This document shows positions 1 to 64,000 of a stretch of 64,000 nt of DNA, piece after piece (within the stretch, counting starts at the first letter, position 1; each line of letters starts with the position of its first letter). The notes under the pieces were generated by a model. It ran no database searches. It saw nothing but the letters and a program-made list of their open reading frames with translations, and had not been told where the DNA came from. The stretch lies in the NCBI GenBank assembly GCA_000004985.1, contig GG738858.1. The stretch is one strand, 5' to 3'. The stretch is from Naegleria gruberi. Its lineage: Eukaryota. The translations under genes were made by a program, and so were the position numbers.

Positions 1-77
1 CTTGCCCGGAATGGATTTATCCTGCTTCAATGTTGAGTTGACCATAAACTTGTTGATCACAAATACATTAAAAAAAA

Positions 78-2195
78 ATGGAAAAACACACAACACAACT
101 TTCACAAAAAGAAGAAGAGGAAACAAATATGAACTTGTGGCAACAAGATGATCAATTTCCGAATGACATTATTTATGAAATTATGTCCTTTCTTGATGAT
201 TTTACATTTGTTGTCATGAATTGTGCATTAGTATCCAAACAGTGGTTCAATGTTATTTTATTAACATGTAACCATCTTACTTTGAATGGTAAATATGGTG
301 TTGAAATGGGTGGCCAATTTTTACAGAATATTGCAACTCTTAATGTTTGTGCCACAAGTGATACTTGCAAAAAATTAATCTTGATGAAATCATTAACTGA
401 ACTAATTATTAGATGTGATGAACAAGACGCTAAATACATAGGTGGATTGAAACAATTAACGAGGCTTACTATTTATTCCAGTCATATTCGTGATATTGGT
501 AAAATTAGTGAATTGAAACAATTGACCTATCTCAATGTTCCTGCGAATGGTATTTGGTGTTATACAACTAAACAGGTAAAAGAATTTAAACAATTGACCA
601 CTCTTATTATTGATCAAAATCAAGTGGGTAGTGAAGGATGTAAATATATTAGTGAATTGAAACAATTGACCTCTCTTTCTATTGATGAAAATTTTATTTA
701 TGATGAAGGAGTAGAGTATTTAAGTGAATTAGCACAATTAACATATCTTAATATTTCCAACAATGGGGTTGGTAGTGAAGGATGTAAATATGTAGGCAAA
801 ATGAAACGATTGACCTCTCTTGGTTTTTATAACAATCGTATTGGTAAGGAAGGAGCTAAATACATTAGTACATTGAATCAATTGAAACAACTTGATATTT
901 CTCGAACTAATATTGGTGATAAAGGACTTGAACATATTGGTCAATTATCACAATTGACAAGTCTTGATTTATATTGCAATAAGATTGGTAATGGAGGAGC
1001 TAAATATTTAAGTGAATTGAAACAATTAACCTATCTTAATATTTCTGAGAATCACATTGGCAATGAAGGAATTAAATATATTGGTGAATTGAAACAATTA
1101 GTCAATCTAATAATTAATAACAATAGGATTGGTAATGATGGAGTTAAATATATTGGAGAATTAAAACAATTAACCTATCTTAATATTTCTGAGAATCGCA
1201 TTGGCAATGAAGGAATTAAATATATTGGTGACTTAAAACAATTAACCAATATTATTATTTCTCGTAATTGGATTGGTAGTGAAGGAGCTAAATATATTGG
1301 TAAATTGTCACAATTGACAAGTCTTGGACTTTCTAGTAATAATATTGATAACGAAGGAGCTAAATATTTGAGTGAATTGAAAGAATTGAGCTTTCTTAAT
1401 ATTGAGAGAAATAAGATTCGTGATGAAGGAGCAAAATATATAAGTGAATTAAAGGAATTGATCTATCTTTATATCAGTAACAATAAGATTCGTAATGAAG
1501 GAGCTAAATACATAAGTGAATTGAAACAAGTAACTTACCTTGATATTGGCAACAATTATATTGGTGATGAAGGAATAAAATACATAAGTGAAATGAAACA
1601 ATTAACGGATCTTAAAAAATACCAATATAATGAAGAAGAGTACAATGAAATTGAAGAGGAGTATAATGAAGAAGATTACTATTACAATGAGGAGGAGGAG
1701 GAGTATAATGAAAATGAAGAAGAACATAATGAGAATGAGGAGGAGTACACTAACGAAGAAGAATATATTGAAAATGAGGAGGAGTACAATGAAAACGAAG
1801 AAGAATACACTGACAATGAAGAAGAACATAATGAGAATGAGGAGGAGTGCACTGACAATGAAGAAGAGCACAATGAGAAGGAGGAGGAGTACACTAACAA
1901 TGAAGATTACTATGACAATGAGGAGGAGTATACTGAAAATGAAGAAGAGCACTCTGAAAATGAAGAGGAGTACAATGACAATGAGTATTTGAAAATGAAG
2001 ATCACAACGAAAACGAAGAATTCACTGTCAATGAGGAGGTGGAGTATATGGAAAATGAAGGAGAATATATTGAAAATGAGGAGGAGTGCACTGACAATAA
2101 AGAAGTGCACAATGAAAATGAGGAGGAGTGAAATGAAAAAGACTGGAATTGTTTTTGTTAACCAATTAGATGAAGATATGAATCAGACATTGTAG
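78..2195 (+). CDS. F-box-like N-terminus + RNI-type leucine-rich-repeat protein with acidic NEEEEY-repeat C-terminal tail
   Basis: ATG at 78. The N-terminus FPNDIIYEIMSFLDDFTFVVMNCALVSKQWFNVIL is F-box-like. About 16 tandem 24-aa LRRs of ribonuclease-inhibitor type follow (for example ISENRIGNEGIKYIGELKQLTYLN). A long GAA/GAG-rich tail encodes NEEEEYN repeats from about 1615. The frame changes near 1985, so the listed ORF end at 2195 is probably artefactual; the +2 frame gives NEDHNENEEF... and stops at 2129-2131. Paralogs lie at 23421..25266 and 49747..51009. Confidence 0.75.
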   Translation: MEKHTTQLSQKEEEETNMNLWQQDDQFPNDIIYEIMSFLDDFTFVVMNCALVSKQWFNVILLTCNHLTLNGKYGVEMGGQFLQNIATLNVCATSDTCKKLILMKSLTELIIRCDEQDAKYIGGLKQLTRLTIYSSHIRDIGKISELKQLTYLNVPANGIWCYTTKQVKEFKQLTTLIIDQNQVGSEGCKYISELKQLTSLSIDENFIYDEGVEYLSELAQLTYLNISNNGVGSEGCKYVGKMKRLTSLGFYNNRIGKEGAKYISTLNQLKQLDISRTNIGDKGLEHIGQLSQLTSLDLYCNKIGNGGAKYLSELKQLTYLNISENHIGNEGIKYIGELKQLVNLIINNNRIGNDGVKYIGELKQLTYLNISENRIGNEGIKYIGDLKQLTNIIISRNWIGSEGAKYIGKLSQLTSLGLSSNNIDNEGAKYLSELKELSFLNIERNKIRDEGAKYISELKELIYLYISNNKIRNEGAKYISELKQVTYLDIGNNYIGDEGIKYISEMKQLTDLKKYQYNEEEYNEIEEEYNEEDYYYNEEEEEYNENEEEHNENEEEYTNEEEYIENEEEYNENEEEYTDNEEEHNENEEECTDNEEEHNEKEEEYTNNEDYYDNEEEYTENEEEHSENEEEYNDNEYLKMKITTKTKNSLSMRRWSIWKMKENILKMRRSALTIKKCTMKMRRSEMKKTGIVFVNQLDEDMNQTL
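1615..2131 (+). repeat. coding GAA/GAG-rich imperfect tandem repeat (acidic NEEEEY(N/T) units)
   Basis: Repeated aatgaagaagag / gaggaggagtac units are seen directly. They generate the antisense and alternative-frame ORFs at 1602..1952, 1630..1992, 1682..1900 and 1910..2110. Confidence 0.7.
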
Positions 2196-2483
2196 CCATA
2201 ACATATTTACAAATTTATCAAACTATAATTCTTATAATCTTTCCAATAACACTTTGTTCATTTCCTTGGATTACAGAATAATGTCAAGTAAGAAAGGTAT
2301 CAAGGCAATAATTGTCCAAGTTGATGTTTAAATCAAACAATAAAAGGTCAAAAATATTGAATATAGAATTTGTTAACCAACATTACAAAATTCCATATTA
2401 GAGTAAATACGAGTTCCAAGTTAATTACTAAAATTGTAAACAAGTTCATAAAATTTAAAAAAAAATTGAAAATCAAAAAAAAA

Positions 2484-3527
2484 ATGACTGAACGTATTTG
2501 CATAGTTGGGAGAACTTTCTTCTACAACAAGACACAAGATGCAGCCTTATCCAAGACAATGCTCGATGTTCGTTCTCGAGTTGATTACGATCAAAGTCAT
2601 GTGAGAGCAAGTTTTTCAACTCCGATCATTGATGAATATCATATCGGAGAGTTGATTGTTTCGAGTAGAGAAAAATTGGAAAAATTGATGAATGATTCTG
2701 TTTCGAAGGAGGAAATTACGTTGGTTTTGAATGAATTGTTTGGAAAGGTTTCGGGATTTAGATTGAGAGGAATTGGTTATAAGAATGTAATGTTATATGG
2801 GGATGAGGAGATTTTATTGTCGGAATTGAAGAGTGGAATTCAAAAGGTGGGAGATGAAGCCAAGTTTCCAAATTGTGATAAGTTGGTAGAGTCATCTAGC
2901 AGAATTGTTGGGGATGTGCATTCGGACGATATCATGAAATATCCTGTATTATTATTGGCTGAATTATTGAGGATGGAGGGAAAGATTGAAAATGTCTATG
3001 TGCTGGATAGTTACAAATTATATTTGGAAAAGTATAGTTATGTGGTCACTTTTAAAGATAGAATTGGACATCAAACATTGTATCCATCTGAAATTATTGA
3101 AAATTTCTTGTTTTTGGGAAATCGAGATAATGCCAGTTCCGATAGAGAACTCACAGATATTGGAATCACTTACATTTTGAATATGGCAGAAGAGGTGGAA
3201 AATGTCTTGGAGGAAATGATCTTGGACAATGGAGAGAAAAAGTACAAGTACTTAAAGTTGGGCACTGGTGATACAATTGAACACTCGATATCTGATCTCT
3301 TCGAACAGGCTAACCAATTCCTGAGGGAGGCCTTTGAAAATAATTGTAAGGCAATTGTTAATTGTAATATGGGTATCAGTAGAAGTTCAACCACTGTACT
3401 CAGCTATTTAATGAAATATTATGAACTTTCATTCGAGGAGGCATTCCACCATGCCAAAGGTCACAGAAGTATTGTTTGTCCAAATCAAGCTTTCCGAGAA
3501 CAACTCAAAAACTATTATAAACGTTAA
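2484..3527 (+). CDS. MAP-kinase-phosphatase-like protein: N-terminal rhodanese-like region + C-terminal dual-specificity phosphatase domain
   Basis: The first in-frame ATG is at 2484; the ORF-track start at 2370 is a TTG. The C-terminal domain contains AIVNCNMGISRSSTTVLSYLMKY, matching the DUSP P-loop CxxGxxRS, with Asn replacing the usual His before the catalytic Cys. YILNMAEE and KYKYLKLGTGD are typical of the DUSP fold. The gene converges on the next gene with a 6-bp gap. Confidence 0.7.
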   Translation: MTERICIVGRTFFYNKTQDAALSKTMLDVRSRVDYDQSHVRASFSTPIIDEYHIGELIVSSREKLEKLMNDSVSKEEITLVLNELFGKVSGFRLRGIGYKNVMLYGDEEILLSELKSGIQKVGDEAKFPNCDKLVESSSRIVGDVHSDDIMKYPVLLLAELLRMEGKIENVYVLDSYKLYLEKYSYVVTFKDRIGHQTLYPSEIIENFLFLGNRDNASSDRELTDIGITYILNMAEEVENVLEEMILDNGEKKYKYLKLGTGDTIEHSISDLFEQANQFLREAFENNCKAIVNCNMGISRSSTTVLSYLMKYYELSFEEAFHHAKGHRSIVCPNQAFREQLKNYYKR

Positions 3528-3533
3528 TGGAAT

Positions 3534-5921
3534 CTATTCCAGGTTTTGTTTCTTTATGTCTTTGAGATAGTTTCCAAAAGATTTTAACAGGAATAAATCC
3601 ATAGCTTTTCTTTGTTGGTTCGTACACTTTCCACTCACGTGAGAGAGTAGCACATAATCATCTTCCATTCCAATACCATTCTCTACTGTTTGTTTCAATA
3701 GTTTTTGTTCCATTTCATTGAACATATCAATGTAATATTCTGGTTTATCTTTCTGATAGGGAATCTTACGAATGGAGAACCAACAATGAGCAGCATCATC
3801 AATTTTATCAAGAGCAAGAAGGGTCAGGGCCATATTGAACGCAATACTGAACTGGGTTTCAATCAACAACTTTCTATCGAAATGCTCCTCCGGTAATAGT
3901 ACAAACGCCTGTCTGAGTAAATGTAGGGCATCATCTAGTTGGTGTTTACAAATCAGTATCATTGCTCTATTGTTTAAAAGCACAGATTTGAAAAAGGTAT
4001 TTGATATTTCCTCAGATTTTAAAGCTCCCTCCAAAATTTGTTCACATTCCATGAGAGGCCTTTCCAGTGCCATCATGGCATCACACTTATAGAGTAGGAG
4101 CATCACGTCTTGGTTTGGACTCGAGATTCCACCTAGTTTCTTAATGGCATAGTCACAGATTCTAAGTGCCTTCCCATAGCTATGAGTTTGAAGGAGACAG
4201 TAAATGTACATTTTCAATAATTGAAGTGGTGAAATGCTTTCATCTGGATGCTCTGCGTTTTGATTGACTTTTCCCCACAATCTCTTATCTTCAGTGTGGA
4301 TTAAATTCTTGATGAGATGCTCAAAGCAGTAAAGAGCGTCATAGTAGCTTTCCTCCTTCACTAGCGAATTACCAATGTGGCTTAAAATCAAGTATGGACT
4401 CAGTATTGATGTATTTCTCTCTTCTTCATCAATATTGGATGTTTCATTGACAAGAATTTGATGAATTTCTTGTAAAATCTTACGCTTAGGATGGTGCTCT
4501 CCCAAATAGTCTCTTATTTTACACATATTGTACATGGATTCAACCTTTTTTAGTGGATTACTTTCAATACTGCTTGCTTTTTGTAACCAATTGAGACAAT
4601 CACTTAGTGATGACTCTTTCAAGAATAAGAGAGCTACCATGTGACTGCTTTGGGACTGGTAAAAAGAGTATTCCTTTTGGTTGGAGCTGAGCTCAATAAC
4701 CTTCAAAAAGGTATCCTTGGATGTTTTGATATCACCCTTTTCCATTGAAATTATCGCCAATAAATAGAGTGCTGGTACATATTTTTTACAGAGCTTGCAT
4801 TGGGCTACTGCAGCGTCCAGTTTTTCCACTTCCAATAGTGCAATAGATAGGTGCATTTGGCTATTATTAATTTCATTATCAATATCAGCGGAATCTCTTT
4901 CAGAAATTGTTTCAGAAGACATGCCACTCAATTTTTTCAAAATATCATAAACAATTCCACCAGTTCCTTTCTCGTTCCATAAATTGTCAGCTATTAATGA
5001 AAACTTTCTCTTGGATATCAATACCGAATTGTATAAATTCAATACTCTGGCCAATGTAATGTGAAAATGTAGCATGGCTGTATTAAGCGAGTCCTTCATT
5101 GCACTATCGAAAAATTTCAAAATCCTGTTTGAATAATCTACACTAAAGACTGATTTGAATTTAGATTTTTTTCGTTTCTTTGTTGGTGGAGACAATTTGG
5201 CTTCATCCTCAAATAGATAACCAGAAAAATTAAAATCAATTGCTTCCTGTAGTGATTCGAAACATTTCTGTAGTGATTGGTCAGTAAAAAGCTGCAGAAC
5301 TGAACTCATAACAAAGTTTAAACACTCATACAGAGAATCCAGCACTTCCTTTGTGTTTCTTGAACTGAATAAATTATCATTAACCACAGCAATTAAATAA
5401 ACCTTCAATCCAAATAGCAATCCTATCTGAATGTTTTGATTTTCTATTTTCCTAGTCATCATTGAATTAATATTCGTTCTAACATGTGCAACAACTCCCT
5501 CCAGTGATATTGTTGATGATGAAGATTGATCAGCATTCGATGCATTCAAATAATAGCCACACGTCTTTTTATCCATCATCATGGCCAAATAGTAAAACTC
5601 ATTGACAAGTTCTTCGTCCGTTATATAGGAACCCACTCCTCCTCCTTGTGTAGGAAATTTACTCTCCAACTCGGAAACCTTGTTCATAATTTTTGTATAT
5701 TGTCCATTCGTAAATAATTGGCTTGCTTGTTGATTGCTAAATTGAATCCATTCTCGAATAAGTTTCTTCCTTTCCATATTATTATTGTTCTTTCCATTAT
5801 TATTTAATGATGATGATGATAATGAATCACTACCACCTTCCAAAGATGATGATGATCTTCCATTCTCCATAGATGCACTACTTTTTCCCTGAAGGAGAGA
5901 AGCAAAGAGTGACCTATTCAT
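3534..5921 (-). CDS. large helical-repeat (TPR-like) protein of unknown function
   Basis: Single 795-aa ORF with the ATG at 5921..5919; the ORF-track start at 5930 is a TTG. It is predicted alpha-helical and repeat-rich, with an N-terminal S/N-rich stretch. I could not make a firm family assignment; it may be TTC39/Iml2-like. Confidence 0.55.
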   Translation of the reverse strand: MNRSLFASLLQGKSSASMENGRSSSSLEGGSDSLSSSSLNNNGKNNNNMERKKLIREWIQFSNQQASQLFTNGQYTKIMNKVSELESKFPTQGGGVGSYITDEELVNEFYYLAMMMDKKTCGYYLNASNADQSSSSTISLEGVVAHVRTNINSMMTRKIENQNIQIGLLFGLKVYLIAVVNDNLFSSRNTKEVLDSLYECLNFVMSSVLQLFTDQSLQKCFESLQEAIDFNFSGYLFEDEAKLSPPTKKRKKSKFKSVFSVDYSNRILKFFDSAMKDSLNTAMLHFHITLARVLNLYNSVLISKRKFSLIADNLWNEKGTGGIVYDILKKLSGMSSETISERDSADIDNEINNSQMHLSIALLEVEKLDAAVAQCKLCKKYVPALYLLAIISMEKGDIKTSKDTFLKVIELSSNQKEYSFYQSQSSHMVALLFLKESSLSDCLNWLQKASSIESNPLKKVESMYNMCKIRDYLGEHHPKRKILQEIHQILVNETSNIDEEERNTSILSPYLILSHIGNSLVKEESYYDALYCFEHLIKNLIHTEDKRLWGKVNQNAEHPDESISPLQLLKMYIYCLLQTHSYGKALRICDYAIKKLGGISSPNQDVMLLLYKCDAMMALERPLMECEQILEGALKSEEISNTFFKSVLLNNRAMILICKHQLDDALHLLRQAFVLLPEEHFDRKLLIETQFSIAFNMALTLLALDKIDDAAHCWFSIRKIPYQKDKPEYYIDMFNEMEQKLLKQTVENGIGMEDDYVLLSHVSGKCTNQQRKAMDLFLLKSFGNYLKDIKKQNLE

Positions 5922-6003
5922 TTTTTTCAACTTGGAAATTCGATAAATTACTCGAAGTTAAAACATTTGAAACAATAAGTTAAATAAGATTTATTGATAT
6001 GAT

Positions 6004-8839
6004 TTACCATTCTTCCCAATTATCACTCCAATCCTTTGGTTTTTGTTGTTGAGAAGTGTTGTTGGTATTTGAGGTTGCTTGTTTAGGTTGTTGTTGTTGT
6101 CTGATTGGTTGTAGTTGTTGTTGTGGTTGTGGTTGTGGTTGTTTTGGTGGTTGCTGAGAGAATGATGGTTGCTTCTTTTGAGGTTCATTCATTGAGGCAA
6201 AGAAATCATCACCAAAATTGTTTTTCTGAGAGGAAGTGATATTGGATTGGTTGGTATTGGCTGTTGGTCTTTTTTGAGTTGGATTTGGTGAGCTAGTAGA
6301 AGTGGTTGTTGTTGAGGATGTTGGGGCATGAGATAACTTGAGAGAGGAAGATGCAATAGTTGTCTTTGCTTTTGGTATCTCAAATTGGTTGTCCATATCC
6401 CAAGAGCTCCAATCACCATCTAGTAAATCGTCACCACCAAGCATAGCTCCACTTGAAGAGTTTCCATTATTTCCAGGCATATCATCCATATCGAAAAAGT
6501 CATCAAATTCATTGTTGCTAGAGCTCTTAACTGGCTGCTTCTTTTGTGCTGTAGTACTTGCTGTGTTATTGGTATTTACACTTTGGACTGGCTTATTTTG
6601 AGTTGCTTGCTTTGGTTGTAAAGTGTTGAATTCTTGAGAGTTTTGTTTTGGAGTTGTGTTAAGAGAAACTGGTTTGTAAATAGTTGAAGAAGCAGTATTT
6701 GAGGTGTTGACAGTGGAAGAACCATATCCAGAATTTGTATTGGTGCTACTAAGAGATGGAGAGCTTGTTGGTCTAGTTTGTTGTTGATTTGTTGTGGTAT
6801 TTGATCCAGAATGTTGTTCATTCTCACCCAATACTTTAGTCTTGATGGATTTCATAGCCCAGGACAAGTAATCTCCTTGTTCTCCAGAACCACCTGTTGT
6901 TGCACTAGTACTAGATTGACCATTTGCTATGGCACTATCTTGACTTCTTTCGTTGGCAACAATTTCAGTAAAGTTTGGATTTTCTGACAAATCAGAAATA
7001 ACCTTCAAAAATTCATTCATAACTTGGAAAGCTAAATCTCTCACTTGTTTTTCAGCATCTACAGTAAGGGAAACAACAAAAGGTAAACCTTTCACTGCAA
7101 CTTCACTCACTGAATAGAAAGATTTTGTGCTCAAAAGAGCTTTCAGAGCAGCAACTCTAGAATGAACGAATGGATCTTTGAGACTTCTAACAAAAGCAGC
7201 TAAAAGTACTCTTTTACGAGTTTTTTCTGAAAAGTTGGCAGCTAATTTACCAAAAGCAATAACAGTGTTAGTTCTAATTGCATTTTCCTTATCACCTTGG
7301 AGGGCCCACATAAATCTCACAACGCTATTGTCAACAGTATCCTCTTTGAGCTTTGGAACGAGGGAGATCATTGCCTTGACTGTCATTTCTCTCAAAACTG
7401 GAGAAGTATCTTTGAATCCTTTAGAAACATGTTCATAGACAATTTCAGATTGTTCTTTTGTCAAATATATGGCAATATGATCAATACTCCTCAATAAATT
7501 AACTCTAACTGTTCTATCAGCAATTTCGAAAAGGTCAATAATTTTTGGAATGAAGATTGTCTTGTAATCATCCTCATTCAATAGACTACCAAGTTTCATT
7601 ATAGGAACAATAGCTTTTTGGCCATTGTTAGTGAATTTGATGAGTTGAATCAAGCTTGGAAGTACCTTATTCTTCAGATTATTTTGTGGAATTTGAGTTA
7701 ACATGTCAGGTAATCTATTCAAAAAATCGTCAGTTGCTGCTGCATCTTTGATTGTAATATTTTCCAAAAAGAGTTGAATTTCAATAAGAGAGTTCTTAAA
7801 ATATGGATTTTCCAACAATCTTGCAGCATCCATTCTCATTTTTACATTCTTATCAATGAGTTGATCATAACCGACTCTGAGAGTTTTTGGAATTTTAGAA
7901 ACTCTCTTCAAATCGTCTGAATTATTCAAATTTCCTTCAAAAATTTCATAAATTAAACAAGCAAGCCCCCAAGAATCAAGTTTTGATGGACTTTCCTCAA
8001 TGATATCCCATCTGTCACAAATAGATCAGTATATTGATTAGTATATCACTCATAAACATACCTCTGTGTTGTAAGCTCCAAAGATTTATACTTATTCATG
8101 ATAAAGGAACCAAAAGTTCTTACAGGAACACCATAAGAAGCTTCAGTTGGATTGACTACTCCTCCACTATTTTGGAATGATGTTAAAAATCCAAGTTCTC
8201 CCAGTTTCCAATCTCCACCATTATCCACAAAAACAGAATCCATATTTACATTACAATGATACATATTTTTCCCATGTAAGAAAGTCAATACTTTCTATTT
8301 GAAAATTTAAATATTATCAACACGATAATACATACAGCTATTTGATACAATCCGTAGGCAATTATTTCTGGTGCTCCGAGTTGAATTCTAATATTTTGCA
8401 ATTCAGTAGAGAGTGGTGTTACATATTCAGTCACAATACAAATACTATTTGGCAATTCAACTCCACTATTTGATGATAATGATGATATTCATCAATGATG
8501 AGGGCTTTTAAACTTACTCTAAAAAGTTAACAACACCTGGATGTTTAATGGCACGCAATCTTTTTAAACTTGCTTTGGCCAGTTCAATCTTATCTAAATA
8601 TCAAATAATTAACAACAATTATGATGATTAATTGATGGTTATTAAATCCATCTTCGGAACATACCTGGTGATGTTGTTGTATCAAAATCAAACTTGAAAA
8701 TTGTTACCAATTCCTGATCAGATTTTCTTCTGGCTTTATGAATCTTCCATAGAGTAGATGTTTGAACAAAATTCTCTTCGATATCATATGGAAATTCCTT
8801 CTTTCCTAGTAACGCACCAACCTGTTGAGCATTTCCCAT
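6004..8839 (-). CDS. SCY1-like pseudokinase (SCYL1/Cex1 family), 5 exons
   Basis: join(8839..8665,8593..8518,8465..8336,8294..8062,8011..6004) on the minus strand; 2622 nt, 873 aa. The donors are GTATGT or GTAAGT, and the exon phases agree with the ORF-track frames. The N-terminus is MGNAQQVGALLGKKEFPYDIEE...IFKFDFD. The kinase-like domain lacks HRD/DFG (FLHGKNMYHCNVNMDSVFVDNGGDWKLGELGF). HEAT-like repeats follow (LREMTVKAMISLVPKL...), then a Q/N/S/T-rich tail with QPQPQPQQQ. Confidence 0.8.
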
Positions 8840-8935
8840 TTTTTTTAACTTGGACGTCAACAGTTGCAATCAACACGTGTATTTCACCAACAACAGTTGA
8901 ATTGGAAGCTGAAGTGAATAGTTATTTATTGCAAT

Positions 8936-11900
8936 TTACCTTTTAGGATTTGATGAGGATCTTGTTTTTGAGGTTGAAGTGTTGGATTTTTTCTTTTTCT
9001 TAGTTGTTGTGGTTGTTGTTGTGGCATTTGGATTGGTTAGAGGGGCAGTGTTAAGGATTTTTTGAGATGCTGCAGCTAATTGACTAGCTTTCTTTGTTAT
9101 TGACACAGCACTGATTGGTTGATAGTAAGAAGGTAATTGATTATTATGAGGCATATGATCAGAGTGATGAACGCTAGGGGATGATGTAGTGTGAAGGGTA
9201 GTTGAAGGTGGTGGAGGATGAGCTACAATGTACTTTGGATAGATATGTTCGTCATTGTTGAGAGGATGAGATTGATAATTATTGTAATCGTAATAGGTAT
9301 TTTGTTGCTGGTGAGTATTTGGAGAAATTACATGTCTTCCTTCATTCATAATATTGGAATTCATAATAGGAGTATTGGAATACAAATTGCTATTGCTTGT
9401 TATCATCGATGGCATTGATAGAATGTTTGAGGTTTGTTTGATTGTTGTATCGGTTGTTTGAATGGCTGGATCTGTATCCTGTTCTTGGTCTTCTCCACCT
9501 TCTTTCTTTCTCTTGTGTTTTCTTTTCAGTTTTAACAAGTAATTTTGAAGCTCGTTTTGTCTAAGAGATTGTTTGAAGAACCTCTCCTTCAAAATCTTGT
9601 ACTTCTTGACCATATGCTCGTATTGTTCCAAATATTTTCTATTATCTGACTCATAGTGGTCTTGGAGTTGTCGTAATTGTTCGTCCAAAATCTTTTCCAC
9701 AGATGAGTTAGAGTCACGCCTGATGAGTTCCTCCTTTTCTCTAATAAGTGAGTTGATTCTATCCTCTTGGTCTGAAATTTGATCATGATATTGGGATAAT
9801 TGAGAATTAAGGGCCTCAAACTTGATTTCATAATCTCTTAGTTTGCCAGTGTATGCATCTTCAAGTTGCAAAGCTGCTGATTGCGCTTCTTTCGCCATAG
9901 ATGATCTTTCGTTTTCAACCCTCATGTGAAGTGAATCGTTATCTGCTTGAAGTTTTTTGATCTTCTTTTTGAGATGATCTATATCCTTGTTAAAGTCCAT
10001 ACTAGCTTTAGAAATTTCCTCGTCTTTCTTTGCCAAATTATCTTCTAATTGTCTAATTCTTTCATCCCTAGCTGCAACTCCAATGTCTGACTCTTCTCTG
10101 AGAGATCTTATCGTGTTGGTTGCAGATTGAAGTTGCTTATCCTTTTCAGCTAGATCTATTTGGAGTCTTTCCATGTTTCTGTTCAGCCTCTTCGTCTGTT
10201 CCATAATAACTTCATTTGAAAATTCTCTCTTTTGCACCAATTGATCTTCCAAAGACTTGATAATTGTTTCAAATTTGTATTTTTCTTCCTCTCTCAATCT
10301 TGTATCATCACTCAGCTTGTGTTCTAGTCCTTGAATAATTGCCTCCAACTCCTTCTTAATGATGATTCTATCGTTTTCACTGTCTTCTAGGCGTTTCTTA
10401 GACATTTCCAATTCTCTTGCTACTGATGAAAAATGATGGCTTCTTACACTCACAAACTCGACAGTCTTGTCGACTATTGTTCTGTAATCCCTTGAGTTCT
10501 TTATGACAACGCCGGACTCTAATAAGAGATTCTTTAGTCTATCTACTTCTTCTACAAGTTCTGTGTGATGGGATGTTATCGTTTCAGTTTTCTTGCTTTC
10601 CAAATCGATAACCTTTTGACTTTCTTGAATCACCTTTTCCATTTGGTTGATTCTCATTTCATATGACCTAGTGATTTCTTCATTCTCATGAATCTTCATA
10701 TTCAATCTCTTACTCAAATCTTCTAATTCATGTTGAAGCTCATGATAATCGAAAGAATTTTCCTCTCCATATTTTTCTTTTAACTTATCTAGAGAGTCTT
10801 CCAAAACCCTTACTTTATCATTTGATCTCAACAAGTTGTCTGAGAGTTTATCAATCTCTGTCTGCTTTGTTTTCACAATGTAATCTCTTTGTTGAAGTTG
10901 TTGTTTGAGGAGATTGAGTTGTGTTTCGGTTTCATTTTTGAGTGATCTTAGGGTCTCAACTTCTTCTTCCAATCTCTCTCTTATCCTAGCTTCTGAGGAA
11001 ATTTGTCTTTCCAATTCAAGTCTTTCAAGTTTAATTTTCTCGAACTTTTCATCAATTCCTTTCAATTCCTTAACTTGACTTTCAAGTTTGTAATTCTTTT
11101 GTTCCATTTCCTCAATCTTTGATGCATACTCTTCATGTAATTCGTGAATTTTCTCTTGTTCATGTTCATGGGATGGCCCAATATCAACAGATTGTTTCAA
11201 TGTAAAAAGTTCCTTCTCAAGTTTTTCCTTTTCAACTCTTAGTGATTGAACTAGTGTATGATGTTCCTTATTAATATGCTTTTCAGTGGAAATTGATTTG
11301 AAAATATTAAACAATGCTGTTTTAAACTCCTTGTATATACAGATGAATTGATCTGAAGCAATGTCCTTTTCATTAATTTCAGTGTTGACCATCTCATATA
11401 CATTTTCGATATTTTGATGTTTGAATAGATACAACAAGTTCTTCATGTCTGTCATGATCACAAAACTTGCTTTGGATACTCCTTTCTGTGATAACGATTT
11501 ATCCTCTTCATACTTTTGCCTTATTTCCTCCTCTCGTTGTTTTTGTTCTCTGAAAATATTTTCAAGTCTAGCTGTGTGTTTTGTTTGAAGTTCCTTATAC
11601 AGACTTCTCCACGTATCTAATTCTAATTTCATATTTTCTACATGATTTGTAAGTTTAGCAACTGCCTCCGACTCTGTTCCTCTTACTGGAGTGTCAGCAA
11701 ATAATATCGATGAAAATGTTGATGGCTCATCATCTTGATGCTATACAATAAATTAGTTCAGTCGTCAATTATTATTAATTCCTCCTACCTTTGATGATGA
11801 AAAAATTGGAAAGTGAGGCAGTTCTCTTTGCGACTCATCCATTCCATAATCTCTTCCCTCATTTGATGGTGATGGTGTGTCCCCTGTTGTAAGTCCACTA

Positions 11901-23420: not shown

Positions 23421-25266
23421 ATGGACAAACACACAACACGAACACAACTTTCACAAAAAGAAGAAGAAACAAATAATTATAAATTTCCGAATGACATTAT
23501 TTATGAAATTATGTCCTTCCTTGATGATTTTAAATTTATTGTCATGAATTGTGCATTAGTGTCCAAACAGTGGTTCAATGTTATTTTATCAACATGTAAT
23601 CATCTTAATTTAAATTGTAAACGTGGTGTTGAAATGGGTGGCCAGTTTTTACAGAATATTGCAATTCTTGATGTTTGTGCCACGAATGATACTTGCAAAA
23701 AATTAATCTCGATGAAATCATTAACTGAACTAATAATTAAATGTGATGATGAAGGATCAGCTAAATTCATAAGCGAATTGAAACAATTAACGAGGCTTAC
23801 TATTGATGCCAGTCATATTCGTGATGAGGGAGTTAGATATATTAGTGAATTGAAACAATTGGCCTACCTTAGTGTTCATAGCAATGATATTTCTGATGAT
23901 GGAGTTAAATATCTAAGAGAATTGAAACAATTGACCACTCTTATTATTTTTAGCAATCGTGTTGGTAGTGAAGGATGTAAATGTATTAGTGAATTGAAAC
24001 AATTGACCTCTCTTTGTATTGATGATAATCATATTAATGATGAAGGAGCAAAGTATTTAAGTGAATTAGCACAATTAACATATCTTGATATTTCAAGCAA
24101 TGGGCTTGGTAATGAAGGAACTAAATACATTAGCACATTGAATCAATTGGAAAAACTTAATATTTCCCAAAATTATATTGGTGATGAAGGACTCGAATAT
24201 TTTGGTAAATTGTCACAATTGACAAGTCTTGAACTTTCATAGCAATGATATTGCTGATGATGGAGTTAAATATCTAAGAGAATTGAAACAATTGACCACT
24301 CTTATTATTTTTAGCAATCGTGTTGGTAGTGAAGGATGTAAATGTATTAGTGAATTGAAACAATTGACCTCTCTTTGTATTGATGATAATCATATTAATG
24401 ATGAAGGAGCAAAGTATTTAAGTGAATTAGCACAATTAACATATCTTGATATTTCAAGCAATGGGCTTGGTAATGAAGGAACTAAATACATTAGCACATT
24501 GAATCAATTGGAAAAACTTAATATTTCCCAAAATTATATTGGTGATGAAGGACTCGAATATTTTGGTAAATTGTCACAATTGACAAGTCTTGAACTTTCT
24601 AACAATAAGATTGGTACTGAAGGAGCTAAATATTTAAGTGAATTGAAACAATTAACCCAACTTGATATTGAATATAATAAGATTGGTGATAAGGGGGCAA
24701 TGTATTTTGGAGAATTGAAACAATTGGTCAATCTAATAATTAATAACAATAGGATTGGTAATGATGGAGTTAAATATATTGGTGAATTAAAACAATTAAT
24801 CTATCTTGATATTTCTGAGAATCGCATTGGCAATGAAGGAATTAAATATATTGGTGAATTGAAACAATTAACCGATGTTAATATTTCTGAGAATCGCATT
24901 GGTAATGAAGGAGCTAAATATATTGGTCAATTATCACAATTGACAAGTCTTTATTTATCTAACAATAATATTGGTAATGAAGGAGCTAAATATATAAGTG
25001 AATTGAAGGAATTGATCTATCTTTATATGAATAACAATAAGATTCGTAATGAGGGAGCTAAATACATAAGTGAAATGAAACAAGTAACCCAACTTGATAT
25101 TGGCAACAATTATATTGGCGAAGAAGGAATAAAATACATAAGTGAAATGAAACAATTAATACATCTTGAAAAATACCAATATAATGAAGAAATGTACAAT
25201 GAAAATGAAGAGGAGTATAATGAAAATGAAGAAGAATACACTGACAATGAGGAGGAGGAGTACTAA
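23421..25266 (+). CDS. F-box-like/RNI-type LRR protein (paralog of 78..2195) disrupted by an internal 361-bp tandem duplication; possible pseudogene or assembly artefact
   Basis: The ATG at 23421 gives MDKHTTRTQLSQKEEETNNYKFPNDIIYEIMSFLDDFKFIVMNCALVSKQWFNVIL. The reading frame hits TAG at 24240-24242, exactly at the duplication junction, and continues in the +1 frame (ORF 24229..25266) through more LRRs. It ends with an acidic YNENEEEY tail like the paralog. Confidence 0.6.
23877..24598 (+). repeat. near-perfect direct tandem duplication, 2 x 361 bp
   Basis: Copy 1 is about 23877..24237 and copy 2 about 24238..24598. They are identical except for one substitution (atttctgat vs attgctgat). 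A unit of 361 is not a multiple of 3, so the duplication creates the in-frame stop. Confidence 0.85.
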
Positions 25267-25457
25267 GACTCAATAAACCTTATAATCATTCCAATAAAAC
25301 TTTATTCATTTCTTGGAATAAATAAAGAGAGAATATAAATTTGAGCCATTTTTCAAAAACAATAATAAGGCATCTTGGCAACAATCAACTTTATTGGTCG
25401 AGTTGATGCTTACTAAATAAATTTAAATAAATTTAAATTTTCAAAAAAAATTAAAGA

Positions 25458-26958
25458 ATGAAAGGTAGGAATGAAAAACAATCGGATCATGGAGGAAATA
25501 TTGGTGGCTCTCTGGGAAGTGACTCTGATGAAGATGTTCCATTTCTAAAACATTTAAAGCCAAAGGCAATAACGAAATCTTCATCCATGCATCGGAAAAA
25601 CAAGTATTTGACAAAGCCTCCTAATTTTGCACAATTAGCAACAAAATATCCCTTCTTTGCACAATAGTACGTTTAAAACTAAGTTTAACTTTTTAAATAA
25701 TTATTTAATTAAATATTAATTATTTAATTATTAAAGTGTTGATTCGGAGGGAAAAGTTGATTGGTCCAATGCTGAATCAATGGTAAATTTAACTAAAGTT
25801 CTATTAAAAGATGATTATCAACTTGAATGGAATTTACCTCTCAATCATTTATGTCCTCCAGTTACGAATCGAGTTAATTATATTCATTGGATTAATGATT
25901 TATTAGAAATTGGAGGAAATACTCAATTGGATTCTCAGAAAATTGTTGGAATTGATGTTGGAACAGGTGCCAGTTGCATTTATCCATTGTTGGGATTGAG
26001 AATTTATGGATGGAAATTTATTGCAAGTGATATTTGTGAGGAAAGTTTGGAATTTGCAAAGAAAAATGTGGAAATGAATGAATTTCAGAATGATATTTGT
26101 CTTGTTAAGGTTGATAAAGAATCGGGAGATATTTTGAAAAGCTTGATTCCATCCCTAAAGGAAAAATATGGAAATTCAAATGTGGAATGGGTGAATTCAT
26201 TTGATTCTGTTCACTTTACAATGTGTAATCCTCCATTCTTTGATGTGGATGAAGAGATTAAGAGAAATCCTAATAATGATTGTCGAGGAAATGAAAATGA
26301 AATGATTACTGAAGGTGGAGAGGAAACATTTGTCAAGAATATGATGAACGATAGTTTTTACTTGATCAAGAAGAAGGAAACTTTTGAAATATTCAAGAAT
26401 TGTTGGTTCACTTCAATGCTTGGTAAAAAGAAAACTCTACAATCATTGAAAGAATACGTCAACCAACTCAATGAAACAATCAAGCTCTATGAGGATCAAT
26501 CTATTCAAAATATGCAATTGACCTTTCACATAACTGAATTTATTCAAGGACAAACTACTAGATGGGGTTTTGCTTGGAAATTCGAAACTCCAAAACAAAT
26601 CCAAGCCAAACTCAGCCAGAGCCAAAAGGTCAGCTCAATAGCTGTCCAGAAGGACATGTTCCAAAACATTCACAAAGGTTACAACCATGCAGGTCTATTA
26701 TTGACCTCCCTCCATAATTGTCTCAAGAAACATTCGAATCTAATTTCCATCTCAAAAGTTGATACTTTCAAAGCAATGATTCGAGGATTTCTTGCCAAAG
26801 ATAAGAAACAAGAATTTGAAATTACCATCATGCAAACTCAACCCAAAAAGTTTACAGTCAAAACAAGTTACAAGGGAGAATCCAGTGTTGAGGAATCGTT
26901 GGCTTTTTCCCAAATGTATGAAATTTTGAGTAGAGAAATATTTAGCAAATGTGTTTAA
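25458..26958 (+). CDS. METTL16-like (methyltransferase-10 domain) RNA N6-adenosine methyltransferase, 2 exons
   Basis: join(25458..25666,25737..26958). Exon 1 ends ...SSSMHRKNKYLTKPPNFAQLATKYPFFAQ|Y and exon 2 starts VDSEGKVDW...; the 70-nt intron has a GTACGT donor and a TTAAAG acceptor. The conserved motifs RVNYIHWINDLL, GIDVGTGASCIYPLLG, CNPPFF and ITEGGEETFV closely match human METTL16. An alternative start is at the internal ATG at 25587. Confidence 0.8.
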
Positions 26959-27361
26959 TGTTATCCTTACTAACACTGAACACTTGCATTTCAAAATCAT
27001 CCTCTTTTCAATCTTTATTATTTGGGTTCATGGAGAATGATTAATTTATTTGTAATTTATTTGGAATGCTCAAGATTTGTGGATTAGTAGGAGGAAAAAG
27101 CTTCAACTACCTTGAAAATTAGTTCATCAAAACTTTAAATTGTACATGGAAAAAGTTGAAAATAATCCAATTTCCACAATTGATCAAAATCCAATAACAT
27201 AAATTAGGAAATTCAATTTATTTGAAATTCAAAAGATTTTTCAAAAAATCCAAAAATTAAAAAATCCATTACCAAAAAACGATTATAATCTTTTTTGCCT
27301 GATTGCAATAATTCTCTTCAAATCATCATCAAACAATTATTATAAATCTAACTACAAAAAA

Positions 27362-27769
27362 ATGACACGGAGCTCATCACTGTCATCACTCTTGACATTT
27401 GTCGTTTTATTCTTGTTGGTGATAGGAATTGTCAATATTGCGGAAGGAAAAACAAGAAGAAATCATAAACCTTTCGATAAGACTAATTTTCTTTCACGTG
27501 TTTATAGAAATGTCGAACGAAGTGGATTGTTGGATGTGATTTCGGATAGACAATTGGACGAAACTAGAATTACATTAAAGAAGAAGGATTGGGGAAGTGA
27601 TATTAGAAAGTTGACATTGTTAACGAGGCATGTCATGAAATTAAAGAAGGAAAATAGTGATGAATATCAAAATTTATTGGAATCTTTACGAAATTCCAAA
27701 GTTCTTGCTCAATCTATTCGAATTCTTGAAAAGGTTATTAATCAATTGGAAAAAGCTAATTCTAACTAA
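27362..27769 (+). CDS. small secreted protein (signal peptide + charged helical region), unknown function
   Basis: 135-aa ORF. The N-terminal hydrophobic segment SSLLTFVVLFLLVIGIVNIAEG is a predicted signal peptide. An AT-rich upstream region is present. Confidence 0.5.
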   Translation: MTRSSSLSSLLTFVVLFLLVIGIVNIAEGKTRRNHKPFDKTNFLSRVYRNVERSGLLDVISDRQLDETRITLKKKDWGSDIRKLTLLTRHVMKLKKENSDEYQNLLESLRNSKVLAQSIRILEKVINQLEKANSN

Positions 27770-28367
27770 ACTTTATAAATTCTTCAATTTTCATTTTACG
27801 AAACTGTAAATATATTGTAAAATATTATTCGAAAGTTGACAGAAACAATTCACACCAACTATAGCATCTTACAAATCGAGTAGTCCAATAAAAATTATGA
27901 TAGATTGACTAGTATCATACTATTTAATTAAATTTCTAAAAATAATACTATAGTAACTAATAAGGCACTATTTAGTTTTAGCATTCGAAACAACAATTAG
28001 AATGGAACACAACATTCTGATGAACTTTAATAGATGTAGAAAGAAGATAGATTCGTTCTGATTCCCACTCCAAAATTGAGCACAACAACGAAAAAATCAA
28101 GTTTCGTATAATAATTAGGCAACATTCGAAACCATTTACATTTCACCATTAACCTTCACGCAATTCCTTTCAAGTTTAAACTTTTCCTGATCGTTTAATC
28201 TCGTCTTACAGATTTCACAAAAAACTTTTCACACACTTAAATATTTCCTAATTTGAAAGAAAATTGCTCAACCATCAAATTGTCTAATAATTGACATTTC
28301 GAGTTAGATGGCATCTCTTTAGTGAGTTTCGAATAGCTGGTTCTGAAATTTAAAAAAAAGAAATCGA

Positions 28368-29093
28368 ATGGCCAGTGAGCACTATTCGAATGGTAGCAAC
28401 TCGTCCTCTTCACCAAGAAGTAATGAAGAGTTTCGTCTAGTTTCTCCAACAGACAGTTCCAGTGCGTGGACTATTGAAGGACGAAATGAACAAGTTTCTC
28501 CGAATCTTGTTGGTAACAAGATTAAAAAACCTCGTCGTTTGAGAAAGCAAATTAACAATGATCACTTTAAACAATTTTACTTTGAGTTGAAAGTAAACGA
28601 ATCGAATAGGAAAAAAGAAGGTAATTGTCAAGGAATGAATAGTCAACATGTAGATTCTACTGCAGCTTCTGATAAAAGTGGTTCTTCTTCATCTGTTTCG
28701 TCTGGTAAATTGAAACGAAAGGAATCTTATGAAATTCTACAATTCGAAACTGCGCAGGAGAAGGATGAAGAAACTTTATATCAAGAAAGAATCAAGAATG
28801 AAATTAAAGCAAATTCTCATCACTTTTGTCTTCCCTCTAATAAGAAAAAGAAGACAAATGCCAAACATCAACAAGACATCAATCAATCTGTAAATAATCA
28901 AGAAGAAGAAATACTTCAACCATGTAATAATATTCCTGTAATCTATCAACCACCAATCAATCCAATTGTATTCAATGAGCCTAATGTTAATCCTGTCCAA
29001 TTTACTGAACCTGTCACTAATCAAATAAGCATTGATAATGCTGAACTATTGAGTTTAATTCTACAGCTACTCACCAATAATAATAATAAATGA
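28368..29093 (+). CDS. member 1 of a lineage-specific family with conserved motif KKPRRLRKQINNDHFKQFYFEL
   Basis: Intronless 241-aa ORF. The N-terminus is S-rich, followed by a basic NLS-like K(K)P(K/R)RLRKQ motif and then FK(Q/K)FYFEL. A second shared block is EIKANSHHFCLPSNKKKK. The C-terminus is Q/N/P-rich. Paralogs lie at 30085..30765 and 36304..36993. Confidence 0.6.
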   Translation: MASEHYSNGSNSSSSPRSNEEFRLVSPTDSSSAWTIEGRNEQVSPNLVGNKIKKPRRLRKQINNDHFKQFYFELKVNESNRKKEGNCQGMNSQHVDSTAASDKSGSSSSVSSGKLKRKESYEILQFETAQEKDEETLYQERIKNEIKANSHHFCLPSNKKKKTNAKHQQDINQSVNNQEEEILQPCNNIPVIYQPPINPIVFNEPNVNPVQFTEPVTNQISIDNAELLSLILQLLTNNNNK

Positions 29094-30084
29094 TGGACTA
29101 TTCAATAGATTGTTCACGACCTTTTATTTTAGGTAACAACAGCTAAAATAAATAAAAACCCATAAAAGTTTCCAATAATCATTTAACAAGAAAGAAATGA
29201 CATTATTTTAAGTTATATTAATTTCTAAAATCTGAATGTAAAGAGAGGGTAAGGTGAAAGTCCTCAAATTCTCCTCAAACATCCTCCTTGCTATTTGACG
29301 AAACCTTATTCGAAACCTATTCCTTCATTCACTGCAACTTTTAGGTTCATCAAATGTACAGTTAAACTACAGTCTGAATAACTATTACTCTTATCATCAA
29401 CAAAGGAGAAATGGATAACACCTTGGATTAAAAATTGCCAATTTCGAACAAGGACCGGGCAAAATATTTTCAGTTAACTAGCAAAACGAAGATTAAATGG
29501 GACAAATACTTGGATTAGTGCAAAATCAATGATAATGGCAAATTTAATGTCCATTTCGCCTTTTCTTTAAGAATGTGCTTTCCTTTCAACAGCTGTCACA
29601 TTTGAAGAAACTGTCAACTGCCTCCTTAATTTCTCAAACAGCAAAACAACAAAAACATGCAAACAAACAATACACGCACACATGATGTTATACATTGTGA
29701 ACCACCAACCGTAACTCATTCCAAACACAATGCACCTACCCTAAATTGGCAAACCATCGAATCATGGACTTGTTCAAATTGGCATCATTTGCTAGATCAA
29801 TAATTGGTATCAATATTCAAATATTCAAAAAGACAATTGTTAAAATGAATGGTTCCGAGAATGTCAATACTCAAATGCCAAATTAAATCCTATCAAGACT
29901 TGAAGGCCTCTTTGTGACAATCTTTCTTGAATTGTTAATGTTTTTCCAACGATAATTCTGCATGTTGCTTGAATCGCACCAAGGTCGTAACAAGCCGTAA
30001 AACAAATCTTTTTTGGCTCGTTAGAATATTCTTGTGGGAAACTGAACGAAACGTTTTGGAAGAAACAAAGAAAAAAAAGGGTCC

Positions 30085-30765
30085 ATGTCACCTCCCAGAG
30101 AAACTCCACAACAACAACTTCACAACAATGATTCTTCTGTTAGAGCATCATCACCAAACTCTTCCAGTAGTTCTGACACATCTGCCACAAATCAAAACAT
30201 CATTAAGAAACCAAAACGTTTACGAAAACAATTAAATAATCGAGAATTTAAAAAGTTTTACTTTGAATTAGTGCCAAATAATTCGAATTCTGGTGAGGAA
30301 CCAAGTTTTTCCATTCCACAAGATTCGTATCAGGTTAAAAAATTCGAAACTTCACATTCGAATGGTGATGAGGAAATAAGGAATGCTATCAAAGCACATT
30401 CTTCACATTTCTATTTACATTCAAAGAAAACAAAGAAAAATTCACCTTCTTCTTCATCTGGTTCTGGGGCTGTCACATGTAAAGAGCCATCACAACATAC
30501 ATGTCAAATAATTCAAAATGACAATCAACAAGTACATGCCACAACTTCTACATCATGTACTTCAATACAACAACAACAAAATCAACATGTTTCTTTATTG
30601 GATTCTTTGGTTGTCAAGAGACAGAGTTTACAGAACTCGCATGTCAATGATACATATATGGACTCTGAATTAATGTTAAATCTTGATTATGATGATATTA
30701 TAGACCAATTATGTAATGTTAATTCACCATATTATCAGACCTTTAAACATTTCAATGTCAAATGA
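30085..30765 (+). CDS. member 2 of the PKRLRKQL...FYFEL family
   Basis: 226-aa intronless ORF with IKKPKRLRKQLNNREFKKFYFELVPNNSN ... KKFETSHSNGDEE ... AIKAHSSHFYLHSKKTKK. It shares the order and spacing of motifs with 28368..29093 and 36304..36993. Confidence 0.6.
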   Translation: MSPPRETPQQQLHNNDSSVRASSPNSSSSSDTSATNQNIIKKPKRLRKQLNNREFKKFYFELVPNNSNSGEEPSFSIPQDSYQVKKFETSHSNGDEEIRNAIKAHSSHFYLHSKKTKKNSPSSSSGSGAVTCKEPSQHTCQIIQNDNQQVHATTSTSCTSIQQQQNQHVSLLDSLVVKRQSLQNSHVNDTYMDSELMLNLDYDDIIDQLCNVNSPYYQTFKHFNVK

Positions 30766-30803
30766 TTGCTGACATGAATATTGTTGACATGAGTTCAGTA
30801 ACT

Positions 30804-33234
30804 TTATTTAGATATTTGTTCCAAATGGTTAATGATACAATCTCTGGTTAATTTACCCATCAACCTTCCTTTCCAAACTACAAAAACCTCATTAAGAGAA
30901 AGTTGTGAAAATAACATGTGAGATTGTTGGATTGGTTGACCTTCTGAAATTGTAAATTCACAACTTTCGTATTCAATTTCAATGATTTCTTCATCCATTT
31001 CTTCTAGTGGAATGTCAGAAAGTTGAGAGGCAGAAAGAGGGAGTTCACCATTTTTTGCTTGCTTTCGATTTAATTTCATTTCTAATAAAATTTCAATATT
31101 CGAAAGAGAAACTTGACCCAATAATAATAAATTATTCAAATTTTCAACCATTGGAATCTTATCTTTGGGACTGTAATTTGCCAATTGACATTCTTTTACA
31201 ACTTTTTGTAAATCTTTCAATTTCATTTTAGTTTCCAAAATTGGTAATCCCTGATCCAAATTAATCATCAAATTTGAAGCTTTCAAATCAACAGAATCAG
31301 ATACGTTCTCCAATAAAGCTTTCCAATTCTTTGCTCTAATTACAATATCATAAACACTACTTGTGAAAGCTCTGGAAACTTGCACTGAAATGAGAGCAAC
31401 CATTAGACAAGGTAAATGAACAGCAACTCCAATCATTTCTAGAAAGATAAATACTGTTGAGAAGGTATGTGTTGTGGATGATGTGAGTGAGACTATTCCA
31501 ATAACTGCATAGGCGCCAGGTTTGATGAGTTGACCTGCCACAAATCCATTTGGAAAAATGACAGCAACTATTTCACCAAAGAATCGACCAAATCCTGCTC
31601 CTATTAATATAATGGGAATGTAGAGACCTCCAGGTAGTTGAAGAGATAGAGTGAAAAGTGTCAAACAAAATTTGACAACTAGGTAAATTGACAAGCTCAC
31701 AAACACATCATTTGGAGAATTGATAATCCATCCCTGATCTGTAGATAGAGAATTAGGTGATAATAATGCTTCCAATGTTTCACTCACTGATAATGACATG
31801 TATTTCCCAATCAAATTTGGAAATGTCAAAATGCCAGTAATTATACAAATGAATAATGTCCACAATGCTTGATTATTAAACAAGGCAGTAGCTCTATACT
31901 GTTCCAACTTTTCACTTTTGAAAAATAGAAAGTTTTTTCCATAGTTTAATCTCAATCTCATAACTAAACTTGTTAAATATAAGAAACAAACTCCAACTAA
32001 ACCCATCAGAAATCCAAGGATTGCATGAGCTATGAGTTCTGGAATGGAAAATGATGGATATGGTAGTTTAAAGTGCCAAGTCATGGACACGTTGAGATTA
32101 AGCCCAATGAGAGAATCGAATAATCGAGAGACGAAAGATGCAATAATTGCAACATAGAAACTCTTCAAATATCCTCTCAAACTGTAATAGGTACAGATAG
32201 CTTCGAGTGCAAATAGGACACTACCACCTGGTGTTGCAAAATTAGCACCAACACCCAAAGCCTTTCCAAAATTAGAAATTTTACAAAAATTTAAAAATTT
32301 AAAAAATTTAAAAAATATAAAAAAAATTAAAACTTACACATCCACAAGCAATCATTTGATCCCTCAAAGCTTTCACCTTTTTAATAGGTCTAAATATAGG
32401 TAATCTCATCATATTATATGTCAATAATGCACCAACATGAGCTGACGATCCAACATCACCCAAAAACATTCCACTTCCCAAAACCATTGGCAATGCAACA
32501 ATTTTCACTAAAAATGTTCTAAATCCAAATGCTCCTTTAATATTTGCACCATTCAACATTGCCTTAACAAGTGAAATTCCAGAACCTTCCGAATATGGAC
32601 CAAACAGAACTACAAGAATTAAGGAAATGGTCACGAAAAACAAACTATAAATCACCCATAGGAATAATCTCAATCCAAAATATTCCTTCTCATCGAATTG
32701 ATTTATAATTGTCAACCTTCCTCTGTACATGTACAAAACTATCAAGTCATGACAGTAAATGATAATTCCACCCAAAATTCCACAAATTGTTAGAAAGGTC
32801 CAAACATATTTCTTATTGAGAAAGTGTTTCTTCCAATGCATGGTTTCTACATAGCTCACTGTTGCTGCATGTTTGACAGTTTGTAGCATGAATTTGACAT
32901 CCATTGGATTGTCATTGATTTCTGACGTGTTACTATATGATTTAACAGTTTCAACAGAGTTATTAGGAATGTATTTGATATGTGATGATAGACTTGGTGA
33001 GAAATCATCAAAATGTATTTCTTTTTCATGAAAGTTTCCGATAGTTTTTGGTGGAATTGAATTATTCGATTCTTTCAGAGTTTCCTCTGCGTTTGTTGTA
33101 GTTTCATTTGTTGTATTTGGTTGATCCAACGGTTGCTCATCACCAACATTGCTTGCCACAGCATCATTTGCTGCCAAATCTTGTGACATTTTTTTATGGT
33201 GGTAGGCAGTGGCATATCCTAATATGGATGACAA
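30804..33234 (-). CDS. CLC-family voltage-gated chloride channel/transporter with C-terminal CBS domains, 2 exons
   Basis: join(33234..32338,32261..30804); the intron is 32337..32262, with a GTAAGT donor and a GGAAAG acceptor. Exon 1 contains GSGMFLGDVGSSAHVGA, resembling the CLC selectivity motif GKEGP. Exon 2 contains GVGANFATPGGSVLFALE, resembling GxFxP. It has multiple TM helices and C-terminal CBS-like repeats. An alternative start is at the internal ATG at 33189. Confidence 0.8.
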
Positions 33235-33707
33235 GTGGATTTACAGATTCTCACAATATTTTTATATTTCCTTACCTTGCCTCCTTGAATATACCTCAAT
33301 GTCATTTGCATCAAATTCTGTAAAACCACCTCAACTTAAAAACTGTAAATTGCTCCAATTGTTCTTTTGACTTTGACTCGACAAGAAACATCAATTTTCT
33401 TTCACTTCCAAATGGAAAGCACTCGATTATTATCATACAGCACTTTAAAACCCTTCATGTACGATCTCAATTAAAACAATCAGCCATCCAACTGTTATCA
33501 AACTCTCAACTGAGCATTGTGTGAAAAATATCTTTTTTCTGAACCACTCAATAGTCCACTGTATTGCATTCCACTCAATTGCACAGCCATCCAAGTGGTA
33601 GGCAACTAGCTGATCTAAAGTAACTGCTTTCTTGTTATTTGTGTGAAAAAAAACAACGCGCAGAAATCAAAAGGTTCATCAATTTGTGTTGAAAATTAAA
33701 AAAAAAA

Positions 33708-35785
33708 ATGTCATCCTTTAAAAAGTCGTACGATATTATTATTGCAGGTAGGTTCTATTGTGTGTGCGTGATGGAGATAATCATGTAATATATATTGGTT
33801 GGTGATGATTGATCTTGTGATGGAAAAATTTGTGTGAAAATTTTATGTGAAATTTATGTGTGATGATCGGTGCAATTATTTGATCAAAAATTATTAAAAT
33901 ATTTGCATCAATAAAGGTGGAGGTCATAATGGACTTGCATGTGCTGCCAAGTTGAAGAAAACAATGCCATCATTATCAATTTGTGTTTTAGAAAAGAGAC
34001 ATGTGACTGGTGGATGTGCAATTTCTGAAGAAATGGAGCCAGGATTTAAATTTTCACGTGCTTCTTATTTATTTAGTTTGTTTAGACCACATATTATGGA
34101 TGACTTGGATTTGAGAAGAAGATTGAAATTACTTCCTAGAAATCCTTCTTCTTTTACTCCAACTTTGGAAAAAGATCAATATCTATTTATGGGAAGTGAT
34201 TCTGAAATGAATTTTAGAGAAATTTCTAAATTTTCAAAGAAGGATGCAAAGAATATGGAACTTTATGAAAAGCAATTGCAAAGAGTTGCAGGAGCTGTTG
34301 AGAAATTATTAGATTGTGGTCCAATTGACTTGGGTATTGATGAAGATGCAACCACAAGGGATATTCTTTTTGATAGAGAAAGTGGTATCATTGGTAACAA
34401 GGAAAATAGAGAAAGAATGAGGAAATTAGTTGAAGCTGGTCGTGAATTGGGTCTTTCCAATATTAACACTGCATTTGATGTTTTCACAAGTCCAGCAACT
34501 AAAATTTTGGATCACTGGTTTGAAAGTGACATTTTGAAAGCTACTCTTGCAACTGATGCTATTATTGGTGAATATTGCTCACCAAATACACCAGGTAGTT
34601 CCTATGTTTTGTTGCATCACGTTATGGGGTAAGTTTTCACGCAAAAATTGAGTTTTATTAATTGTTGAATGAAATATTTAATCAACATTTGTAGTGATAT
34701 TGGTTTTGGAAAGGGTATTTGGGCCTATGTTGAAGGAGGAATGGGTTCTGTCACTCGTCATTTGACTGATATCAATAAGGAGCTTGGTGTTGACGTGTTC
34801 ACAAATGCAAATATTAAACAATTCACATTCAACCATTCAAGCAAACGATGCACAGGTGTAGTCCTTGAAGATGGTACTGAAATCCTTGCCAACAAGGCTG
34901 TGGCCAGTAATTGTGATCCTCACACAACATTCAGAAAGGTAAGTCAACAACTCTTGTCAATTTGGAAATATTAATCATGACCCAATTTGAAAATCTCCAT
35001 TATTATGGTTGTTTTCTGTCAAATCAATCACACAGATGGTTACAGAATCGGATTTATTGGCAACATATGGAGAAGATTTTGCCAGGAAGGTCGATAATAT
35101 TGATTATTCTAGTGCCACATTCAAGATTAATCTTGCAGTTAATGCATTGCCACAGTTTAAATGTTTCTCCTCACCAAAGAGTGAAAGAAAGTCGAATGGA
35201 GCTGGTAAAGAACACTTTGGTACCATTCACTTTGAAACAAGTATTCAAGAGATTGAGGATTCATATATTCAAGCTAAATCCTCAAAATTATACTCCAGTA
35301 ATCCAGTTATTGAAATGACCATTCCTAGCAGTTTGGATAGTACTCTTGTTAAAGATCCAAATCATCATGTCATTCAGTTATTTACACAATATGCTCCATA
35401 TGATTTGAAGGAAGGTTTCACATGGGATGAAAAATTAAAGAGAGAATATGTCAATAAGGTTTATGATAAGATTGAAAGTTATGCTCCAGGTTTTAAGAAT
35501 TCAATTATTGCTGAAGATTTATTATCACCTCTCGATTTGGAAAAGACATTTGGAATTAAGGGAGGTAATATCTTCCATGGTTCCATTCGTTTGGATCAAT
35601 TGTATTTGAATAGACCTTTCAGAGGTTTCTCAAATTATCGTTACTTTAGTAAGAAACATGGTGTTGGTGTCAGTAACTTATTCTCATGCTCTTCTGGAAT
35701 GCATCCAGGTGGTGGTGTAATGGCTGGTCCTGGATATAACTGTGCTCATTCAATCATTTCTTCTCTCGCCAATTCTTCCCTCTAA
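33708..35785 (+). CDS. PYROXD2-like FAD-dependent oxidoreductase (pyridine nucleotide-disulfide oxidoreductase domain 2), 4 exons, 581 aa
   Basis: join(33708..33747,33917..34628,34695..34938,35036..35785). The Rossmann motif YDIIIAG|GGHNGLACAAKL is split by intron 1. There are long near-collinear matches to human PYROXD2 (FKFSRASYL, LLHHVMGG, VVLEDGTE, CIPSSLDPTL, VYAPGFK, GGNIFH...LDQLY, HPGGGVM). The spliced length of 581 aa equals that of the human protein. Confidence 0.85.
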
Positions 35786-36303
35786 AAGGTGTGATTCATG
35801 TCTTGAATGCTGCTATTCTGAGCACACATCATTGCACAAATGAGAAATTTCTATTATAATAAAAACATTGTAATTACCATCCTTCGAGTGAAAGCATCCT
35901 AATTTGAAATAAGGCGTTTGCTAACATCCTATTAGTTACCGAAATATTGGCACATATCAAATTTCTTTACACGTGCTGATTTAAATCTCCAAAGAGAATG
36001 CAAAATGTCAGCAACTGTCAATTGGATTGGAATTTAGCCATTGGTCTAGTATTCAACCGGTGAACATATTCGAAAACTGGCGAAACCCTTATCGACTTTC
36101 AACAATAAAATAAGGGAGTATAACCTCAATATCATGACGGACAGGGATGTTTTTGGCAGGTAACAAGCTCAGGAATTTCTTGGCAATATTATTTTACAAA
36201 TATGGCCACATTTAAAGCAAAAGCAGTCAACAAGCCGAAACCAATAAATTCGGCAGGATGCACATGTTAAAAATCTTTTCAAAAAAACAAAACAACATTC
36301 AAA

Positions 36304-36993
36304 ATGTCCTTCAATATGATGTTTGTTCAACATAACCATCCTAAAGGATGCTCAAAAGGCAAAAAGACATTTCACCCAAAACGTTTGAGAAAACAACTCG
36401 ACACTGCAGAATTCAAGCAATTCTACTTTGAACTGGTACCAAGCATTAATAATAATGCAACAAGCTCCACAACAACTCTATTAAAAAGAGAACCAGATGC
36501 AAATTCAGATTCAGACCAATACAAGCTCATGAGTTTTCAATGTGAAGCATCTGAACAGGAGAAGATGAGAAGAGCCATTCATCAATGTTCCTCTCATTTT
36601 CATGTGGCATCCTACATGCATCATAGTAAGAGAAAGAAATTGAAGAGCAATACATGTGTTGATTTAACATGTTCCTCTCCAATTGCATCGACTGCATCTA
36701 GTGATATTTCCACTATTTTCTCTCATCATTCGTCCTCTAATTCAACAAATTCTGTGATTCAGAACAAGTCTGTTTCATTTACCTCCCTACAATCGAATAT
36801 TATTATCATTTCCAATCAAACTAATTCCATTGCAACACAGCAAACTAGTTCCTCTCCTTCAAATTGCTCTTCTGGATTTATGCTCTCATTAGATTATGAG
36901 TCAATAACTGATTTGTTGCTGGATGAAAACTCTCCTTTTAACAATCTCTTGAAAGCCCCAATATTCGAAAGACAAACATTGAATAAATTGTAA
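36304..36993 (+). CDS. member 3 of the PKRLRKQL...FYFEL family
   Basis: 229-aa intronless ORF with FHPKRLRKQLDTAEFKQFYFELVPSINNN ... AIHQCSSHFHVASYMHHSKRKK, followed by an S/T-rich tail. Confidence 0.6.
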   Translation: MSFNMMFVQHNHPKGCSKGKKTFHPKRLRKQLDTAEFKQFYFELVPSINNNATSSTTTLLKREPDANSDSDQYKLMSFQCEASEQEKMRRAIHQCSSHFHVASYMHHSKRKKLKSNTCVDLTCSSPIASTASSDISTIFSHHSSSNSTNSVIQNKSVSFTSLQSNIIIISNQTNSIATQQTSSSPSNCSSGFMLSLDYESITDLLLDENSPFNNLLKAPIFERQTLNKL

Positions 36994-37155
36994 CTTGATA
37001 ATAACATGCTGGACAATATTTCCAAATGGGCAAAATGACCTACCTAATCTAAAACTTAGGCATCCCTATTAGTACAGGAAATGATAAACACAGAATAGCA
37101 GTTCCGTAAATACAGCCCTCAGAAATTGTTAAACAAAAGTTTGAGTCTTTACTCT

Positions 37156-38313
37156 CTAATAGAAAACTGTATCTTGTGTTGCATGTCTCTCGAATGATCT
37201 AAAATCCTCTCTCTTACCAAGATCTCCCCACAAGAAATAATCGATATGAAGAGTGTTAATATTGGCATTGTAAGGTTCACTGTTTGCAATCTTAATTAAT
37301 TCTTCACAGGCAAATACTGAAAGAGCTCTAAGTTCCACCTCTGGCTTTGAGCCGTGCTTTAAAACTTGGTTGGTTTCAATCTTGCTCTTTACACTCTCAT
37401 CTACGATTTGTAAAATGTTCGACTTGACCAAAGTGGCAGGAATTACATTATCTACAAAAATAGTCATTTGGCCAATGTCATCAAAATCAAATGTTGAGTC
37501 TTCCTCGTGTAAATGCAAGTAAAGTTCGCCTACTATCAATTGAGCCTTCTTATAGAGATACACCTTAAACAATTCTCCATTCTCAGTTTCATAATTAGCA
37601 CAATCATCTAGTGCTTGGGGAAATACATTTACTAGCTCATTGACTAAATAGGCTGCCTTTCCAATACCCTTAACATCTTGATACTTTTCTTCATTCTGCT
37701 TTCTTCTTTCATATTCGGCAATCACTTTTCTAACAAACATTGAAAAAGAGTCAGAGTTTCTCTCCCTCAATCTTCTTGCAGTTTCACTCAAAACCTTTCT
37801 AATGCCTTCAGCAAATGGTTTCAATGCACTGTCTTGGCTTACTTTAATAACAGCATACTTTTCATGTGAAACTTCTTCCTTTGAAGCAATTCCAAAATGT
37901 TGTTCAATTGAAAAGTAATTATCAGAAACAACTTCCATCATTTCAACTCCAAGCTTTGCAATGGTAATATCTTCGGAAAGGAAACAATTAATCAAACCAG
38001 TTTGAATTGTTTCACCAGCTCCCTTTTGTAACTTTTGATGTAATAATTTTCTAAATCCTGATCCAAATTGTAACAAGCCATACAAACAACGATAATTAGC
38101 CTCATGATCAACATCATCAAATTGGAAAGGCAAGGCTGACTTTTTCGAAGTCTTTTCTTTGATATCAGTCAAATTTGGCATGATGTAATTTTCAATGAAT
38201 TTAGTAGCCTCATCCTTGTTGTATTTGACATGTTTGGCATGTTCAGCAACCTTGGCACAACTAGCCTTCACTCTTTCAAATGGTGATAATGTAGATTCCG
38301 ATGAAGATAACAT
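37156..38313 (-). CDS. queuosine-salvage protein (DUF2419; QNG1/C9orf64 family) homolog
   Basis: 385-aa intronless ORF. Its C-terminal half is collinear with the human C9orf64 sequence as I remember it: KVYLYKKAQLIVGELY, MTIFVDNVIPATL, VELRALSVFACEELI, and the terminal HIDYFLWGDLGKREDFRSFERHATQDTVFY (human ...[29 protein letters not shown]). Confidence 0.65.
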   Translation of the reverse strand: MLSSSESTLSPFERVKASCAKVAEHAKHVKYNKDEATKFIENYIMPNLTDIKEKTSKKSALPFQFDDVDHEANYRCLYGLLQFGSGFRKLLHQKLQKGAGETIQTGLINCFLSEDITIAKLGVEMMEVVSDNYFSIEQHFGIASKEEVSHEKYAVIKVSQDSALKPFAEGIRKVLSETARRLRERNSDSFSMFVRKVIAEYERRKQNEEKYQDVKGIGKAAYLVNELVNVFPQALDDCANYETENGELFKVYLYKKAQLIVGELYLHLHEEDSTFDFDDIGQMTIFVDNVIPATLVKSNILQIVDESVKSKIETNQVLKHGSKPEVELRALSVFACEELIKIANSEPYNANINTLHIDYFLWGDLGKREDFRSFERHATQDTVFY

Positions 38314-38507
38314 TTTTTTTGATTAATTCCGAAACTCTTTGCAAAAATAGATTTCAATGTTGGTTTTGATCATACAATAGTAAATATTATAATATTAATA
38401 ATAATAAATCAATGATGATGATTATTTTGTTTTTATTTAGCAAGAGGTTGAACGTGGAGAGAAGTTTTTGATTTTTTTTATTAAATTATATTAATTTTTA
38501 TAAAAAA

Positions 38508-39749
38508 ATGGCAACAGAACAAAAGTATGTTTTGATTTTTTTGTTTTTATTAATATTGTATGATGATGATCATCATGTTATTGTTGTTGTTGTGGATTAA
38601 TTATTCGGAATGTGTTTGGAATTGATGAATATGTAAATTGAAATATTGATGATTTTAATTAGGACTTGTACTTTTTATTGGAAAATAGGTGCTTGTAGAT
38701 TAGGAGATAGATGTTCACATCTTCATCAAAAACCAGCCTACTCACAAACAATTATGATCAGACACATGTATCCAAATCCTAAAGGAGCTCATTTTGTTGA
38801 TGAGAATGGAATTTTAAGACCTTTTTCTCAGGAATTTATAAAGGAGTGGTTTGAAAACTTTTATGCTGATATTTTCAAAGAGTTGGAAACAAAGAATGGA
38901 ATTAAAATTGAAGATTTGTATATTTGTGATAATACATGTGAACACATGTTTGGAAATGTATATATTTCACTTGCTAGTATTCCAGATGCTCAGAAATGTT
39001 ATGAATTATTGAAAGGAAAATATCATGCTGGTAGATTATTAACACCAGAATATTCACCAGTTCTTGATTTTTCTGAAGCTAAATGTAAGCTTTTCGATAG
39101 AGGAGGAGAAGAACATTGTCCAAAAGGAGCTAATTGCAATAATTTGCACGTTTTGAGACCATCTGAAGAATTGGCTAAACATTTATTTGGAGAAAGATAT
39201 GAATCATACAAACAAAGACATGAAGGATCAAATGATTATCACCGATCATCATCAGACTATTACAACAGAGGATATAAAGGAACACCAAGTAAGGATAGCT
39301 CATATTCATCAAGCTCCACACCAAAGTCAACTCCAAGAGGTGTTTCTACACCTTCAAGTGGCAGTAGACCATATGATAATAGAAGAACATATGGTTCTGG
39401 AAGTTATTACAATGAATCAGCAATGAGTCGTTCAGATTCTGGTGATGCCTCTCCAAGCCATGATAAAAATCGTAGTAGTTCATATTCACGAGACTCTAGC
39501 AGGGATAATAGAGATAGTAGAGACAATAGAGATTCTAGTAGGGATAACAGAGACAGTAGATCTTATGATAGAGGAGACAATAGAGGATATTCTTCTTCAA
39601 GAGGAGGTGGCAGCAGTGGTGGAGACAGATATTACAACAATAACTCTAGGGATCAATCAAACAGTGATTACAAAAGAAAGAGAGAACATGACAATTACAA
39701 TAACAACAGTAGTGGCTCATCCTATTACAATAAGAGAAACAAAGAGTAA
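38508..39749 (+). CDS. U2AF small subunit (U2AF35)-like splicing factor with RD/RS- and Y-rich tail, 2 exons
   Basis: join(38508..38524,38663..39749). The 17-nt first exon ATGGCAACAGAACAAAA has a GTATGT donor; the 138-nt intron ends in AATTAG. The first zinc finger is CTFYWKIGACRLGDRCSHLHQKP, followed by a UHM/RRM-like region (DNTCEHMFGNVYISL) and a second zinc finger (CPKGANCNNLHV). The tail has SRDNRDSRDNRD repeats. Confidence 0.85.
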
Positions 39750-39885
39750 ACCATTGTAATCATGTAATTTCCTTTTTTCTATCCTGTTCACGAACGTGTT
39801 GTTCTAGCTTCGATTTAATGCGTGCAATTCGAAACTAAAATTAAAATTTAATTAAAAAAATTAAAAACAAATCATATATTGGAGA

Positions 39886-41421
39886 ATGGATATTTCATTA
39901 CTTTCTTCTGAAACTGTTGCCATTCCATCCAACATGCCAAAAGCCAATCAAAAGTATGACGATAATCACATTTCATACTTTCTATTAAAGTACTTTGAAA
40001 ATGTCCATACAAACGTTCAAATTACCTATCCTTCTCCTTTGAATTCTTATGGACTATTAGGATCAACTGACACGAAACTAAACTCCAACACTTTGCCTGC
40101 TCCACATTTAAATGACTTTTTATTGTTTGCACTTGGCAAGCAAGGTAAAGTTGCCATGCCACTCCTCATCAATTACACATTCGATGAAAAGACAGGAGAA
40201 CTGGATGGTCATTGGATTGTATTATTGAAGAGGGAGGATGATTCCTTTCTACTCTATGATCCAAGCCACTTTATTGCCATTCCTCAATTTTATAATATTC
40301 AGGTGGAATATGGTGATCAAAGTGATGGTTTTAATTGTGGAACGTTTGTTGTTGAAAGAATCAAACAATTCTATTGTCCTTCTGTTGTTGGAATGCCAAA
40401 GGCGAGAACCATTGCAGCAGCAAGAGCTGCACATGCCAAAACTGGATTGAATTTCAATTTTTCTCCACTCATTCAAGGATCAGGTGGTGGAGGTTTAGGT
40501 GAAGAAAATGATTCTTGTTGGTCCAAAGATATTACATTGAGAGGAGATCAAGCATCTTCAATCAAAGAGGCAGTGTTTGAGAAACAGTTTGGTGTCTTTA
40601 CCATTAACTCTGATGATACACTTGGTATATCCAAAACAACTATTCAATTTCCGCCATATTTTACATTACAGAGCTACTCTTACAACACATTTAAACGTGT
40701 TAAAAGAAGAGTTGTTTGGGGACAAGATATTGCATCCAACGGATTGAATGTGAGTGGACTTTCCATTAAAAACATTATTGAACTCGGTTTCCTCCCAGAA
40801 GATGTGAATAGACCAACTGGCTGCTTGGCTATTACTGGTCTCAACACTAAAACAAACACCACTGAATTAATATCCATACAAATCAAGTCAAAGCAACATA
40901 ATGGCAACTCCTGTAGAAGTTTAATTACAAGAATTGACCATCCATTTGGCTCTCATGATTGTACTGAAACAAATGAAACAAACAAAAAACCGAATAACGA
41001 AGACAACCCATCCAAGTCAAAGAAAACACCAAACAAAAGAAAGAACACCAGAAAAGAAAATGCTGAAAAACCAAAGAAAATCAAAACAAGTCATCAACAT
41101 GAGATAATTCCTACTACCACCAATACTATGAACACCTTCCAAACAGAGCCATTCCAAAACGGTACAAACCTTACTGTCTTTTGCAACTTCCAAAATGCAA
41201 ATCCTACTCCATTGAAAAGCAAGCCGTCTACGACTGCTTACAAAATGAATCAGGAAAATATGCATTACCAAGTTGCAAATGACAATCCAGTAAGTTTTCT
41301 TTCCCTCTTGAATAATGGAACTGTTAATGGAAGAAATGAAACTGAGAATGAAATTAAGCAAAAGGAAAATAATAGAACAGATGATAACTTTTTTGATGAT
41401 TACTTTGAAGATTCTGATTGA
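39886..41421 (+). CDS. Ulp1/SENP-like cysteine peptidase (C48-type catalytic core at N-terminus) with long low-complexity C-terminal region
   Basis: 511-aa ORF. The putative catalytic triad context is GHWIVLLKREDDSFLLYDPSH ... QSDGFNCGTFVV (His, Asp, Gln-x-x-x-x-Cys-Gly-x-F), as in C48 peptidases. The C-terminal half is N/T/K-rich. Confidence 0.5.
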   Translation: MDISLLSSETVAIPSNMPKANQKYDDNHISYFLLKYFENVHTNVQITYPSPLNSYGLLGSTDTKLNSNTLPAPHLNDFLLFALGKQGKVAMPLLINYTFDEKTGELDGHWIVLLKREDDSFLLYDPSHFIAIPQFYNIQVEYGDQSDGFNCGTFVVERIKQFYCPSVVGMPKARTIAAARAAHAKTGLNFNFSPLIQGSGGGGLGEENDSCWSKDITLRGDQASSIKEAVFEKQFGVFTINSDDTLGISKTTIQFPPYFTLQSYSYNTFKRVKRRVVWGQDIASNGLNVSGLSIKNIIELGFLPEDVNRPTGCLAITGLNTKTNTTELISIQIKSKQHNGNSCRSLITRIDHPFGSHDCTETNETNKKPNNEDNPSKSKKTPNKRKNTRKENAEKPKKIKTSHQHEIIPTTTNTMNTFQTEPFQNGTNLTVFCNFQNANPTPLKSKPSTTAYKMNQENMHYQVANDNPVSFLSLLNNGTVNGRNETENEIKQKENNRTDDNFFDDYFEDSD

Positions 41422-41487
41422 ATAATAAAATCATGTTCTTGACAGTTACAAATTTCTAATTACCAATCAAATTCTTTCTTCAATTTA

Positions 41488-42642
41488 ATGGAAATTTTTG
41501 AATTTGAATTTACAAAAAAAATGAGCAAACGCAAACAATCGGAAATTCTTTCCTTCTTCAAAAGTGGCAATCAATCTGATGCATCACCAAGAAGTAAACC
41601 AGTTGATCCAACTCAAGTGAAAATACCATCTCCATCATCTTCATCATTATTAGTAAATATAATTGATGATGATGATGATGATCATGTTGATGCTGGTGAT
41701 GAACAATCATTAAAGAAAGTAAAACTTGATGAAAATCCAATTCTAACCAAATTGAGAGAATTGGACAATTTTAAATCATTCAACACGACCAAGGAGTTTG
41801 AAGATACTTTTATTTCGATAACTGATTATTTGTTTAATAATACAGAACTTGTGGTTAAGGATAAGTGTTATCGATTGGCTGAGATTGAGTATTATGTTAC
41901 GAGTAGTAACCATAATGATCCATTTTCACATTGTCATCCACTTCAGTCAACTAGAGCAGAGTGGTATTTTCATCAATCTTTAGCAAAGACCAATGATAAT
42001 AATTACAGAGGTGGTAATTATAAGGGAATTGATTTTTCTATTGGAAGTGATAAATTTAAAGGTGGAATTTTGATTAGAAGTTTATTGAAATCTGACAGGA
42101 AAACATTGGTTGAGGGACCATCAAAGTGTGTTGATGAAATACTTGGACACTTTGATTGTAATGAAATTCACGAATTCGTTACACAACACTACAGGGGACA
42201 GAAACATTTCGATGCATTGGATACATCGAGTGTTTGCTATTTGAGACCAATTGACAAACCACACACCGACTCTTTCATTAAGAGTGCAAGAGTTGGCTTG
42301 ACTCTCAAACAGAAAACACAGCAGAAATTGAGAGTGGAGTATATTTTCAGACCATACAGACATTGCCTAAGACCGAAAGATATGAAGAAGGGAAAGCACT
42401 TGATGACCATTGTATTGTACAGAGATTTAATGAGATCTGGTGAGAAGAGTGTGATTAGGAAGGTAGAAGCTGCTACAAATAGTTCAGGACTGCAAAAATA
42501 CTTTACCACCTATGAGGAATATGATGAGTTGGCTTTTGAAGATGTGGAGAGCATTGATGCTTCCAAATTGGGAGATTATTCCAAAGATTTAACAGCTCAA
42601 CAAATCTATGAACTTGGAGGAATGCTGAAACATATCTTTTAA
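41488..42642 (+). CDS. 3-methyladenine (alkyladenine) DNA glycosylase MPG/AAG-family-like protein
   Basis: 384-aa ORF; an alternative start is at M12, MSKRKQ. The core resembles human MPG: AEIEYYVTS (cf. IVETEAYLG), GGILIRSLL (cf. ACVLLRALE), EGPSKCVDEILGHFD (cf. SGPSKLCQALAINKSFD) and SARVGLTLKQ (cf. AARVGVGHAG). The N-terminus is basic, acidic and S-rich. Confidence 0.5.
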   Translation: MEIFEFEFTKKMSKRKQSEILSFFKSGNQSDASPRSKPVDPTQVKIPSPSSSSLLVNIIDDDDDDHVDAGDEQSLKKVKLDENPILTKLRELDNFKSFNTTKEFEDTFISITDYLFNNTELVVKDKCYRLAEIEYYVTSSNHNDPFSHCHPLQSTRAEWYFHQSLAKTNDNNYRGGNYKGIDFSIGSDKFKGGILIRSLLKSDRKTLVEGPSKCVDEILGHFDCNEIHEFVTQHYRGQKHFDALDTSSVCYLRPIDKPHTDSFIKSARVGLTLKQKTQQKLRVEYIFRPYRHCLRPKDMKKGKHLMTIVLYRDLMRSGEKSVIRKVEAATNSSGLQKYFTTYEEYDELAFEDVESIDASKLGDYSKDLTAQQIYELGGMLKHIF

Positions 42643-42765
42643 ATATTTTAGAATTGAAATATTAATTTGTATTTTAGATAAACAAAATTCAGACACAATA
42701 TTGAATGCTCTTAATTCATCCAATAATTATTACGTTTAAAACAACTTAGTTTTGGACTTGCTTGC

Positions 42766-44310
42766 TTACAAAATAGTGCAACGCTTCCTTCGTTCATTTT
42801 CCTTTTTTTCAATTGTTCTTTTCAATTCCTGAACTTCTCTTTGCAATCTAATCTTTTCCTGATCCAGAAAGTTGTAATTTCCCTCCAATTTCTTCACCTG
42901 AACTGAAAGTTGTTCAATCTTATTCTTGGCACTCTTCAACTCCTCACATTTGACATCGTAGTGGAATCGAAGCTCTTCATATTTCATTTGTGACATGCTG
43001 TGATTATCCTCCTCAATCGATAAAAGTGTCCAGGCCTGAGCACTCTTTCTTCTCTCCTCTCTCAATTTCACTTCATTCAATTCCAAAACTTGACTAGTTT
43101 TCTTCAATGAATTTGCCATATTCAACAATTTACTTTCCAAAGCAGTTGATCGTGGTGTGGCATTTGTAGGTTTCTGCGAGGTTGGTGAATTTGATCCAAG
43201 AAATTGCTTCTGCTCCTTAAATCTCGTTGCCAAATAATCTTGAAGTGAATTGAATTCTCTAGCCACCGAATGTCTCTTTAATTGTTGAGAAATTGGACTT
43301 TTTGGTTCTTCATTCGTGTTGGCATTCGATTGGTTTTGTAACAGTGAATTATTCGATCGTGAGCTAGTTAGTAATTTAGCAATTTGTTTCTTCTTATCCA
43401 TTGAAGTCCCATTCGAATCTTCTCCAATCGGTGATGAGCAATTATTAGCCACAATATATTGCAATTCTCTCCTACTTTCTCTTGCAGTATGTGGTCTCTT
43501 TGCTTTTGCAATAATACTAGCAGTAGATTTTGGTTTTGGTGTATTTACAGTTGAGGAAGTTTCAGTTGAAATATTAGAAAGTATCGTCTTTTTCGTATCC
43601 AGAGAATTGAGCTCAATATCAGAACAATCAGATAATCCACAACTCGAAACATCCTCATTTTCATTATAACTTTCAATGTGTCCTAAATTTAATTTTGGAA
43701 TTGTTGGCAATTGACCAATTCCATTATCATTCACCAATGGTTGTGTTGCTGTTGTTGATATTTGTAAATTGCAACTCATTGATGAATTCAATGAAGATAA
43801 ATCATCCAAATCCAAATTGACTGAATCTCTAAATGGTTTCTTGATTTTACTTTGTAAACTTCTTCTTCTTTCCATTTTTTTAGATCTTTCATCCATAACT
43901 GTATGTCCACGAGGTGATATATCAGAAACTACAATATTTCCTATACGATTCTTTAATGGATTTTCAGTTTCGTAATAGGGAACTGACATTTCTTCCAAAG
44001 GTGATGGTGATAAAATTGTCGATTTTGATTCTACTCGTGAATTATTTTTCTTTCCATCCATAAATGACGAATTTCTATTATTTTGATAAATTTGTTCTTC
44101 TTGTTGTTGTTTGTTATTATTCGAATTGTTTAGTTCAATAGGAATAGACGAAACTTCATCTTCATAACCATCCTCATCGACAACCGTCCTCGATGTTGTA
44201 TGATGAATAATTGATGTCATAACGATGCTGTTGAGTAATAAACACAATTTTTTAGTTTGGTATTTTTCATGCTCAAAGAAAAGTGACACGAATTTTGAAT
44301 TTGGATGCAA
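42766..44310 (-). CDS. S/N-rich hypothetical protein with C-terminal coiled coil
   Basis: 514-aa ORF. It has a long S/N/T-rich central region and a C-terminal heptad-rich segment (...LELNEVKLREERRKSAQAW...KIEQLSVQVKKLEGNYNFLDQEKIRLQREVQELKRTIEKKENERRK). Confidence 0.5.
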   Translation of the reverse strand: MHPNSKFVSLFFEHEKYQTKKLCLLLNSIVMTSIIHHTTSRTVVDEDGYEDEVSSIPIELNNSNNNKQQQEEQIYQNNRNSSFMDGKKNNSRVESKSTILSPSPLEEMSVPYYETENPLKNRIGNIVVSDISPRGHTVMDERSKKMERRRSLQSKIKKPFRDSVNLDLDDLSSLNSSMSCNLQISTTATQPLVNDNGIGQLPTIPKLNLGHIESYNENEDVSSCGLSDCSDIELNSLDTKKTILSNISTETSSTVNTPKPKSTASIIAKAKRPHTARESRRELQYIVANNCSSPIGEDSNGTSMDKKKQIAKLLTSSRSNNSLLQNQSNANTNEEPKSPISQQLKRHSVAREFNSLQDYLATRFKEQKQFLGSNSPTSQKPTNATPRSTALESKLLNMANSLKKTSQVLELNEVKLREERRKSAQAWTLLSIEEDNHSMSQMKYEELRFHYDVKCEELKSAKNKIEQLSVQVKKLEGNYNFLDQEKIRLQREVQELKRTIEKKENERRKRCTIL

Positions 44311-45188
44311 GAAACTAAAGGAAACTAATGTTTGACGAATTATGAGGAATGGATATGGAAATACGCTAGATTTGGGTCAATGGTGTGAAGTTTGGGTTTT
44401 ACAAAGATGATGTTGAGATTATTTCTGTTGGAAGTTTCTTCTGTAAAGTTTAGAATAAAGATTTGATGTTGCAAGTTGTAAAGAATTATTAATAATAATT
44501 GATCTAATAAAAGATGAGATTCTCTGGAAATCTCTTTGAATTCTATTTGAATTCCTTTCAACTTTGATCTAGGAAAAACAATGTTAGTAGTAACAACACC
44601 ATCAAGGAGTTCTGCGGAGTTATTTCTCCTCCTCTTCTAATAAGAGTCAAAGTTCCTTGTTTATTGTGGAGTTAGTTTATTAAGGATTTATTATTCAGCA
44701 CCAGCAGCAACACTTTTGCTAGGGGAGATAACAAACTGATATATTCTTCTTCTTCTTCATCATCGTCATCATGAAAACGACTTGATGATGGTTATGGAAT
44801 ATGTAATATTGCCATTAAAGTATTTCTTCCTTAATATATTGAATTTAATTAGCATATCTTGTAATGATATTAATCCATTCATGGGAAGAATCTAGATTAT
44901 CTATATGTTTGTGTGATGATAATTTCTACTTCTTCCGCAAGATATCAACCACCAACTACCAATATTAGAGAGAAGGAACAAGCTATTATCATTAGAACCC
45001 AACTTTCTAATGGTAGCCAAATGATTCATTCACAACAACAAAATATCTAGATTCTTCCTCCAAAAGGCCACAATAATTCTTATCTTCCACTTGCTCATGA
45101 TGATGGTCCTACTAACAACCTTCCAATCGGAAAGATTTAAAGGAGTCTTTAGCAGCAACCTCTTAAAAAAATCAACATTGTAAAAAAA

Positions 45189-46123
45189 ATGAAAATTTTG
45201 GCACGCGCACTTGTTGCCCTTCTCGTTTGCACCTTGTGGGTAAGCTCGACTTTGGCTGCCTCTTCTTGTTCAATTCAAACAACCGCTGGTAAAACCATTG
45301 AACTTTCCTCCGTTGATGTCGCTGGTACTGGTTATACTGTCGCTGGTACTGATGCTAACTGGAACTTTTACTTGTAAGTTTGTCTTTGTGTGTGGATAAA
45401 AAAATTAATAATAATAATATTTAATTGTGATGATGGCCATTATTTTGATAATTGTACACAAATAATAATATGATTGATGCGGATCTTTAATTTACGATGA
45501 TCTTCTTGTTTAGCAATATTTGTGGAGCTGTTACCAACCCAAGTACTGCTGTTTGTACTGTTGATGCTCAAGCATACCAATATGCCAAGCAATACAATCT
45601 CTGCTACCCAATAGGTCAAAAGGGTGTTCCAAAGATCTCTTTCCTCAACCCAGCCGATGAAAATGCTGGTGTTAAAGTTGTTCACGCTGGTATTCCTGCC
45701 ACTGATGGTGTTACCAGACAATTGGCTGTTTCCTTGACTTGTGACACTACTGCTGCTGATCGTCCAACTCTTACTTTCACTGGTGAAAGCAAGGAAGGTG
45801 GTATTATCACTTACGGATTCAGTGGTAAGACTAAGACTGCTTGTCCAGGTGCTGCTCCAGCTCCAACTCCAGAAGATGATTTGCCATTGGGTTGGTATGG
45901 TTTTGGTGGTCTCATCATGACTTTGGCTCTTGTTGCTTTCATTCTTTACTTCATCATTGGATTCCTTGTTTTGAAGTTCAAGATGCAAAAGACTGGTACT
46001 GAAGCTATTCCACAATTCGCCTTCTGGAAGGATTTGCCTTTCCTCTTCATTGATGGTGTTATGTTGCCAGTTGACCTCATCAAGGGTGCTATGGGTAAGA
46101 AGAATTACCAAGAAATGGCCTAA
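45189..46123 (+). CDS. type I membrane protein with mannose-6-phosphate-receptor-homology (MRH)-like lumenal domain, 2 exons (264 aa)
   Basis: join(45189..45373,45514..46123); the 140-nt intron has a GTAAGT donor and a TTGTTTAG acceptor. It has a signal peptide MKILARALVALLVCTLWVSSTLA, a Cys pattern like CD-MPR/Atg27 (SCSIQT...NWNFYFNICGAV...VCTV...CYP...LTCD...ACPG), a single TM (GGLIMTLALVAFILYFIIGFLVL) and a short cytosolic tail. The antisense ORF 45440..46111 is considered spurious. Confidence 0.55.
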
Positions 46124-46275
46124 ATGAGTTTTTGCAACAATCTAGTAAGAAATTAAATTATTATTTATTCAACACAAAGTTCTTTCTTGTGGTCCTTAAG
46201 AAGGATGTATGACGATAGGTGAAAAATATATATTTTATTGTTCATATGTTAGATTTTGAGTGTATAATACAAGAA

Positions 46276-46348
46276 GCCGACATAGCTCAGTTGGGAGAGC
46301 GTAAGACTGAAGATCTTAAGGTCCCTGGTTCGATCCCTGGTGTCGGCA
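46276..46348 (+). tRNA. tRNA-Phe (anticodon GAA)
   Basis: The 73-nt sequence is GCCGACATAGCTCAGTTGGGAGAGCGTAAGACTGAAGATCTTAAGGTCCCTGGTTCGATCCCTGGTGTCGGCA. The acceptor stem GCCGACA pairs with TGTCGGC, the D-arm is GCTC/GAGC, the anticodon stem is TAAGA/TCTTA with loop CTGAAGA, and the T-loop is TTCGATC. The T-stem CCTGG/CCTGG has one central T-T mismatch. It is strongly similar to canonical eukaryotic tRNA-Phe. Confidence 0.9.
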
Positions 46349-46765
46349 AATTTTATGTTTTGTTCCATTCATCTATGTTATTGCATAACCAAAGTACTGA
46401 CTGAAACCATTACTCGTTGATGAGGATGTTGTAGGATTATTAGCACTGGTATAATTACTAGTTGTAAAGGTTGCACACTTATTAGAAACTTTGTGGGAAT
46501 TCGAAATCAAATTCGTTCAAAAAACTGTCATTGGCTCTCTGCACAACCACTTGTCCTAACTAGCAACACAAAATCTGTTCGTACCTCCTCCAATTCAAAT
46601 TCAGATCCTTGAACTTGAGAATCGTATTTCATTCCTTTAAATCTTAATATTTTCTGTACATAATTTCAAATTCCCTTCCATTTAGAAACTGTCTCCATGT
46701 CCGCTTACTATTTTCGATTGCATTTCATAGTTTGAATTTTGAATGGAAAACAACAATTATTAAAA

Positions 46766-48470
46766 ATGCAACAAGTAAACAGTTCAATTTCCATGAATTC
46801 TAATCATGAGAATTATGATGCTGATTCATCTTTAGTTGAGATTAATGAAAAAAGTCAAAAATCAATTTCTATTTTTGGCGGATGGAGGGATTGGAAAATT
46901 ATCAGGTTTTTCAGAGGGAATCAGGATGGCCCGAAATTGTATATGGTCAGATGGGTCATCTTGTTGATATTTACATTGGCAATGTTTAGCAGTGTGTTGG
47001 CACAATCAACATTTTCTGCTGTTGGGTAGGTTTCTAATAATTGGCAACATTGAGCTAAATATTATTCAACATGCATGATGTTTCAATGCATTTACATGTG
47101 TGCATGAATGAAAATGCTTGAAAAACAGTACAATTATCATGCAGTATTATAACATTCCTCATCAGAATTGGAAAGTTAATATGATGAGTATGATATTTCT
47201 TATTGTGCAACTTCCTACTTCATGGGGAGTTAGTTTTGTAATGAAAAGATATGGACTGAGATGGTGTATGATCATATTTGGTGTCTTGACATTTATTGGA
47301 ATGTGGATTCGTTGTTTTGGATATAAGAAAGGAAGCGAAACTTATCTGTGGATTGCATTTTGTGGACAAACCTTAATTGCCATTGGACAACCTTTCGTCC
47401 ACAGTATTTCTGGTCTATTGAGTGTAAACTGGTTTGGCGATAAGGAAAGAACCCTCGTTCAAGTAGTAACTCTCCTAATGGGACTTATCGGAGGCGGAGT
47501 TTCATTTGCAATCGGACCTAGCTTAATTACAATGGGACAAACTGCAATGCGAGGCTCTGAAATCGGAATGATCATTTATTTAGTCCTCCAAGCTGTGATT
47601 GCAAGTGCATGTCTTGTATTAATTGTAATTTTCGTTAAGGATAAGCCACCAACTCCACCAGTGATAATTAAGGAAAATCAAACAATTGATTCTACTGAAG
47701 AAAAAGATGAAGAACCAACAGAAGGAACCAATCTGACCATTAATTCAGAAAGTAATGAAGGACAATTCAATGCCATTGAAAGTGGGCATCATGGGGAAAA
47801 GCCATTTTCAAATAGCAATGCAAAGGATATCTATCCACAACAAACCATTTGGCAAGGTGCTAAAAAATTACTGACTTCACCTCATTTCATCATGTTGACC
47901 ATTGGATCATCGTGTCTCAATTCAGTCTTTCAAACTTTGGCTATTCTTGAACAATTGATCACACCGAAAGGATATACTACTTTCGATAATGCAAATATCG
48001 GTCTTGTTCATTTAGTTTTCGTCTTGATTGGATGTTTCGGATTGAGTATTCTATTTGACAAGACCAAAAGGTTTAAATTGATTTCATGCATAAGCAGTTT
48101 CACAGCATGTATTGGATTTGCTTGTTTTTCAGTTATCATGCAATGGGAAAAGACTGATTTCACACTGGCTATGGTTTACCTGTCATTTGTCGTGATTGGA
48201 GTTTCGGCCATTCCAAGTTTACCTTTAATTTCTCAAATGCTTGTTTATTCTACGTATCCTGTCCACCCAGCAACTTCCTTAGTAATTTCCAGTGCAATTG
48301 GTACCATTTGGAGTGTTATCTTTCTCGTGATTGTAAACGTCTTACAGAGCGAGGTCACAAATTCATCAAATATCATTTTATGGATGGATTTGTCATTGTT
48401 AATCATTGGATTCGTAATGGTTTTATTATTCAGAGGAAAATTCGATAATGTTCTCGTTAATAAAAAGTGA
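46766..48470 (+). CDS. major-facilitator-superfamily transporter (FLVCR/MFSD7-like?), 2 exons (about 533 aa)
   Basis: join(46766..47025,47129..48470); the 103-nt intron has a GTAGGT donor and an AAAACAG acceptor, and the frame is consistent with ORFs 46739.. and 47118... About 12 predicted TM helices are present, with an MFS-type loop and a central E/T-rich cytosolic loop. The start is taken at the first in-frame ATG, 46766. Confidence 0.65.
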
Positions 48471-48555
48471 GAGTTTACAACAAGTATTCGTTAAAAAAGT
48501 TCCAAATTGTTCGTTGTAAAGTCTCAAGATGAGCACAAATTTTTAATCAAAAAAA

Positions 48556-49692
48556 ATGGGACAATCACAACCGAGCTACCCGCCACCACTTGCAACAAAA
48601 TGTTCCGAAAATGAAAGATTGGCTGTGATGCAAAAATTGGGAAATTTTGAGATGGCTCCAATTATGGAATTTAAATACTATTTTAATAGGAAATACAAGA
48701 ATAATTATCAACATTCGGATGAGAGTTTAGTTTTCAATGATGAGAATTGTTCGATATTTGAGAGGGAATTACCTGAAGAAGTGTTTATTCACATTTTGAA
48801 ATTTTTAAATCATCGAGAATTAATCAAAATGAGAAGAGTTTGTACAAACTATGAAAGTTATTGGATTCAAAATTCGAAAGTGTGGAATGTAAGATCGTTC
48901 GAAACTGAAAAGGATGAACCAAACATGTTGTTCAAACCAGTTTTGAATTCGCCCATTGAATCCATCTCTTTTTATTACAAACACTTTCTTCCAACCATTG
49001 TAAATTCATTTTACAGAGGCAACACAATTTCATATAGAGAAAGAATCAAAACTATTCTTTTAGGAAGTGAACGATGTGGAAAATCTGAATTAATGAAATT
49101 GGTTATTAACAATTATCAAGATTTTAATCCATTACTGGAATACTCTCCAACTGATGCCCATCTTTACACACCATTAGAAATTATTCCATTCAAGACCTCT
49201 TCTGAAAGAGGAGATTTGTTATTACAATTTTGGGATAGTTCAGGTAAAGAAAAGAGAATTCCCTTTCTCAAACCATTATTAAGGGAGACGAGAATTTATA
49301 CATTTTGTTTTGATTTGAGCGATGTGAAATCTTTCTTTGAAATGAAAAGTAGAATTGAAACTTTTCAAGTGGAATATTTAAATTCTAATTCATTGAATGA
49401 GGAATTAAAAGAAAGTGGAGCTTGCATGTTGGTGATTGGAATGAAGAGAGATTTGGAGAGGAAAGTGAGTAAACTTGAAATTACTAAATATTTGGAAGAA
49501 TTGAGCAAAGTTAAAGATGGAATCTCAATTAAGAGTTTAAGAATTCAATATTTCGAGTTGAGTAGCAAACAGGATTCAAAGAAAGTATTGGAATTTCCAT
49601 TTATTTATGGGTTGACCATGATTGAAGAGCATATTCCACCAGAAGAGACATTAGAAATGATGGCAGCACACTTTATGAAACCTGCAAAATAA
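48556..49692 (+). CDS. F-box domain fused to a divergent Ras-superfamily (Rab-like) GTPase domain; N-myristoylation-type N-terminus
   Basis: 378-aa ORF with N-terminus MGQSQPS. The F-box is LPEEVFIHILKFLNHRELIKMRRVCTNYESYWIQNSKVW. The GTPase motifs are G1 ILLGSERCGKSELM, G3 WDSSGKE, G4-like VIGMKRDL and G5-like ELSSKQ. Confidence 0.6.
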   Translation: MGQSQPSYPPPLATKCSENERLAVMQKLGNFEMAPIMEFKYYFNRKYKNNYQHSDESLVFNDENCSIFERELPEEVFIHILKFLNHRELIKMRRVCTNYESYWIQNSKVWNVRSFETEKDEPNMLFKPVLNSPIESISFYYKHFLPTIVNSFYRGNTISYRERIKTILLGSERCGKSELMKLVINNYQDFNPLLEYSPTDAHLYTPLEIIPFKTSSERGDLLLQFWDSSGKEKRIPFLKPLLRETRIYTFCFDLSDVKSFFEMKSRIETFQVEYLNSNSLNEELKESGACMLVIGMKRDLERKVSKLEITKYLEELSKVKDGISIKSLRIQYFELSSKQDSKKVLEFPFIYGLTMIEEHIPPEETLEMMAAHFMKPAK

Positions 49693-49746
49693 TACTGTTG
49701 TAAATAAACTAACTTTTCACTTTCGAATAAAACAGATTGATGAAAC

Positions 49747-51009
49747 TTGTCAAAAAAAATGAATCCACATCAAAAACCGTCTACACTATCACCTCATAAT
49801 CAAGGAATACTTGTTGATGATATATTTTCCAATGACATTTGTTTTGAAATTTTATCATTTCTTGATTCTTGGTCAATTTTAAATTGTTCTTTAATTTCAA
49901 AACAATTTCGTCAAGTAATCAAGGAGGGAATAAAACTTTCTATTAATTTCCGACAAGAAGTTAACAGTGGAGGATTAGAAAAGCTTGGAAATAGTTCATT
50001 TATCGATAATATAATTTCATTGAAATTTGGAATAATTCCAAATCAATATAAGAAATTCTTTGATTGTTTGAGATTGATGCATCAATTGACCGATCTTTCA
50101 TTATCTAATTTTATATTTGCTACATATGCTGGTAAAAACAGTGAAATTACTGTTGAGCTAGCCAAATGCATCTGTCAATTGAAAAATTTAAAAAAACTTG
50201 ACGTTAGTTATAATTATCATCTTGAGAATGAAGTTGTTGAATTGATAAGTGAATTGAGAGAATTGAGAGAACTTAACATTAGATACTGTGATATTGGAGT
50301 AGAAGAGGTAAAATATCTCACTAAATTGGATAAATTGCATTCTCTGGATATTGGTATTAATCAAATATATGCAGACGGAGCTAAATTATTAAGTACAATG
50401 AAAAGTTTAACAAAGCTTGATGTGGCTGAGTGCGAAATTGGTGATGAGGGATGCCAGTCAATTACAGAGCTTTATCAATTGACTGATCTCAATATAAATG
50501 GTGATGGTATTGGTGTTGGGGGAGCTAACTGTATTGGTCAGATGAGGAATTTAAAAAGTCTCGATATTAGCAATAATTTCTTTGGAAATTATGGAGCAAA
50601 ATCAATAAGTGAGCTATCTCAATTAGAAATTCTTAATGTTTCATATAGTGACATTGATGAAGTGGGAGTTTATCAGTTACGCAAATTGAAAAATTTAACA
50701 TCTCTTTCCATTCATCATAATGAGATAACTGATGAAGGAACTAAATATATAGTAGAATTGGACCAATTAACTCATCTAGATATTAGCAACAATCAAATTG
50801 AAACAGAAGGAGCAAAATCTATTAGTGAAATGAGTCAATTAACCTCATTGAATATTAGTTCTAATATTATAGGTGACGAGGGAGCTCAATATATCAGTCA
50901 TTTAAAAAAACTAACATCACTAAATGTTAGCAAATGTAGAGTGAGTGAAGAAGGAGTTGAATCTATCAGAAAACAATTGAAACACTTGAAAACGCTTGAG
51001 GTAGAATAA
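49747..51009 (+). CDS. F-box-like/RNI-type LRR protein, divergent third paralog
   Basis: 420-aa ORF with an N-terminal F-box-like region, FSNDICFEILSFLDSWSILNCSLISKQFRQVI, followed by about 12 RNI-type LRRs (for example ISNNQIETEGAKSISEMSQLTSLN). It has no acidic tail. Confidence 0.7.
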   Translation: MSKKMNPHQKPSTLSPHNQGILVDDIFSNDICFEILSFLDSWSILNCSLISKQFRQVIKEGIKLSINFRQEVNSGGLEKLGNSSFIDNIISLKFGIIPNQYKKFFDCLRLMHQLTDLSLSNFIFATYAGKNSEITVELAKCICQLKNLKKLDVSYNYHLENEVVELISELRELRELNIRYCDIGVEEVKYLTKLDKLHSLDIGINQIYADGAKLLSTMKSLTKLDVAECEIGDEGCQSITELYQLTDLNINGDGIGVGGANCIGQMRNLKSLDISNNFFGNYGAKSISELSQLEILNVSYSDIDEVGVYQLRKLKNLTSLSIHHNEITDEGTKYIVELDQLTHLDISNNQIETEGAKSISEMSQLTSLNISSNIIGDEGAQYISHLKKLTSLNVSKCRVSEEGVESIRKQLKHLKTLEVE

Positions 51010-51515
51010 ACTCTACAATTTCTTTTCATGATTATTCTCTTGTTGCTTTTGACCTTTATTCTCATTAAGATTGAACATAATTCCTTGGCAACTTCTAAAA
51101 AACCAAATAAAAGACTACAGCACCACAGGTTCCCAAGTTGTCTCCAACCTCAGTACTGATGTGGCTCGACGATGCTTAACTTCTCAAATCGGACGGGATG
51201 AGGTGCACTCATCGTGATATGGCCGTAGCCATCAATTTACTTAATTTCTGGAATATTAATCATTTCAACCTTACCTTACTGGCTTCTATCACTTTACATC
51301 TCAAACAAAAGTGAAAGCTCATGTACAACATTGATCTTTGCTCCTATGAAAATTAAATGTTTGGGTGTGAGCTTCAAAATATGAAAGTTACATTTACCAA
51401 AAATATAAATAGATAGCAAGTGAGCTAGAGTGAATGAAATTGTCTCTTGTTCAATCAAAAAAAAAGAAACCTACTGCAATGAATACTCTAGCTATTATGA
51501 TTATTGATTTATTGA

Positions 51516-51565
51516 GCCCTCTTGAAATATTCCATTTCAATCAATGTGAATAGTCCAAGAGGGCT
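51516..51565. repeat. perfect 10-bp inverted repeat (hairpin) with 30-nt loop
   Basis: agccctcttg (51516-51525) pairs with caagagggct (51556-51565), and CTGA follows immediately 3'. It lies in the intergenic region between the LRR gene and the NHL gene. Confidence 0.6.
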
Positions 51566-51867
51566 GACAATTATTCCACTCACTCTCAAGTATTTGCAGA
51601 ATTGTAAATCCACACAGCACACACCTAATTTATAAAGAACAATACCACAATTAATATGTATGATATTAGATTGAATCAATTAAGTTTTCAATAAATCTCT
51701 TATTGTGCATCAAACATATAAATTTAATTTCTATTGGAAGTGAATCAAAACTTCATAGGTCTAACATTGTTTCTTCTTTTTAAATGCAATCATGTGTTCA
51801 ATTCCTGGCGCCAAACTGCAAATTTTTAAATGAGTGAACTTGATCTATTATTAAAACATTTTAAAAA

Positions 51868-52794
51868 ATGCAACAAGCAAAGAAGAGCCATTTTCAATAC
51901 ATTTCAACGATAGCACACTCGGGATTCATCACTGATGTAAAGATATGCTTGAAACATAATTTATTATTATTAGTTAATTATTCAAGTGGTACGGTGATGG
52001 TACACAACTTGACCACTAGAGAGAAAATGTTTGATGTTAATGTAGGAGGATATTGTTATTATGTAGCCTTGGATTATACTGATCCGGATTGTACATTACC
52101 CTGTATTATATCAACTTCTGATTCTTATGGAGATTGCGGTTTGAGAAAACATTCACTTGATACAAAACAATTGATTTGGAAAGGTCCGTGTACGTTATCT
52201 AGTGCTAGAGGATTGTATGTTGATCAGGAAAAGAAACAAGTATATGTTACTGAGAGAGATAGCGGATTATTGAGAGTTTTTTCATGTGTGGATGGCTCTC
52301 TTGTAACACAATTTAAAGTTGGAGCTGTTACTGATGTCACAATGTCTTTGGGAACTCTTGTTGTTTGTGACAAAGACGCAGGATGTATTAAATTCCTCTC
52401 ACCAACTGATGGATCACTAATTAGAAAGATTGGAGAGAACGGTGAATCGATTGGAAAACTCAATTATCCTAGAGGAGTGATTGTAGATCCAATTACAAGA
52501 AATTTAATTGTTTCAGATTCTGATAATCATAGAATTCAGATATTCACTTGGAATGGAGAATATTTAGAAAGCGTTGGTAAGAAAGGAAGTGGTGAGGCAG
52601 AACTTAACACTCCATTTGGTATCGTTTTGAATAGTATAACAGGTGAATTGTTTGTTTCGGATTGTTACAATTACAGAGTTATTGTATTCAAATATGATAG
52701 TCTCATTTCTGGAAAATCAGAAGTTAGATTCAAGAATATGCTTTCTAAATCCTTGCACGAAAGTCTTTTGTCTGACATTGAGTTTTCACTTTAA
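51868..52794 (+). CDS. NHL-repeat beta-propeller protein
   Basis: 308-aa intronless ORF with NHL-type repeats (PRGVIVDPITRNLIVSDSDNHRIQIF, GIVLNSITGELFVSDCYNYRVIVF, GLYVDQEKKQVYVTERDSGLLRVF). Confidence 0.65.
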   Translation: MQQAKKSHFQYISTIAHSGFITDVKICLKHNLLLLVNYSSGTVMVHNLTTREKMFDVNVGGYCYYVALDYTDPDCTLPCIISTSDSYGDCGLRKHSLDTKQLIWKGPCTLSSARGLYVDQEKKQVYVTERDSGLLRVFSCVDGSLVTQFKVGAVTDVTMSLGTLVVCDKDAGCIKFLSPTDGSLIRKIGENGESIGKLNYPRGVIVDPITRNLIVSDSDNHRIQIFTWNGEYLESVGKKGSGEAELNTPFGIVLNSITGELFVSDCYNYRVIVFKYDSLISGKSEVRFKNMLSKSLHESLLSDIEFSL

Positions 52795-53195
52795 GGGTTT
52801 CTGTATTAAATTCATGTTTGAATTGTACCAGTAAATAAAATTATTAATTAAAGTTAATTTAAAATTTAAATTCAAAGATATTTTATAAAATAAATTATCT
52901 TGTTATTAAATCAATGTACGGTTTTCTTAGTCTTGATGAAAGGTTCCACGAAAGAAAACTGGCTCAGAAATCAATTAAGTCCATCAAGGAATAGAACATG
53001 TTCAATAGGTAAGAGCTAATCAATATTACAAAGGCTGTTATCACAAGAAATTAGTTCAATCATCACAGAATCACCACTCTCGCTAGATAGATTCACCATT
53101 CTTTTTGCCAAGACTGTGGATATTGTTATTAAGGCCATTGAATTTAAAAAAAATTACAATTTTTTGACAAACAATAATTTATTAAGATATATGGG

Positions 53196-56100
53196 TTAAT
53201 TAACTAGTCCTATCGGAACATAGCAAACCAAACCATAAATACCTCCATCAGGAGTAGTAGTAGCCCACCAACCATATGTTGGATAAGATCCCATAAAGTA
53301 AGCATAGGTAATACTATCACCAGATGCTGGATAATAACTACTGTACCAATCCTTATAGACAATGGTACTTCCATCGGACCAAGTTGTGAAGGAGCCTTGG
53401 GAAATTTCATGTCCCTTAGTACCTAAGAAGAAGGCATTGGTTTCATTCTTTGGAAGGAGATTGTTGGCTAAGAATGTCTTTTCTGTGGCACTTTGAATTT
53501 GGACCAATGAAGCGTTTGGATGGAAATACTTGCACAAACTACTCATTGATTCAACGGCATAATAGTTTTGAAGTTTGGTAAAGTAATAACATCTTCCCAA
53601 TGATGTACTACAGCTCATCTTTCTATACCATGGATAATCAACCATGTTGACCTTTGGAGGTAGAGTTGAAGGAGCAGTAATGATACCTGATGGACCTGTA
53701 ATTGTTCCTTGAGAATATTGAGAACCACCAGCAAGGCCAAATTTGATAATACCTTCTGGAATGTCTCCTGCAATCTTGAGTGTGTAAATCTTGTAGGAAC
53801 CTGGTGCAATAGTGTATGAGCTAGGCAATGACAAGTAGGTGAAACCAGTGAGTCCAGTAATTTGATCAGCACCAATGTAAACAGGGAAGCTTGGTGAATA
53901 ATCATGGAAGGCATCTTGGTTGTATCCTGCTTGTAATTCGAGAGTGAATCTAGTAAGTGCAGGTGATCCAGTAGCAACACTAATATTGTATGTGAAAACA
54001 GTAACTGGAGAGGAAGCGTTCAAGAATGTGGCAGTAGAAGAGGTCTTACCCAAATATTTAACAGAGTAACCACTGCTAGCTAATGGAACGAGTACATTGG
54101 TCTTGGATGTGTCAACAATATTACATGAGTTATCAATAATGGTTTGGTAAATGTTACTCAAATCGTTCCAATTTACCAAGACAAGATTATTTTGATCATA
54201 GTTCATCTTTTGTACTTGAATTTGACCATAACTATCCGTTACAGCAGAGCCTATTCCGATAGCAAGCTGTCTCCAATTCCAAACTGAGCCATAGAGTGAC
54301 ATTTCAGCATTATTAGAGCCACCAATTGACCAAGAGTTAATATCAACTGATCTAACAGTGGCATCAGAACATGGATTACAACGAGATCTATCATCATACC
54401 ACGAGCAAACAGTACAATCTGCGCCTGGGAAGCGAGGGCTCTTACAATAGGATGGGGAAACACCATAGTTTCCAGGATTTGATGAATAGGTTGATCTACA
54501 GCTACCACAAGAGCATGGGTCATTTGAGAGACCATCAGTAATGTGAATCAATAACTTTTGAGAAATTGACTTTCTACCAGAGGCCAACATCATATTAACT
54601 GCAGTATTAATACCTGAAATTGAGTTGGTACCAGATTGAATTTGGGCCATATTCTTGATGGCAGTTAAAACACTAGATTGACTTGTACCAGACTTCAAAT
54701 CCAAGTGAGTTGTAATAGTTGAGGCAAATTGAATAATACCAATGTTTGTTCCAGTTGGAGAGATGTTTGATCCAAAGCCTGTTGTCAAATTGGAAGCAAA
54801 GTTCTTCATGTTAACAAAGTTATCAGCTGTAATACTTCCAGAACCGTCAATAACAAATATGATATCCAAGTTAAGACCGCATTGACACTTGGTGTATTGA
54901 ACTGAGACAACAGCTGATGCTGAGGTACCATCTTGATCTGATTGGATACTGTAAACAAACTTTTGAGTATTACAACTTCCAGTAACTGGATAAACTCTGA
55001 TAATTCTATTGTTGGCAGGATCGGCTGGGTTGAGGATGGCTGGAGTGCCTGATGTACAATATGAGGAATCACCTGATGGACAAGAAATTCCAGTGAAAGT
55101 GAATGTACCACCAAGAGAATCATAGTCATTGCTCAACAAACTTGATACAGAGATATCAATATAGGTATTGAATTGTGTTGATACAAAGTCATTGACAGCA
55201 ACAGGAGGAGAAGCAAGAGCTGAAATTCCAACTTGAACATTCTTAGTAATTGGATTTCTTGCATCAGAATCAGAAACAGCTAAAACAAAGTTACAACTTC
55301 CAAGGAATGTTGCTACTCTCAAAAACTTGACTTGATTGCTGGCAATTGTCAAGGATTGAAGAACGGTGCTATTACAAGTTCCAACATCTGCAATACTCTT
55401 CAAAACTAGAGTGTCTGCAGTGTCGGCATCCTTTGAAGATGAGAGAGAAATATAATCAAATGAAATATAATTATTACTAGCTCTAGAAATTGAATAGACA
55501 TAAGTGTAAGCATTCAAGGTTGGAGCTTGATTAGGTTGAGCAATAATAATCTTACAAATGGCAGTTTGTCCAGCAGTGTTTGTCAAAGAATAGGAAGCAT
55601 AACAATCACTATTTGATGATGAGGTACTTGCTGGAGTGTATGTCAATTTACCAGTAGAGGATGAGATGGAACCAACACCATTAAGAGTAGCAGTGTTAGT
55701 GATAGCCATTGTGACTGGTTCAGAACCAACCTTTGCTGTTAAACTTGTCTTTAAAGCATCTTCAAATTGAGTAGCAGCAGAATTCTTTGTAGTGGAAATT
55801 GTGTAATCAAGACATCCGAAAGAATTACCAGTGATTGTAACAGTGTAAGTGTAGGTTGAAGTTAATTGACCATCAGTCAAGGTGAAAGAGAATTGCAAAG
55901 TTCCCAAATAAGTAGTAGCATAAGTAAGCTTTACAGATCCATCAGAGTTCAACAAGACAGAGGCACCAGTGTTTTGAGTAATCATACTAACACTTGAAAC
56001 AGTAACTGTATCACCATCAGCATCACTTGCACCTGTCAATAGATCAGTGAAAGTATAAGTTGGATTGGAATAACTTCTTTCAATGGTGGTAGTCTTTGCA

Positions 56101-59100
56101 CTTCCAGTTGGAGGTGTATTTCTAATGACTACAGACATGGTAGCATAAGTTGCAACTTGAGCACCATCATAACAACTAAACTTAATGGAGTCTGTAACAT
56201 ATCGTGTTCCATTAGAAAGAGTGGTTGTGTAAGAAATTGAGGAGCTTGGTGTGTAAACAAGAGATCCAGTAGTGTAATCCGAAACAGTTGTTGTACCATA
56301 TGAACCTTGACCAACTCCAAACAAAGACAATGAATCGCTATCAGCATCATAACAGTATTGAGAAACAACATTTGTCAAAGACAAAGTGTTCTTCCAACCA
56401 ATAGTTTTAGAGAATGAAGTAGCTTGAGGAGCAGTATTGGTAAAAACAAGGTTAACAGTGGCAATATTAGAGGTGGCAATTTGATCAGTAATGGTGTATT
56501 GGAATGAATCAGTACCTGGACCATTAATGAAGGTATTCATATAGAAAACAGTTACCAAATCACTTTGTAAAACAAGGGCGGTATTACCTGTTGGCAATTG
56601 AGCACTACCAAAGTTAACATTATTCAAATTCAAAGAATTAGAACCCAAACTCATGATAACACCATACATGTTAACAACATTGAAGTTAAGTTGACCATAG
56701 GTAAGGACATGTCCATAGAATGTACCTTGAATACCTGCAGCGCCAACAATCCAGAAAACGTTCAAGTAACTAGCACCATTCTTGAAACTCCAACTAAAGT
56801 TAGCATTCAAATTTGTGGTGGCAACAAAGATAAAAAGACCACTTCCACTCAATTCAATTTTACCATTTCCATTGAGACCTTGAGAGAAACAATATACACC
56901 TGGAGTAAATGACAAAACACCTGAAGATGGGAAGTTTTGATCAAGAGAGGCAACACAAGACTTTTGTGAAAGATATTGGTAGAGATTTGAGGCAGATGTA
57001 ACAACAGATGAGTAGGCAGCGTTGTTGACACTCAAAGTACCAGTTGGTTTAAGAGCTTGAGCAGTGAAACCAGCAGTGGCAACGCTTCCAGGAACAACCA
57101 AATTGGCAAAGTTATTACAAATGGTTGAACCCTTAGAAATAACAATGTAATCTCCGATACCATTGTATGAACTGACTAAGCTTGATGGATATAACTTGTT
57201 AATATAAATATAATCACCATCAACATCATAATCGTTCAAAACAGGTTTCAAATACAAGGTATTATTGGTCCAGTGTTGAGTGAATGTATTATCAACAGCA
57301 ACAGGAGGAGTATTAGTAATGGTAATGGTAACAGTATTGGTAACACTTGAGAAACCATCAGTTACAACATAGGTGAATGAAGTAGTGAACCCAGCAGTTA
57401 GAGGAACTGGTGTGTACTTGACAAAAGTGGAATTAACAGAAGCAACAGCACCAGTATTTGGTTGAGTGAATGAAACAATGGTCAATGAATCACCATCAGC
57501 ATCAGTAACTCCAGACATCAAATCAATACTGAGGCCACTTTGAACCTTAGCCCAGTGACGACTGAATGTTAATGGAGTTGCTGTAGGAGCGCTATTGGAA
57601 ATAGTAACAAAGATTCCCTTTGATGCAGAAACTCCCATTCCATCAGTTACAGTATAGTTGAAGAATTGTGATGCAGAGTTTCCATTAGAATTGGTGAATG
57701 TGAATGATTTCTTGTCACCACTCAAAGCAACAGTACCTGCACTTGGATTAGTGAATGATGAAATAACAAGATAGTCTCCATCCTCAGTATCAGCATCAGT
57801 TGGCTTGAGAGAATCAGCTCTACCAATAACTGGAATAGAAATTGAGGAAGTGTGACCAGATACAACAATATCTTTAGCAACTGGAAGATTGTTATAGATA
57901 ACAATGCTGAATGTTGCACTTGAAGTGGACCACCCATCAGTGAATGAAACAGTAACGGAATCAGTACCAGTGTAAGCACTATTGACCTTATAGTTAATGG
58001 TGTTTCCTGAACCAAGAGAAGCAACACCAACCAGTGTCTTTGTGACAGCAGTTAAGGTAACAGCATCACCATCAGCATCCTTAAGATAGGAAGAAAGATC
58101 AATAACAGTATTACTCAAAACAGTTCTCCAGTGATATTTGAAAGCTGCAGTAGTATTGGCTGTTGGAACACTATTCAAAATTGTAATGGAAACAGTACCA
58201 GTGACTGTATCTCTTCCATCAGTGATAATATAACTGATTGGGTTGATACTACCAACAAAACCACTGGAAGGAGTGAATTTTACATTTCCAGAGCAAGTGA
58301 CACTACCTTGAGCTGCAGTAACAGATGAAGAGCATGATTGTAATGATAATGAATCTCCATTAGCATCTGAAGAAGCAGAAACAACTTCAAATGTTAAACC
58401 ATTCTTAGCTGAAGACCAAGAACCGACAAATGATTGTGAATTTGTTGTTGGAGCAGTATTGGTAACAGTAACAGTAACAGTTGATGTTGAAGTGGCAATC
58501 TCATCAGTGATTGTATAGTATACAGTATCTGTAGATGGAGCAGTTCTTGGATAGTAAGTAATGTTGGTTGAGGTAAATGTTGGTGACAAAGGAGCTAATG
58601 AACCATAAACATTAGTAACTCTCAATGGATCAGACTCAGCATCAGTATCGTTAGCAACAACATTCAAAGTGTAAGAAGCAACGTTCCAGTGAGTAGTGAG
58701 CTTATCTGGAACAGCTACTGGGGCAGTATTGTAAACAATCAAGTTGACAGTTGTGGTAACTTGACCGTTTGAAGCACCATCAGTAACAATGTACTTGAAT
58801 GAAAGTGAACCCACAAAGTTTCCAGAACCAAGGATTTTGACAGACTTGCTATCCAAAACAGTTACGGAACCAACACTTGGTTGAGAAGCAATTGAAACCA
58901 AACTCAATGAGTCGCCATCAGTATCATAATCAGCTGGAGCATAATTTAAGATATCAATTTCAATACCTGCCTTGAAAGTTCTCCATGGAACTGAAATAGT
59001 CTTGGTTTGAGAAGTTGGAGCGTTGTTTACAACAGTTACAGAGATTGAACTAGTTGAGCTCTTCATAGAGTCAGAAACTCTGTAGTTAGCAGTGTAAACA

Positions 59101-64000: not shown

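Follow-up and report, generated by a model that had tools for sequence, protein, structure and literature searches.

The locus described here, part of a 64-kb stretch of DNA from Naegleria gruberi (hereafter the window), holds a gene of the F-box/LRR type whose reading frame is interrupted where a part of its own sequence appears a second time. This raises the question of whether the gene was broken by a recent duplication in the organism, was broken only in the assembly, or is still expressed across the lesion. Direct comparison of the two copies showed that each is 361 nt long, the first at 23877..24237 (equivalently 23875..24235) and the second at 24238..24598 (equivalently 24236..24596), both on the plus strand. 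They match at 360 of 361 positions and differ solely at 23892, a T, versus 24253, a G, where the codon reads TCT (Ser) in copy 1 and GCT (Ala) in copy 2; in copy 2 this mismatch sits 15 nt from the junction. The match at a lag of 361 nt is contiguous, so that the copies lie head to tail with no spacer, and it spans 364 nt (23875..24238, one mismatch), corresponding to the unit plus a 3-nt TTC at its boundaries. This TTC forms the junction microhomology at 24236..24238 and is present again at 23875-23877 and 24597-24599, while the junction-specific string at 24225-24255 reads AGTCTTGAACTTTCATAGCAATGATATTGCT. Over the same span the identity was 0.997 at a lag of 361, 0.30 at lags of 360 and 362, and 0.57 at a lag of 72, and the 361-nt repeat is thus far above chance and above the background periodicity of the LRRs. 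Tandem Repeats Finder likewise reported a period of 361 (2.2 copies, score 1475), in addition to a 72-nt array of 19.2 copies with 66% matches. The original prediction, made from the sequence by eye, had described near-identical 361-bp tandem copies with one base difference at 23877-24598; this description is borne out, and its coordinates are right to within the 3-nt ambiguity introduced by TTC.

As assembled, the gene extends on the plus strand from the first in-frame ATG at 23421 to 25266, where a TAA closes the downstream frame, with the frameshift inside it. The upstream frame (23421..24242; 273 codons) runs from this ATG, the ORF as listed mechanically beginning at GTG 23385, takes in the F-box and LRR units 1-7, and goes five residues into unit 8 before it reaches a premature TAG at 24240..24242. 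The F-box motif, FPNDIIYEIMSFLDDFKFIVMNCALVSKQWFNVI, is encoded at 23484..23600 (residues 34-72 of the 285-aa ORF) and was assigned to PF00646 with a marginal score of 22.1 bits against a cut-off of 20.5; PF12937 gave 21.6 bits, under its cut-off of 24.3. The LRR array, at 23721..25161, has a period of 72 nt or 24 residues and holds 20 units' worth of DNA as assembled, 15 units in single-copy form. Pfam LRR_6 matches were obtained in both ORFs (E=1.6e-20 and 1.6e-53). The downstream frame (24223..25266), which is +1 relative to the start and open from 24223, carries the repeated LRR 3-7, LRR 8-15 and an acidic tail, with no further lesions. It has no in-frame ATG before about 24655 and is probably untranslated. 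The Pfam matches to F-box and LRR_6 agree with the earlier call of an F-box/LRR gene, and the ORFs listed with it, 23385..24242 and 24229..25266, both exist as stated. The TAG is also found where it had been placed and for the reason that had been given: the unit length is 5x72+1, that is, five 72-nt LRR units (LRR 3-7) plus 1 nt, and because this shifts the frame, copy 2 is read one base out and translation from ATG 23421 ends at 24240-24242.

Deletion of one 361-nt copy, whichever of the two is removed, yields an intact ORF of 494 aa from ATG 23421 to TAA 25266, in which the F-box is followed by 15 LRRs in perfect 24-residue register and by an acidic NENEEEY tail. The frame that leads from the F-box into the full LRR array is not continuous as assembled, being broken at 24240-24242, and comes back only when one copy is removed. 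As a reference for the ancestral single-copy architecture we used paralog A (78..2195, plus strand), an intact gene of the same window with an F-box, about 17 LRRs and an acidic tail. Its 705-aa product is collinear with the 494-aa reconstruction over the full length, at 79% identity in aligned columns, and the sole gaps in the LRR region are two clean indels of 24 residues, one unit each. The five-LRR block is present once in paralog A, where the DNA of the unit finds a single 80% match, and the F-box motif is nearly invariant. From this comparison we infer that the single-copy architecture is the ancestral one. Paralog A could not be used to polarise the T/G mismatch between the copies, the stretch in question being too diverged to align reliably (HSNDISDDG versus PANGIWCYT). 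The other LRR units within the gene are only 47-85% alike in pairwise comparison at the DNA level, which makes the 99.7% pair much the most recent event of the array.

The acidic tail of paralog A (1960..2135) has a peculiarity of its own. Its NENEEEY repeat changes frame near 1985, from where the ORF runs on as a basic 'KMKITTKTKNSLSMRRW...' tail and the acidic repeat continues in another frame until a TGA stops it at about 2130. The family thus has a further disrupted frame here, be it genuine or the product of a base-call error. An F-box is also found in paralog B (49747..51009), a further F-box/LRR gene, directly upstream of which an adjoining ORF (48556..49692) combines an F-box with a Ras/Roc-like small GTPase domain.

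Neither the interrupted gene nor paralog A was found in a search of 5.8 billion proteins, in which the best matches were 39-61% identical and all came from N. gruberi; it seems that the public N. gruberi proteins include no model for either gene. An exact 38-nt search of JGI metagenome contigs gave no match, and a search of the literature on Naegleria F-box/LRR families returned nothing specific. The closest solved structures were LRR ectodomains and F-box/LRR GALA proteins (9j7j_A, E=4e-40; 4xa9_A). The arrangement, in which a solenoid of 24-residue LRRs comes after an F-box at the N-terminus, is shared with the FBXL-type SCF receptors and with the bacterial GALA effectors, and on the basis of this domain architecture we infer a role as substrate receptor of an SCF ubiquitin ligase. 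In contrast to these known proteins, the gene described here belongs to a lineage-specific N. gruberi family, encodes an acidic NENEEEY tail and is frameshifted, and its binding of Skp1 is putative.

The neighbourhood of the gene was compared with that in relatives. In N. gruberi the flippase ATPase gene is separated by about 5.5 kb (19893..25457) from a METTL16-type RNA methyltransferase gene, identified by Pfam in ORF 25780..26958, which is 100% identical to a partial N. gruberi protein. The public model of this methyltransferase ('partial', 306 aa) covers 68% of the ORF, and the Pfam match of the ORF sets in only at position 54 of the profile. An intron seems to divide the gene, with ORF 25458..25667 matching a 77-aa ORF (contig L001, 8027..8260) just upstream of the methyltransferase gene of a relative. 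In N. lovaniensis (L004) and in the Naegleria contigs L001/L002 and L003, the flippase is followed by the methyltransferase within about 1 kb. A Tim10 gene lies in this gap in L004 and L001, with no Tim10 call in L003. The Tim10 gene of Willaertia magna (L005) is directly upstream of the methyltransferase, and no flippase is nearby. Tim10 was not detected within the N. gruberi window. The 5.5-kb segment is absent from the syntenic site of the relatives, and contains a DUF4116 gene (19963..21636, minus strand), three ORFs without assignment (21779..23073, minus strand) and the F-box/LRR gene itself. Since no F-box/LRR gene is present at the syntenic site in L001/L002, L003, N. lovaniensis or W. 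magna, these relatives have no positional ortholog. The comparison with orthologous loci in related species that had been proposed with the original prediction therefore finds no counterpart to compare at any of the four sites. Further along the window, on the minus strand, a single ORF of 3589 aa occupies 53196..63965, where the GC content is slightly raised (0.37-0.385).

Given the geometry of the repeat, we evaluated how it may have arisen. The left breakpoint falls in unit 3, between CTTAGTGTTC and ATAGC, and the right in unit 8, between CTTGAACTTTC and TAACA. These are near-equivalent positions of two units that are 71% identical, offset by 1 nt, and the only sequence common to them is TTC. 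In a scan of the single-copy gene, a random 361-nt segment had a boundary microhomology of at least 3 nt with a probability of 0.05, a figure that rose to 0.09 when all lengths of 100-600 nt were considered, and the 3-nt microhomology is thus only weakly non-random (5-9%). If the breakpoints are arbitrary, the prior probability that the length equals a multiple of 72, give or take 1 nt, is about 3/72 (about 4%). In-register identity in tracts of 19-26 nt is available at other places of the array, and the event made no use of it. In-register unequal crossing-over between LRR units was considered and rejected, because the best homology was left unused and 361 is not a multiple of 72; the identity of only 0.30 at a lag of 360 and the mere 3 nt shared at the boundaries point the same way. 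The likely origin is instead a microhomology-primed template switch, replication slippage or end-joining. The suggestion that the repeat arose by slippage among the 72-nt LRR units is consequently retained in part: the breakpoints do occupy near-equivalent positions of units 3 and 8, but the event is 1 nt out of register and used only TTC despite the identities of up to 26 nt on offer.

Tandem duplications flanked by microhomology are documented and common; many of them shift the frame, and they revert frequently since their copies are identical (PMC8639346; bioRxiv 10.64898/2026.02.28.708716). The repeat described here resembles the microhomology-mediated tandem duplications (MTDs) of Schizosaccharomyces pombe ssp1 in being head to tail, in its short identical bounds, in shifting the frame and in its near-identical copies. 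The ssp1 alleles, however, are 55-92 bp long with 5-8 bp of microhomology (PMC8639346), whereas the present repeat is 361 bp long with 3 bp that are weakly above chance, and with a microhomology of 3 nt its assignment to the MTD class is a weak one. A second point of comparison is provided by the duplication of blocks of LRRs, as in plant NLR/R genes, in paralog A and in the N. gruberi kinase-DUF4116-LRR protein P0002. In P0002, residues ~640-810 are 92% identical at a lag of 96 residues, which is a recent in-frame duplication of a four-LRR block; multi-unit duplication is thus active in the LRR genes of this genome. The 361-nt event likewise comprises a whole number of units (five) to within 1 nt. 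It differs in being 1 nt out of register, and for that reason destroys the array instead of extending it.

These data allow us to weigh a real event against an error of assembly. We consider it probable that this is a real and very recent head-to-tail duplication of 361 bp in a lineage-specific N. gruberi F-box/LRR gene, because the duplication lies inside gap-free sequence and because a novel junction is required. The alternative is that the second copy was made by the assembler, for example by leaving an overlap unmerged, by taking in a chimeric clone or by setting the versions of two haplotypes one after the other, and that the organism carries a single-copy, intact 494-aa gene. Several observations are in keeping with such an artefact. 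The gene is repetitive and the copies are almost identical, and their lone difference, close to the junction, could be an allelic SNP or a base-calling mistake such as may fall at the end of a read; the single-copy form is a perfect ORF that matches paralog A; N. gruberi is reportedly heterozygous (PMC9928731); and the frame break in the tail of paralog A could hint at base-level assembly errors. The lesion-free state of the downstream frame fits an artefact and extreme youth equally well. Against this, the window contains no Ns and the duplication lies within contiguous sequence, which rules out that an overlap went unmerged at a scaffold gap. The usual fault of an assembler is to fuse near-identical tandem copies into one, not to generate a second; the novel junction sequence has to occur in reads, and the other LRR units, at most 85% alike, are too different to mislead an overlapper. 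Arbitrary contig ends would, in addition, be unlikely to give both a length near 5x72 (about 4%) and a 3-nt microhomology (about 5%). On balance an artefact is unlikely, though it is the most serious competitor of the real duplication.

If the duplication is real, its consequences can be proposed from the reading frames. A microhomology-type event would have duplicated LRR units 3-7 plus one base, and with the resulting frame shift, translation from ATG 23421 would meet the TAG at 24240-24242. The predicted product is 273 aa long and would consist of the F-box, seven LRRs and five residues of unit 8, leaving the remaining ~1 kb, which encodes eight LRRs and the acidic tail, presumably untranslated. 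The allele is then a young pseudogene or a truncation allele, and is possibly confined to one haplotype. The duplication had been described beforehand as very recent and pseudogenising. That reading is the favoured one, and the intact single-copy ORF and paralog A, which has the block once, agree with it; 'pseudogenising' is too strong a word for a truncation that retains the F-box and seven LRRs, and the product is not necessarily null.

The near identity of the copies also suggests, by analogy with fission yeast, where such duplications revert at a rate of around 1e-4, that the intact gene could be regained exactly through recombination or slippage between them. A more far-reaching reading is that the duplication is real, heterozygous or subclonal, and lets one SCF substrate receptor be switched on and off (or between long and short forms) in a rapidly reversible way, with the reversibility under selection. 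In a clonally growing, polyploid amoeba the frameshift would give the form with the F-box and seven LRRs, and recombination would return the form with 15 LRRs. We regard a selected switch of this kind as very improbable.

The gene might alternatively be functional as assembled if the frameshift were removed by splicing, either of the whole of copy 2 or of a shorter segment of length 3k+1 across the TAG. There are 377 GT...AG pairs of length 3k+1 that span the TAG and keep the frame open, a number of the kind expected by chance in AT-rich coding sequence. A 361-nt GT-AG intron is not possible, as AGGT is absent from 23871..24605, and neither GTAAG nor GTATG occurs anywhere in 23421..25266. By comparison, the three introns delimited in the window (two in the flippase ATPase gene and one in a CLC channel gene) are T-rich, measure 44-70 nt and all have GTAAGT at the 5' end. 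The candidate interval is moreover ordinary LRR coding sequence, and the shortest candidates, such as 24205..24265, would leave a malformed LRR. The possibility raised earlier that copy 2 is spliced out as an intron is thus contradicted by the splice motifs of the gene and of its neighbours, and we give intron rescue in any form scant credence.

The two frames overlap by 17 nt (24223..24239), and programmed +1 ribosomal frameshifting within this overlap would produce a full-length protein of ~614 aa with 20 LRRs. We regard this as extremely improbable: the overlap does contain CUU-U before the stop (CUU UCA UAG), superficially like the CUU-UGA of the bacterial prfB +1 site, but the codon after CUU is the sense codon UCA, neither a stop nor a rare codon, inspection of 24223..24242 revealed none of the known eukaryotic +1 motifs (Ty1 CUU-AGG-C, antizyme UCC-UGA-U and Euplotes AAA-UAR), the site is the accidental junction of a duplication that looks days old, and paralog A has no equivalent.

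The favoured reading, a real duplication, adds one more case to a well-known kind of event, in a gene family that is repetitive and expanded. It matters little beyond annotation and makes no open question testable. For annotation, its value is in marking a locus of the N. gruberi reference at which a gene of the lineage-specific F-box/LRR family has either been broken lately or been assembled wrongly. A real duplication would make the locus a snapshot of LRR-array turnover, in which the block duplication that lengthens other arrays in frame, as in P0002 and at the indels of paralog A, landed one base off register and truncated the gene.

What the first reader, a model, noticed from the sequence alone, without database searches (positions are those of the whole stretch)
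28368..36993. Novel three-gene family sharing the motif (K)KP(K/R)RLRKQ(L/I)xxxxFK(Q/K)FYFEL and a second H(S/Q)(S/C)SHF block
Three intronless genes (28368..29093, 30085..30765, 36304..36993) on the same strand within 8.6 kb encode 226-241-aa proteins. The conserved core of about 25 aa looks like a basic NLS followed by an aromatic FYFEL element. Each also has a conserved AI(K/H)(A/Q)(H/C)SSHF(Y/H) block, then basic KKxKK, then divergent S/T/Q/N-rich tails. I recognise no known domain. The family may be small nuclear regulators, tandemly amplified and interrupted by unrelated genes (CLC, PYROXD2).
Basis: seen in the sequence. Interest (0 to 1): 0.6.

Follow-up and report, generated by a model that had tools for sequence, protein, structure and literature searches.

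The report
Naegleria-only family of small modular proteins
Three small intronless genes in this Naegleria gruberi window belong to a real, selectively conserved protein family found only in the genus Naegleria; it matches no known domain, its function is untested (a nuclear regulator is only a guess), and this makes it a fairly ordinary orphan gene family.

Summary
Three + strand ORFs (28368..29093, 30085..30765, 36304..36993; 241, 226 and 229 aa) share four short blocks. These are P-[KR]-RLRKQ-[LI]-x4-FK-[QK]-FYFEL, Y-x-[VIL]-x2-F, I-x3-S-x-HF-x-[LV] followed by a basic cluster, and a C-terminal acidic amphipathic helix. Pairwise BLASTP E-values are 9e-9 to 6e-20.

The window is Naegleria gruberi. 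Gene 1 is NAEGRDRAFT_47703, a "predicted protein". I found no database protein model for genes 2 and 3.

The genes are under selection. Against a syntenic orthologue with saturated synonymous sites, the core has dN 0.18 and the C-terminal motif 0.22, both lower than the neighbouring CLC channel (0.29). The S/T/Q/N-rich linker evolves neutrally.

Structure prediction is low-confidence and inconsistent, so the proteins look largely disordered, with conserved docking motifs.

The "small nuclear regulator" reading remains plausible. Five of six members match the NLS pattern twice, and the C-terminus looks like an activation helix. None of this is tested. The family is older and larger than a three-gene tandem amplification. 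Interest is modest.

The parts
28368..29093 (+). Gene 1 (241 aa), subfamily A. It is NAEGRDRAFT_47703 / XP_002679209.1 / D2V9I3, annotated 'predicted protein'.
   Evidence: ORF; exact match to the NCBI/UniProt entry; profile hit 1.0e-35.
28527..28589 (+). Gene 1 block 1, KPRRLRKQINNDHFKQFYFEL (aa 54-74). It overlaps a K[KR]x[KR] NLS-pattern match.
28725..28853 (+). Gene 1 block 2 (SYEILQFE, aa 120-127), block 3 (IKNEIKANSHHFCL, aa 142-155) and basic cluster KKKK (aa 159-162).
29046..29084 (+). Gene 1 C-terminal hydrophobic LLSLILQLLTNNN (aa 227-239). This is the subfamily-A version of the C-terminal helix; compare N. fowleri LLYLLFTLLTTSN.
30085..30765 (+). Gene 2 (226 aa), subfamily B. No protein model for it was found in the databases searched.
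   Evidence: ORF; exact sequence absent from the 15-billion-protein collection. A strain variant (L002) and a syntenic orthologue (L007, 52% aa identity) show purifying selection on the core and C-terminus.
30208..30270 (+). Gene 2 block 1, KPKRLRKQLNNREFKKFYFEL (aa 42-62).
   Evidence: core dN 0.18 against saturated dS
30325..30438 (+). Gene 2 block 2 (SYQVKKFE, aa 81-88), block 3 (IRNAIKAHSSHFYL, aa 98-111) and basic cluster KKTKK (aa 114-118).
   Evidence: AF2 run 1 predicts strand 82-89 and helix 92-108, pLDDT 60-74.
30670..30762 (+). Gene 2 C-terminal motif, LMLNLDYDDIIDQLCNVNSPYYQTFKHFNVK (aa 196-226). It is acidic and amphipathic.
   Evidence: Highest-confidence part of the AF2 model (helices 202-209 and 217-224, pLDDT 75-78); dN 0.22; net charge -5 over the last 40 aa.
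36304..36993 (+). Gene 3 (229 aa), subfamily B. No protein model for it was found in the databases searched.
   Evidence: ORF; exact sequence absent from the collection. The strain variant P0001/L001 is 99% identical at DNA level.
36373..36435 (+). Gene 3 block 1, HPKRLRKQLDTAEFKQFYFEL (aa 24-44).
   Evidence: strain substitutions in the core are all synonymous
36517..36642 (+). Gene 3 block 2 (QYKLMSFQ, aa 72-79), block 3 (MRRAIHQCSSHFHV, aa 88-101) and basic cluster KRKKL (aa 109-113).
36877..36939 (+). Gene 3 C-terminal motif, FMLSLDYESITDLLLDENSPF (aa 192-212).
   Evidence: the only strain substitution here is synonymous

Best explanation
The three ORFs are functional, intronless protein-coding genes. 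They belong to a taxonomically restricted (genus Naegleria) family of small, mostly disordered, modular proteins.

Shown here:
- Each protein is a string of four short conserved blocks separated by fast-evolving, low-complexity S/T/N/Q-rich spacers.
- The blocks are a basic-aromatic N-terminal block (P-[KR]-x-LRKQ-[LI]-x4-FK-x-x-YF); a short Y-x-[VIL]-x2-F element; an I-x3-[SL]-x-HF element followed in most members by a lysine cluster; and a C-terminal acidic amphipathic helix.
- Two old subfamilies exist. Subfamily A is gene 1 plus N. fowleri FDP41_010410. Subfamily B is genes 2 and 3, NAEGRDRAFT_74017/76618 and the soil Naegleria orthologues.
- The local cluster arose by ancient dispersed duplication.

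Inferred, not shown:
- The proteins are imported into the nucleus through the two K[KR]x[KR] basic clusters.
- They act as adaptor or cofactor-type regulators. Blocks 1-3 would dock onto a partner or nucleic acid, possibly folding on binding. The C-terminal acidic hydrophobic-x-x-LL helix would recruit a second partner, as acidic activation domains or LxxLL motifs do.
For: Family and significance:
- Pairwise E-values are 9e-9 to 6e-20. Profile hits run from 1e-76 to 8e-8 and are confined to Naegleria, out of 1.84e9 representatives.

Coding and constraint:
- Gene 2 was compared with its syntenic orthologue in L007, where the CLC neighbour is retained.
- Core: dN 0.18 with pS 0.68, omega about 0.1. 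C-terminus: dN 0.22. Linker: omega about 1.2.
- The neighbouring CLC channel has dN 0.29 and omega 0.26.
- Within-species variants of gene 3 show 4 synonymous changes, all in the core or C-terminal motif, and 5 non-synonymous changes, all in the linker. Indels are in frame.
- The intergenic DNA upstream of gene 2 carries 26 substitutions and frame-breaking indels in 911 nt. The first 364 coding nt carry 3 substitutions and one in-frame indel.

Disorder and modularity:
- 39-51% of residues are S/T/N/Q/P/G.
- AF2 mean pLDDT is 49 and 62, with pTM about 0.2. The best-predicted part is the C-terminal helices, at 75-78.

Nuclear reading:
- Five of six members have two K[KR]x[KR] matches at conserved positions. 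C-termini have net charge -1 to -5 with [ILF]xxLL-type spacing.

No alternative domain identity was found.
Against: - There is no experimental or expression evidence. No paper or supplementary table that I could search mentions these genes.
- NLS-pattern matches are common in lysine-rich proteins. The paralogue NAEGRDRAFT_74017/76618 has neither match.
- The strict invariance of L, Q and the aromatic residues in block 1 is not explained by NLS function.
- The two AF2 runs disagree on block 1: a strand and a helix. Whether blocks 1-3 form a domain or are linear motifs is therefore open.
- Acidic amphipathic C-termini also occur in many non-nuclear proteins.
- No N. fowleri member of subfamily B was found among database protein models, so the family may be dispensable or patchy.
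Confidence: 0.4

Rival explanations
1. Blocks 1-3 form a small, novel folded nucleic-acid-binding domain: a basic N-terminal arm, a beta-hairpin with a variable loop, and an alpha-helix. On this reading the proteins are Naegleria-specific sequence-specific transcription factors with an acidic C-terminal activation helix.
For: - AF2 run 1 predicts strands at 58-64 and 82-89 plus a helix at 92-108, at pLDDT 60-74.
- The hydrophobic periodicity of the invariant residues fits strand, strand, helix.
- The core is more constrained than the neighbouring CLC channel.
- Basic clusters flank the core on both sides.
Against: - AF2 run 2, on the core alone with 9 sequences, gives a different topology with two helices, pTM 0.21.
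- The loop between blocks 1 and 2 ranges from about 17 to about 75 residues.
- hhalign against a bHLH profile gives probability 0.1%.
- No DNA-binding Pfam family appears even at E <= 10.
Confidence: 0.15
2. They are cytoplasmic adaptor proteins built from short linear motifs. For example, the subfamily-B C-terminal D-Y-x-x-I could be an Atg8/LC3-interacting (LIR-type) or other trafficking motif, and the basic clusters could bind membranes or RNA rather than importin.
For: - LDY[DEN]x[I] fits the core aromatic-x-x-aliphatic LIR pattern with an upstream acidic residue in all subfamily-B members.
- The proteins are largely disordered.
Against: - Subfamily A lacks the DYxxI element but keeps the hydrophobic LL helix.
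- Such four-residue patterns are frequent by chance.
- No other feature points to autophagy or trafficking.
Confidence: 0.1
3. They are unstable cell-cycle or differentiation-stage regulators whose block 1 is a degron or docking site. The invariant R-K-Q-[LI] would be a D-box-like RxxL recognised by APC/C, and the conserved S-P after the C-terminal helix would be a CDK/MAPK site.
For: - R-x-x-[LI] is invariant in all members.
- N-S-P-[YF] is conserved in subfamily B.
- Small disordered proteins with basic clusters are typical of such regulators (general knowledge).
Against: - Half the members have I instead of the canonical L at D-box position 4.
- No KEN or ABBA motifs are present.
- No match to the CDI or securin families appears in Pfam at E <= 10.
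- This is pure pattern matching.
Confidence: 0.07
4. The ORFs are non-functional chance or decaying reading frames. Genes 2 and 3 have no protein model in the databases searched.
For: - Genes 2 and 3 have no exact protein model in the 15-billion-protein collection.
- A related copy in a metagenome contig (L006) has a block-1 region broken by a stop codon and a frame change.
Against: - ORF boundaries are conserved in an orthologue at saturated dS, with omega about 0.1 in the core.
- Strain polymorphisms are partitioned: synonymous in the blocks, non-synonymous in the linker. Indels are in frame.
- Family members are retained in N. fowleri.
Confidence: 0.03

Closest known systems
NAEGRDRAFT_74017 / NAEGRDRAFT_76618 (N. 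gruberi) and FDP41_010410 (N. fowleri), uncharacterised 'predicted/hypothetical proteins'
   Same: True homologues. They share blocks 1-3 and the C-terminal helix, with profile E-values of 8e-8 and 6e-16 against 1.84e9 proteins.
   Different: - They lie on other scaffolds. The N. fowleri locus shares no synteny with the window.
- The 181-aa paralogue lacks both lysine clusters.
- The N. fowleri protein is 486 aa, with much longer low-complexity spacers.
- None has a described function.
Plant VQ-motif proteins and similar small cofactors defined by a short motif (analogy from general knowledge, not homology)
   Same: Both are small, typically intronless, largely disordered and lineage-restricted. 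Both are defined by a short invariant motif in otherwise fast-evolving sequence, carry basic NLS-like clusters, and are expanded by duplication.
   Different: There is no sequence similarity. The VQ motif FxxhVQxhTG is absent. No binding partner equivalent to WRKY is known here. The resemblance is in architecture only and was not tested.
Acidic activation domains and LxxLL / hydrophobic-x-x-hydrophobic-hydrophobic coactivator-binding helices (general knowledge)
   Same: The C-terminal 20-30 residues are net acidic, are predicted helical with the highest pLDDT in the protein, and carry [ILF]xxLL spacing in four of six members.
   Different: This is a pattern-level resemblance only. Gene 2 and its orthologue have IIDQL/IIEQL rather than xxLL. 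No activation assay has been done.
bHLH transcription factors (basic region, helix, variable loop, helix)
   Same: The order of elements is superficially alike: a basic stretch, a hydrophobic segment ending in V-P, a variable loop and a helix. AF2 run 2 drew two helices.
   Different: The profile-profile comparison fails: hhalign probability 0.1%, with 6 aligned columns. The conserved E-R-x-R-R of the bHLH basic region is absent. Pfam HLH is not hit at E <= 10. It is not a member.

Membership tests
The Naegleria family itself (as defined here) | Block 1: P-x-[KR]-LRKQ-[LI]-x4-FK-x-x-YF near the N-terminus. | tested here: met
   Present in all three window genes and in the N. fowleri, NAEGRDRAFT_74017/76618 and soil orthologues. 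P, L, R, K, Q, F, K, Y and F are invariant.
The Naegleria family itself (as defined here) | Block 2 (Y-x-[VILM]-x2-F) and block 3 (I-x3-[SL]-x-HF-x-[LV]) in that order after a variable loop, plus a C-terminal amphipathic L-rich helix. | tested here: met
   Y, F, I, H and F are invariant across 7 sequences, and the C-terminal L is invariant.
Any Pfam-A family (24,736 models, including HLH, Myb, AP2, HMG, CDI and securin) | A score at or above the gathering threshold, or at least a consistent sub-threshold hit across members. | tested here: not met
   No hit reaches its cut-off. The best is NGF, 23.3 bits against a cut-off of 27, in one member only. No family is hit by more than 2 of 6 members at E <= 10.
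Any protein with a solved structure (PDB) | Sequence-profile or fold similarity. | tested here: not met
bHLH | Profile similarity to the basic-helix-loop-helix domain. | tested here: not met
Classical importin-alpha cargo (monopartite NLS) | A K-[KR]-x-[KR] basic cluster that is functional in import. | tested here: inconclusive
   The pattern occurs twice, at conserved positions, in 5 of 6 members and is absent in NAEGRDRAFT_74017/76618. Import itself cannot be tested with these tools.
Virus-derived or horizontally transferred gene | Relatives in viral, bacterial or archaeal sequence, or atypical composition. | tested here: not met
   No relative in IMG/VR viral contigs or among 1.84e9 proteins outside Naegleria. 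GC is 0.33-0.35, like its surroundings.
Expressed gene (transcript or protein evidence) | RNA-seq, EST or proteomic support. | not testable with these tools
   No expression data were reachable, and supplement searches found no mention. Selection analyses stand in as indirect evidence.

The most novel reading that the evidence does not exclude
Blocks 1-3 constitute a previously unseen mini DNA- or RNA-binding or partner-docking module. The family would then be a Naegleria-invented set of transcription regulators, for example controlling the amoeba-flagellate-cyst transitions, with two members still missing from the gene catalogue.
Probability: 0.12. Interest if true: 0.55.

Novelty: new member of a known kind. 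Interest (0 to 1): 0.27.

Why it matters
If the inferred role is right, these would be genus-specific nuclear regulators in an organism whose transcriptional control is almost uncharacterised. That includes the rapid amoeba-to-flagellate switch, and the pathogen N. fowleri is a close relative.

There are practical gains whatever the function turns out to be:
- Two conserved, selected genes (30085..30765 and 36304..36993) have no protein model in the databases searched and could be added to the N. gruberi annotation.
- The family now has a definition: four blocks and two subfamilies. That definition can be used to annotate other Naegleria genomes.

Otherwise this is one of many taxonomically restricted families in a protist genome, and it changes no general picture.

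Tried and rejected
- **Known domain.** Pfam on full-length proteins and on low-complexity-trimmed mini-proteins at E <= 10 gave only scattered, inconsistent sub-threshold hits: NGF, KdpC, YggL, POP1_N. A PDB sequence-profile search gave a best E of 0.15.
- **bHLH.** I suspected it from the basic / hydrophobic-VP / loop / helix order. hhalign probability was 0.1%, so I rejected it.
- **Viral or horizontal origin.** There were no relatives in viral contigs or JGI metagenome contigs.
- **More members via the word-indexed search.** Low-complexity words swamped the first search. Trimmed profiles added only strain variants and P0009.
- **Synteny with N. fowleri.** tblastx of L003 against the window found nothing at 1e-8.
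- **Shared promoter motif.** One 9-mer, TATTCGAAA, lies upstream of all three genes at variable distance, against 0.1 expected. This is too weak to use.
- **Expression evidence.** Locus tags appear in no searchable full text or held supplement. A motif-string search returned only irrelevant papers.
- **Reference gene models.** Gene models around the reference locus could not be retrieved, because N. gruberi proteins are not in the gene-position index.
- **Known short motifs, checked by eye.** I compared the blocks with the PIP box, RxL cyclin docking, RVxF, LxxIxE, FFAT, SxIP, and D-box with KEN. None fits across the family apart from the minimal Rxx[LI].
Full report
**Observation.** A three-way alignment shows 33 invariant columns. 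These include P-x-RLRKQ, F-K-x-FYFEL and S-x-HF. Pairwise BLASTP E-values are 2e-14, 6e-20 and 9e-9. A six-frame motif scan finds no further copy in the window.

One is a short [SQ]Y-x-[VIL]-x2-F block between the two reported blocks. The other is a conserved C-terminal motif: LML[SN]LDY[DE]xIxDxLxxxNSP[YF] in genes 2 and 3, and a shortened LLSLILQLLT in gene 1.

The genes in between are as described. A voltage-gated CLC channel lies on the minus strand in two exons. A CrtI-like FAD oxidoreductase, consistent with PYROXD2, is also there. A queuosine-salvage gene follows gene 3.

**Organism and annotation status.** Gene 1 is identical to Naegleria gruberi NAEGRDRAFT_47703 (XP_002679209.1, UniProt D2V9I3, "predicted protein"), on a 782-kb scaffold. 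The window's 30-38% GC fits this organism.

The exact products of genes 2 and 3 are not in the 15-billion-protein collection. The only clusters at 90% identity or more that contain them come from metagenome assemblies. I infer that the reference annotation has no model for them. I could not retrieve the gene models around the locus to check this directly.

**Family extent.** A profile of the core region was scored by HMMER against 1.84 billion representative proteins. Six proteins had E <= 1e-3:
- strain variants of genes 3 and 2 (P0001 and P0004, from sample ERR1078381);
- gene 1 itself;
- a soil or metagenome Naegleria orthologue of gene 2 (P0003, with its full-length form P0005);
- N. fowleri FDP41_010410 (P0006, 486 aa, E = 5.6e-16);
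- N. gruberi NAEGRDRAFT_76618, with its near-duplicate NAEGRDRAFT_74017 (P0007 and P0008, 181 aa, E = 8.4e-8).

A trimmed profile covering the core plus the C-terminal motif added only P0009. Nothing was found in IMG/VR viral contigs or JGI metagenome contigs.

The seven-sequence alignment keeps P, L-R-K-Q, F-K, Y-F, Y, F, I, H-F and one C-terminal L invariant. It resolves two subfamilies:
- Subfamily A is gene 1 plus the N. fowleri protein. The C-terminus is LL-x-L-x(2-3)-LLT.
- Subfamily B is genes 2 and 3, P0005 and P0007/8/9. The C-terminus is LMLxLDYxxIxxLxxxxSPYY.

The N. fowleri locus shares no synteny with the window.

**Are they real genes?** Yes. Contig L007 comes from another Naegleria species. 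It carries the gene 2 orthologue (52% aa identity), immediately followed by the CLC orthologue on the opposite strand, as in the window. The start and stop positions of the ORF coincide.

Nei-Gojobori counts for gene 2 against this orthologue and for the neighbouring CLC last exon as a benchmark:

| Region | dN | Synonymous sites | omega |
|---|---|---|---|
| Gene 2 core, aa 39-118 | 0.18 | pS 0.68, saturated | about 0.1 |
| Gene 2 C-terminal 29 residues | 0.22 | pS 0.81, saturated | not computable |
| Gene 2 linker, aa 119-197 | 1.10 | dS 0.88 | about 1.2 |
| CLC last exon | 0.29 | dS 1.11 | 0.26 |

The family's blocks are therefore at least as constrained as a conserved channel.

Within the species, L001 is 99% identical to the window over 3.8 kb. 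The nine substitutions in gene 3 split cleanly. Four are synonymous and lie in the core or the C-terminal motif. Five are non-synonymous and lie in the linker. There is also one in-frame 3-nt insertion.

For gene 2, the 911 nt of upstream intergenic DNA carry 26 substitutions and about nine indels, mostly frame-breaking. The first 364 coding nt carry three substitutions and one in-frame indel. The pseudogene reading is rejected.

**Is it a known domain?** No.
- Pfam at E <= 10 gives no hit above a gathering threshold and no family shared by more than two of six members.
- A profile search of all PDB sequences gives a best E of 0.15.
- AlphaFold2 on full-length gene 2, with a 6-sequence alignment, gives mean pLDDT 49. 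It draws a tentative hairpin (58-64 and 82-89) plus a helix (92-108) at pLDDT 60-74. The most confident elements are two short C-terminal helices, at 75-78.
- A second run on the core alone, with 9 sequences, gives pLDDT 62 and pTM 0.21, and draws two helices instead.
- A bHLH-like order of elements prompted a profile-profile test. It failed at probability 0.1%.
- No paper in the library mentions the locus tags or the motif strings.

**Mechanism (inferred).** The proteins are 39-51% S/T/N/Q/P/G. They have no signal peptide and no transmembrane-length hydrophobic segment.

Five of six members have two K[KR]x[KR] matches at conserved positions: one inside block 1 and one just after block 3. The C-terminal 40 residues have net charge -1 to -5, and four of six members show [ILF]xxLL-type spacing there.

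The most economical reading is a nuclear, largely disordered adaptor or cofactor. Its conserved blocks would be docking surfaces, with the C-terminal helix acting like an acidic activation or LxxLL-type recruitment motif.

Block 1 cannot be only an NLS. Its invariant positions are L, Q and aromatic residues at fixed spacing. The 181-aa paralogue keeps these while losing the lysine pattern.

The rivals cannot be excluded with these tools. They are a novel small nucleic-acid-binding fold, cytoplasmic motif-based adaptors (the DYxxI element is LIR-like), and a degron-bearing cell-cycle regulator (a minimal Rxx[LI]). My confidence in the nuclear-regulator reading is about 0.4. My confidence that this is a real, Naegleria-restricted, selected protein family is above 0.9.

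**Evolutionary picture.** Paralogues are 27-35% identical, whereas gene 2 and its orthologue are 52% identical at saturated dS. Subfamily A has an N. fowleri member. The duplications therefore predate Naegleria speciation events. The cluster is an old, dispersed local duplication interleaved with unrelated genes, not a recent tandem amplification.

**Verdict.** The family is undescribed but is a typical taxonomically restricted orphan family. Its value lies mainly in annotation: two genes with no protein model found, and a usable family definition. It is also a modest lead to Naegleria-specific regulators. Interest is 0.27.

Noticed in passing
window 53196..63965 (- strand): A giant uninterrupted ORF of at least 3589 aa, with 16 bacterial Ig (Big_9) repeats, bacterial cadherin-like domains (Cadherin_4/5) and a VWA domain. 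It lies in the part of the window with the highest GC (0.37-0.385, against 0.30-0.35 elsewhere). It may be a bacterial-type adhesin gene acquired by Naegleria.
   Followed up: partly
L006 930..1484 (metagenome contig from sample ERR1078381): A further family member (P0009) is only 72% identical to NAEGRDRAFT_74017/76618 from aa 45 onward. Its block-1 region is interrupted by a TAG stop and a frame change, with a degenerate RLIKKQIE*MDF in one frame and VKKFMSWFLEN in another. It may be a decaying or N-terminally truncated extra paralogue, or it may contain introns.
   Followed up: partly
window 30085..30765 and 36304..36993: Genes 2 and 3 have no exact protein entry in the 15-billion-protein collection, whereas gene 1 does (NAEGRDRAFT_47703). 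They are probably missing from the N. gruberi reference annotation despite clear purifying selection.
   Followed up: partly
window 30766..30803: Gene 2 and the convergent CLC gene end only 38 nt apart, stop to stop (19 nt in the orthologous contig L007). Their 3' UTRs and terminators must overlap or be extremely short.
   Followed up: no
window 32259..32332: An AT-only 9-nt tandem repeat (AAATTTAAA, about 6-7 copies, 32268..32332) fills the short gap between the two CLC reading frames (32258 and 32308). This gap is presumably a very small AT-rich intron.
   Followed up: no
window 27826, 29307 and 36067 (upstream of genes 1, 2 and 3): The 9-mer TATTCGAAA occurs once upstream of each of the three family genes, at -542, -778 and -237. 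About 0.1 shared 9-mers are expected from shuffles. This is too weak to call a regulatory element.
   Followed up: partly

What the first reader, a model, noticed from the sequence alone, without database searches (positions are those of the whole stretch)
48556..49692. F-box domain fused to a divergent Ras-like GTPase domain with a myristoylation-type N-terminus
MGQSQPS has Gly2 and Ser6, a myristoylation consensus. It is followed by a clear F-box and then a GTPase-like domain with altered G3 (WDSSGKE rather than DTAGQE) and G4 (MKRD rather than NKxD). This suggests either a GTP-regulated SCF adaptor or a pseudo-GTPase scaffold. The gene lies directly upstream of another F-box gene.
Basis: partly seen in the sequence, partly recalled or inferred. 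Interest (0 to 1): 0.6.

Follow-up and report, generated by a model that had tools for sequence, protein, structure and literature searches.

The report
Naegleria F-box–Rab-like GTPase gene
This is a real gene of the amoeba Naegleria gruberi that joins an F-box (a handle for ubiquitin-ligase machinery) to a divergent Rab-type GTPase switch, but this gene and its family were already catalogued in a 2021 paper and nobody has tested its function.

The parts
48556..49692 (+). Complete coding sequence (378 aa plus stop) of the F-box/Rab-like GTPase. It equals the corrected model of XP_002679216.1.
   Evidence: ORF list and translation. In-frame stop upstream and an A-rich AAAAAAAATG start context. 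Its residues 92-378 are 100% identical to the 287-aa NCBI model P0001, which starts at Met92. It is identical over its full length to the corrected sequence in Herman et al. 2021 Table S8.
48556..48576 (+). N-terminal MGQSQPS. Gly2 is a candidate N-myristoylation site, but residue 6 is Pro.
   Evidence: Translation. 20 of 24 relatives start with MG and 13 of 24 fit the PROSITE-type pattern; this protein does not. pLDDT is below 50 for aa 1-17, i.e. a flexible tail.
48766..48861 (+). F-box domain (aa 71-102, ELPEEVFIHILKFLNHRELIKMRRVCTNYESY).
   Evidence: PF00646 scores 25.4 bits (cut-off 20.5) and PF12937 scores 25.1 bits (cut-off 24.3). 23 of 26 family members match PF00646. The helical hairpins have pLDDT 86-91.
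48862..49032 (+). Family-specific linker (aa 103-159) between the F-box and the GTPase. It contains the conserved YW...LW motif, 'FKP', and a long helix (aa 133-149).
   Evidence: Family alignment A2. The model has pLDDT 82-91 for most of it, and pTM 0.82 implies a fixed packing against the GTPase domain.
49033..49632 (+). Rab-like small-GTPase domain (aa 160-359).
49063..49086 (+). G1 / P-loop GSERCGKS (aa 170-177), canonical GxxxxGK[ST].
   Evidence: G170, G175 and K176 are the only invariant columns in the 26-sequence family alignment.
49141..49155 (+). Switch I region YSPTD (aa 196-200). Thr199 aligns with the conserved switch-I Thr. It is followed by a divergent stretch (DAHLYTPLE) that, with a three-residue insertion, replaces the family's IGVEF.
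   Evidence: Family alignment. pLDDT is low (56-64) for aa 190-210.
49231..49251 (+). G3 / switch II WDSSGKE (aa 226-232). DxxG is kept and the catalytic Gln is replaced by Lys231.
   Evidence: The Gln position is K/H/S/D/E/N/G in the aligned family members. Gln is retained only in two fragments, P0018 and P0033.
49438..49452 (+). G4 GMKRD (aa 295-299). The Asn of NKxD is replaced by Met; Lys and Asp are kept.
   Evidence: The family uses [L/M/T/F]KxD/E and never Asn.
49558..49569 (+). G5 LSSK (aa 335-338), equivalent to SAK.
49759..51009 (+). Neighbouring gene, an F-box plus leucine-rich-repeat protein. It is context only and not part of the same unit.
   Evidence: F-box scores 26.2 bits and LRR_6 scores 115 bits. 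The likely start is the ATG at 49759 in the same A-rich context. No similarity to the GTPase gene by BLASTP (E = 12).

Best explanation
The gene encodes one member of an expanded clade of divergent Rab-like GTPases that carry an N-terminal F-box. I found the clade in Naegleria gruberi, N. lovaniensis and Willaertia magna.

Shown here:
- A flexible N-terminal tail beginning Met-Gly.
- A bona fide F-box.
- A conserved helical linker that the model packs rigidly onto the next domain.
- A Rab-fold G domain that keeps every residue class needed to hold a guanine nucleotide and Mg2+: GxxxxGKS, switch-I Thr, DxxG, the K and D of G4, and SxK.
- The G domain lacks the catalytic Gln (Lys231), the G4 Asn (Met296) and any C-terminal prenylation cysteine.

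Inferred mechanism:
- The F-box docks on Skp1 and so on Cul1-Rbx1.
- The G domain sits where F-box proteins normally carry their substrate-binding module, and acts as the substrate or effector receptor.
- Partner binding, and hence ubiquitination, would depend on the nucleotide state.
- With no catalytic Gln and a hydrophobic residue in place of the G4 Asn, the domain is probably an atypical GTPase. It would hydrolyse poorly and/or exchange fast, and so be mostly GTP-bound. Control would then come from abundance and turnover rather than a classical GEF/GAP cycle. (Engineered Asn-to-Ile mutants at this position in Ras and Rab lower nucleotide affinity; this is from my own knowledge.)
- Membrane attachment, if any, would come from N-terminal acylation of Gly2 instead of C-terminal geranylgeranylation.
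For: - Identity and architecture. The identical corrected model is listed as 'Rab / F-box' in Herman et al. 2021 Table S8. The accompanying text proposes GTPase-dependent ubiquitination.
- Rab affinity: the family profile's top 60 PDB hits are all Rabs, with Rab1A at 2e-31.
- Family: an exhaustive profile search finds about 25 collinear F-box-to-GTPase relatives. The named ones come from N. gruberi, N. lovaniensis and Willaertia magna. 23 of 26 match F-box and 25 of 26 match Ras.
- Motif conservation: the G and GK of the P-loop are invariant. The switch-I Thr, DxxG, xKxD/E and SxK are mostly kept. No full-length member has Gln after DxxG or Asn in G4.
- Membrane anchor: 20 of 24 start with MG and 13 of 24 fit the myristoylation pattern. 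Several have adjacent Cys clusters (MGQSISCC..., MGQLCCG...). None has a CaaX or CC C-terminus.
Against: - No biochemical evidence exists for Skp1 binding, nucleotide binding, acylation or any substrate.
- This paralogue's own N-terminus (Pro6) fails the classical NMT pattern.
- Its switch I is the most divergent in the family and is modelled with low confidence. This particular copy could therefore have lost normal effector or nucleotide coupling.
- The family evolves by rapid birth and death with pseudogenes, and no close orthologue (above about 45% identity) of this copy was found.
- The confident packing of the F-box and linker against the G domain (pTM 0.82) could not be inspected, so I do not know whether the Skp1-binding face is free.
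Confidence: 0.5

Rival explanations
1. The F-box is a self-turnover or regulatory handle. The protein would be a short-lived Rab-like signalling GTPase whose own abundance is set through SCF-dependent auto-ubiquitination. The G domain would act on effectors in the usual way and would not present substrates.
For: The only experimentally studied F-box-GTPase fusion, trypanosome TbFRP, is rapidly cleaved or turned over. Its authors link the F-box to that instability. Atypical GTPases that lack the catalytic Gln are typically controlled by abundance (own knowledge). The catalytic Gln is lost here.
Against: The G domain occupies the position of a substrate-binding module, and the linker is conserved and rigidly packed. 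That fits an integrated receptor. Auto-ubiquitination and substrate presentation are not mutually exclusive. There are no data for Naegleria.
Confidence: 0.2
2. Pseudo-GTPase scaffold. The Rab-like domain no longer binds or responds to nucleotide and serves only as a static protein-binding surface on an F-box protein.
For: Catalytic Gln is replaced by Lys and the G4 Asn by Met. Asn-to-Ile at this position in Ras and Rab strongly lowers nucleotide affinity (own knowledge). Switch I in this copy is divergent, has an insertion and is poorly modelled. Kinetoplastid FRPs have lost G4 altogether (VCGLIPP), which shows that such fusions can decay that way.
Against: The G and GK of the P-loop are invariant across 26 diverged sequences. 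DxxG, the G4 K and D, and the G5 SxK are retained in this protein and in most relatives. That conservation is hard to explain without nucleotide binding. Several bona fide GTPases use non-Asn residues in G4 (dynamin TKxD, Rag HKxD, septin AKxD; own knowledge).
Confidence: 0.15
3. Non-SCF Skp1 complex in membrane traffic. The F-box binds Skp1 without Cul1, as in yeast Rcy1, and the protein works as a membrane-anchored Rab-like trafficking factor rather than as an E3 ligase subunit.
For: Rab-type G domain. A probable N-terminal lipid anchor in the family. Precedent of Rcy1-Skp1 in endosome recycling (own knowledge).
Against: There is no evidence for or against Cul1 association. No sequence similarity to Rcy1 was seen in any search.
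Confidence: 0.08
4. An intact-looking but functionally drifting paralogue in a birth-and-death family, with no specific role.
For: The family shows lineage-specific expansion with pseudogenes. This copy has no close orthologue. It has the most divergent switch I and a non-consensus N-terminus.
Against: A 378-codon open frame in 32% GC DNA (p about 2.5e-14 by chance). All core motifs are intact. The curators did not flag it as a pseudogene. The N-terminal nonapeptide MGQSQPSYP is identical in a paralogue that is only about 42% identical overall, which argues for selection.
Confidence: 0.07

Closest known systems
Naegleria divergent Rab-like clades with N-terminal F-box (Herman et al. 2021, BMC Biol 19:142, Additional files 4 and 10)
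   Same: This is the same gene. The 378-aa sequence is listed verbatim as 'Rab', ID XP_002679216.1* (manually corrected model), additional domain 'F-box', not flagged as a pseudogene, and with no orthologue outside Heterolobosea. The text describes three such clades, their birth-and-death evolution, and the idea of GTPase-dependent ubiquitination.
   Different: In the parts I read, the paper says nothing about four points: the near-universal Met-Gly start, the absence of prenylation motifs in this clade, the loss of the catalytic Gln and G4 Asn, or relatives in Willaertia magna. It describes the clades as lacking discernible close relatives outside Naegleria.
Euglenozoan FRP (TbFRP, Tb927.7.3790): FYVE - F-box - Ras-like GTPase (PMC3593210)
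   Same: Same order of an F-box followed by a linker and a C-terminal Rab-like G domain. [quoted passage not shown] Euglena FRP even has G4 'GLKGD' and 'FFDL', like the Naegleria family's 'GLKSD' and 'CFDL'. Both lineages belong to Discoba (own knowledge). Euglena FRP aligns collinearly to the family profile from the F-box to past G4 (42.6 bits).
   Different: FRP has an N-terminal FYVE domain that binds PI3P. The Naegleria protein has no FYVE domain and instead a short Met-Gly tail. Kinetoplastid FRPs have lost G4. FRP G domains score equally weakly against the family profile and a canonical Rab profile (difference -8.7 to +5.5 bits), so specific common ancestry is not demonstrated. The FRP authors reported no Naegleria orthologue.
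RhoBTB (atypical Rho GTPase fused to BTB domains, Cul3 adaptor)
   Same: It works alike in principle: an atypical, hydrolysis-deficient small-GTPase domain is fused to a cullin-recruiting module (own knowledge). RhoBTB is also present in Naegleria, and Herman et al. discuss it together with the F-box fusions.
   Different: The cullin handle differs (BTB to Cul3 versus F-box to Skp1-Cul1). The GTPase family differs (Rho versus Rab-like). The domain order is opposite (GTPase at the N-terminus in RhoBTB). No sequence relationship beyond the shared G fold.
Canonical Rab GTPases (Rab1, Rab3, Rab6, Rab9)
   Same: Best sequence and structure matches. Same G-domain topology.
   Different: About 160 aa of N-terminal extension with an F-box. 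Catalytic Gln replaced by Lys. NKxD changed to MKxD. No C-terminal CC/CxC/CaaX motif. Canonical Rabs score 48-121 bits better on a Rab profile than on the family profile, whereas held-out family members score 8-56 bits better on the family profile.

Membership tests
Ras-superfamily small GTPase (Rab-like) | Ras-like P-loop NTPase fold (six-stranded sheet, five helices, order b1-a1-b2-b3-a2-b4-a3-b5-a4-b6-a5) | tested here: met
Ras-superfamily small GTPase (Rab-like) | G1 P-loop GxxxxGK[ST] | tested here: met
   GSERCGKS at aa 170-177. G170, G175 and K176 are invariant in the family.
Ras-superfamily small GTPase (Rab-like) | G3 DxxGQ with catalytic Gln | tested here: not met
   WDSSGKE: DxxG is present but Gln is replaced by Lys231.
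Ras-superfamily small GTPase (Rab-like) | G4 NKxD | tested here: not met
   GMKRD: Asn is replaced by Met296, while Lys297 and Asp299 are kept. The family uses [L/M/T/F]KxD/E.
Ras-superfamily small GTPase (Rab-like) | G5 SAK-type motif | tested here: met
   LSSK at aa 335-338.
Ras-superfamily small GTPase (Rab-like) | Pfam Ras family match above the gathering score; closest relatives are Rabs | tested here: met
   PF00071 scores 31 bits against a cut-off of 21.6. The top 60 PDB profile hits are all Rabs.
Ras-superfamily small GTPase (Rab-like) | C-terminal Cys prenylation motif (CC, CxC, CaaX) typical of Rabs | tested here: not met
   The C-terminus is ...AHFMKPAK. There is no Cys in the last 5 residues here or in 22 of 24 relatives, and no CaaX or CC anywhere.
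Ras-superfamily small GTPase (Rab-like) | Guanine-nucleotide binding and hydrolysis | not testable with these tools
   Needs recombinant protein.
F-box proteins (SCF substrate receptors) | F-box motif recognised by curated profiles | tested here: met
   PF00646 scores 25.4 bits (cut-off 20.5) and PF12937 scores 25.1 bits (cut-off 24.3), at aa 71-102. 23 of 26 relatives match.
F-box proteins (SCF substrate receptors) | A protein-interaction domain C-terminal to the F-box | tested here: met
   The Rab-like G domain occupies that position. That it binds substrates is inference.
F-box proteins (SCF substrate receptors) | Binding to Skp1 and assembly with Cul1 | not testable with these tools
   No complex prediction or experiment was available.
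Naegleria F-box/Rab-like clade (Herman et al. 2021) | Listed in the curated inventory with a conserved N-terminal extension and F-box | tested here: met
   Identical 378-aa sequence under XP_002679216.1* marked 'F-box'. It aligns collinearly with about 25 relatives.
Euglenozoan FRP | N-terminal FYVE zinc finger | tested here: not met
   No FYVE hit at E <= 1. The N-terminal 70 aa has only two Cys.
Euglenozoan FRP | F-box between the N-terminal targeting element and a C-terminal Ras-like domain | tested here: met
   Euglena FRP aligns collinearly to the family profile.
Euglenozoan FRP | G domain specifically related to FRP G domains rather than to Rabs in general | tested here: inconclusive
   For FRPs, family-profile minus Rab-profile score is -8.7 to +5.5 bits. 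Held-out family members give +8 to +56 and canonical Rabs give -48 to -121. The FRP sequences were rebuilt from a PDF alignment with OCR errors.
N-myristoylated proteins | Gly at position 2 | tested here: met
   MGQSQPS. 20 of 24 relatives start with MG.
N-myristoylated proteins | Small uncharged residue (S/T/A/G/C/N) at position 6, not Pro at 7 (PROSITE-type pattern) | tested here: not met
   Residue 6 is Pro. 13 of 24 relatives do fit the pattern.
N-myristoylated proteins | Actual myristate attachment by NMT | not testable with these tools
   Needs metabolic labelling or an in vitro NMT assay.

The most novel reading that the evidence does not exclude
The clade may be a set of lipid-anchored SCF substrate receptors whose target recognition is gated by the nucleotide state of a built-in Rab-like switch. 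That would be a GTP-controlled E3 ligase at membranes. The clade may also share ancestry with euglenozoan FRP, with an N-terminal acyl anchor in Naegleria doing the job of the FYVE domain. In that case an F-box-Rab fusion would be an ancient Discoba invention, not a Naegleria curiosity.
Probability: 0.2. Interest if true: 0.65.

Novelty: already known. Interest (0 to 1): 0.25.

Why it matters
F-box-GTPase fusions suggest a direct wiring between small-GTPase switches and cullin-RING ubiquitin ligases, and this has not been studied biochemically in any organism. If the G domain gates substrate recruitment, that would be a new mode of E3 regulation. It would also help explain why Naegleria carries more than 350 Ras-superfamily genes.

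For this locus the practical value is modest:
- It confirms a published re-annotation.
- It shows that the RefSeq model (287 aa, starting at Met92) still lacks the F-box.
- It adds family-level features that make concrete experiments possible: a Gly2 anchor instead of prenylation, systematic loss of the catalytic Gln and G4 Asn, and presence in Willaertia.

Tried and rejected
1. The first AF2 run, with only four sequences, gave pLDDT 41 and was unusable. It was replaced by a 26-sequence alignment.
2. Word-indexed homologue searches with the protein and with a four-sequence profile found only the same four proteins. The exhaustive profile search was needed to see the family.
3. High-scoring multi-stretch hits (P0008, P0011, P0012 and others) looked like possible multidomain relatives or FRPs. 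Pfam shows they are two to four canonical Rab domains in tandem, so they are irrelevant.
4. I tested whether the family is the missing Naegleria counterpart of FRP. Collinear alignment and shared G3/G4 peculiarities with Euglena FRP are suggestive. The discriminative profile test is flat, so the claim is not made.
5. I tested the idea that the two adjacent F-box genes are tandem duplicates or a conserved pair. It is rejected: no similarity, and the loci of two relatives have other neighbours. Look-ups for the two closest paralogues returned nothing.
6. Literature searches for other F-box-small-GTPase fusions found nothing beyond FRP and the Naegleria inventory.
7. The pseudogene reading was considered and judged unlikely.

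Full report
**What is there**

The window is Naegleria gruberi nuclear DNA. The product of the flagged ORF is 100% identical, over residues 92-378, to an NCBI "predicted protein [Naegleria gruberi]" of 287 aa (P0001).

The ORF runs from 48556 to 49692 on the + strand and encodes 378 aa. Its ATG sits in an A-rich AAAAAAAATG context, with an in-frame TAA three codons upstream. No intron is needed. At the local base composition, an open frame of this length has a chance probability of about 2.5e-14. No ORF of 60 aa or more overlaps it on the other strand.

**Check of each stated feature**

- Pfam finds an F-box at aa 71-102. PF00646 scores 25.4 bits against a cut-off of 20.5, and PF12937 scores 25.1 against 24.3.
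- Pfam finds a Ras-family domain at aa 165-341. PF00071 scores 31 bits against a cut-off of 21.6, and Arf scores 28.7.
- The remaining nucleotide-binding motifs are canonical: G1 GSERCGKS, a Thr in switch I (T199 by family alignment), and G5 LSSK.
- The downstream gene (ATG 49759 to 51009) is an F-box protein with leucine-rich repeats.
- One detail is wrong. The N-terminus is M1 G2 Q3 S4 Q5 P6 S7, so residue 6 is Pro, not Ser. The PROSITE-type N-myristoylation pattern is not satisfied by this protein.

A first AlphaFold run with four sequences was poor (pLDDT 41). With a 26-sequence family alignment the model is confident, at mean pLDDT 82.4 and pTM 0.82. Only the first 17 residues have pLDDT below 50, and the switch-I stretch at aa 190-210 is modelled at low confidence (pLDDT 56-64).

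Residues about 160-359 form the canonical small-GTPase topology. Three searches agree on this:
- Foldseek against the PDB returns Rab9A, Rab43, Rab1, Rab11 and KRAS, with probability 1.00 and target-normalised TM-scores of 0.77-0.82.
- A profile of the family searched against all PDB sequences gives Rab1A at 2e-31, and the best 60 hits are all Rabs.

The GTPase assignment therefore stands, and it is specifically Rab-like.

**The family**

An exhaustive profile search of 1.84 billion representative proteins finds about 25 proteins that align collinearly from the F-box through the G domain. The named ones come from N. gruberi, N. lovaniensis and Willaertia magna. Others come from unnamed metagenome assemblies. 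Across the 26-sequence alignment, 23 match Pfam F-box and 25 match Ras.

Family-wide features:
- The G and GK of the P-loop are the only invariant columns.
- The switch-I Thr, DxxG, the K and D/E of G4, and SxK are mostly retained.
- The catalytic Gln after DxxG is replaced in every full-length member, by K, H, S, D, E, N or G. Gln survives only in two fragments, P0018 and P0033.
- The first G4 position is L, M, T or F, and never Asn.
- No member has a CaaX, CC or CxC C-terminus.
- 20 of 24 non-redundant members begin Met-Gly, and 13 of 24 fit the myristoylation pattern. Several have Cys clusters next to Gly2 (MGQSISCC..., MGQLCCG...), as expected for dual acylation.

The window protein shares the nonapeptide MGQSQPSYP with a paralogue that is only about 42% identical overall. 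This argues that the N-terminus is under selection even though it departs from the textbook pattern.

**It is already known**

Herman et al. 2021 (BMC Biol 19:142, PMC8296547) manually re-annotated all Ras-superfamily genes of N. gruberi. Their Table S8 contains the identical 378-aa sequence under "Rab", ID XP_002679216.1* (corrected model), additional domain "F-box". It is not flagged as a pseudogene and has no orthologue outside Heterolobosea.

[quoted passage not shown] It also notes their birth-and-death evolution, notes that the F-box is the most frequent extra domain on Naegleria GTPases (Rab, Rho, Ran, G-alpha), and suggests "GTPase-dependent ubiquitination".

In the parts I read, the paper does not mention:
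- the Met-Gly start;
- the absence of prenylation motifs in this clade;
- the systematic loss of the catalytic Gln and G4 Asn;
- the Willaertia relatives.

The RefSeq model itself is still the truncated 287-aa version that starts at Met92 and lacks most of the F-box.

**Relation to trypanosome FRP**

The only experimentally studied F-box-GTPase fusion I found is TbFRP. It has the order FYVE - F-box - Ras-like GTPase and is restricted to Euglenozoa. Its authors reported no Naegleria orthologue.

I rebuilt FRP sequences from the paper's supplementary alignment. Several features resemble the Naegleria family:
- Euglena FRP aligns to the Naegleria family profile as one collinear stretch from the F-box to beyond G4 (42.6 bits).
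- It shares the family's oddities: FDASGD with no Gln, G4 GLKGD, and FFDL in strand 4.
- Kinetoplastid FRPs, by contrast, have lost G4 altogether.

A discriminative test gives no support for specific relatedness. FRP G domains score about equally, and weakly, on the family profile and on a canonical-Rab profile (difference -8.7 to +5.5 bits). Held-out family members score +8 to +56, canonical Rabs -48 to -121, and another Naegleria F-box-Rab clade -22 to -38. Common ancestry is possible but not shown. FRP is best treated as an analogue.

**Neighbourhood**

- The two adjacent F-box genes share no detectable similarity (BLASTP E = 12).
- A relative in N. lovaniensis has a second F-box-Ras gene about 5 kb away but no gene with an LRR hit nearby. 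An environmental relative sits next to G-alpha fragments.
- The adjacency in this window therefore looks incidental in a genome rich in F-box genes.
- Flanking genes are an MFS transporter and an NHL-repeat protein.

**How it most likely works**

Shown: the architecture, the fold, the motif pattern and the family conservation.

Inferred: the F-box recruits Skp1-Cul1, and the G domain takes the place of the usual substrate-binding module. Partner recognition could then depend on nucleotide state. Loss of the catalytic Gln, and a hydrophobic residue in place of the G4 Asn, point to an atypical GTPase. Asn-to-Ile changes at that position in Ras and Rab lower nucleotide affinity (established knowledge; not tested here). 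Such a GTPase would be poorly hydrolysing and perhaps fast-exchanging, and would be controlled by abundance rather than by a GEF/GAP cycle. This is conceptually like RhoBTB, where an atypical Rho domain is fused to a Cul3-recruiting BTB module. N-terminal acylation would replace C-terminal prenylation as the membrane anchor.

The rivals are:
- an F-box used for self-turnover, as proposed for TbFRP;
- a nucleotide-blind pseudo-GTPase scaffold;
- a non-SCF Skp1 complex of the Rcy1 type;
- a drifting paralogue with no specific role.

None can be excluded without biochemistry. The invariant P-loop and the retained G3, G4 and G5 contacts argue against the pseudo-GTPase and drifting-paralogue readings.

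**Verdict**

The gene and its family are already catalogued, so novelty is "already known". Interest is low to moderate and lies mainly in the untested mechanism of the whole F-box-GTPase class.

Noticed in passing
window 53196-63965 (-): A single 3589-aa ORF with 16 bacterial Ig (Big_9) domains, 8 Cadherin_4 domains, 7 Cadherin_5 domains and a VWA domain. This is a giant bacterial-type adhesin-like protein in a Naegleria contig. Local GC is 0.37-0.385 against 0.30-0.35 elsewhere. It could be a horizontally acquired or strongly expanded surface protein.
   Followed up: partly
window 48556-48828 (aa 1-91 of the gene): The public NCBI/RefSeq model of this gene (P0001, 287 aa) starts at internal Met92, so it lacks the Met-Gly N-terminus and most of the F-box. 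The NCBI model of the closest paralogue (P0002, 321 aa) also lacks about 50 residues of the linker compared with the corrected sequence in Herman et al. Table S8.
   Followed up: yes
window 46276-46348 (+): A tRNA-Phe (GAA) gene lies between an ATG27/mannose-6-phosphate-receptor-like gene (45497-46123) and the MFS transporter gene.
   Followed up: no
window 49693-49758: The intergenic spacer to the next gene is only 66 nt. Both genes start in the same AAAAAAAATG context. The neighbour's real start is probably ATG 49759 rather than the TTG at 49747 reported by the ORF tool.
   Followed up: partly
L002 6001-7074 and 11845-12969 (Naegleria lovaniensis PYSW02000003.1): Two F-box + Ras genes lie within 6 kb of each other. 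This fits local duplication driving the family's expansion.
   Followed up: no
L001 5199-6401 (environmental contig ERZ27315067 k141_397194): Three short adjacent gene calls all hit the G-alpha family. They are probably one G-alpha gene split by introns or frameshifts, and lie about 4 kb from a family member.
   Followed up: no
Supplementary alignment of PMC3593210 (no window coordinates): Euglena gracilis FRP keeps a G4-like 'GLKGD', whereas all kinetoplastid FRPs have 'VCGL/F/I...' with no K/D. This suggests that kinetoplastid FRP G domains have lost guanine specificity. I saw no discussion of this in the passages of the paper I read.
   Followed up: partly
Proteins P0062, P0070, P0101 (Willaertia magna KAL9641540 and KAL9650264; P0101 source not looked up): P0062, P0070 and P0101 carry Cys clusters right after Gly2 (MGQSISCCDYCKMCCCFFC, MGQLCCG, MGQSNMCC). 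This suggests dual myristoyl/palmitoyl anchoring in that branch.
   Followed up: no

Follow-up and report, generated by a model that had tools for sequence, protein, structure and literature searches.

The window analysed here is a 64,000-nucleotide stretch of Naegleria gruberi contig GG738858.1, and a single giant gene on its minus strand occupies the end of it. The original prediction had described an uninterrupted open reading frame (ORF) filling the last 10.8 kb and running past the window, and the sequence agreed: positions 53199-63998 form one frame of 3600 sense codons with 0 stops, still open at the window edge and terminated by a TAA codon that was read directly at 53196..53198 (-). 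At a sequence GC of 33-38%, a chance origin of a 3600-codon ORF is excluded. Beyond the stop codon, an AATAAA hexamer was seen on the minus strand (window 53178-53183) in AT-rich surroundings.

An exhaustive representative search with the C-terminal 561 aa as query retrieved P0142 at 99% identity, and a cluster look-up showed that the 90% cluster of P0142 includes XP_002679343.1. The gene is N. gruberi NAEGRDRAFT_79080 (XP_002679343.1, UniProt D2V9J6; Heterolobosea, Discoba). It is an already deposited protein and not a new sequence, labelled just "hypothetical / tandem-95 repeat protein", and our literature search found no paper naming NAEGRDRAFT_79080. The public model has 2704 aa, of which 136 lie upstream of the window ORF; inside the window, 2567 of its 2568 residues are identical to the ORF in eight collinear blocks. 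Adding the 136 N-terminal residues to the 3600 of the ORF gave a full-length estimate of ~3736 aa. The model omits seven in-frame, stop-free pieces of the ORF, 1032 aa altogether. The metagenome homologue P0001 is collinear with our ORF, at 47-55% identity, over most regions that the JGI model calls introns, and the Willaertia magna orthologue is one unbroken ORF of 10,680 nt; both observations suggest selection on the whole ORF. The seven introns, which have GT..AG junctions (61725-62435 in one case), are almost certainly spurious and the gene is probably intronless. The public model, seemingly short of 1032 residues through these introns, would mislead proteomic and comparative analyses.

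The original prediction had placed the gene in an amoebozoan-like context, which was wrong as to lineage, since the gene belongs to a heterolobosean with homologues in N. lovaniensis and W. magna. The eukaryotic setting itself was borne out by the adjoining genes and by codon usage. Neighbouring genes on the same contig contain introns and carry eukaryotic domains, and an origin of the window from a giant virus or bacterium was rejected on these grounds. Searched by themselves, the neighbours matched metagenome sequences at 100%, 79% and 74% identity and named sequences at 50% or less. The giant gene has a GC3 of 0.257 (neighbours 0.20-0.36), and its synonymous codon fractions correlate with those of the neighbours (r = 0.887); the bias is the stronger one in the giant gene. 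Its GC content is 0.378 against a window mean of ~0.33, and the excess lies wholly at codon position 2 (0.47), which follows from a Ser/Thr/Ala/Gly-rich composition. The gene is native to N. gruberi. A word-indexed search with the C-terminal 1330 aa returned mostly bacterial matches, the best bacterial identity being 25-28%.

The named relatives are confined to Naegleria and Willaertia, besides metagenome sequences, in line with the expected lineage-restricted family. Its members are N. gruberi NAEGRDRAFT_79080, NAEGRDRAFT_72752 and NAEGRDRAFT_79811, N. lovaniensis C9374_012226, W. magna ABK040_005755 and ABK040_014291, and the metagenome sequences. The named relatives share with NAEGRDRAFT_79080 a series of Big_9 repeats, 17-29 in their case, a von Willebrand factor A (VWA) domain with a Cys-rich insert, a β-sandwich domain that we call X and, wherever the start is present, an N-terminal tail motif followed by a transmembrane helix. 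The C-type-lectin-like domain (CTLD) was recognised by sequence in the three other Naegleria members, and the tail of W. magna ABK040_005755 is CTLD-like by eye alone. In contrast, W. magna ABK040_014291 ends directly after the VWA domain, and distant metagenome members have an unrelated ~190-aa domain in place of X and the CTLD. The same N-terminal anchor and C-terminal modules occur in three independently assembled heterolobosean genomes, and an environmental contig codes for the C-terminal 741 aa at 99.6% identity.

Domain calls were accepted at Pfam gathering scores or curated cutoffs. The original prediction had proposed HMM searches for Big/cadherin-like, DUF3494, VWA and Lectin_C domains as its check, and all four exceeded the Pfam gathering scores. 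For the cadherin-like/Big repeats, the whole-protein Pfam scan gave 614 bits for Big_9 (PF17963; 6e-189, 21 stretches, cutoff 23.6), 421 bits for Cadherin_4 and 345 bits for Cadherin_5, and the NCBIfam tandem-95 repeat NF012211 scored 408.8 bits over 16 stretches (cutoff 90). A classical cadherin was rejected, there being no PF00028 match. With boundaries set by a self-built HMM made from clean repeats, 30 repeat units of ~95 aa each were delimited in the full protein. The first part of the stalk, called from Pfam, NCBIfam and this HMM, comprises the last 12 residues of repeat 1 and 23 complete Big_9/cadherin-like 'tandem-95' repeats (ORF aa 1-2228; 57315..63998, -), and DxDGD-type acidic motifs are present in most of them. 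Five further repeats (aa 2521-3034; 54897..56438, -) were found by a Pfam segment scan and the repeat HMM; the third of these (aa about 2723-2822) has degenerated, and extra cysteines occur in the fourth and fifth. At the DNA level the repeats are strongly diverged, with short matches of 60-85% alone, and TRF detected no array of ~285-nt period in the repeat region. Because of this divergence, assembly collapse of near-identical repeats is not an issue and was ruled out.

Repeat 25 is split by the ice-binding-like domain. Its N-terminal half (aa 2229-2282; 57153..57314, -) runs through a DVDGD motif to the point, aa 2282, where the collinear alignment with P0001, a homologue without this domain, is interrupted. 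The alignment picks up at aa 2475, and the C-terminal half (aa 2475-2520; 56439..56576, -) is 80% identical to the matching piece of the paralog P0144, in which the insertion junction is identical. Between the halves lies the DUF3494/ice-binding-like domain (aa 2283-2474; 56577..57152, -), which these alignments show to be nested in a loop of one repeat and not placed between repeats. When the segment was scanned alone, Ice_binding (PF11999) scored 32.7 bits against a cutoff of 28.7, a modest margin, over HMM positions 48-195 of 208; it was missing from the whole-protein Pfam table at E <= 0.01. The paralog copy scored 39.9 bits. The PDB sequence matches of the segment were exclusively DUF3494 ice-binding proteins (7bwx, E 3e-6; 4nu2), and a two-sequence profile matched 8x0z at E 2e-7, so that the predicted ice-binding-like domain stands as a family assignment. 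Single-sequence AF2 of the repeat with this domain gave one helix followed by short strands at pLDDT 41, a model not to be trusted. We use "ice-binding" for the DUF3494 fold family as assigned from sequence, and the term carries no evidence of ice binding.

The insert is limited to two sister N. gruberi paralogs, NAEGRDRAFT_79080 and NAEGRDRAFT_72752, between which the domain is 70% identical and conserved as much as its flanks. Neither the third N. gruberi paralog nor the homologues in N. lovaniensis and W. magna possess it. A word-indexed search with the segment alone gave no match, and a donor search across 185,579 prokaryotic genomes found no close donor. In metagenomes, the closest matches to the domain were small DUF3494 proteins, bacterial and high in GC, that share 28-36% identity with it; one has a signal-peptide-like N-terminus.

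The VWA domain (aa 3041-3295; 54114..54878, -) was found as predicted, with Pfam VWA at 6.9e-26 and VWA_2 at 7.4e-14; VWA (PF00092) reached 85-92 bits, the cutoff being 23.8. All residues of the MIDAS signature are present in the domain (D3051-G-S-G-S, T3124, D3155). Of four homologues that were read, three keep them, and in P0002 the Thr position is doubtful. A sequence insert of 55 aa with 8 cysteines (aa 3160-3214; 54357-54521, -) is common to the Willaertia homologues P0002 and P0149, in which it is longer. The unnamed 160-aa domain X follows (aa 3296-3455; 53634..54113, -), with a generic Ig-like/CBM2-like β-sandwich fold whose nearest structural neighbours are chitinase accessory, CBM2 or chitin-binding modules; its profile had no match among PDB sequences.

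The protein ends in the CTLD (aa 3456-3600; 53199..53633, -), called from Pfam Lectin_C and PDB matches. The expected C-type lectin module passed its Pfam cutoff narrowly, Lectin_C (PF00059) scoring a marginal 23.9 bits against 22.6, and it gained support from structure-database profiles: a family profile of the tail reached E 5e-10 with single CTLDs and E 1e-22 to 1e-30 with receptors that carry several, and PDB matches of the domain included snaclecs and DEC-205. The N. lovaniensis orthologue scored 40.6 bits for Lectin_C. The domain has just four cysteines, a number that fits the C0-C0' and C1-C4 pairs. The EPN/QPD and WND motifs and the C2-C3 disulfide are absent, the aligned positions in the family alignment reading 'YPA' and 'ATT'. 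The domain is best regarded as a CTLD and not as a proven lectin, lacking as it does the residues of a Ca2+-dependent carbohydrate-binding C-type lectin. The order of repeats, ice-binding-like domain, five repeats, VWA and CTLD was as the original prediction had it, although the ice-binding-like domain lies inside one repeat, the extra β-sandwich precedes the CTLD and the VWA domain carries its insert.

In the ~3736-aa protein, the sole region in which a 19-residue window exceeded a mean Kyte-Doolittle hydropathy of 1.6 was residues 28-60, and the same scan revealed no C-terminal transmembrane helix. The hydrophobic segment spans ~25 residues (about residues 31-56) behind a conserved 30-residue tail, with a lysine ahead of the helix and acidic residues behind it. 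The tail motif N[IV]SL[LM]K.GT..QT and the helix are kept in N. gruberi paralogs, W. magna and distant metagenome members. Since the tail is conserved and the only hydrophobic helix is N-terminal, we predict a type II membrane protein with a signal-anchor. Neither NPxY nor another recognisable cytoskeleton-linking motif is present in the 30-residue tail. The 38 N-glycosylation sequons, the Cys-rich VWA insert and the presence of VWA and CTLD suggest that the remainder has an extracellular character.

Taken together, the locus most likely represents a native, probably intronless N. gruberi gene for a giant ~3736-aa type II membrane glycoprotein acting as a cell-surface adhesin or recognition receptor, a reading to which we give a probability of roughly 60%. 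The conserved tail, presumably cytosolic, and the one signal-anchor helix, both encoded just outside the window, would hold the protein in the plasma membrane. The thirty tandem Ig/cadherin-like repeats would form a stalk, with acidic DxDGD motifs and probably stiffened by Ca2+; taking roughly 4.5 nm for each repeat, we estimate its length at ~130 nm. The candidate binding modules would sit in the outer fifth of this stalk, namely the DUF3494 β-helix-type domain looped from repeat 25, the VWA domain with its complete MIDAS, the Ig/CBM-like β-sandwich and the terminal CTLD. Multivalent contact of these modules with the substratum, bacterial prey or other cells might then tether the amoeba or trigger uptake. 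The missing canonical sugar- and Ca2+-binding residues of the CTLD and the lack of a recognisable cytoskeleton-linking motif in the tail count against this reading. We also suggest, more tentatively, that heterolobosean amoebae possibly have giant type II-anchored surface adhesins of a family not described before, which are built from bacterial-type Ig repeats and VWA and do the job of integrins or Sib proteins; DUF3494 would have been inserted in a repeat loop in the lineage of N. gruberi.

The hydrophobic segment could also be a cleaved signal peptide, in which case the protein would be secreted. Such a product, or an ectodomain released from the cell, might serve as a structural glycoprotein in the cyst wall or extracellular matrix, where its lectin-like, CBM-like and VWA modules would link polysaccharides of the wall or matrix proteins to one another. 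Naegleria encysts, the distal lectin-like domain and a β-sandwich close to chitin-related modules would suit a wall, the short N-tail has no cytoskeletal linker motif, and an abundant structural product would be in keeping with the strong codon bias. However, a ~25-residue segment starting at residue 31 behind a conserved tail is typical of a signal anchor and unlike a cleavable signal peptide, and a 30-repeat stalk suits a projecting receptor more than a wall cross-linker, which makes this account unlikely. The suspicion that there is no real gene here, and that the ORF reflects contaminating bacterial DNA, a chimera or misassembly in the repeat region, or a pseudogene in decay, is effectively refuted. 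It draws on a repeat type that is overwhelmingly bacterial in databases, on the raised GC content and on the 1032 aa by which the public model departs from the ORF. Against it, the GC excess is confined to codon position 2 while GC3 and synonymous codons match the neighbours, the contig is shared with intron-containing eukaryotic genes, homologues occur in three heterolobosean assemblies and on the environmental contig, and the repeats are diverged at the DNA level; moreover, no pseudogene could keep 3600 codons free of stops.

That the protein is a genuine ice adhesin or serves freeze tolerance, with DUF3494 binding ice and the stalk holding a soil or freshwater amoeba on ice or shaping surface ice, is very improbable. 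N. gruberi is mesophilic, the domain has ~30% identity to known ice-binding proteins, and it is missing from the third paralog and from the homologues in the other two species. DUF3494 proteins also occur in hundreds of bacteria of non-freezing habitats, where they may bind surfaces other than ice, and many have no assigned function (PMC11645318). This account can point to the Pfam Ice_binding threshold, to PDB sequence relatives that are all experimentally characterised ice-binding proteins, to the conservation of the domain between the paralogs, and to bacterial precedents in MpIBP (PMC5550230) and the Shewanella DUF3494-plus-β-sandwich protein (6bg8). Should the domain bind ice, the protein would be the first eukaryotic giant 'ice adhesin'; should it bind another crystalline or polysaccharide surface, it would give DUF3494 a defined non-ice function.

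Under the preferred reading of a surface adhesin or receptor, the family would be of use for a wider problem. To our knowledge, little is understood of the molecules by which Naegleria trophozoites attach to surfaces, prey and host tissue, and this holds for relatives of the pathogen N. fowleri as well. A pangenome survey counted VWA and C-type-lectin genes and described no receptor (PMC9928731). The family would offer concrete candidate Naegleria receptors whose modules are suited to expression and testing. It also bears on modular evolution across domains of life, as a single eukaryotic membrane protein unites bacterial-type repeats, VWA, a nested DUF3494 and a CTLD, and its architecture converges on that of bacterial megadalton adhesins.

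The repeats belong to the same family as those of bacterial tandem-95/Big_9 proteins, far above threshold. In MpIBP of Marinomonas primoryensis, an extender is combined with distal ligand-binding modules (PMC5550230), and the predicted analogy with bacterial repeat adhesins bearing ligand modules at the far end is supported as an analogy. Like MpIBP and LapA/FrhA, the Naegleria protein would have a membrane-proximal anchor, a long Ig-like extender with acidic Ca2+-type motifs and a distal cluster of binding modules; some bacterial giant adhesins also contain a VWA domain and an 'ice-binding' module. In contrast, the Naegleria gene lies on a eukaryotic chromosome and follows the codon usage of its host, and a predicted N-terminal transmembrane helix stands where bacterial adhesins have an outer-membrane retention module. 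The RTX kinship in the original prediction did not hold: no RTX nonapeptide repeats (HemolysinCabind, PF00353) were matched in the whole-protein Pfam scan at E <= 0.01, the N-terminal helix is of eukaryotic type, and where adhesins of the LapA/MpIBP class have a C-terminal type I secretion signal, the Naegleria protein ends in a CTLD, a domain best known from animals. The ice module of MpIBP is an RTX-like β-solenoid, whereas that of Naegleria is of DUF3494 type and nested in a repeat. With DUF3494 ice-binding proteins (6bg8 and, from fungi and bacteria, 7bwx and 4nu2), its only PDB relatives, this domain shares a family-level Pfam match, and the Shewanella frigidimarina protein 6bg8 combines DUF3494 with tandem β-sandwich domains as a bacterial precedent. 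It differs from them in its ~30% identity, with the fold matched by sequence alone, and in its insertion into an Ig-like repeat loop of a giant membrane protein in a mesophilic eukaryote.

Among proteins of amoebae, the suggested colossin link was dropped, no colossin-type (CnaB-like) repeat family being present among the Pfam matches. In Dictyostelium, the adhesion receptor SibA contains a VWA domain (PMC12686525, PMC3279395). The Sib proteins (SibA-E) provide the best experimental precedent for function, namely adhesion to substrate and particles. Like the Naegleria protein as predicted, they sit on the surface of a free-living amoeba, cross the membrane with one helix and have VWA in the ectodomain. 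Repeats otherwise characteristic of bacteria occur in the Sib ectodomains, too. Sib proteins are, however, type I proteins with a C-terminal cytosolic tail carrying a talin-binding NPxY, whereas the Naegleria protein is predicted to be type II, with an NPxY-free tail and a CTLD at its C-terminus; it is far longer (~3736 aa), uses another repeat family and has the extra DUF3494, β-sandwich and CTLD modules. With its sole hydrophobic segment at the N-terminus, it does not appear to be a member of the Sib (integrin-β-like) family, and because Discoba and Amoebozoa are different supergroups, the likeness is convergent. By analogy, the protein would resemble bacterial giant adhesins and Sib proteins in its working while belonging to neither.

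We examined the minus strand of the window at 53199-63998 and found 3600 sense codons without a stop, in a frame still open at the window edge. The reading ends at a TAA (53196-53198, minus strand), and an AATAAA hexamer lies 13 nt beyond it in AT-rich surroundings. These results confirmed the original prediction of a single giant ORF of 10.8 kb running off the window. The prediction had also raised the worry that the ORF is a mis-assembled collapse of shorter genes, which does not apply here. The repeats have a period of about 285-291 nt, their copies match at 60-85% identity over short stretches only, and no array of that period was detected by Tandem Repeats Finder. Having diverged at the DNA level, the copies leave the region uniquely assemblable, and it is extremely unlikely that the giant gene is an artefact.

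A word-indexed protein search returned homologues from Willaertia magna (31% identity) and from a metagenome (55%), with no self-hit. The C-terminal 561 aa, searched exhaustively with HMMER, retrieved a metagenome entry at 99% identity, whose 90% cluster includes Naegleria gruberi NAEGRDRAFT_79080 (EFC46599.1, XP_002679343.1, UniProt D2V9J6), deposited as "hypothetical protein" or "tandem-95 repeat protein". This 2704-aa model matches the window ORF in eight blocks (2567/2568 residues identical) and carries 136 residues upstream. The block identity shows that the window is N. gruberi, a heterolobosean (Discoba), so the "amoebozoan-like" context proposed earlier was wrong. The metagenome entry itself, on a 5-kb ENA contig, encodes the C-terminal 741 aa of the giant protein at 99.6% identity, and another ENA metagenome contig (L003, ERZ929261) carries a P4-ATPase exon fragment 100% identical to the window. 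These environmental fragments indicate that N. gruberi or a near-identical strain is present in the sampled environments.

The public model leaves out seven pieces of the ORF, totalling 1032 aa of repeats, at 61725-62435, 60270-60524, 59991-60188, 59157-59432, 57741-58847 (where the junction is apparently offset by about 2 nt), 57195-57545 and 55929-56129, all on the minus strand. All seven are stop-free multiples of three, and six are bounded by GT..AG as cut. Their GC content is 0.35-0.39, compared with 0.378 for the whole ORF, and the best-scoring repeats of the protein (aa 510-795) fall within them. Most are covered by P0001, a collinear metagenome homologue, with conservation at the protein level, and the W. 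magna orthologue is one unbroken ORF of 10,680 nt (3559 aa). On this combined evidence, the skipped pieces look like gene-prediction artefacts that are coding rather than intronic. The public model is very probably wrong, and the true product is likely 136 + 3600 = 3736 aa.

We then assessed whether the gene is native. The neighbours are eukaryotic and include F-box/LRR_6 proteins, DUF4116 and NHL-repeat proteins, a dual-specificity phosphatase and a METTL16-like methyltransferase. A P4-ATPase (P4-type phospholipid flippase; 15500-19900) and a CLC chloride channel (30804-33234) are each split by introns over several ORFs, which shows directly that the neighbours have spliceosomal introns, while the giant ORF is uninterrupted. 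The GC3 of the giant gene (0.257) falls within the neighbours' range (0.20-0.36), and its synonymous codon fractions correlate with those of the pooled neighbours (r = 0.887). Its higher total GC comes wholly from codon position 2 (0.47), reflecting a composition rich in Ser, Thr, Val, Gly and Ala. Its codon bias is sharper than that of the neighbours: it prefers AAG, TTC and T-ending codons and almost never uses those ending in G (Lys AAG 0.76 vs 0.38; Phe TTC 0.60 vs 0.33; Val GTG 0.00 vs 0.17). High expression could explain this bias, as could selection for translating a very long mRNA accurately. Contamination and recent transfer can be excluded for the gene; its repeat module may have an ancient bacterial origin. 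Elsewhere in the window, genes with F-box plus LRR_6 domains occur several times, and one gene joins an F-box to a small Ras/Arf-like GTPase domain (78-2195, 23385-25266, 49747-51009 and 48556-49692), which suggests that an expanded F-box family is locally concentrated within these 64 kb. A 605-aa ORF at 13673-15490 weakly resembles a ricin-B-type lectin, scoring 24.8 bits where the cutoff is 25.6, and may encode another secreted carbohydrate-binding protein.

The repeats, ice-binding-like domain, VWA and C-type lectin-like domain (CTLD) of the original prediction were all recovered in the predicted order by HMM and PDB matches. A whole-protein scan gave Big_9 (614 bits over 21 stretches), Cadherin_4 (421 bits), Cadherin_5 (345 bits), the NCBIfam tandem-95 repeat (409 bits, cutoff 90) and VWA (85 bits). 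Within the window, the end of one repeat is followed by 23 complete repeats, a split repeat and five further ones. When each was scanned on its own, the segment following repeat 23 passed Pfam Ice_binding/DUF3494 marginally (32.7 bits, cutoff 28.7), as the last 150 aa did Lectin_C (23.9 bits, cutoff 22.6). Both marginal calls are independently supported. Against 178,000 PDB sequences, the ice-binding-like segment matched exclusively DUF3494 ice-binding proteins (7bwx, E 3e-6; 4nu2), and a two-sequence profile reached E 2e-7 and added 6bg8 and 9lhr. A five-sequence tail profile matched single CTLDs (E 5e-10) as well as receptors with several CTLDs (E 1e-22 to 1e-30), and the N. lovaniensis orthologue tail scored 40.6 bits for Lectin_C. 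The VWA domain looks functional from its complete MIDAS signature (D3051-G-S-G-S, T3124, D3155), and it carries a 55-aa insert with 8 cysteines, longer in Willaertia. The CTLD keeps four cysteines and lacks the EPN/QPD and WND motifs, features of a non-canonical C-type-lectin-like fold that is at most a candidate lectin. The 160-aa segment between VWA and CTLD had no Pfam or PDB sequence match; AF2 with a six-sequence family alignment modelled a confident β-sandwich (pLDDT 81.9, pTM 0.79), predicted to be Ig/CBM-like, with no specific function assigned.

The ice-binding-like domain is nested within a repeat. P0001 is collinear with ORF aa 898-2282 and then 2475-2857, so that aa 2283-2474 form a clean 192-aa insertion directly after the DVDGD motif of one repeat, which resumes at aa 2475. 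The N. gruberi paralog P0144 has a DUF3494 insertion at the identical junction (70% identity). In a neighbour-joining tree of the five following repeats, NAEGRDRAFT_79080 and NAEGRDRAFT_72752 are sisters and are the only members with the insert, which is missing from the NAEGRDRAFT_79811, P0001, N. lovaniensis and W. magna branches. Most simply, the domain would have been inserted once, within the lineage of N. gruberi and ahead of the latest duplication. No close donor was found in 185,579 prokaryotic genomes, and the metagenome matches, at 28-36% identity, were all small bacterial DUF3494 proteins of high GC, none a close donor.

The VWA, β-sandwich and CTLD tail is shared by N. gruberi NAEGRDRAFT_72752 (2816 aa, 59% identity) and NAEGRDRAFT_79811 (2366 aa, 51%), N. 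lovaniensis C9374_012226 (3429 aa, 42%) and W. magna ABK040_005755 (3559 aa, 40%), in which the CTLD went undetected by sequence search and is inferred solely from an alignment. A second W. magna gene ends immediately after its VWA domain. Five distant metagenome members (P0194, P0214, P0216, P0239, P0258), on presumably protist contigs, retain the anchor, repeats and Cys-rich VWA, with the β-sandwich and CTLD replaced by another C-terminal domain of about 190 aa that has no Pfam match. In some of these distant members, a longer and divergent unit resembling the repeats lies near residue 340; the one in P0214 matches Big_9 weakly. On the P0001 contig (L002), the truncated P0001 gene (5764-11100) lies 35 nt beyond the end of a LINE-type retroelement ORF (1722-5729; Exo_endo_phos, RVT_1, RNase_H), and the retroelement may have inserted into the gene.

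The missing N-terminus (residues 1-136 of the public model, beyond 64000) contains a conserved tail and the sole transmembrane helix. Over the 3736-aa sequence, mean Kyte-Doolittle hydropathy exceeds 1.6 only in 19-residue windows that begin at residues 28-42, and the hydrophobic stretch itself spans about residues 31-56. The 30-residue tail before it bears the motif ...GF..N[IV]SL[LM]K.GT..QT; tail motif and helix are conserved in N. gruberi paralogs, W. magna and far more distant metagenome members. The stretch is long, starts at residue 31 and is flanked by a lysine on its N-terminal side and by acidic residues on the other, which points to a putative type II signal anchor and away from a signal peptide that is cleaved off. 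The other 3680 residues would then lie outside the cell, in keeping with the 38 N-glycosylation sequons and with the cysteine-rich insert of the VWA domain. A cytosolic partner may dock on the conserved tail.

The proposed design would be an anchor, a long stalk of 30 repeats, estimated at about 130 nm (about 4.5 nm per Ig-like domain), and varied binding modules clustered in the distal fifth. The layout logic of MpIBP-type adhesins and the precedent of SibA favour a role as adhesin or recognition receptor at the cell surface, with substratum or prey as the target (probability about 0.6). That the protein is instead a shed matrix or cyst-wall glycoprotein appears unlikely. The DUF3494 domain could point to a genuine ice adhesin, but DUF3494 proteins are common in habitats that do not freeze and may attach to surfaces other than ice (PMC11645318), and we consider this role very improbable.

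We found no paper mentioning NAEGRDRAFT_79080 or its paralogs, and a Naegleria pangenome survey merely counted VWA and C-type-lectin genes (PMC9928731). What is already known is the public sequence, under its "hypothetical / tandem-95 repeat protein" names only; the corrected 3.7-kaa reading, the predicted type II anchoring conserved over the heterolobosean family, the nested DUF3494 and the extra β-sandwich are new. The adhesin or receptor reading concerns a solid, testable candidate with an unusual domain mix and no mechanism outside known principles. Its likeness to bacterial giant adhesins holds for the design, since MpIBP and similar proteins follow the same logic of anchor, stalk and distal module (PMC5550230), but not for RTX membership, as the Naegleria protein has neither RTX repeats nor a type I secretion signal. 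The closest experimental precedent in amoebae is Dictyostelium SibA, a VWA-bearing transmembrane adhesion receptor (PMC12686525, PMC3279395); the Naegleria protein has the opposite topology, lacks an NPxY tail and is not a member of the Sib family.

What the first reader, a model, noticed from the sequence alone, without database searches (positions are those of the whole stretch)
56529..57167. Ice-binding-protein-like (DUF3494) domain inside a eukaryotic giant adhesin
The segment carries the hallmark N(I/V)(I/F)W(V/I)VG(A)A...G and LTPG(V/L)Y motifs of the DUF3494 IBP beta-helix fold. This fold is otherwise known from fungal and bacterial antifreeze proteins and from bacterial surface adhesins. 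Embedding it in a cadherin-repeat adhesin is unusual and may reflect domain acquisition from bacteria or fungi.
Basis: partly seen in the sequence, partly recalled or inferred. Interest (0 to 1): 0.75.

Follow-up and report, generated by a model that had tools for sequence, protein, structure and literature searches.

The report
Ice-binding-type domain nested in amoeba adhesin
A giant surface protein of the soil amoeba Naegleria gruberi carries a genuine DUF3494 ("ice-binding-like") beta-helix domain spliced into a loop of one of its cadherin-like stalk repeats, most likely as a sideways-projecting binding module rather than an antifreeze.

Summary
Window 56601-57182 (minus strand) encodes a real DUF3494/PF11999 domain: Pfam 33.4 bits against a 28.7 cut-off, hits to solved ice-binding proteins, and a confident AlphaFold model whose 31 best PDB matches are all DUF3494 structures.

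The host is eukaryotic. Three window ORFs are exact Naegleria gruberi proteins. The host gene is an open reading frame of more than 3600 aa with about 28 cadherin-like repeats, a VWA domain and a weak C-type-lectin-like end.

New points:
- The domain is inserted in a loop of repeat 25. Removing it leaves a complete repeat.
- A 2816-aa paralog has the same split. The two proteins share 55-86% identity from repeat 24 to about aa 3480, but only 14-42% in the stalk.
- The domain belongs to a small diverged subfamily seen only in N. gruberi and Naegleria-like metagenome contigs. It also occurs in a PhoPQ-related hydrolase, an EGF/REJ protein and a subtilase.

DUF3494 joined to Ig-like repeats is already common in bacteria, so the pairing itself is not unusual. 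A horizontal origin is plausible, but the donor is unresolved. The most likely function is ligand or surface binding at the tip of an adhesin; ice binding is unlikely in this temperate soil and freshwater amoeba. Interest is moderate.

The parts
53196..64000 (-). Giant ORF (>3600 aa, 5' end outside the window) of Naegleria gruberi. Layout: cadherin-like stalk, split repeat with DUF3494 insert, further repeats, VWA, C-type-lectin-like end.
   Evidence: No stop in 3600 codons. Pfam Big_9, Cadherin_4, Cadherin_5 and VWA. Neighbouring ORFs are exact N. gruberi proteins.
57321..63962 (-). Stalk: 24 tandem cadherin-like (Big_9/Cadherin_4/Cadherin_5) extender repeats of about 91 aa, with a conserved D-x-D-G-D motif (aa 13-2226).
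   Evidence: HMM built from the protein's own repeats. AlphaFold model of repeat 24 has pLDDT 94.5. Best PDB folds are cadherin-like domains.
57183..57314 (-). N-terminal half of split repeat 25 (aa 2229-2272), ending ...DGDYIYINKLYPS.
   Evidence: Matches repeat-HMM positions 1-48 at 40.8 bits.
56601..57182 (-). DUF3494 (PF11999, ice-binding-like) beta-solenoid domain inserted in a loop of repeat 25 (aa ~2273-2466).
   Evidence: Pfam 33.4 bits vs GA 28.7. PDB phmmer hits are ice-binding proteins. AlphaFold pLDDT is 86-97 over aa 2271-2469. Top 31 Foldseek PDB hits are all DUF3494 structures.
56967..57020 (-). Long alpha-helix lying alongside the beta-helix (aa 2327-2344, AAYSSVVTSASNLYQYLS). 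It is followed by Cys2348, which is invariant across the 9-sequence alignment.
   Evidence: DSSP helix 103-120 of the model. C71 and C93 are invariant columns in alignment A1.
56886..56909 (-). FTPGVYCF motif (family hallmark TPGVYCF), containing the second invariant Cys.
56724..56762 (-). NVFWIVGAAGIQG motif (family hallmark NVFWxVGSSATLG).
56439..56600 (-). C-terminal half of split repeat 25 (aa 2467-2520), starting LPTGNTALVLQSD...
   Evidence: Matches the repeat HMM to position 89 at 27.3 bits. The spliced repeat aligns end to end with 22 regular repeats.
55836..56438 (-). Two further complete extender repeats (aa 2521-2721) inside the region conserved with the paralog.
54906..55532 (-). 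Two more diverged cadherin-like repeats (aa 2823-3031) preceding the VWA domain.
54519..54866 (-). VWA domain (aa 3045-3160) with a DGSGS (DxSxS) MIDAS-type motif, followed by a Cys-rich stretch.
   Evidence: Pfam VWA 85.3 bits. Nearest solved relatives are collagen VI, integrin I domains and MIC2. The motif is read from the translation.
53316..53546 (-). Weak C-type-lectin-like segment near the C-terminus (aa 3485-3561).
   Evidence: Pfam Lectin_C 21.3 bits, just below GA 22.6, E 4.6e-4.

Best explanation
The segment encodes a genuine but diverged DUF3494 (PF11999) right-handed beta-solenoid with its flanking alpha-helix. It is inserted into a surface loop of the 25th cadherin-like extender repeat of a giant (>3600 aa) extracellular protein of Naegleria gruberi. 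The paralog P0002 has an N-terminal hydrophobic anchor, so by analogy the protein is probably a type II membrane protein: a long, probably Ca2+-stiffened stalk carrying a conserved distal region at its C-terminal end. That region comprises the split repeat with the DUF3494 insert, a few more repeats, a MIDAS-bearing VWA domain and a lectin-like end. In this layout the DUF3494 domain projects sideways from the stalk and most likely acts as a non-enzymatic ligand- or surface-binding module, for example for substrate, prey bacteria, polysaccharide or another regular surface. This is the way 'split domains' present ligand-binding domains in bacterial RTX adhesins. Shown here: domain identity, fold, nesting, host organism, paralog conservation, and reuse of the module in other proteins that appear secreted. 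Inferred: membrane anchoring of this copy, Ca2+ binding, and adhesion or ligand binding with an unknown ligand. The domain family is overwhelmingly prokaryotic, so the Naegleria lineage probably gained it horizontally long ago and then shuffled it; the donor is unresolved.
For: Identity and fold:
- Pfam scores above the gathering cut-off.
- PDB sequence hits are only ice-binding proteins.
- There are 117 homologs in the exhaustive search.
- AlphaFold core pLDDT is 86-97 with helix 103-120.
- The top 31 Foldseek PDB hits are all DUF3494 (E 2e-8 to 1e-5, target TM 0.57-0.74); the next hit has E 0.43.

Nesting:
- The own-repeat HMM matches positions 1-48 before the insert and up to position 89 after it.
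- With the insert removed, the repeat aligns gap-free at the junction with 22 regular repeats.
- The site maps to the loop TQPNTG between two strands of a repeat modelled at pLDDT 94.5.
- The first and last coils of the DUF3494 fold are adjacent (PMC11645318 abstract), which suits insertion into a loop.

Host:
- Three window ORFs are exact N. gruberi proteins.
- Neighbouring genes are eukaryotic in type: F-box/LRR, DUF4116, and a lone 5S rRNA gene.

Functional importance:
- The paralog P0002 has the same split.
- It shares 68% identity in the insert and 55-86% from repeat 24 to about aa 3480, against 14-42% in the stalk.
- The same pattern (conserved ligand-binding region, variable extenders) is described for RTX adhesins.

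Binding-module behaviour:
- The same subfamily domain is attached to a PhoPQ-related hydrolase, an EGF/REJ protein, a subtilase and a small apparently secreted protein. All have signal-peptide-like or anchor-like N-termini where the N-terminus is seen.
- Elsewhere DUF3494 pairs with Ig-like domains, S8 proteases and EGF.
- The literature suggests that DUF3494 proteins outside icy habitats may bind surfaces other than ice (PMC11645318).
Against: - No binding experiment exists and no ligand is known.
- The only function ever demonstrated for DUF3494 is ice binding.
- The AlphaFold alignment was dominated by canonical bacterial DUF3494 proteins, so the model leans toward that fold. Homology nevertheless stands on sequence alone.
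- The model did not resolve the two halves of the split repeat (pLDDT <50), so the nested geometry rests on HMM and alignment evidence, not on a 3-D model.
- The N-terminus of this copy is outside the window, so its anchoring is only inferred from the paralog.
- Signal peptides and the transmembrane segment were read by eye, not predicted with a tool.
- A whole-protein Pfam scan did not list PF11999, which shows the match is weak in context.
Confidence: 0.6

Rival explanations
1. It is a working ice-binding domain. The giant protein would be a eukaryotic ice adhesin or cell-surface ice-recrystallisation inhibitor, analogous to Shewanella SfIBP_1 or Marinomonas MpIBP, protecting or anchoring amoebae or cysts in freezing soil and water.
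For: - Ice binding is the only experimentally shown activity of the family, and all structural neighbours are ice-binding proteins.
- Bacterial ice adhesins likewise combine an ice-binding domain with Ig-like tethers (PMC9957290; PMC5550230 listed).
- The domain is almost free of charged residues (4%).
Against: - N. gruberi is not known as an ice-associated organism (general knowledge).
- DUF3494 proteins often occur in warmer climates, and in hundreds of other bacteria their function is unknown (PMC11645318).
- The low charge is typical of the whole homolog set (mean 6.6%), so it does not discriminate.
- The Naegleria subfamily is Thr-poor (4-8% vs 14%) and has no T-[AG]-x-[TN] match inside the insert, against a median of 2 in other homologs. 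That motif is recalled from the FfIBP/LeIBP literature, so this is weak evidence.
- The NCBIfam ice-binding equivalog scores 16.8 against a cut-off of 400.
- The same domain is fused to a protease and a hydrolase, which fits a general targeting module better.
Confidence: 0.12
2. The insert is a structural relic or spacer with no binding role, carried along in the gene after an old insertion.
For: No ligand is known. The Pfam score is only just above threshold, showing strong divergence from canonical family members.
Against: - The 582-nt insert is open and in frame within a 10.8-kb ORF.
- It is 68% identical to the paralog's copy, while stalk repeats are 14-42% identical.
- Family-invariant residues (two Cys, G, W, F) are kept.
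- The same subfamily domain is retained in at least five different architectures.
Confidence: 0.1
3. The beta-helix is catalytic, for example a polysaccharide lyase- or hydrolase-like beta-helix, rather than a binding module.
For: Many right-handed beta-helices are carbohydrate-active enzymes. Weak Foldseek matches to family 3 pectate lyase appear in the list.
Against: Those matches have E>3 and TM<0.25, while DUF3494 matches have E<=1e-5. No enzyme family is hit in Pfam. No catalytic activity has been described for DUF3494 in the papers read.
Confidence: 0.04
4. The gene is bacterial contamination or an assembly chimera, not an amoebal gene.
For: The repeat families are named 'bacterial' in Pfam (Big_9, Cadherin_4), and DUF3494 is mostly prokaryotic.
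Against: - The gene lies on the same contig as exact N. gruberi proteins, one of which ends only ~400 bp away (51868-52791), and near a 5S rRNA gene at 51112-51230.
- GC content is similar to the rest of the window (0.37-0.385 vs 0.29-0.36).
- A paralog and two other genes carrying the domain sit on other N. gruberi scaffolds.
- The nearest solved relatives of the VWA domain are eukaryotic.
- There is no RTX or T1SS end.
Confidence: 0.01

Closest known systems
DUF3494 / PF11999 ice-binding proteins with solved structures (TisAFP 3vn3, LeIBP 3uyu, FfIBP 4nu2, ColAFP 3wp9, AnpIBP 7bwx, EfcIBP 6eio, IBPv 5uyt)
   Same: Homologous sequence. Same predicted fold: triangular right-handed beta-solenoid with a long alpha-helix alongside. 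Conserved TPGVYCF and NVFWxVG motifs and a conserved Cys pair.
   Different: Only 13-25% identity in the structural alignments. The first coil is diverged (YIVISKGSTICNN instead of FAVLAGxxVTNTG). The domain is Thr-poor and Asn-rich. It is not a free secreted protein but is nested in a repeat of a giant protein. The host is a temperate soil/freshwater amoeba, and no ice activity is known.
Bacterial multidomain DUF3494 proteins with Ig-like tethers, e.g. Shewanella frigidimarina SfIBP_1 (PDB 6bg8) and the Arctic metagenome architectures of PMC9957290
   Same: A DUF3494 domain combined with tandem Ig-like or cell-adhesion repeats on a surface protein. Such partners are the commonest in prokaryotes and are seen among the hits here.
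   Different: In the bacterial examples scanned here, DUF3494 sits beside the repeats; nesting was not specifically looked for in bacteria. Here it interrupts a repeat. The host is eukaryotic, and the protein also carries a VWA domain whose closest solved relatives are eukaryotic, plus a lectin-like end.
Bacterial RTX fibrillar adhesins with 'split domains' (MpIBP, V. cholerae FrhA 9y9w, Lap-type adhesins; bioRxiv 10.1101/2025.09.30.679566)
   Same: The same blueprint: membrane-proximal N-terminus, a long run of Ig-like extenders, and a distal C-terminal ligand-binding region in which a split extender projects a ligand-binding domain and a vWFA domain follows. The ligand-binding region is conserved while extenders vary between isoforms. 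The FrhA split domain appears among the fold matches of the repeat (rank 40).
   Different: There is no RTX beta-roll or T1SS signal (no GGxGxD). The N-terminus of this copy is unseen, and the paralog has a transmembrane anchor instead of a retention module. The insertion point is mid-domain rather than after the first strand or before the last two strands. It is eukaryotic. This is a functional analogy, not family membership.
Eukaryotic DUF3494 proteins acquired horizontally (snow and sea-ice algae, diatoms, fungi; e.g. Chlamydomonas sp. ICE-MDV IBP, P0122)
   Same: A eukaryote carrying a mainly prokaryotic domain with patchy distribution. Horizontal transfer is the accepted explanation in those lineages (PMC6892780, PMC7783341).
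   Different: Those organisms live with ice, and their proteins are mostly one or two free DUF3494 domains. The Naegleria domains form their own small clade and did not group with the Chlamydomonas sequence in the neighbour-joining tree.

Membership tests
DUF3494 / Pfam PF11999 (Ice_binding) | Sequence match to the family profile at or above the curated gathering score | tested here: met
   31.6 bits on the 300-aa piece and 33.4 bits on the domain alone, against GA 28.7. The paralog scores 39.7 bits. Not listed when the whole 3600-aa protein is scanned.
DUF3494 / Pfam PF11999 (Ice_binding) | Right-handed triangular beta-solenoid with a long alpha-helix packed alongside | tested here: met
   AlphaFold core pLDDT 86-97 with helix 103-120. 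The 31 best PDB matches are all DUF3494 structures, then a gap to E 0.43. Caveat: the alignment was dominated by canonical family members.
DUF3494 / Pfam PF11999 (Ice_binding) | Coverage of the whole domain, including the first coil | tested here: inconclusive
   Pfam aligns only profile positions 48-195 of 208. MAFFT aligns YIVISKGSTICNN with the canonical first coil, and the model is confident there.
DUF3494 / Pfam PF11999 (Ice_binding) | Conserved Cys pair (end of helix, and GVYCF) and the NVFW motif | tested here: met
   C71, C93, F94 and W139 are invariant in the 9-sequence alignment of Naegleria-type and bacterial members.
Functional ice-binding proteins (antifreeze or ice adhesin) | Measured ice binding (thermal hysteresis, ice shaping, recrystallisation inhibition) | not testable with these tools
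   Needs recombinant protein.
Functional ice-binding proteins (antifreeze or ice adhesin) | Thr-rich flat face / T-[AG]-x-[TN] rows reported for FfIBP and LeIBP (recalled from the literature, not a strict rule) | tested here: not met
   No match inside the insert; other homologs have a median of 2. Thr is 6.6% here against 14.3% elsewhere.
NCBIfam NF045625 IBP_CFB (ice-binding protein equivalog) | Score at or above the curated cut-off | tested here: not met
   16.8 bits against a cut-off of 400.
Bacterial RTX adhesins | Tandem Ig-like extender repeats | tested here: met
   About 28 repeats by the own-repeat HMM. Pfam Big_9, Cadherin_4 and Cadherin_5.
Bacterial RTX adhesins | Split extender domain from which a ligand-binding domain projects, followed by vWFA | tested here: met
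   Split repeat 25 with the DUF3494 insert. VWA lies downstream.
Bacterial RTX adhesins | [quoted passage not shown] | tested here: not met
   No GGxGxD nonapeptides. No RTX family in Pfam.
Bacterial RTX adhesins | N-terminal periplasmic retention module | not testable with these tools
   The N-terminus lies outside the window. The paralog P0002 starts with a hydrophobic transmembrane-like segment instead.
Classical (metazoan) cadherins | PF00028 extracellular cadherin repeats | tested here: not met
   Only Cadherin_3/4/5 and Big_9 are matched, not PF00028. The fold is nonetheless cadherin-like.

The most novel reading that the evidence does not exclude
The insert is a working ice-binding module. 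That would make this the first eukaryotic 'ice adhesin': a membrane-anchored stalk that holds a temperate soil amoeba or its cyst to ice, or controls ice growth at the cell surface. It would be built on the same extender / split-domain / ligand-binding blueprint as bacterial RTX ice adhesins.
Probability: 0.1. Interest if true: 0.75.

Novelty: new variant of a known kind. Interest (0 to 1): 0.4.

Why it matters
DUF3494 is the commonest microbial ice-binding fold, yet it is also found in hundreds of bacteria outside icy habitats, where its function is unknown (PMC11645318). Here the domain sits in a culturable, non-ice-associated eukaryote. Its context points to a role:
- it lies in the conserved distal part of a giant stalked surface protein, near a MIDAS-type VWA domain and a lectin-like end;
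- the same module is fused to an apparently secreted hydrolase, to a subtilase and to an EGF/REJ protein.

That offers a concrete system for testing the idea that DUF3494 is a general surface-binding module.

It also shows that the 'split extender presenting a ligand-binding domain' design described for bacterial RTX adhesins exists in a eukaryote.

A practical point: whole-protein Pfam scans miss the domain in both giant paralogs, so routine annotation probably overlooks such nested copies.

Tried and rejected
- **Word-indexed homolog searches.** A search with the domain alone gave a single hit. A search with a Naegleria-subfamily profile returned only P0009 and bacterial proteins, not the N. 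gruberi paralogs. It therefore could not give the taxonomic spread of the subfamily.
- **The search for related loci on bacterial/archaeal genomes.** No named donor taxa were obtained.
- **The listing of cluster members on the nearest non-Naegleria neighbours.** It gave no organism names.
- **AFDB fold search.** Not available. It would have shown whether N. fowleri or other eukaryotes have the domain.
- **Modelling the nested unit.**
  - The first AlphaFold job resolved the insert but not the split-repeat halves.
  - Composite alignments adding the window's own repeats, whole or as halves, were misaligned by MAFFT.
  - I used the second job on a regular repeat to map the insertion loop instead.
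- **Charge content.** Considered as a possible ice-binding signature and rejected, because low charge is general to the homolog set.
- **Chance resemblance and contamination.** Both considered and rejected.
Full report
**1. What is at the coordinates**

The finding lies on the minus strand inside one very long open reading frame. The frame runs from the stop codon at 53196 past the window end at 64000: 3600 codons with no stop. The quoted motifs are present: FTPGVYCF at 56886-56909 and NVFWIVGAAGIQG at 56724-56762.

**2. Is it a DUF3494 domain?**

Yes, on four independent lines of evidence.
- **Pfam.** PF11999 (Ice_binding) scores 31.6 bits (E 1.6e-7) on a 300-aa piece and 33.4 bits (E 4.7e-8) on the domain alone. 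Both exceed the gathering score of 28.7.
- **Solved structures, by sequence.** phmmer against all PDB sequences returns only ice-binding proteins: Antarctomyces AnpIBP 7bwx at E 3.7e-6 and Flavobacterium FfIBP 4nu2 at E 4.9e-4.
- **Exhaustive homolog search.** A search of 1.84 billion representatives returns 117 proteins at E<=1e-3. Pfam scans of samples of them show PF11999.
- **Predicted structure.** An AlphaFold model of aa 2225-2515, built with a 98-row alignment, has pLDDT 86-97 over aa ~2271-2469. It has a long helix (aa 2327-2344) and stacked strands. Its 31 best Foldseek matches in the PDB are all DUF3494 structures, including TisAFP, LeIBP, FfIBP, ColAFP, IBPv, SfIBP_1 and AnpIBP. They have E 2e-8 to 1e-5 and target TM 0.57-0.74. 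The next match has E 0.43.

One caveat applies to the model. The alignment was dominated by canonical bacterial members, so the model leans toward their fold. The sequence evidence does not share this problem.

The NCBIfam equivalog for characterised Bacteroidota ice-binding proteins is far from matched: 16.8 bits against a cut-off of 400.

**3. Host organism and host protein**

Three other ORFs of the window are exact matches to Naegleria gruberi predicted proteins EFC46474, EFC46460 and EFC46465, on a 782-kb scaffold. Neighbouring genes are typically eukaryotic: F-box/LRR, HEAT, DUF4116, CLC, a lone 5S rRNA gene and a tRNA-Phe. The window is therefore N. gruberi itself, and contamination is excluded.

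The giant protein has the following features.
- About 28 tandem repeats of ~91 aa, matched by Pfam Big_9, Cadherin_4 and Cadherin_5.
- A regular repeat that models at pLDDT 94.5 as a cadherin-like beta-sandwich. Its best PDB matches are the cadherin-like domains of GH107 fucoidanases, cadherin-23 and protocadherins.
- A VWA domain downstream at aa 3045-3160, with a DGSGS MIDAS-type motif. Its nearest solved relatives are collagen VI and integrin I domains.
- A weak C-type-lectin-like end: 21.3 bits against a gathering score of 22.6.
- No transmembrane-grade hydrophobic stretch and no RTX nonapeptide in the visible 3600 aa.

**4. The domain is nested in a repeat**

An HMM built from the protein's own repeats matches aa 2229-2276 to positions 1-48 (40.8 bits). 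It resumes after the insert and runs to position 89, ending at aa 2516 (27.3 bits). The true match restarts at LPTGNTALVLQSD.

When aa 2273-2467 are removed, the remaining sequence aligns end to end with 22 regular repeats and has no gap at the junction. The junction PS|LPTGN corresponds to TQPNTG in the neighbouring repeat.

In the confident model of repeat 24, that stretch is the loop between strands 43-47 and 54-57. The DUF3494 fold begins and ends at the same end of the solenoid (PMC11645318 abstract), which suits insertion into a loop.

The first AlphaFold model did not resolve the two repeat halves (pLDDT <50). The nesting therefore rests on HMM and alignment evidence rather than on a 3-D model.

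**5. Paralogs and the subfamily**

The best hit in the exhaustive search is N. gruberi XP_002672240 (P0002, 2816 aa), encoded on another scaffold. It is 70% identical over the domain. It has the same Big_9/Cadherin and VWA architecture and the same split repeat.

A collinear alignment of the two giants covers window aa 931-3592. It shows that identity is unevenly distributed:

| Region | Identity to P0002 |
|---|---|
| Stalk repeats | 14-42% |
| Repeat 24 to about aa 3480 overall | 55-86% |
| DUF3494 insert | 68% |
| Split-repeat halves | 86% and 78% |
| VWA | 67% |

P0002 starts with a hydrophobic, transmembrane-like segment (read by eye). These proteins are therefore probably type II membrane proteins with the conserved region at the far end of the stalk.

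The same diverged domain type has the signature ISKG..VPGSxAT ... GVYCFPQGLNG ... TNLN ... NGAxxNxFW. It occurs in several other proteins:
- N. gruberi XP_002675978: PhoPQ-related hydrolase plus a C-terminal DUF3494, with a signal peptide.
- N. gruberi XP_002682683: EGF, then DUF3494, then REJ/PKD.
- Metagenomic contigs that look Naegleria-like. One carries a histone H4 gene at GC 0.34. Another has a DUF4116 neighbour and encodes a subtilase fused to the domain.

Only seven representatives reach E<=1e-10. Six are of this eukaryotic type. The seventh (P0005) is a bacterial protein with six DUF3494 copies, on a contig carrying GGDEF and PAS genes.

**6. Origin**

The family is overwhelmingly prokaryotic. 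A profile search returned 7992 scoring proteins, mostly named as bacterial ice-binding-family proteins. Pfam lists mainly prokaryotic members (PMC9957290).

In a neighbour-joining tree of 275 domains, the N. gruberi sequences plus one metagenomic relative form a clade with 62% bootstrap support. Their sister is a single unnamed metagenomic protein. The Chlamydomonas ice-binding protein in the tree does not group with them. No fungal sequences were available to include.

Ancient horizontal acquisition followed by domain shuffling within the Naegleria lineage is the most economical reading, but the donor is not identified. The closest solved relatives of the VWA domain are eukaryotic proteins. 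This argues against wholesale transfer of a bacterial adhesin gene, although the PDB is biased toward eukaryotic VWA domains.

**7. Function**

The layout parallels the design described for bacterial RTX adhesins: anchor, variable extender stalk, then a conserved distal region with a split extender presenting a domain, followed by VWA and a lectin-like end. In those adhesins, split extenders project ligand-binding domains away from the axis, and the ligand-binding region is conserved while extenders vary (bioRxiv 10.1101/2025.09.30.679566).

The same domain is also fused to a protease, a hydrolase and an EGF/REJ protein, all apparently secreted or surface-exposed where the N-terminus is seen. 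Together these points favour a non-enzymatic ligand- or surface-binding module.

Ice binding cannot be excluded, but it is less likely for four reasons.
- The host is not known as an ice-associated organism.
- The subfamily is Thr-poor and Asn-rich.
- It lacks the T-[AG]-x-[TN] pattern within the insert (weak evidence).
- The very low charge of the domain is shared by the whole homolog set, so it does not discriminate.

**8. Comparison with what is known, and novelty**

DUF3494 combined with Ig-like or cell-adhesion repeats is the commonest multidomain arrangement in prokaryotes (PMC9957290). It recurs among the hits here.

No paper in the searched library mentions DUF3494 together with Naegleria. 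The one paper that holds both 'Naegleria' and 'ice-binding' is a general perspective on protists in extreme environments; I did not open it.

The new elements are:
- the eukaryotic host, which is not ice-associated;
- the insertion into a loop of a cadherin-like extender;
- the lineage-specific subfamily reused in several architectures.

Whole-protein Pfam scans of both giant paralogs do not list PF11999, so routine annotation is likely to miss it.

I rate this a new variant of a known kind, of moderate interest.

Noticed in passing
window 53199-63998 (-) compared with P0002 (N. gruberi XP_002672240): There is a sharp identity step between the two giant paralogs. Stalk repeats are 14-42% identical, but everything from repeat 24 (aa 2135) to about aa 3480 is 55-86% identical. 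This is the same 'variable extenders, conserved ligand-binding region' pattern described for bacterial RTX adhesins.
   Followed up: yes
window 53196-64000 (-), whole-protein Pfam scan: PF11999 is not listed when the full 3600-aa protein, or the full paralog, is scanned, although the excised domain passes the gathering score. Nested DUF3494 copies in giant repeat proteins are probably missed by routine annotation.
   Followed up: partly
window 54030-54518 (-), aa 3161-3323: Directly after the VWA match (profile positions 1-117 of 174) comes a Cys-rich stretch (CSCGSCRS...CKSPRFPGADCTVCSW...CNPCSD). It may be an insertion within the VWA fold. There is no Pfam match, and identity to the paralog is 62%.
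   Followed up: no
window 55533-55835 (-), aa 2722-2822, and 53559-54128 (-), aa 3291-3480: Two segments of the conserved distal region have no Pfam family but are 55-58% identical to the paralog. They may be further uncharacterised ligand-binding domains.
   Followed up: no
window 51112-51230 (-) and 46276-46348 (+): A stand-alone 5S rRNA gene (103 bits) and a tRNA-Phe(GAA) gene lie among the protein-coding genes.
   Followed up: no
window 19966-21636 (-): A 557-aa protein made of DUF4116 repeats (184.7 bits). A DUF4116 protein also neighbours the subtilase-DUF3494 gene on metagenomic contig L003. I took this, together with a similar GC content and a histone H4 gene on L001, as a hint that those contigs come from Naegleria-like organisms.
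   Followed up: partly
L003 860-2738 (+): The subtilase-DUF3494 gene is called as two products: P0007 (560 aa) and a 71-aa fragment carrying the end of the DUF3494 domain. This suggests an intron or a frameshift in that metagenomic contig.
   Followed up: no
L004 1931-5205 (+): The nearest non-Naegleria neighbour in the neighbour-joining tree (P0024) sits in tandem with a second DUF3494 gene (660 aa), next to a gene with a faint MORN_2 match. The organism is unknown.
   Followed up: no
window 23385-24242 (+) and 24229-25266 (+): Two long ORFs on the same strand overlap by 14 nt in different frames. This could be a frameshift, a short intron, or two exons of one gene.
   Followed up: no
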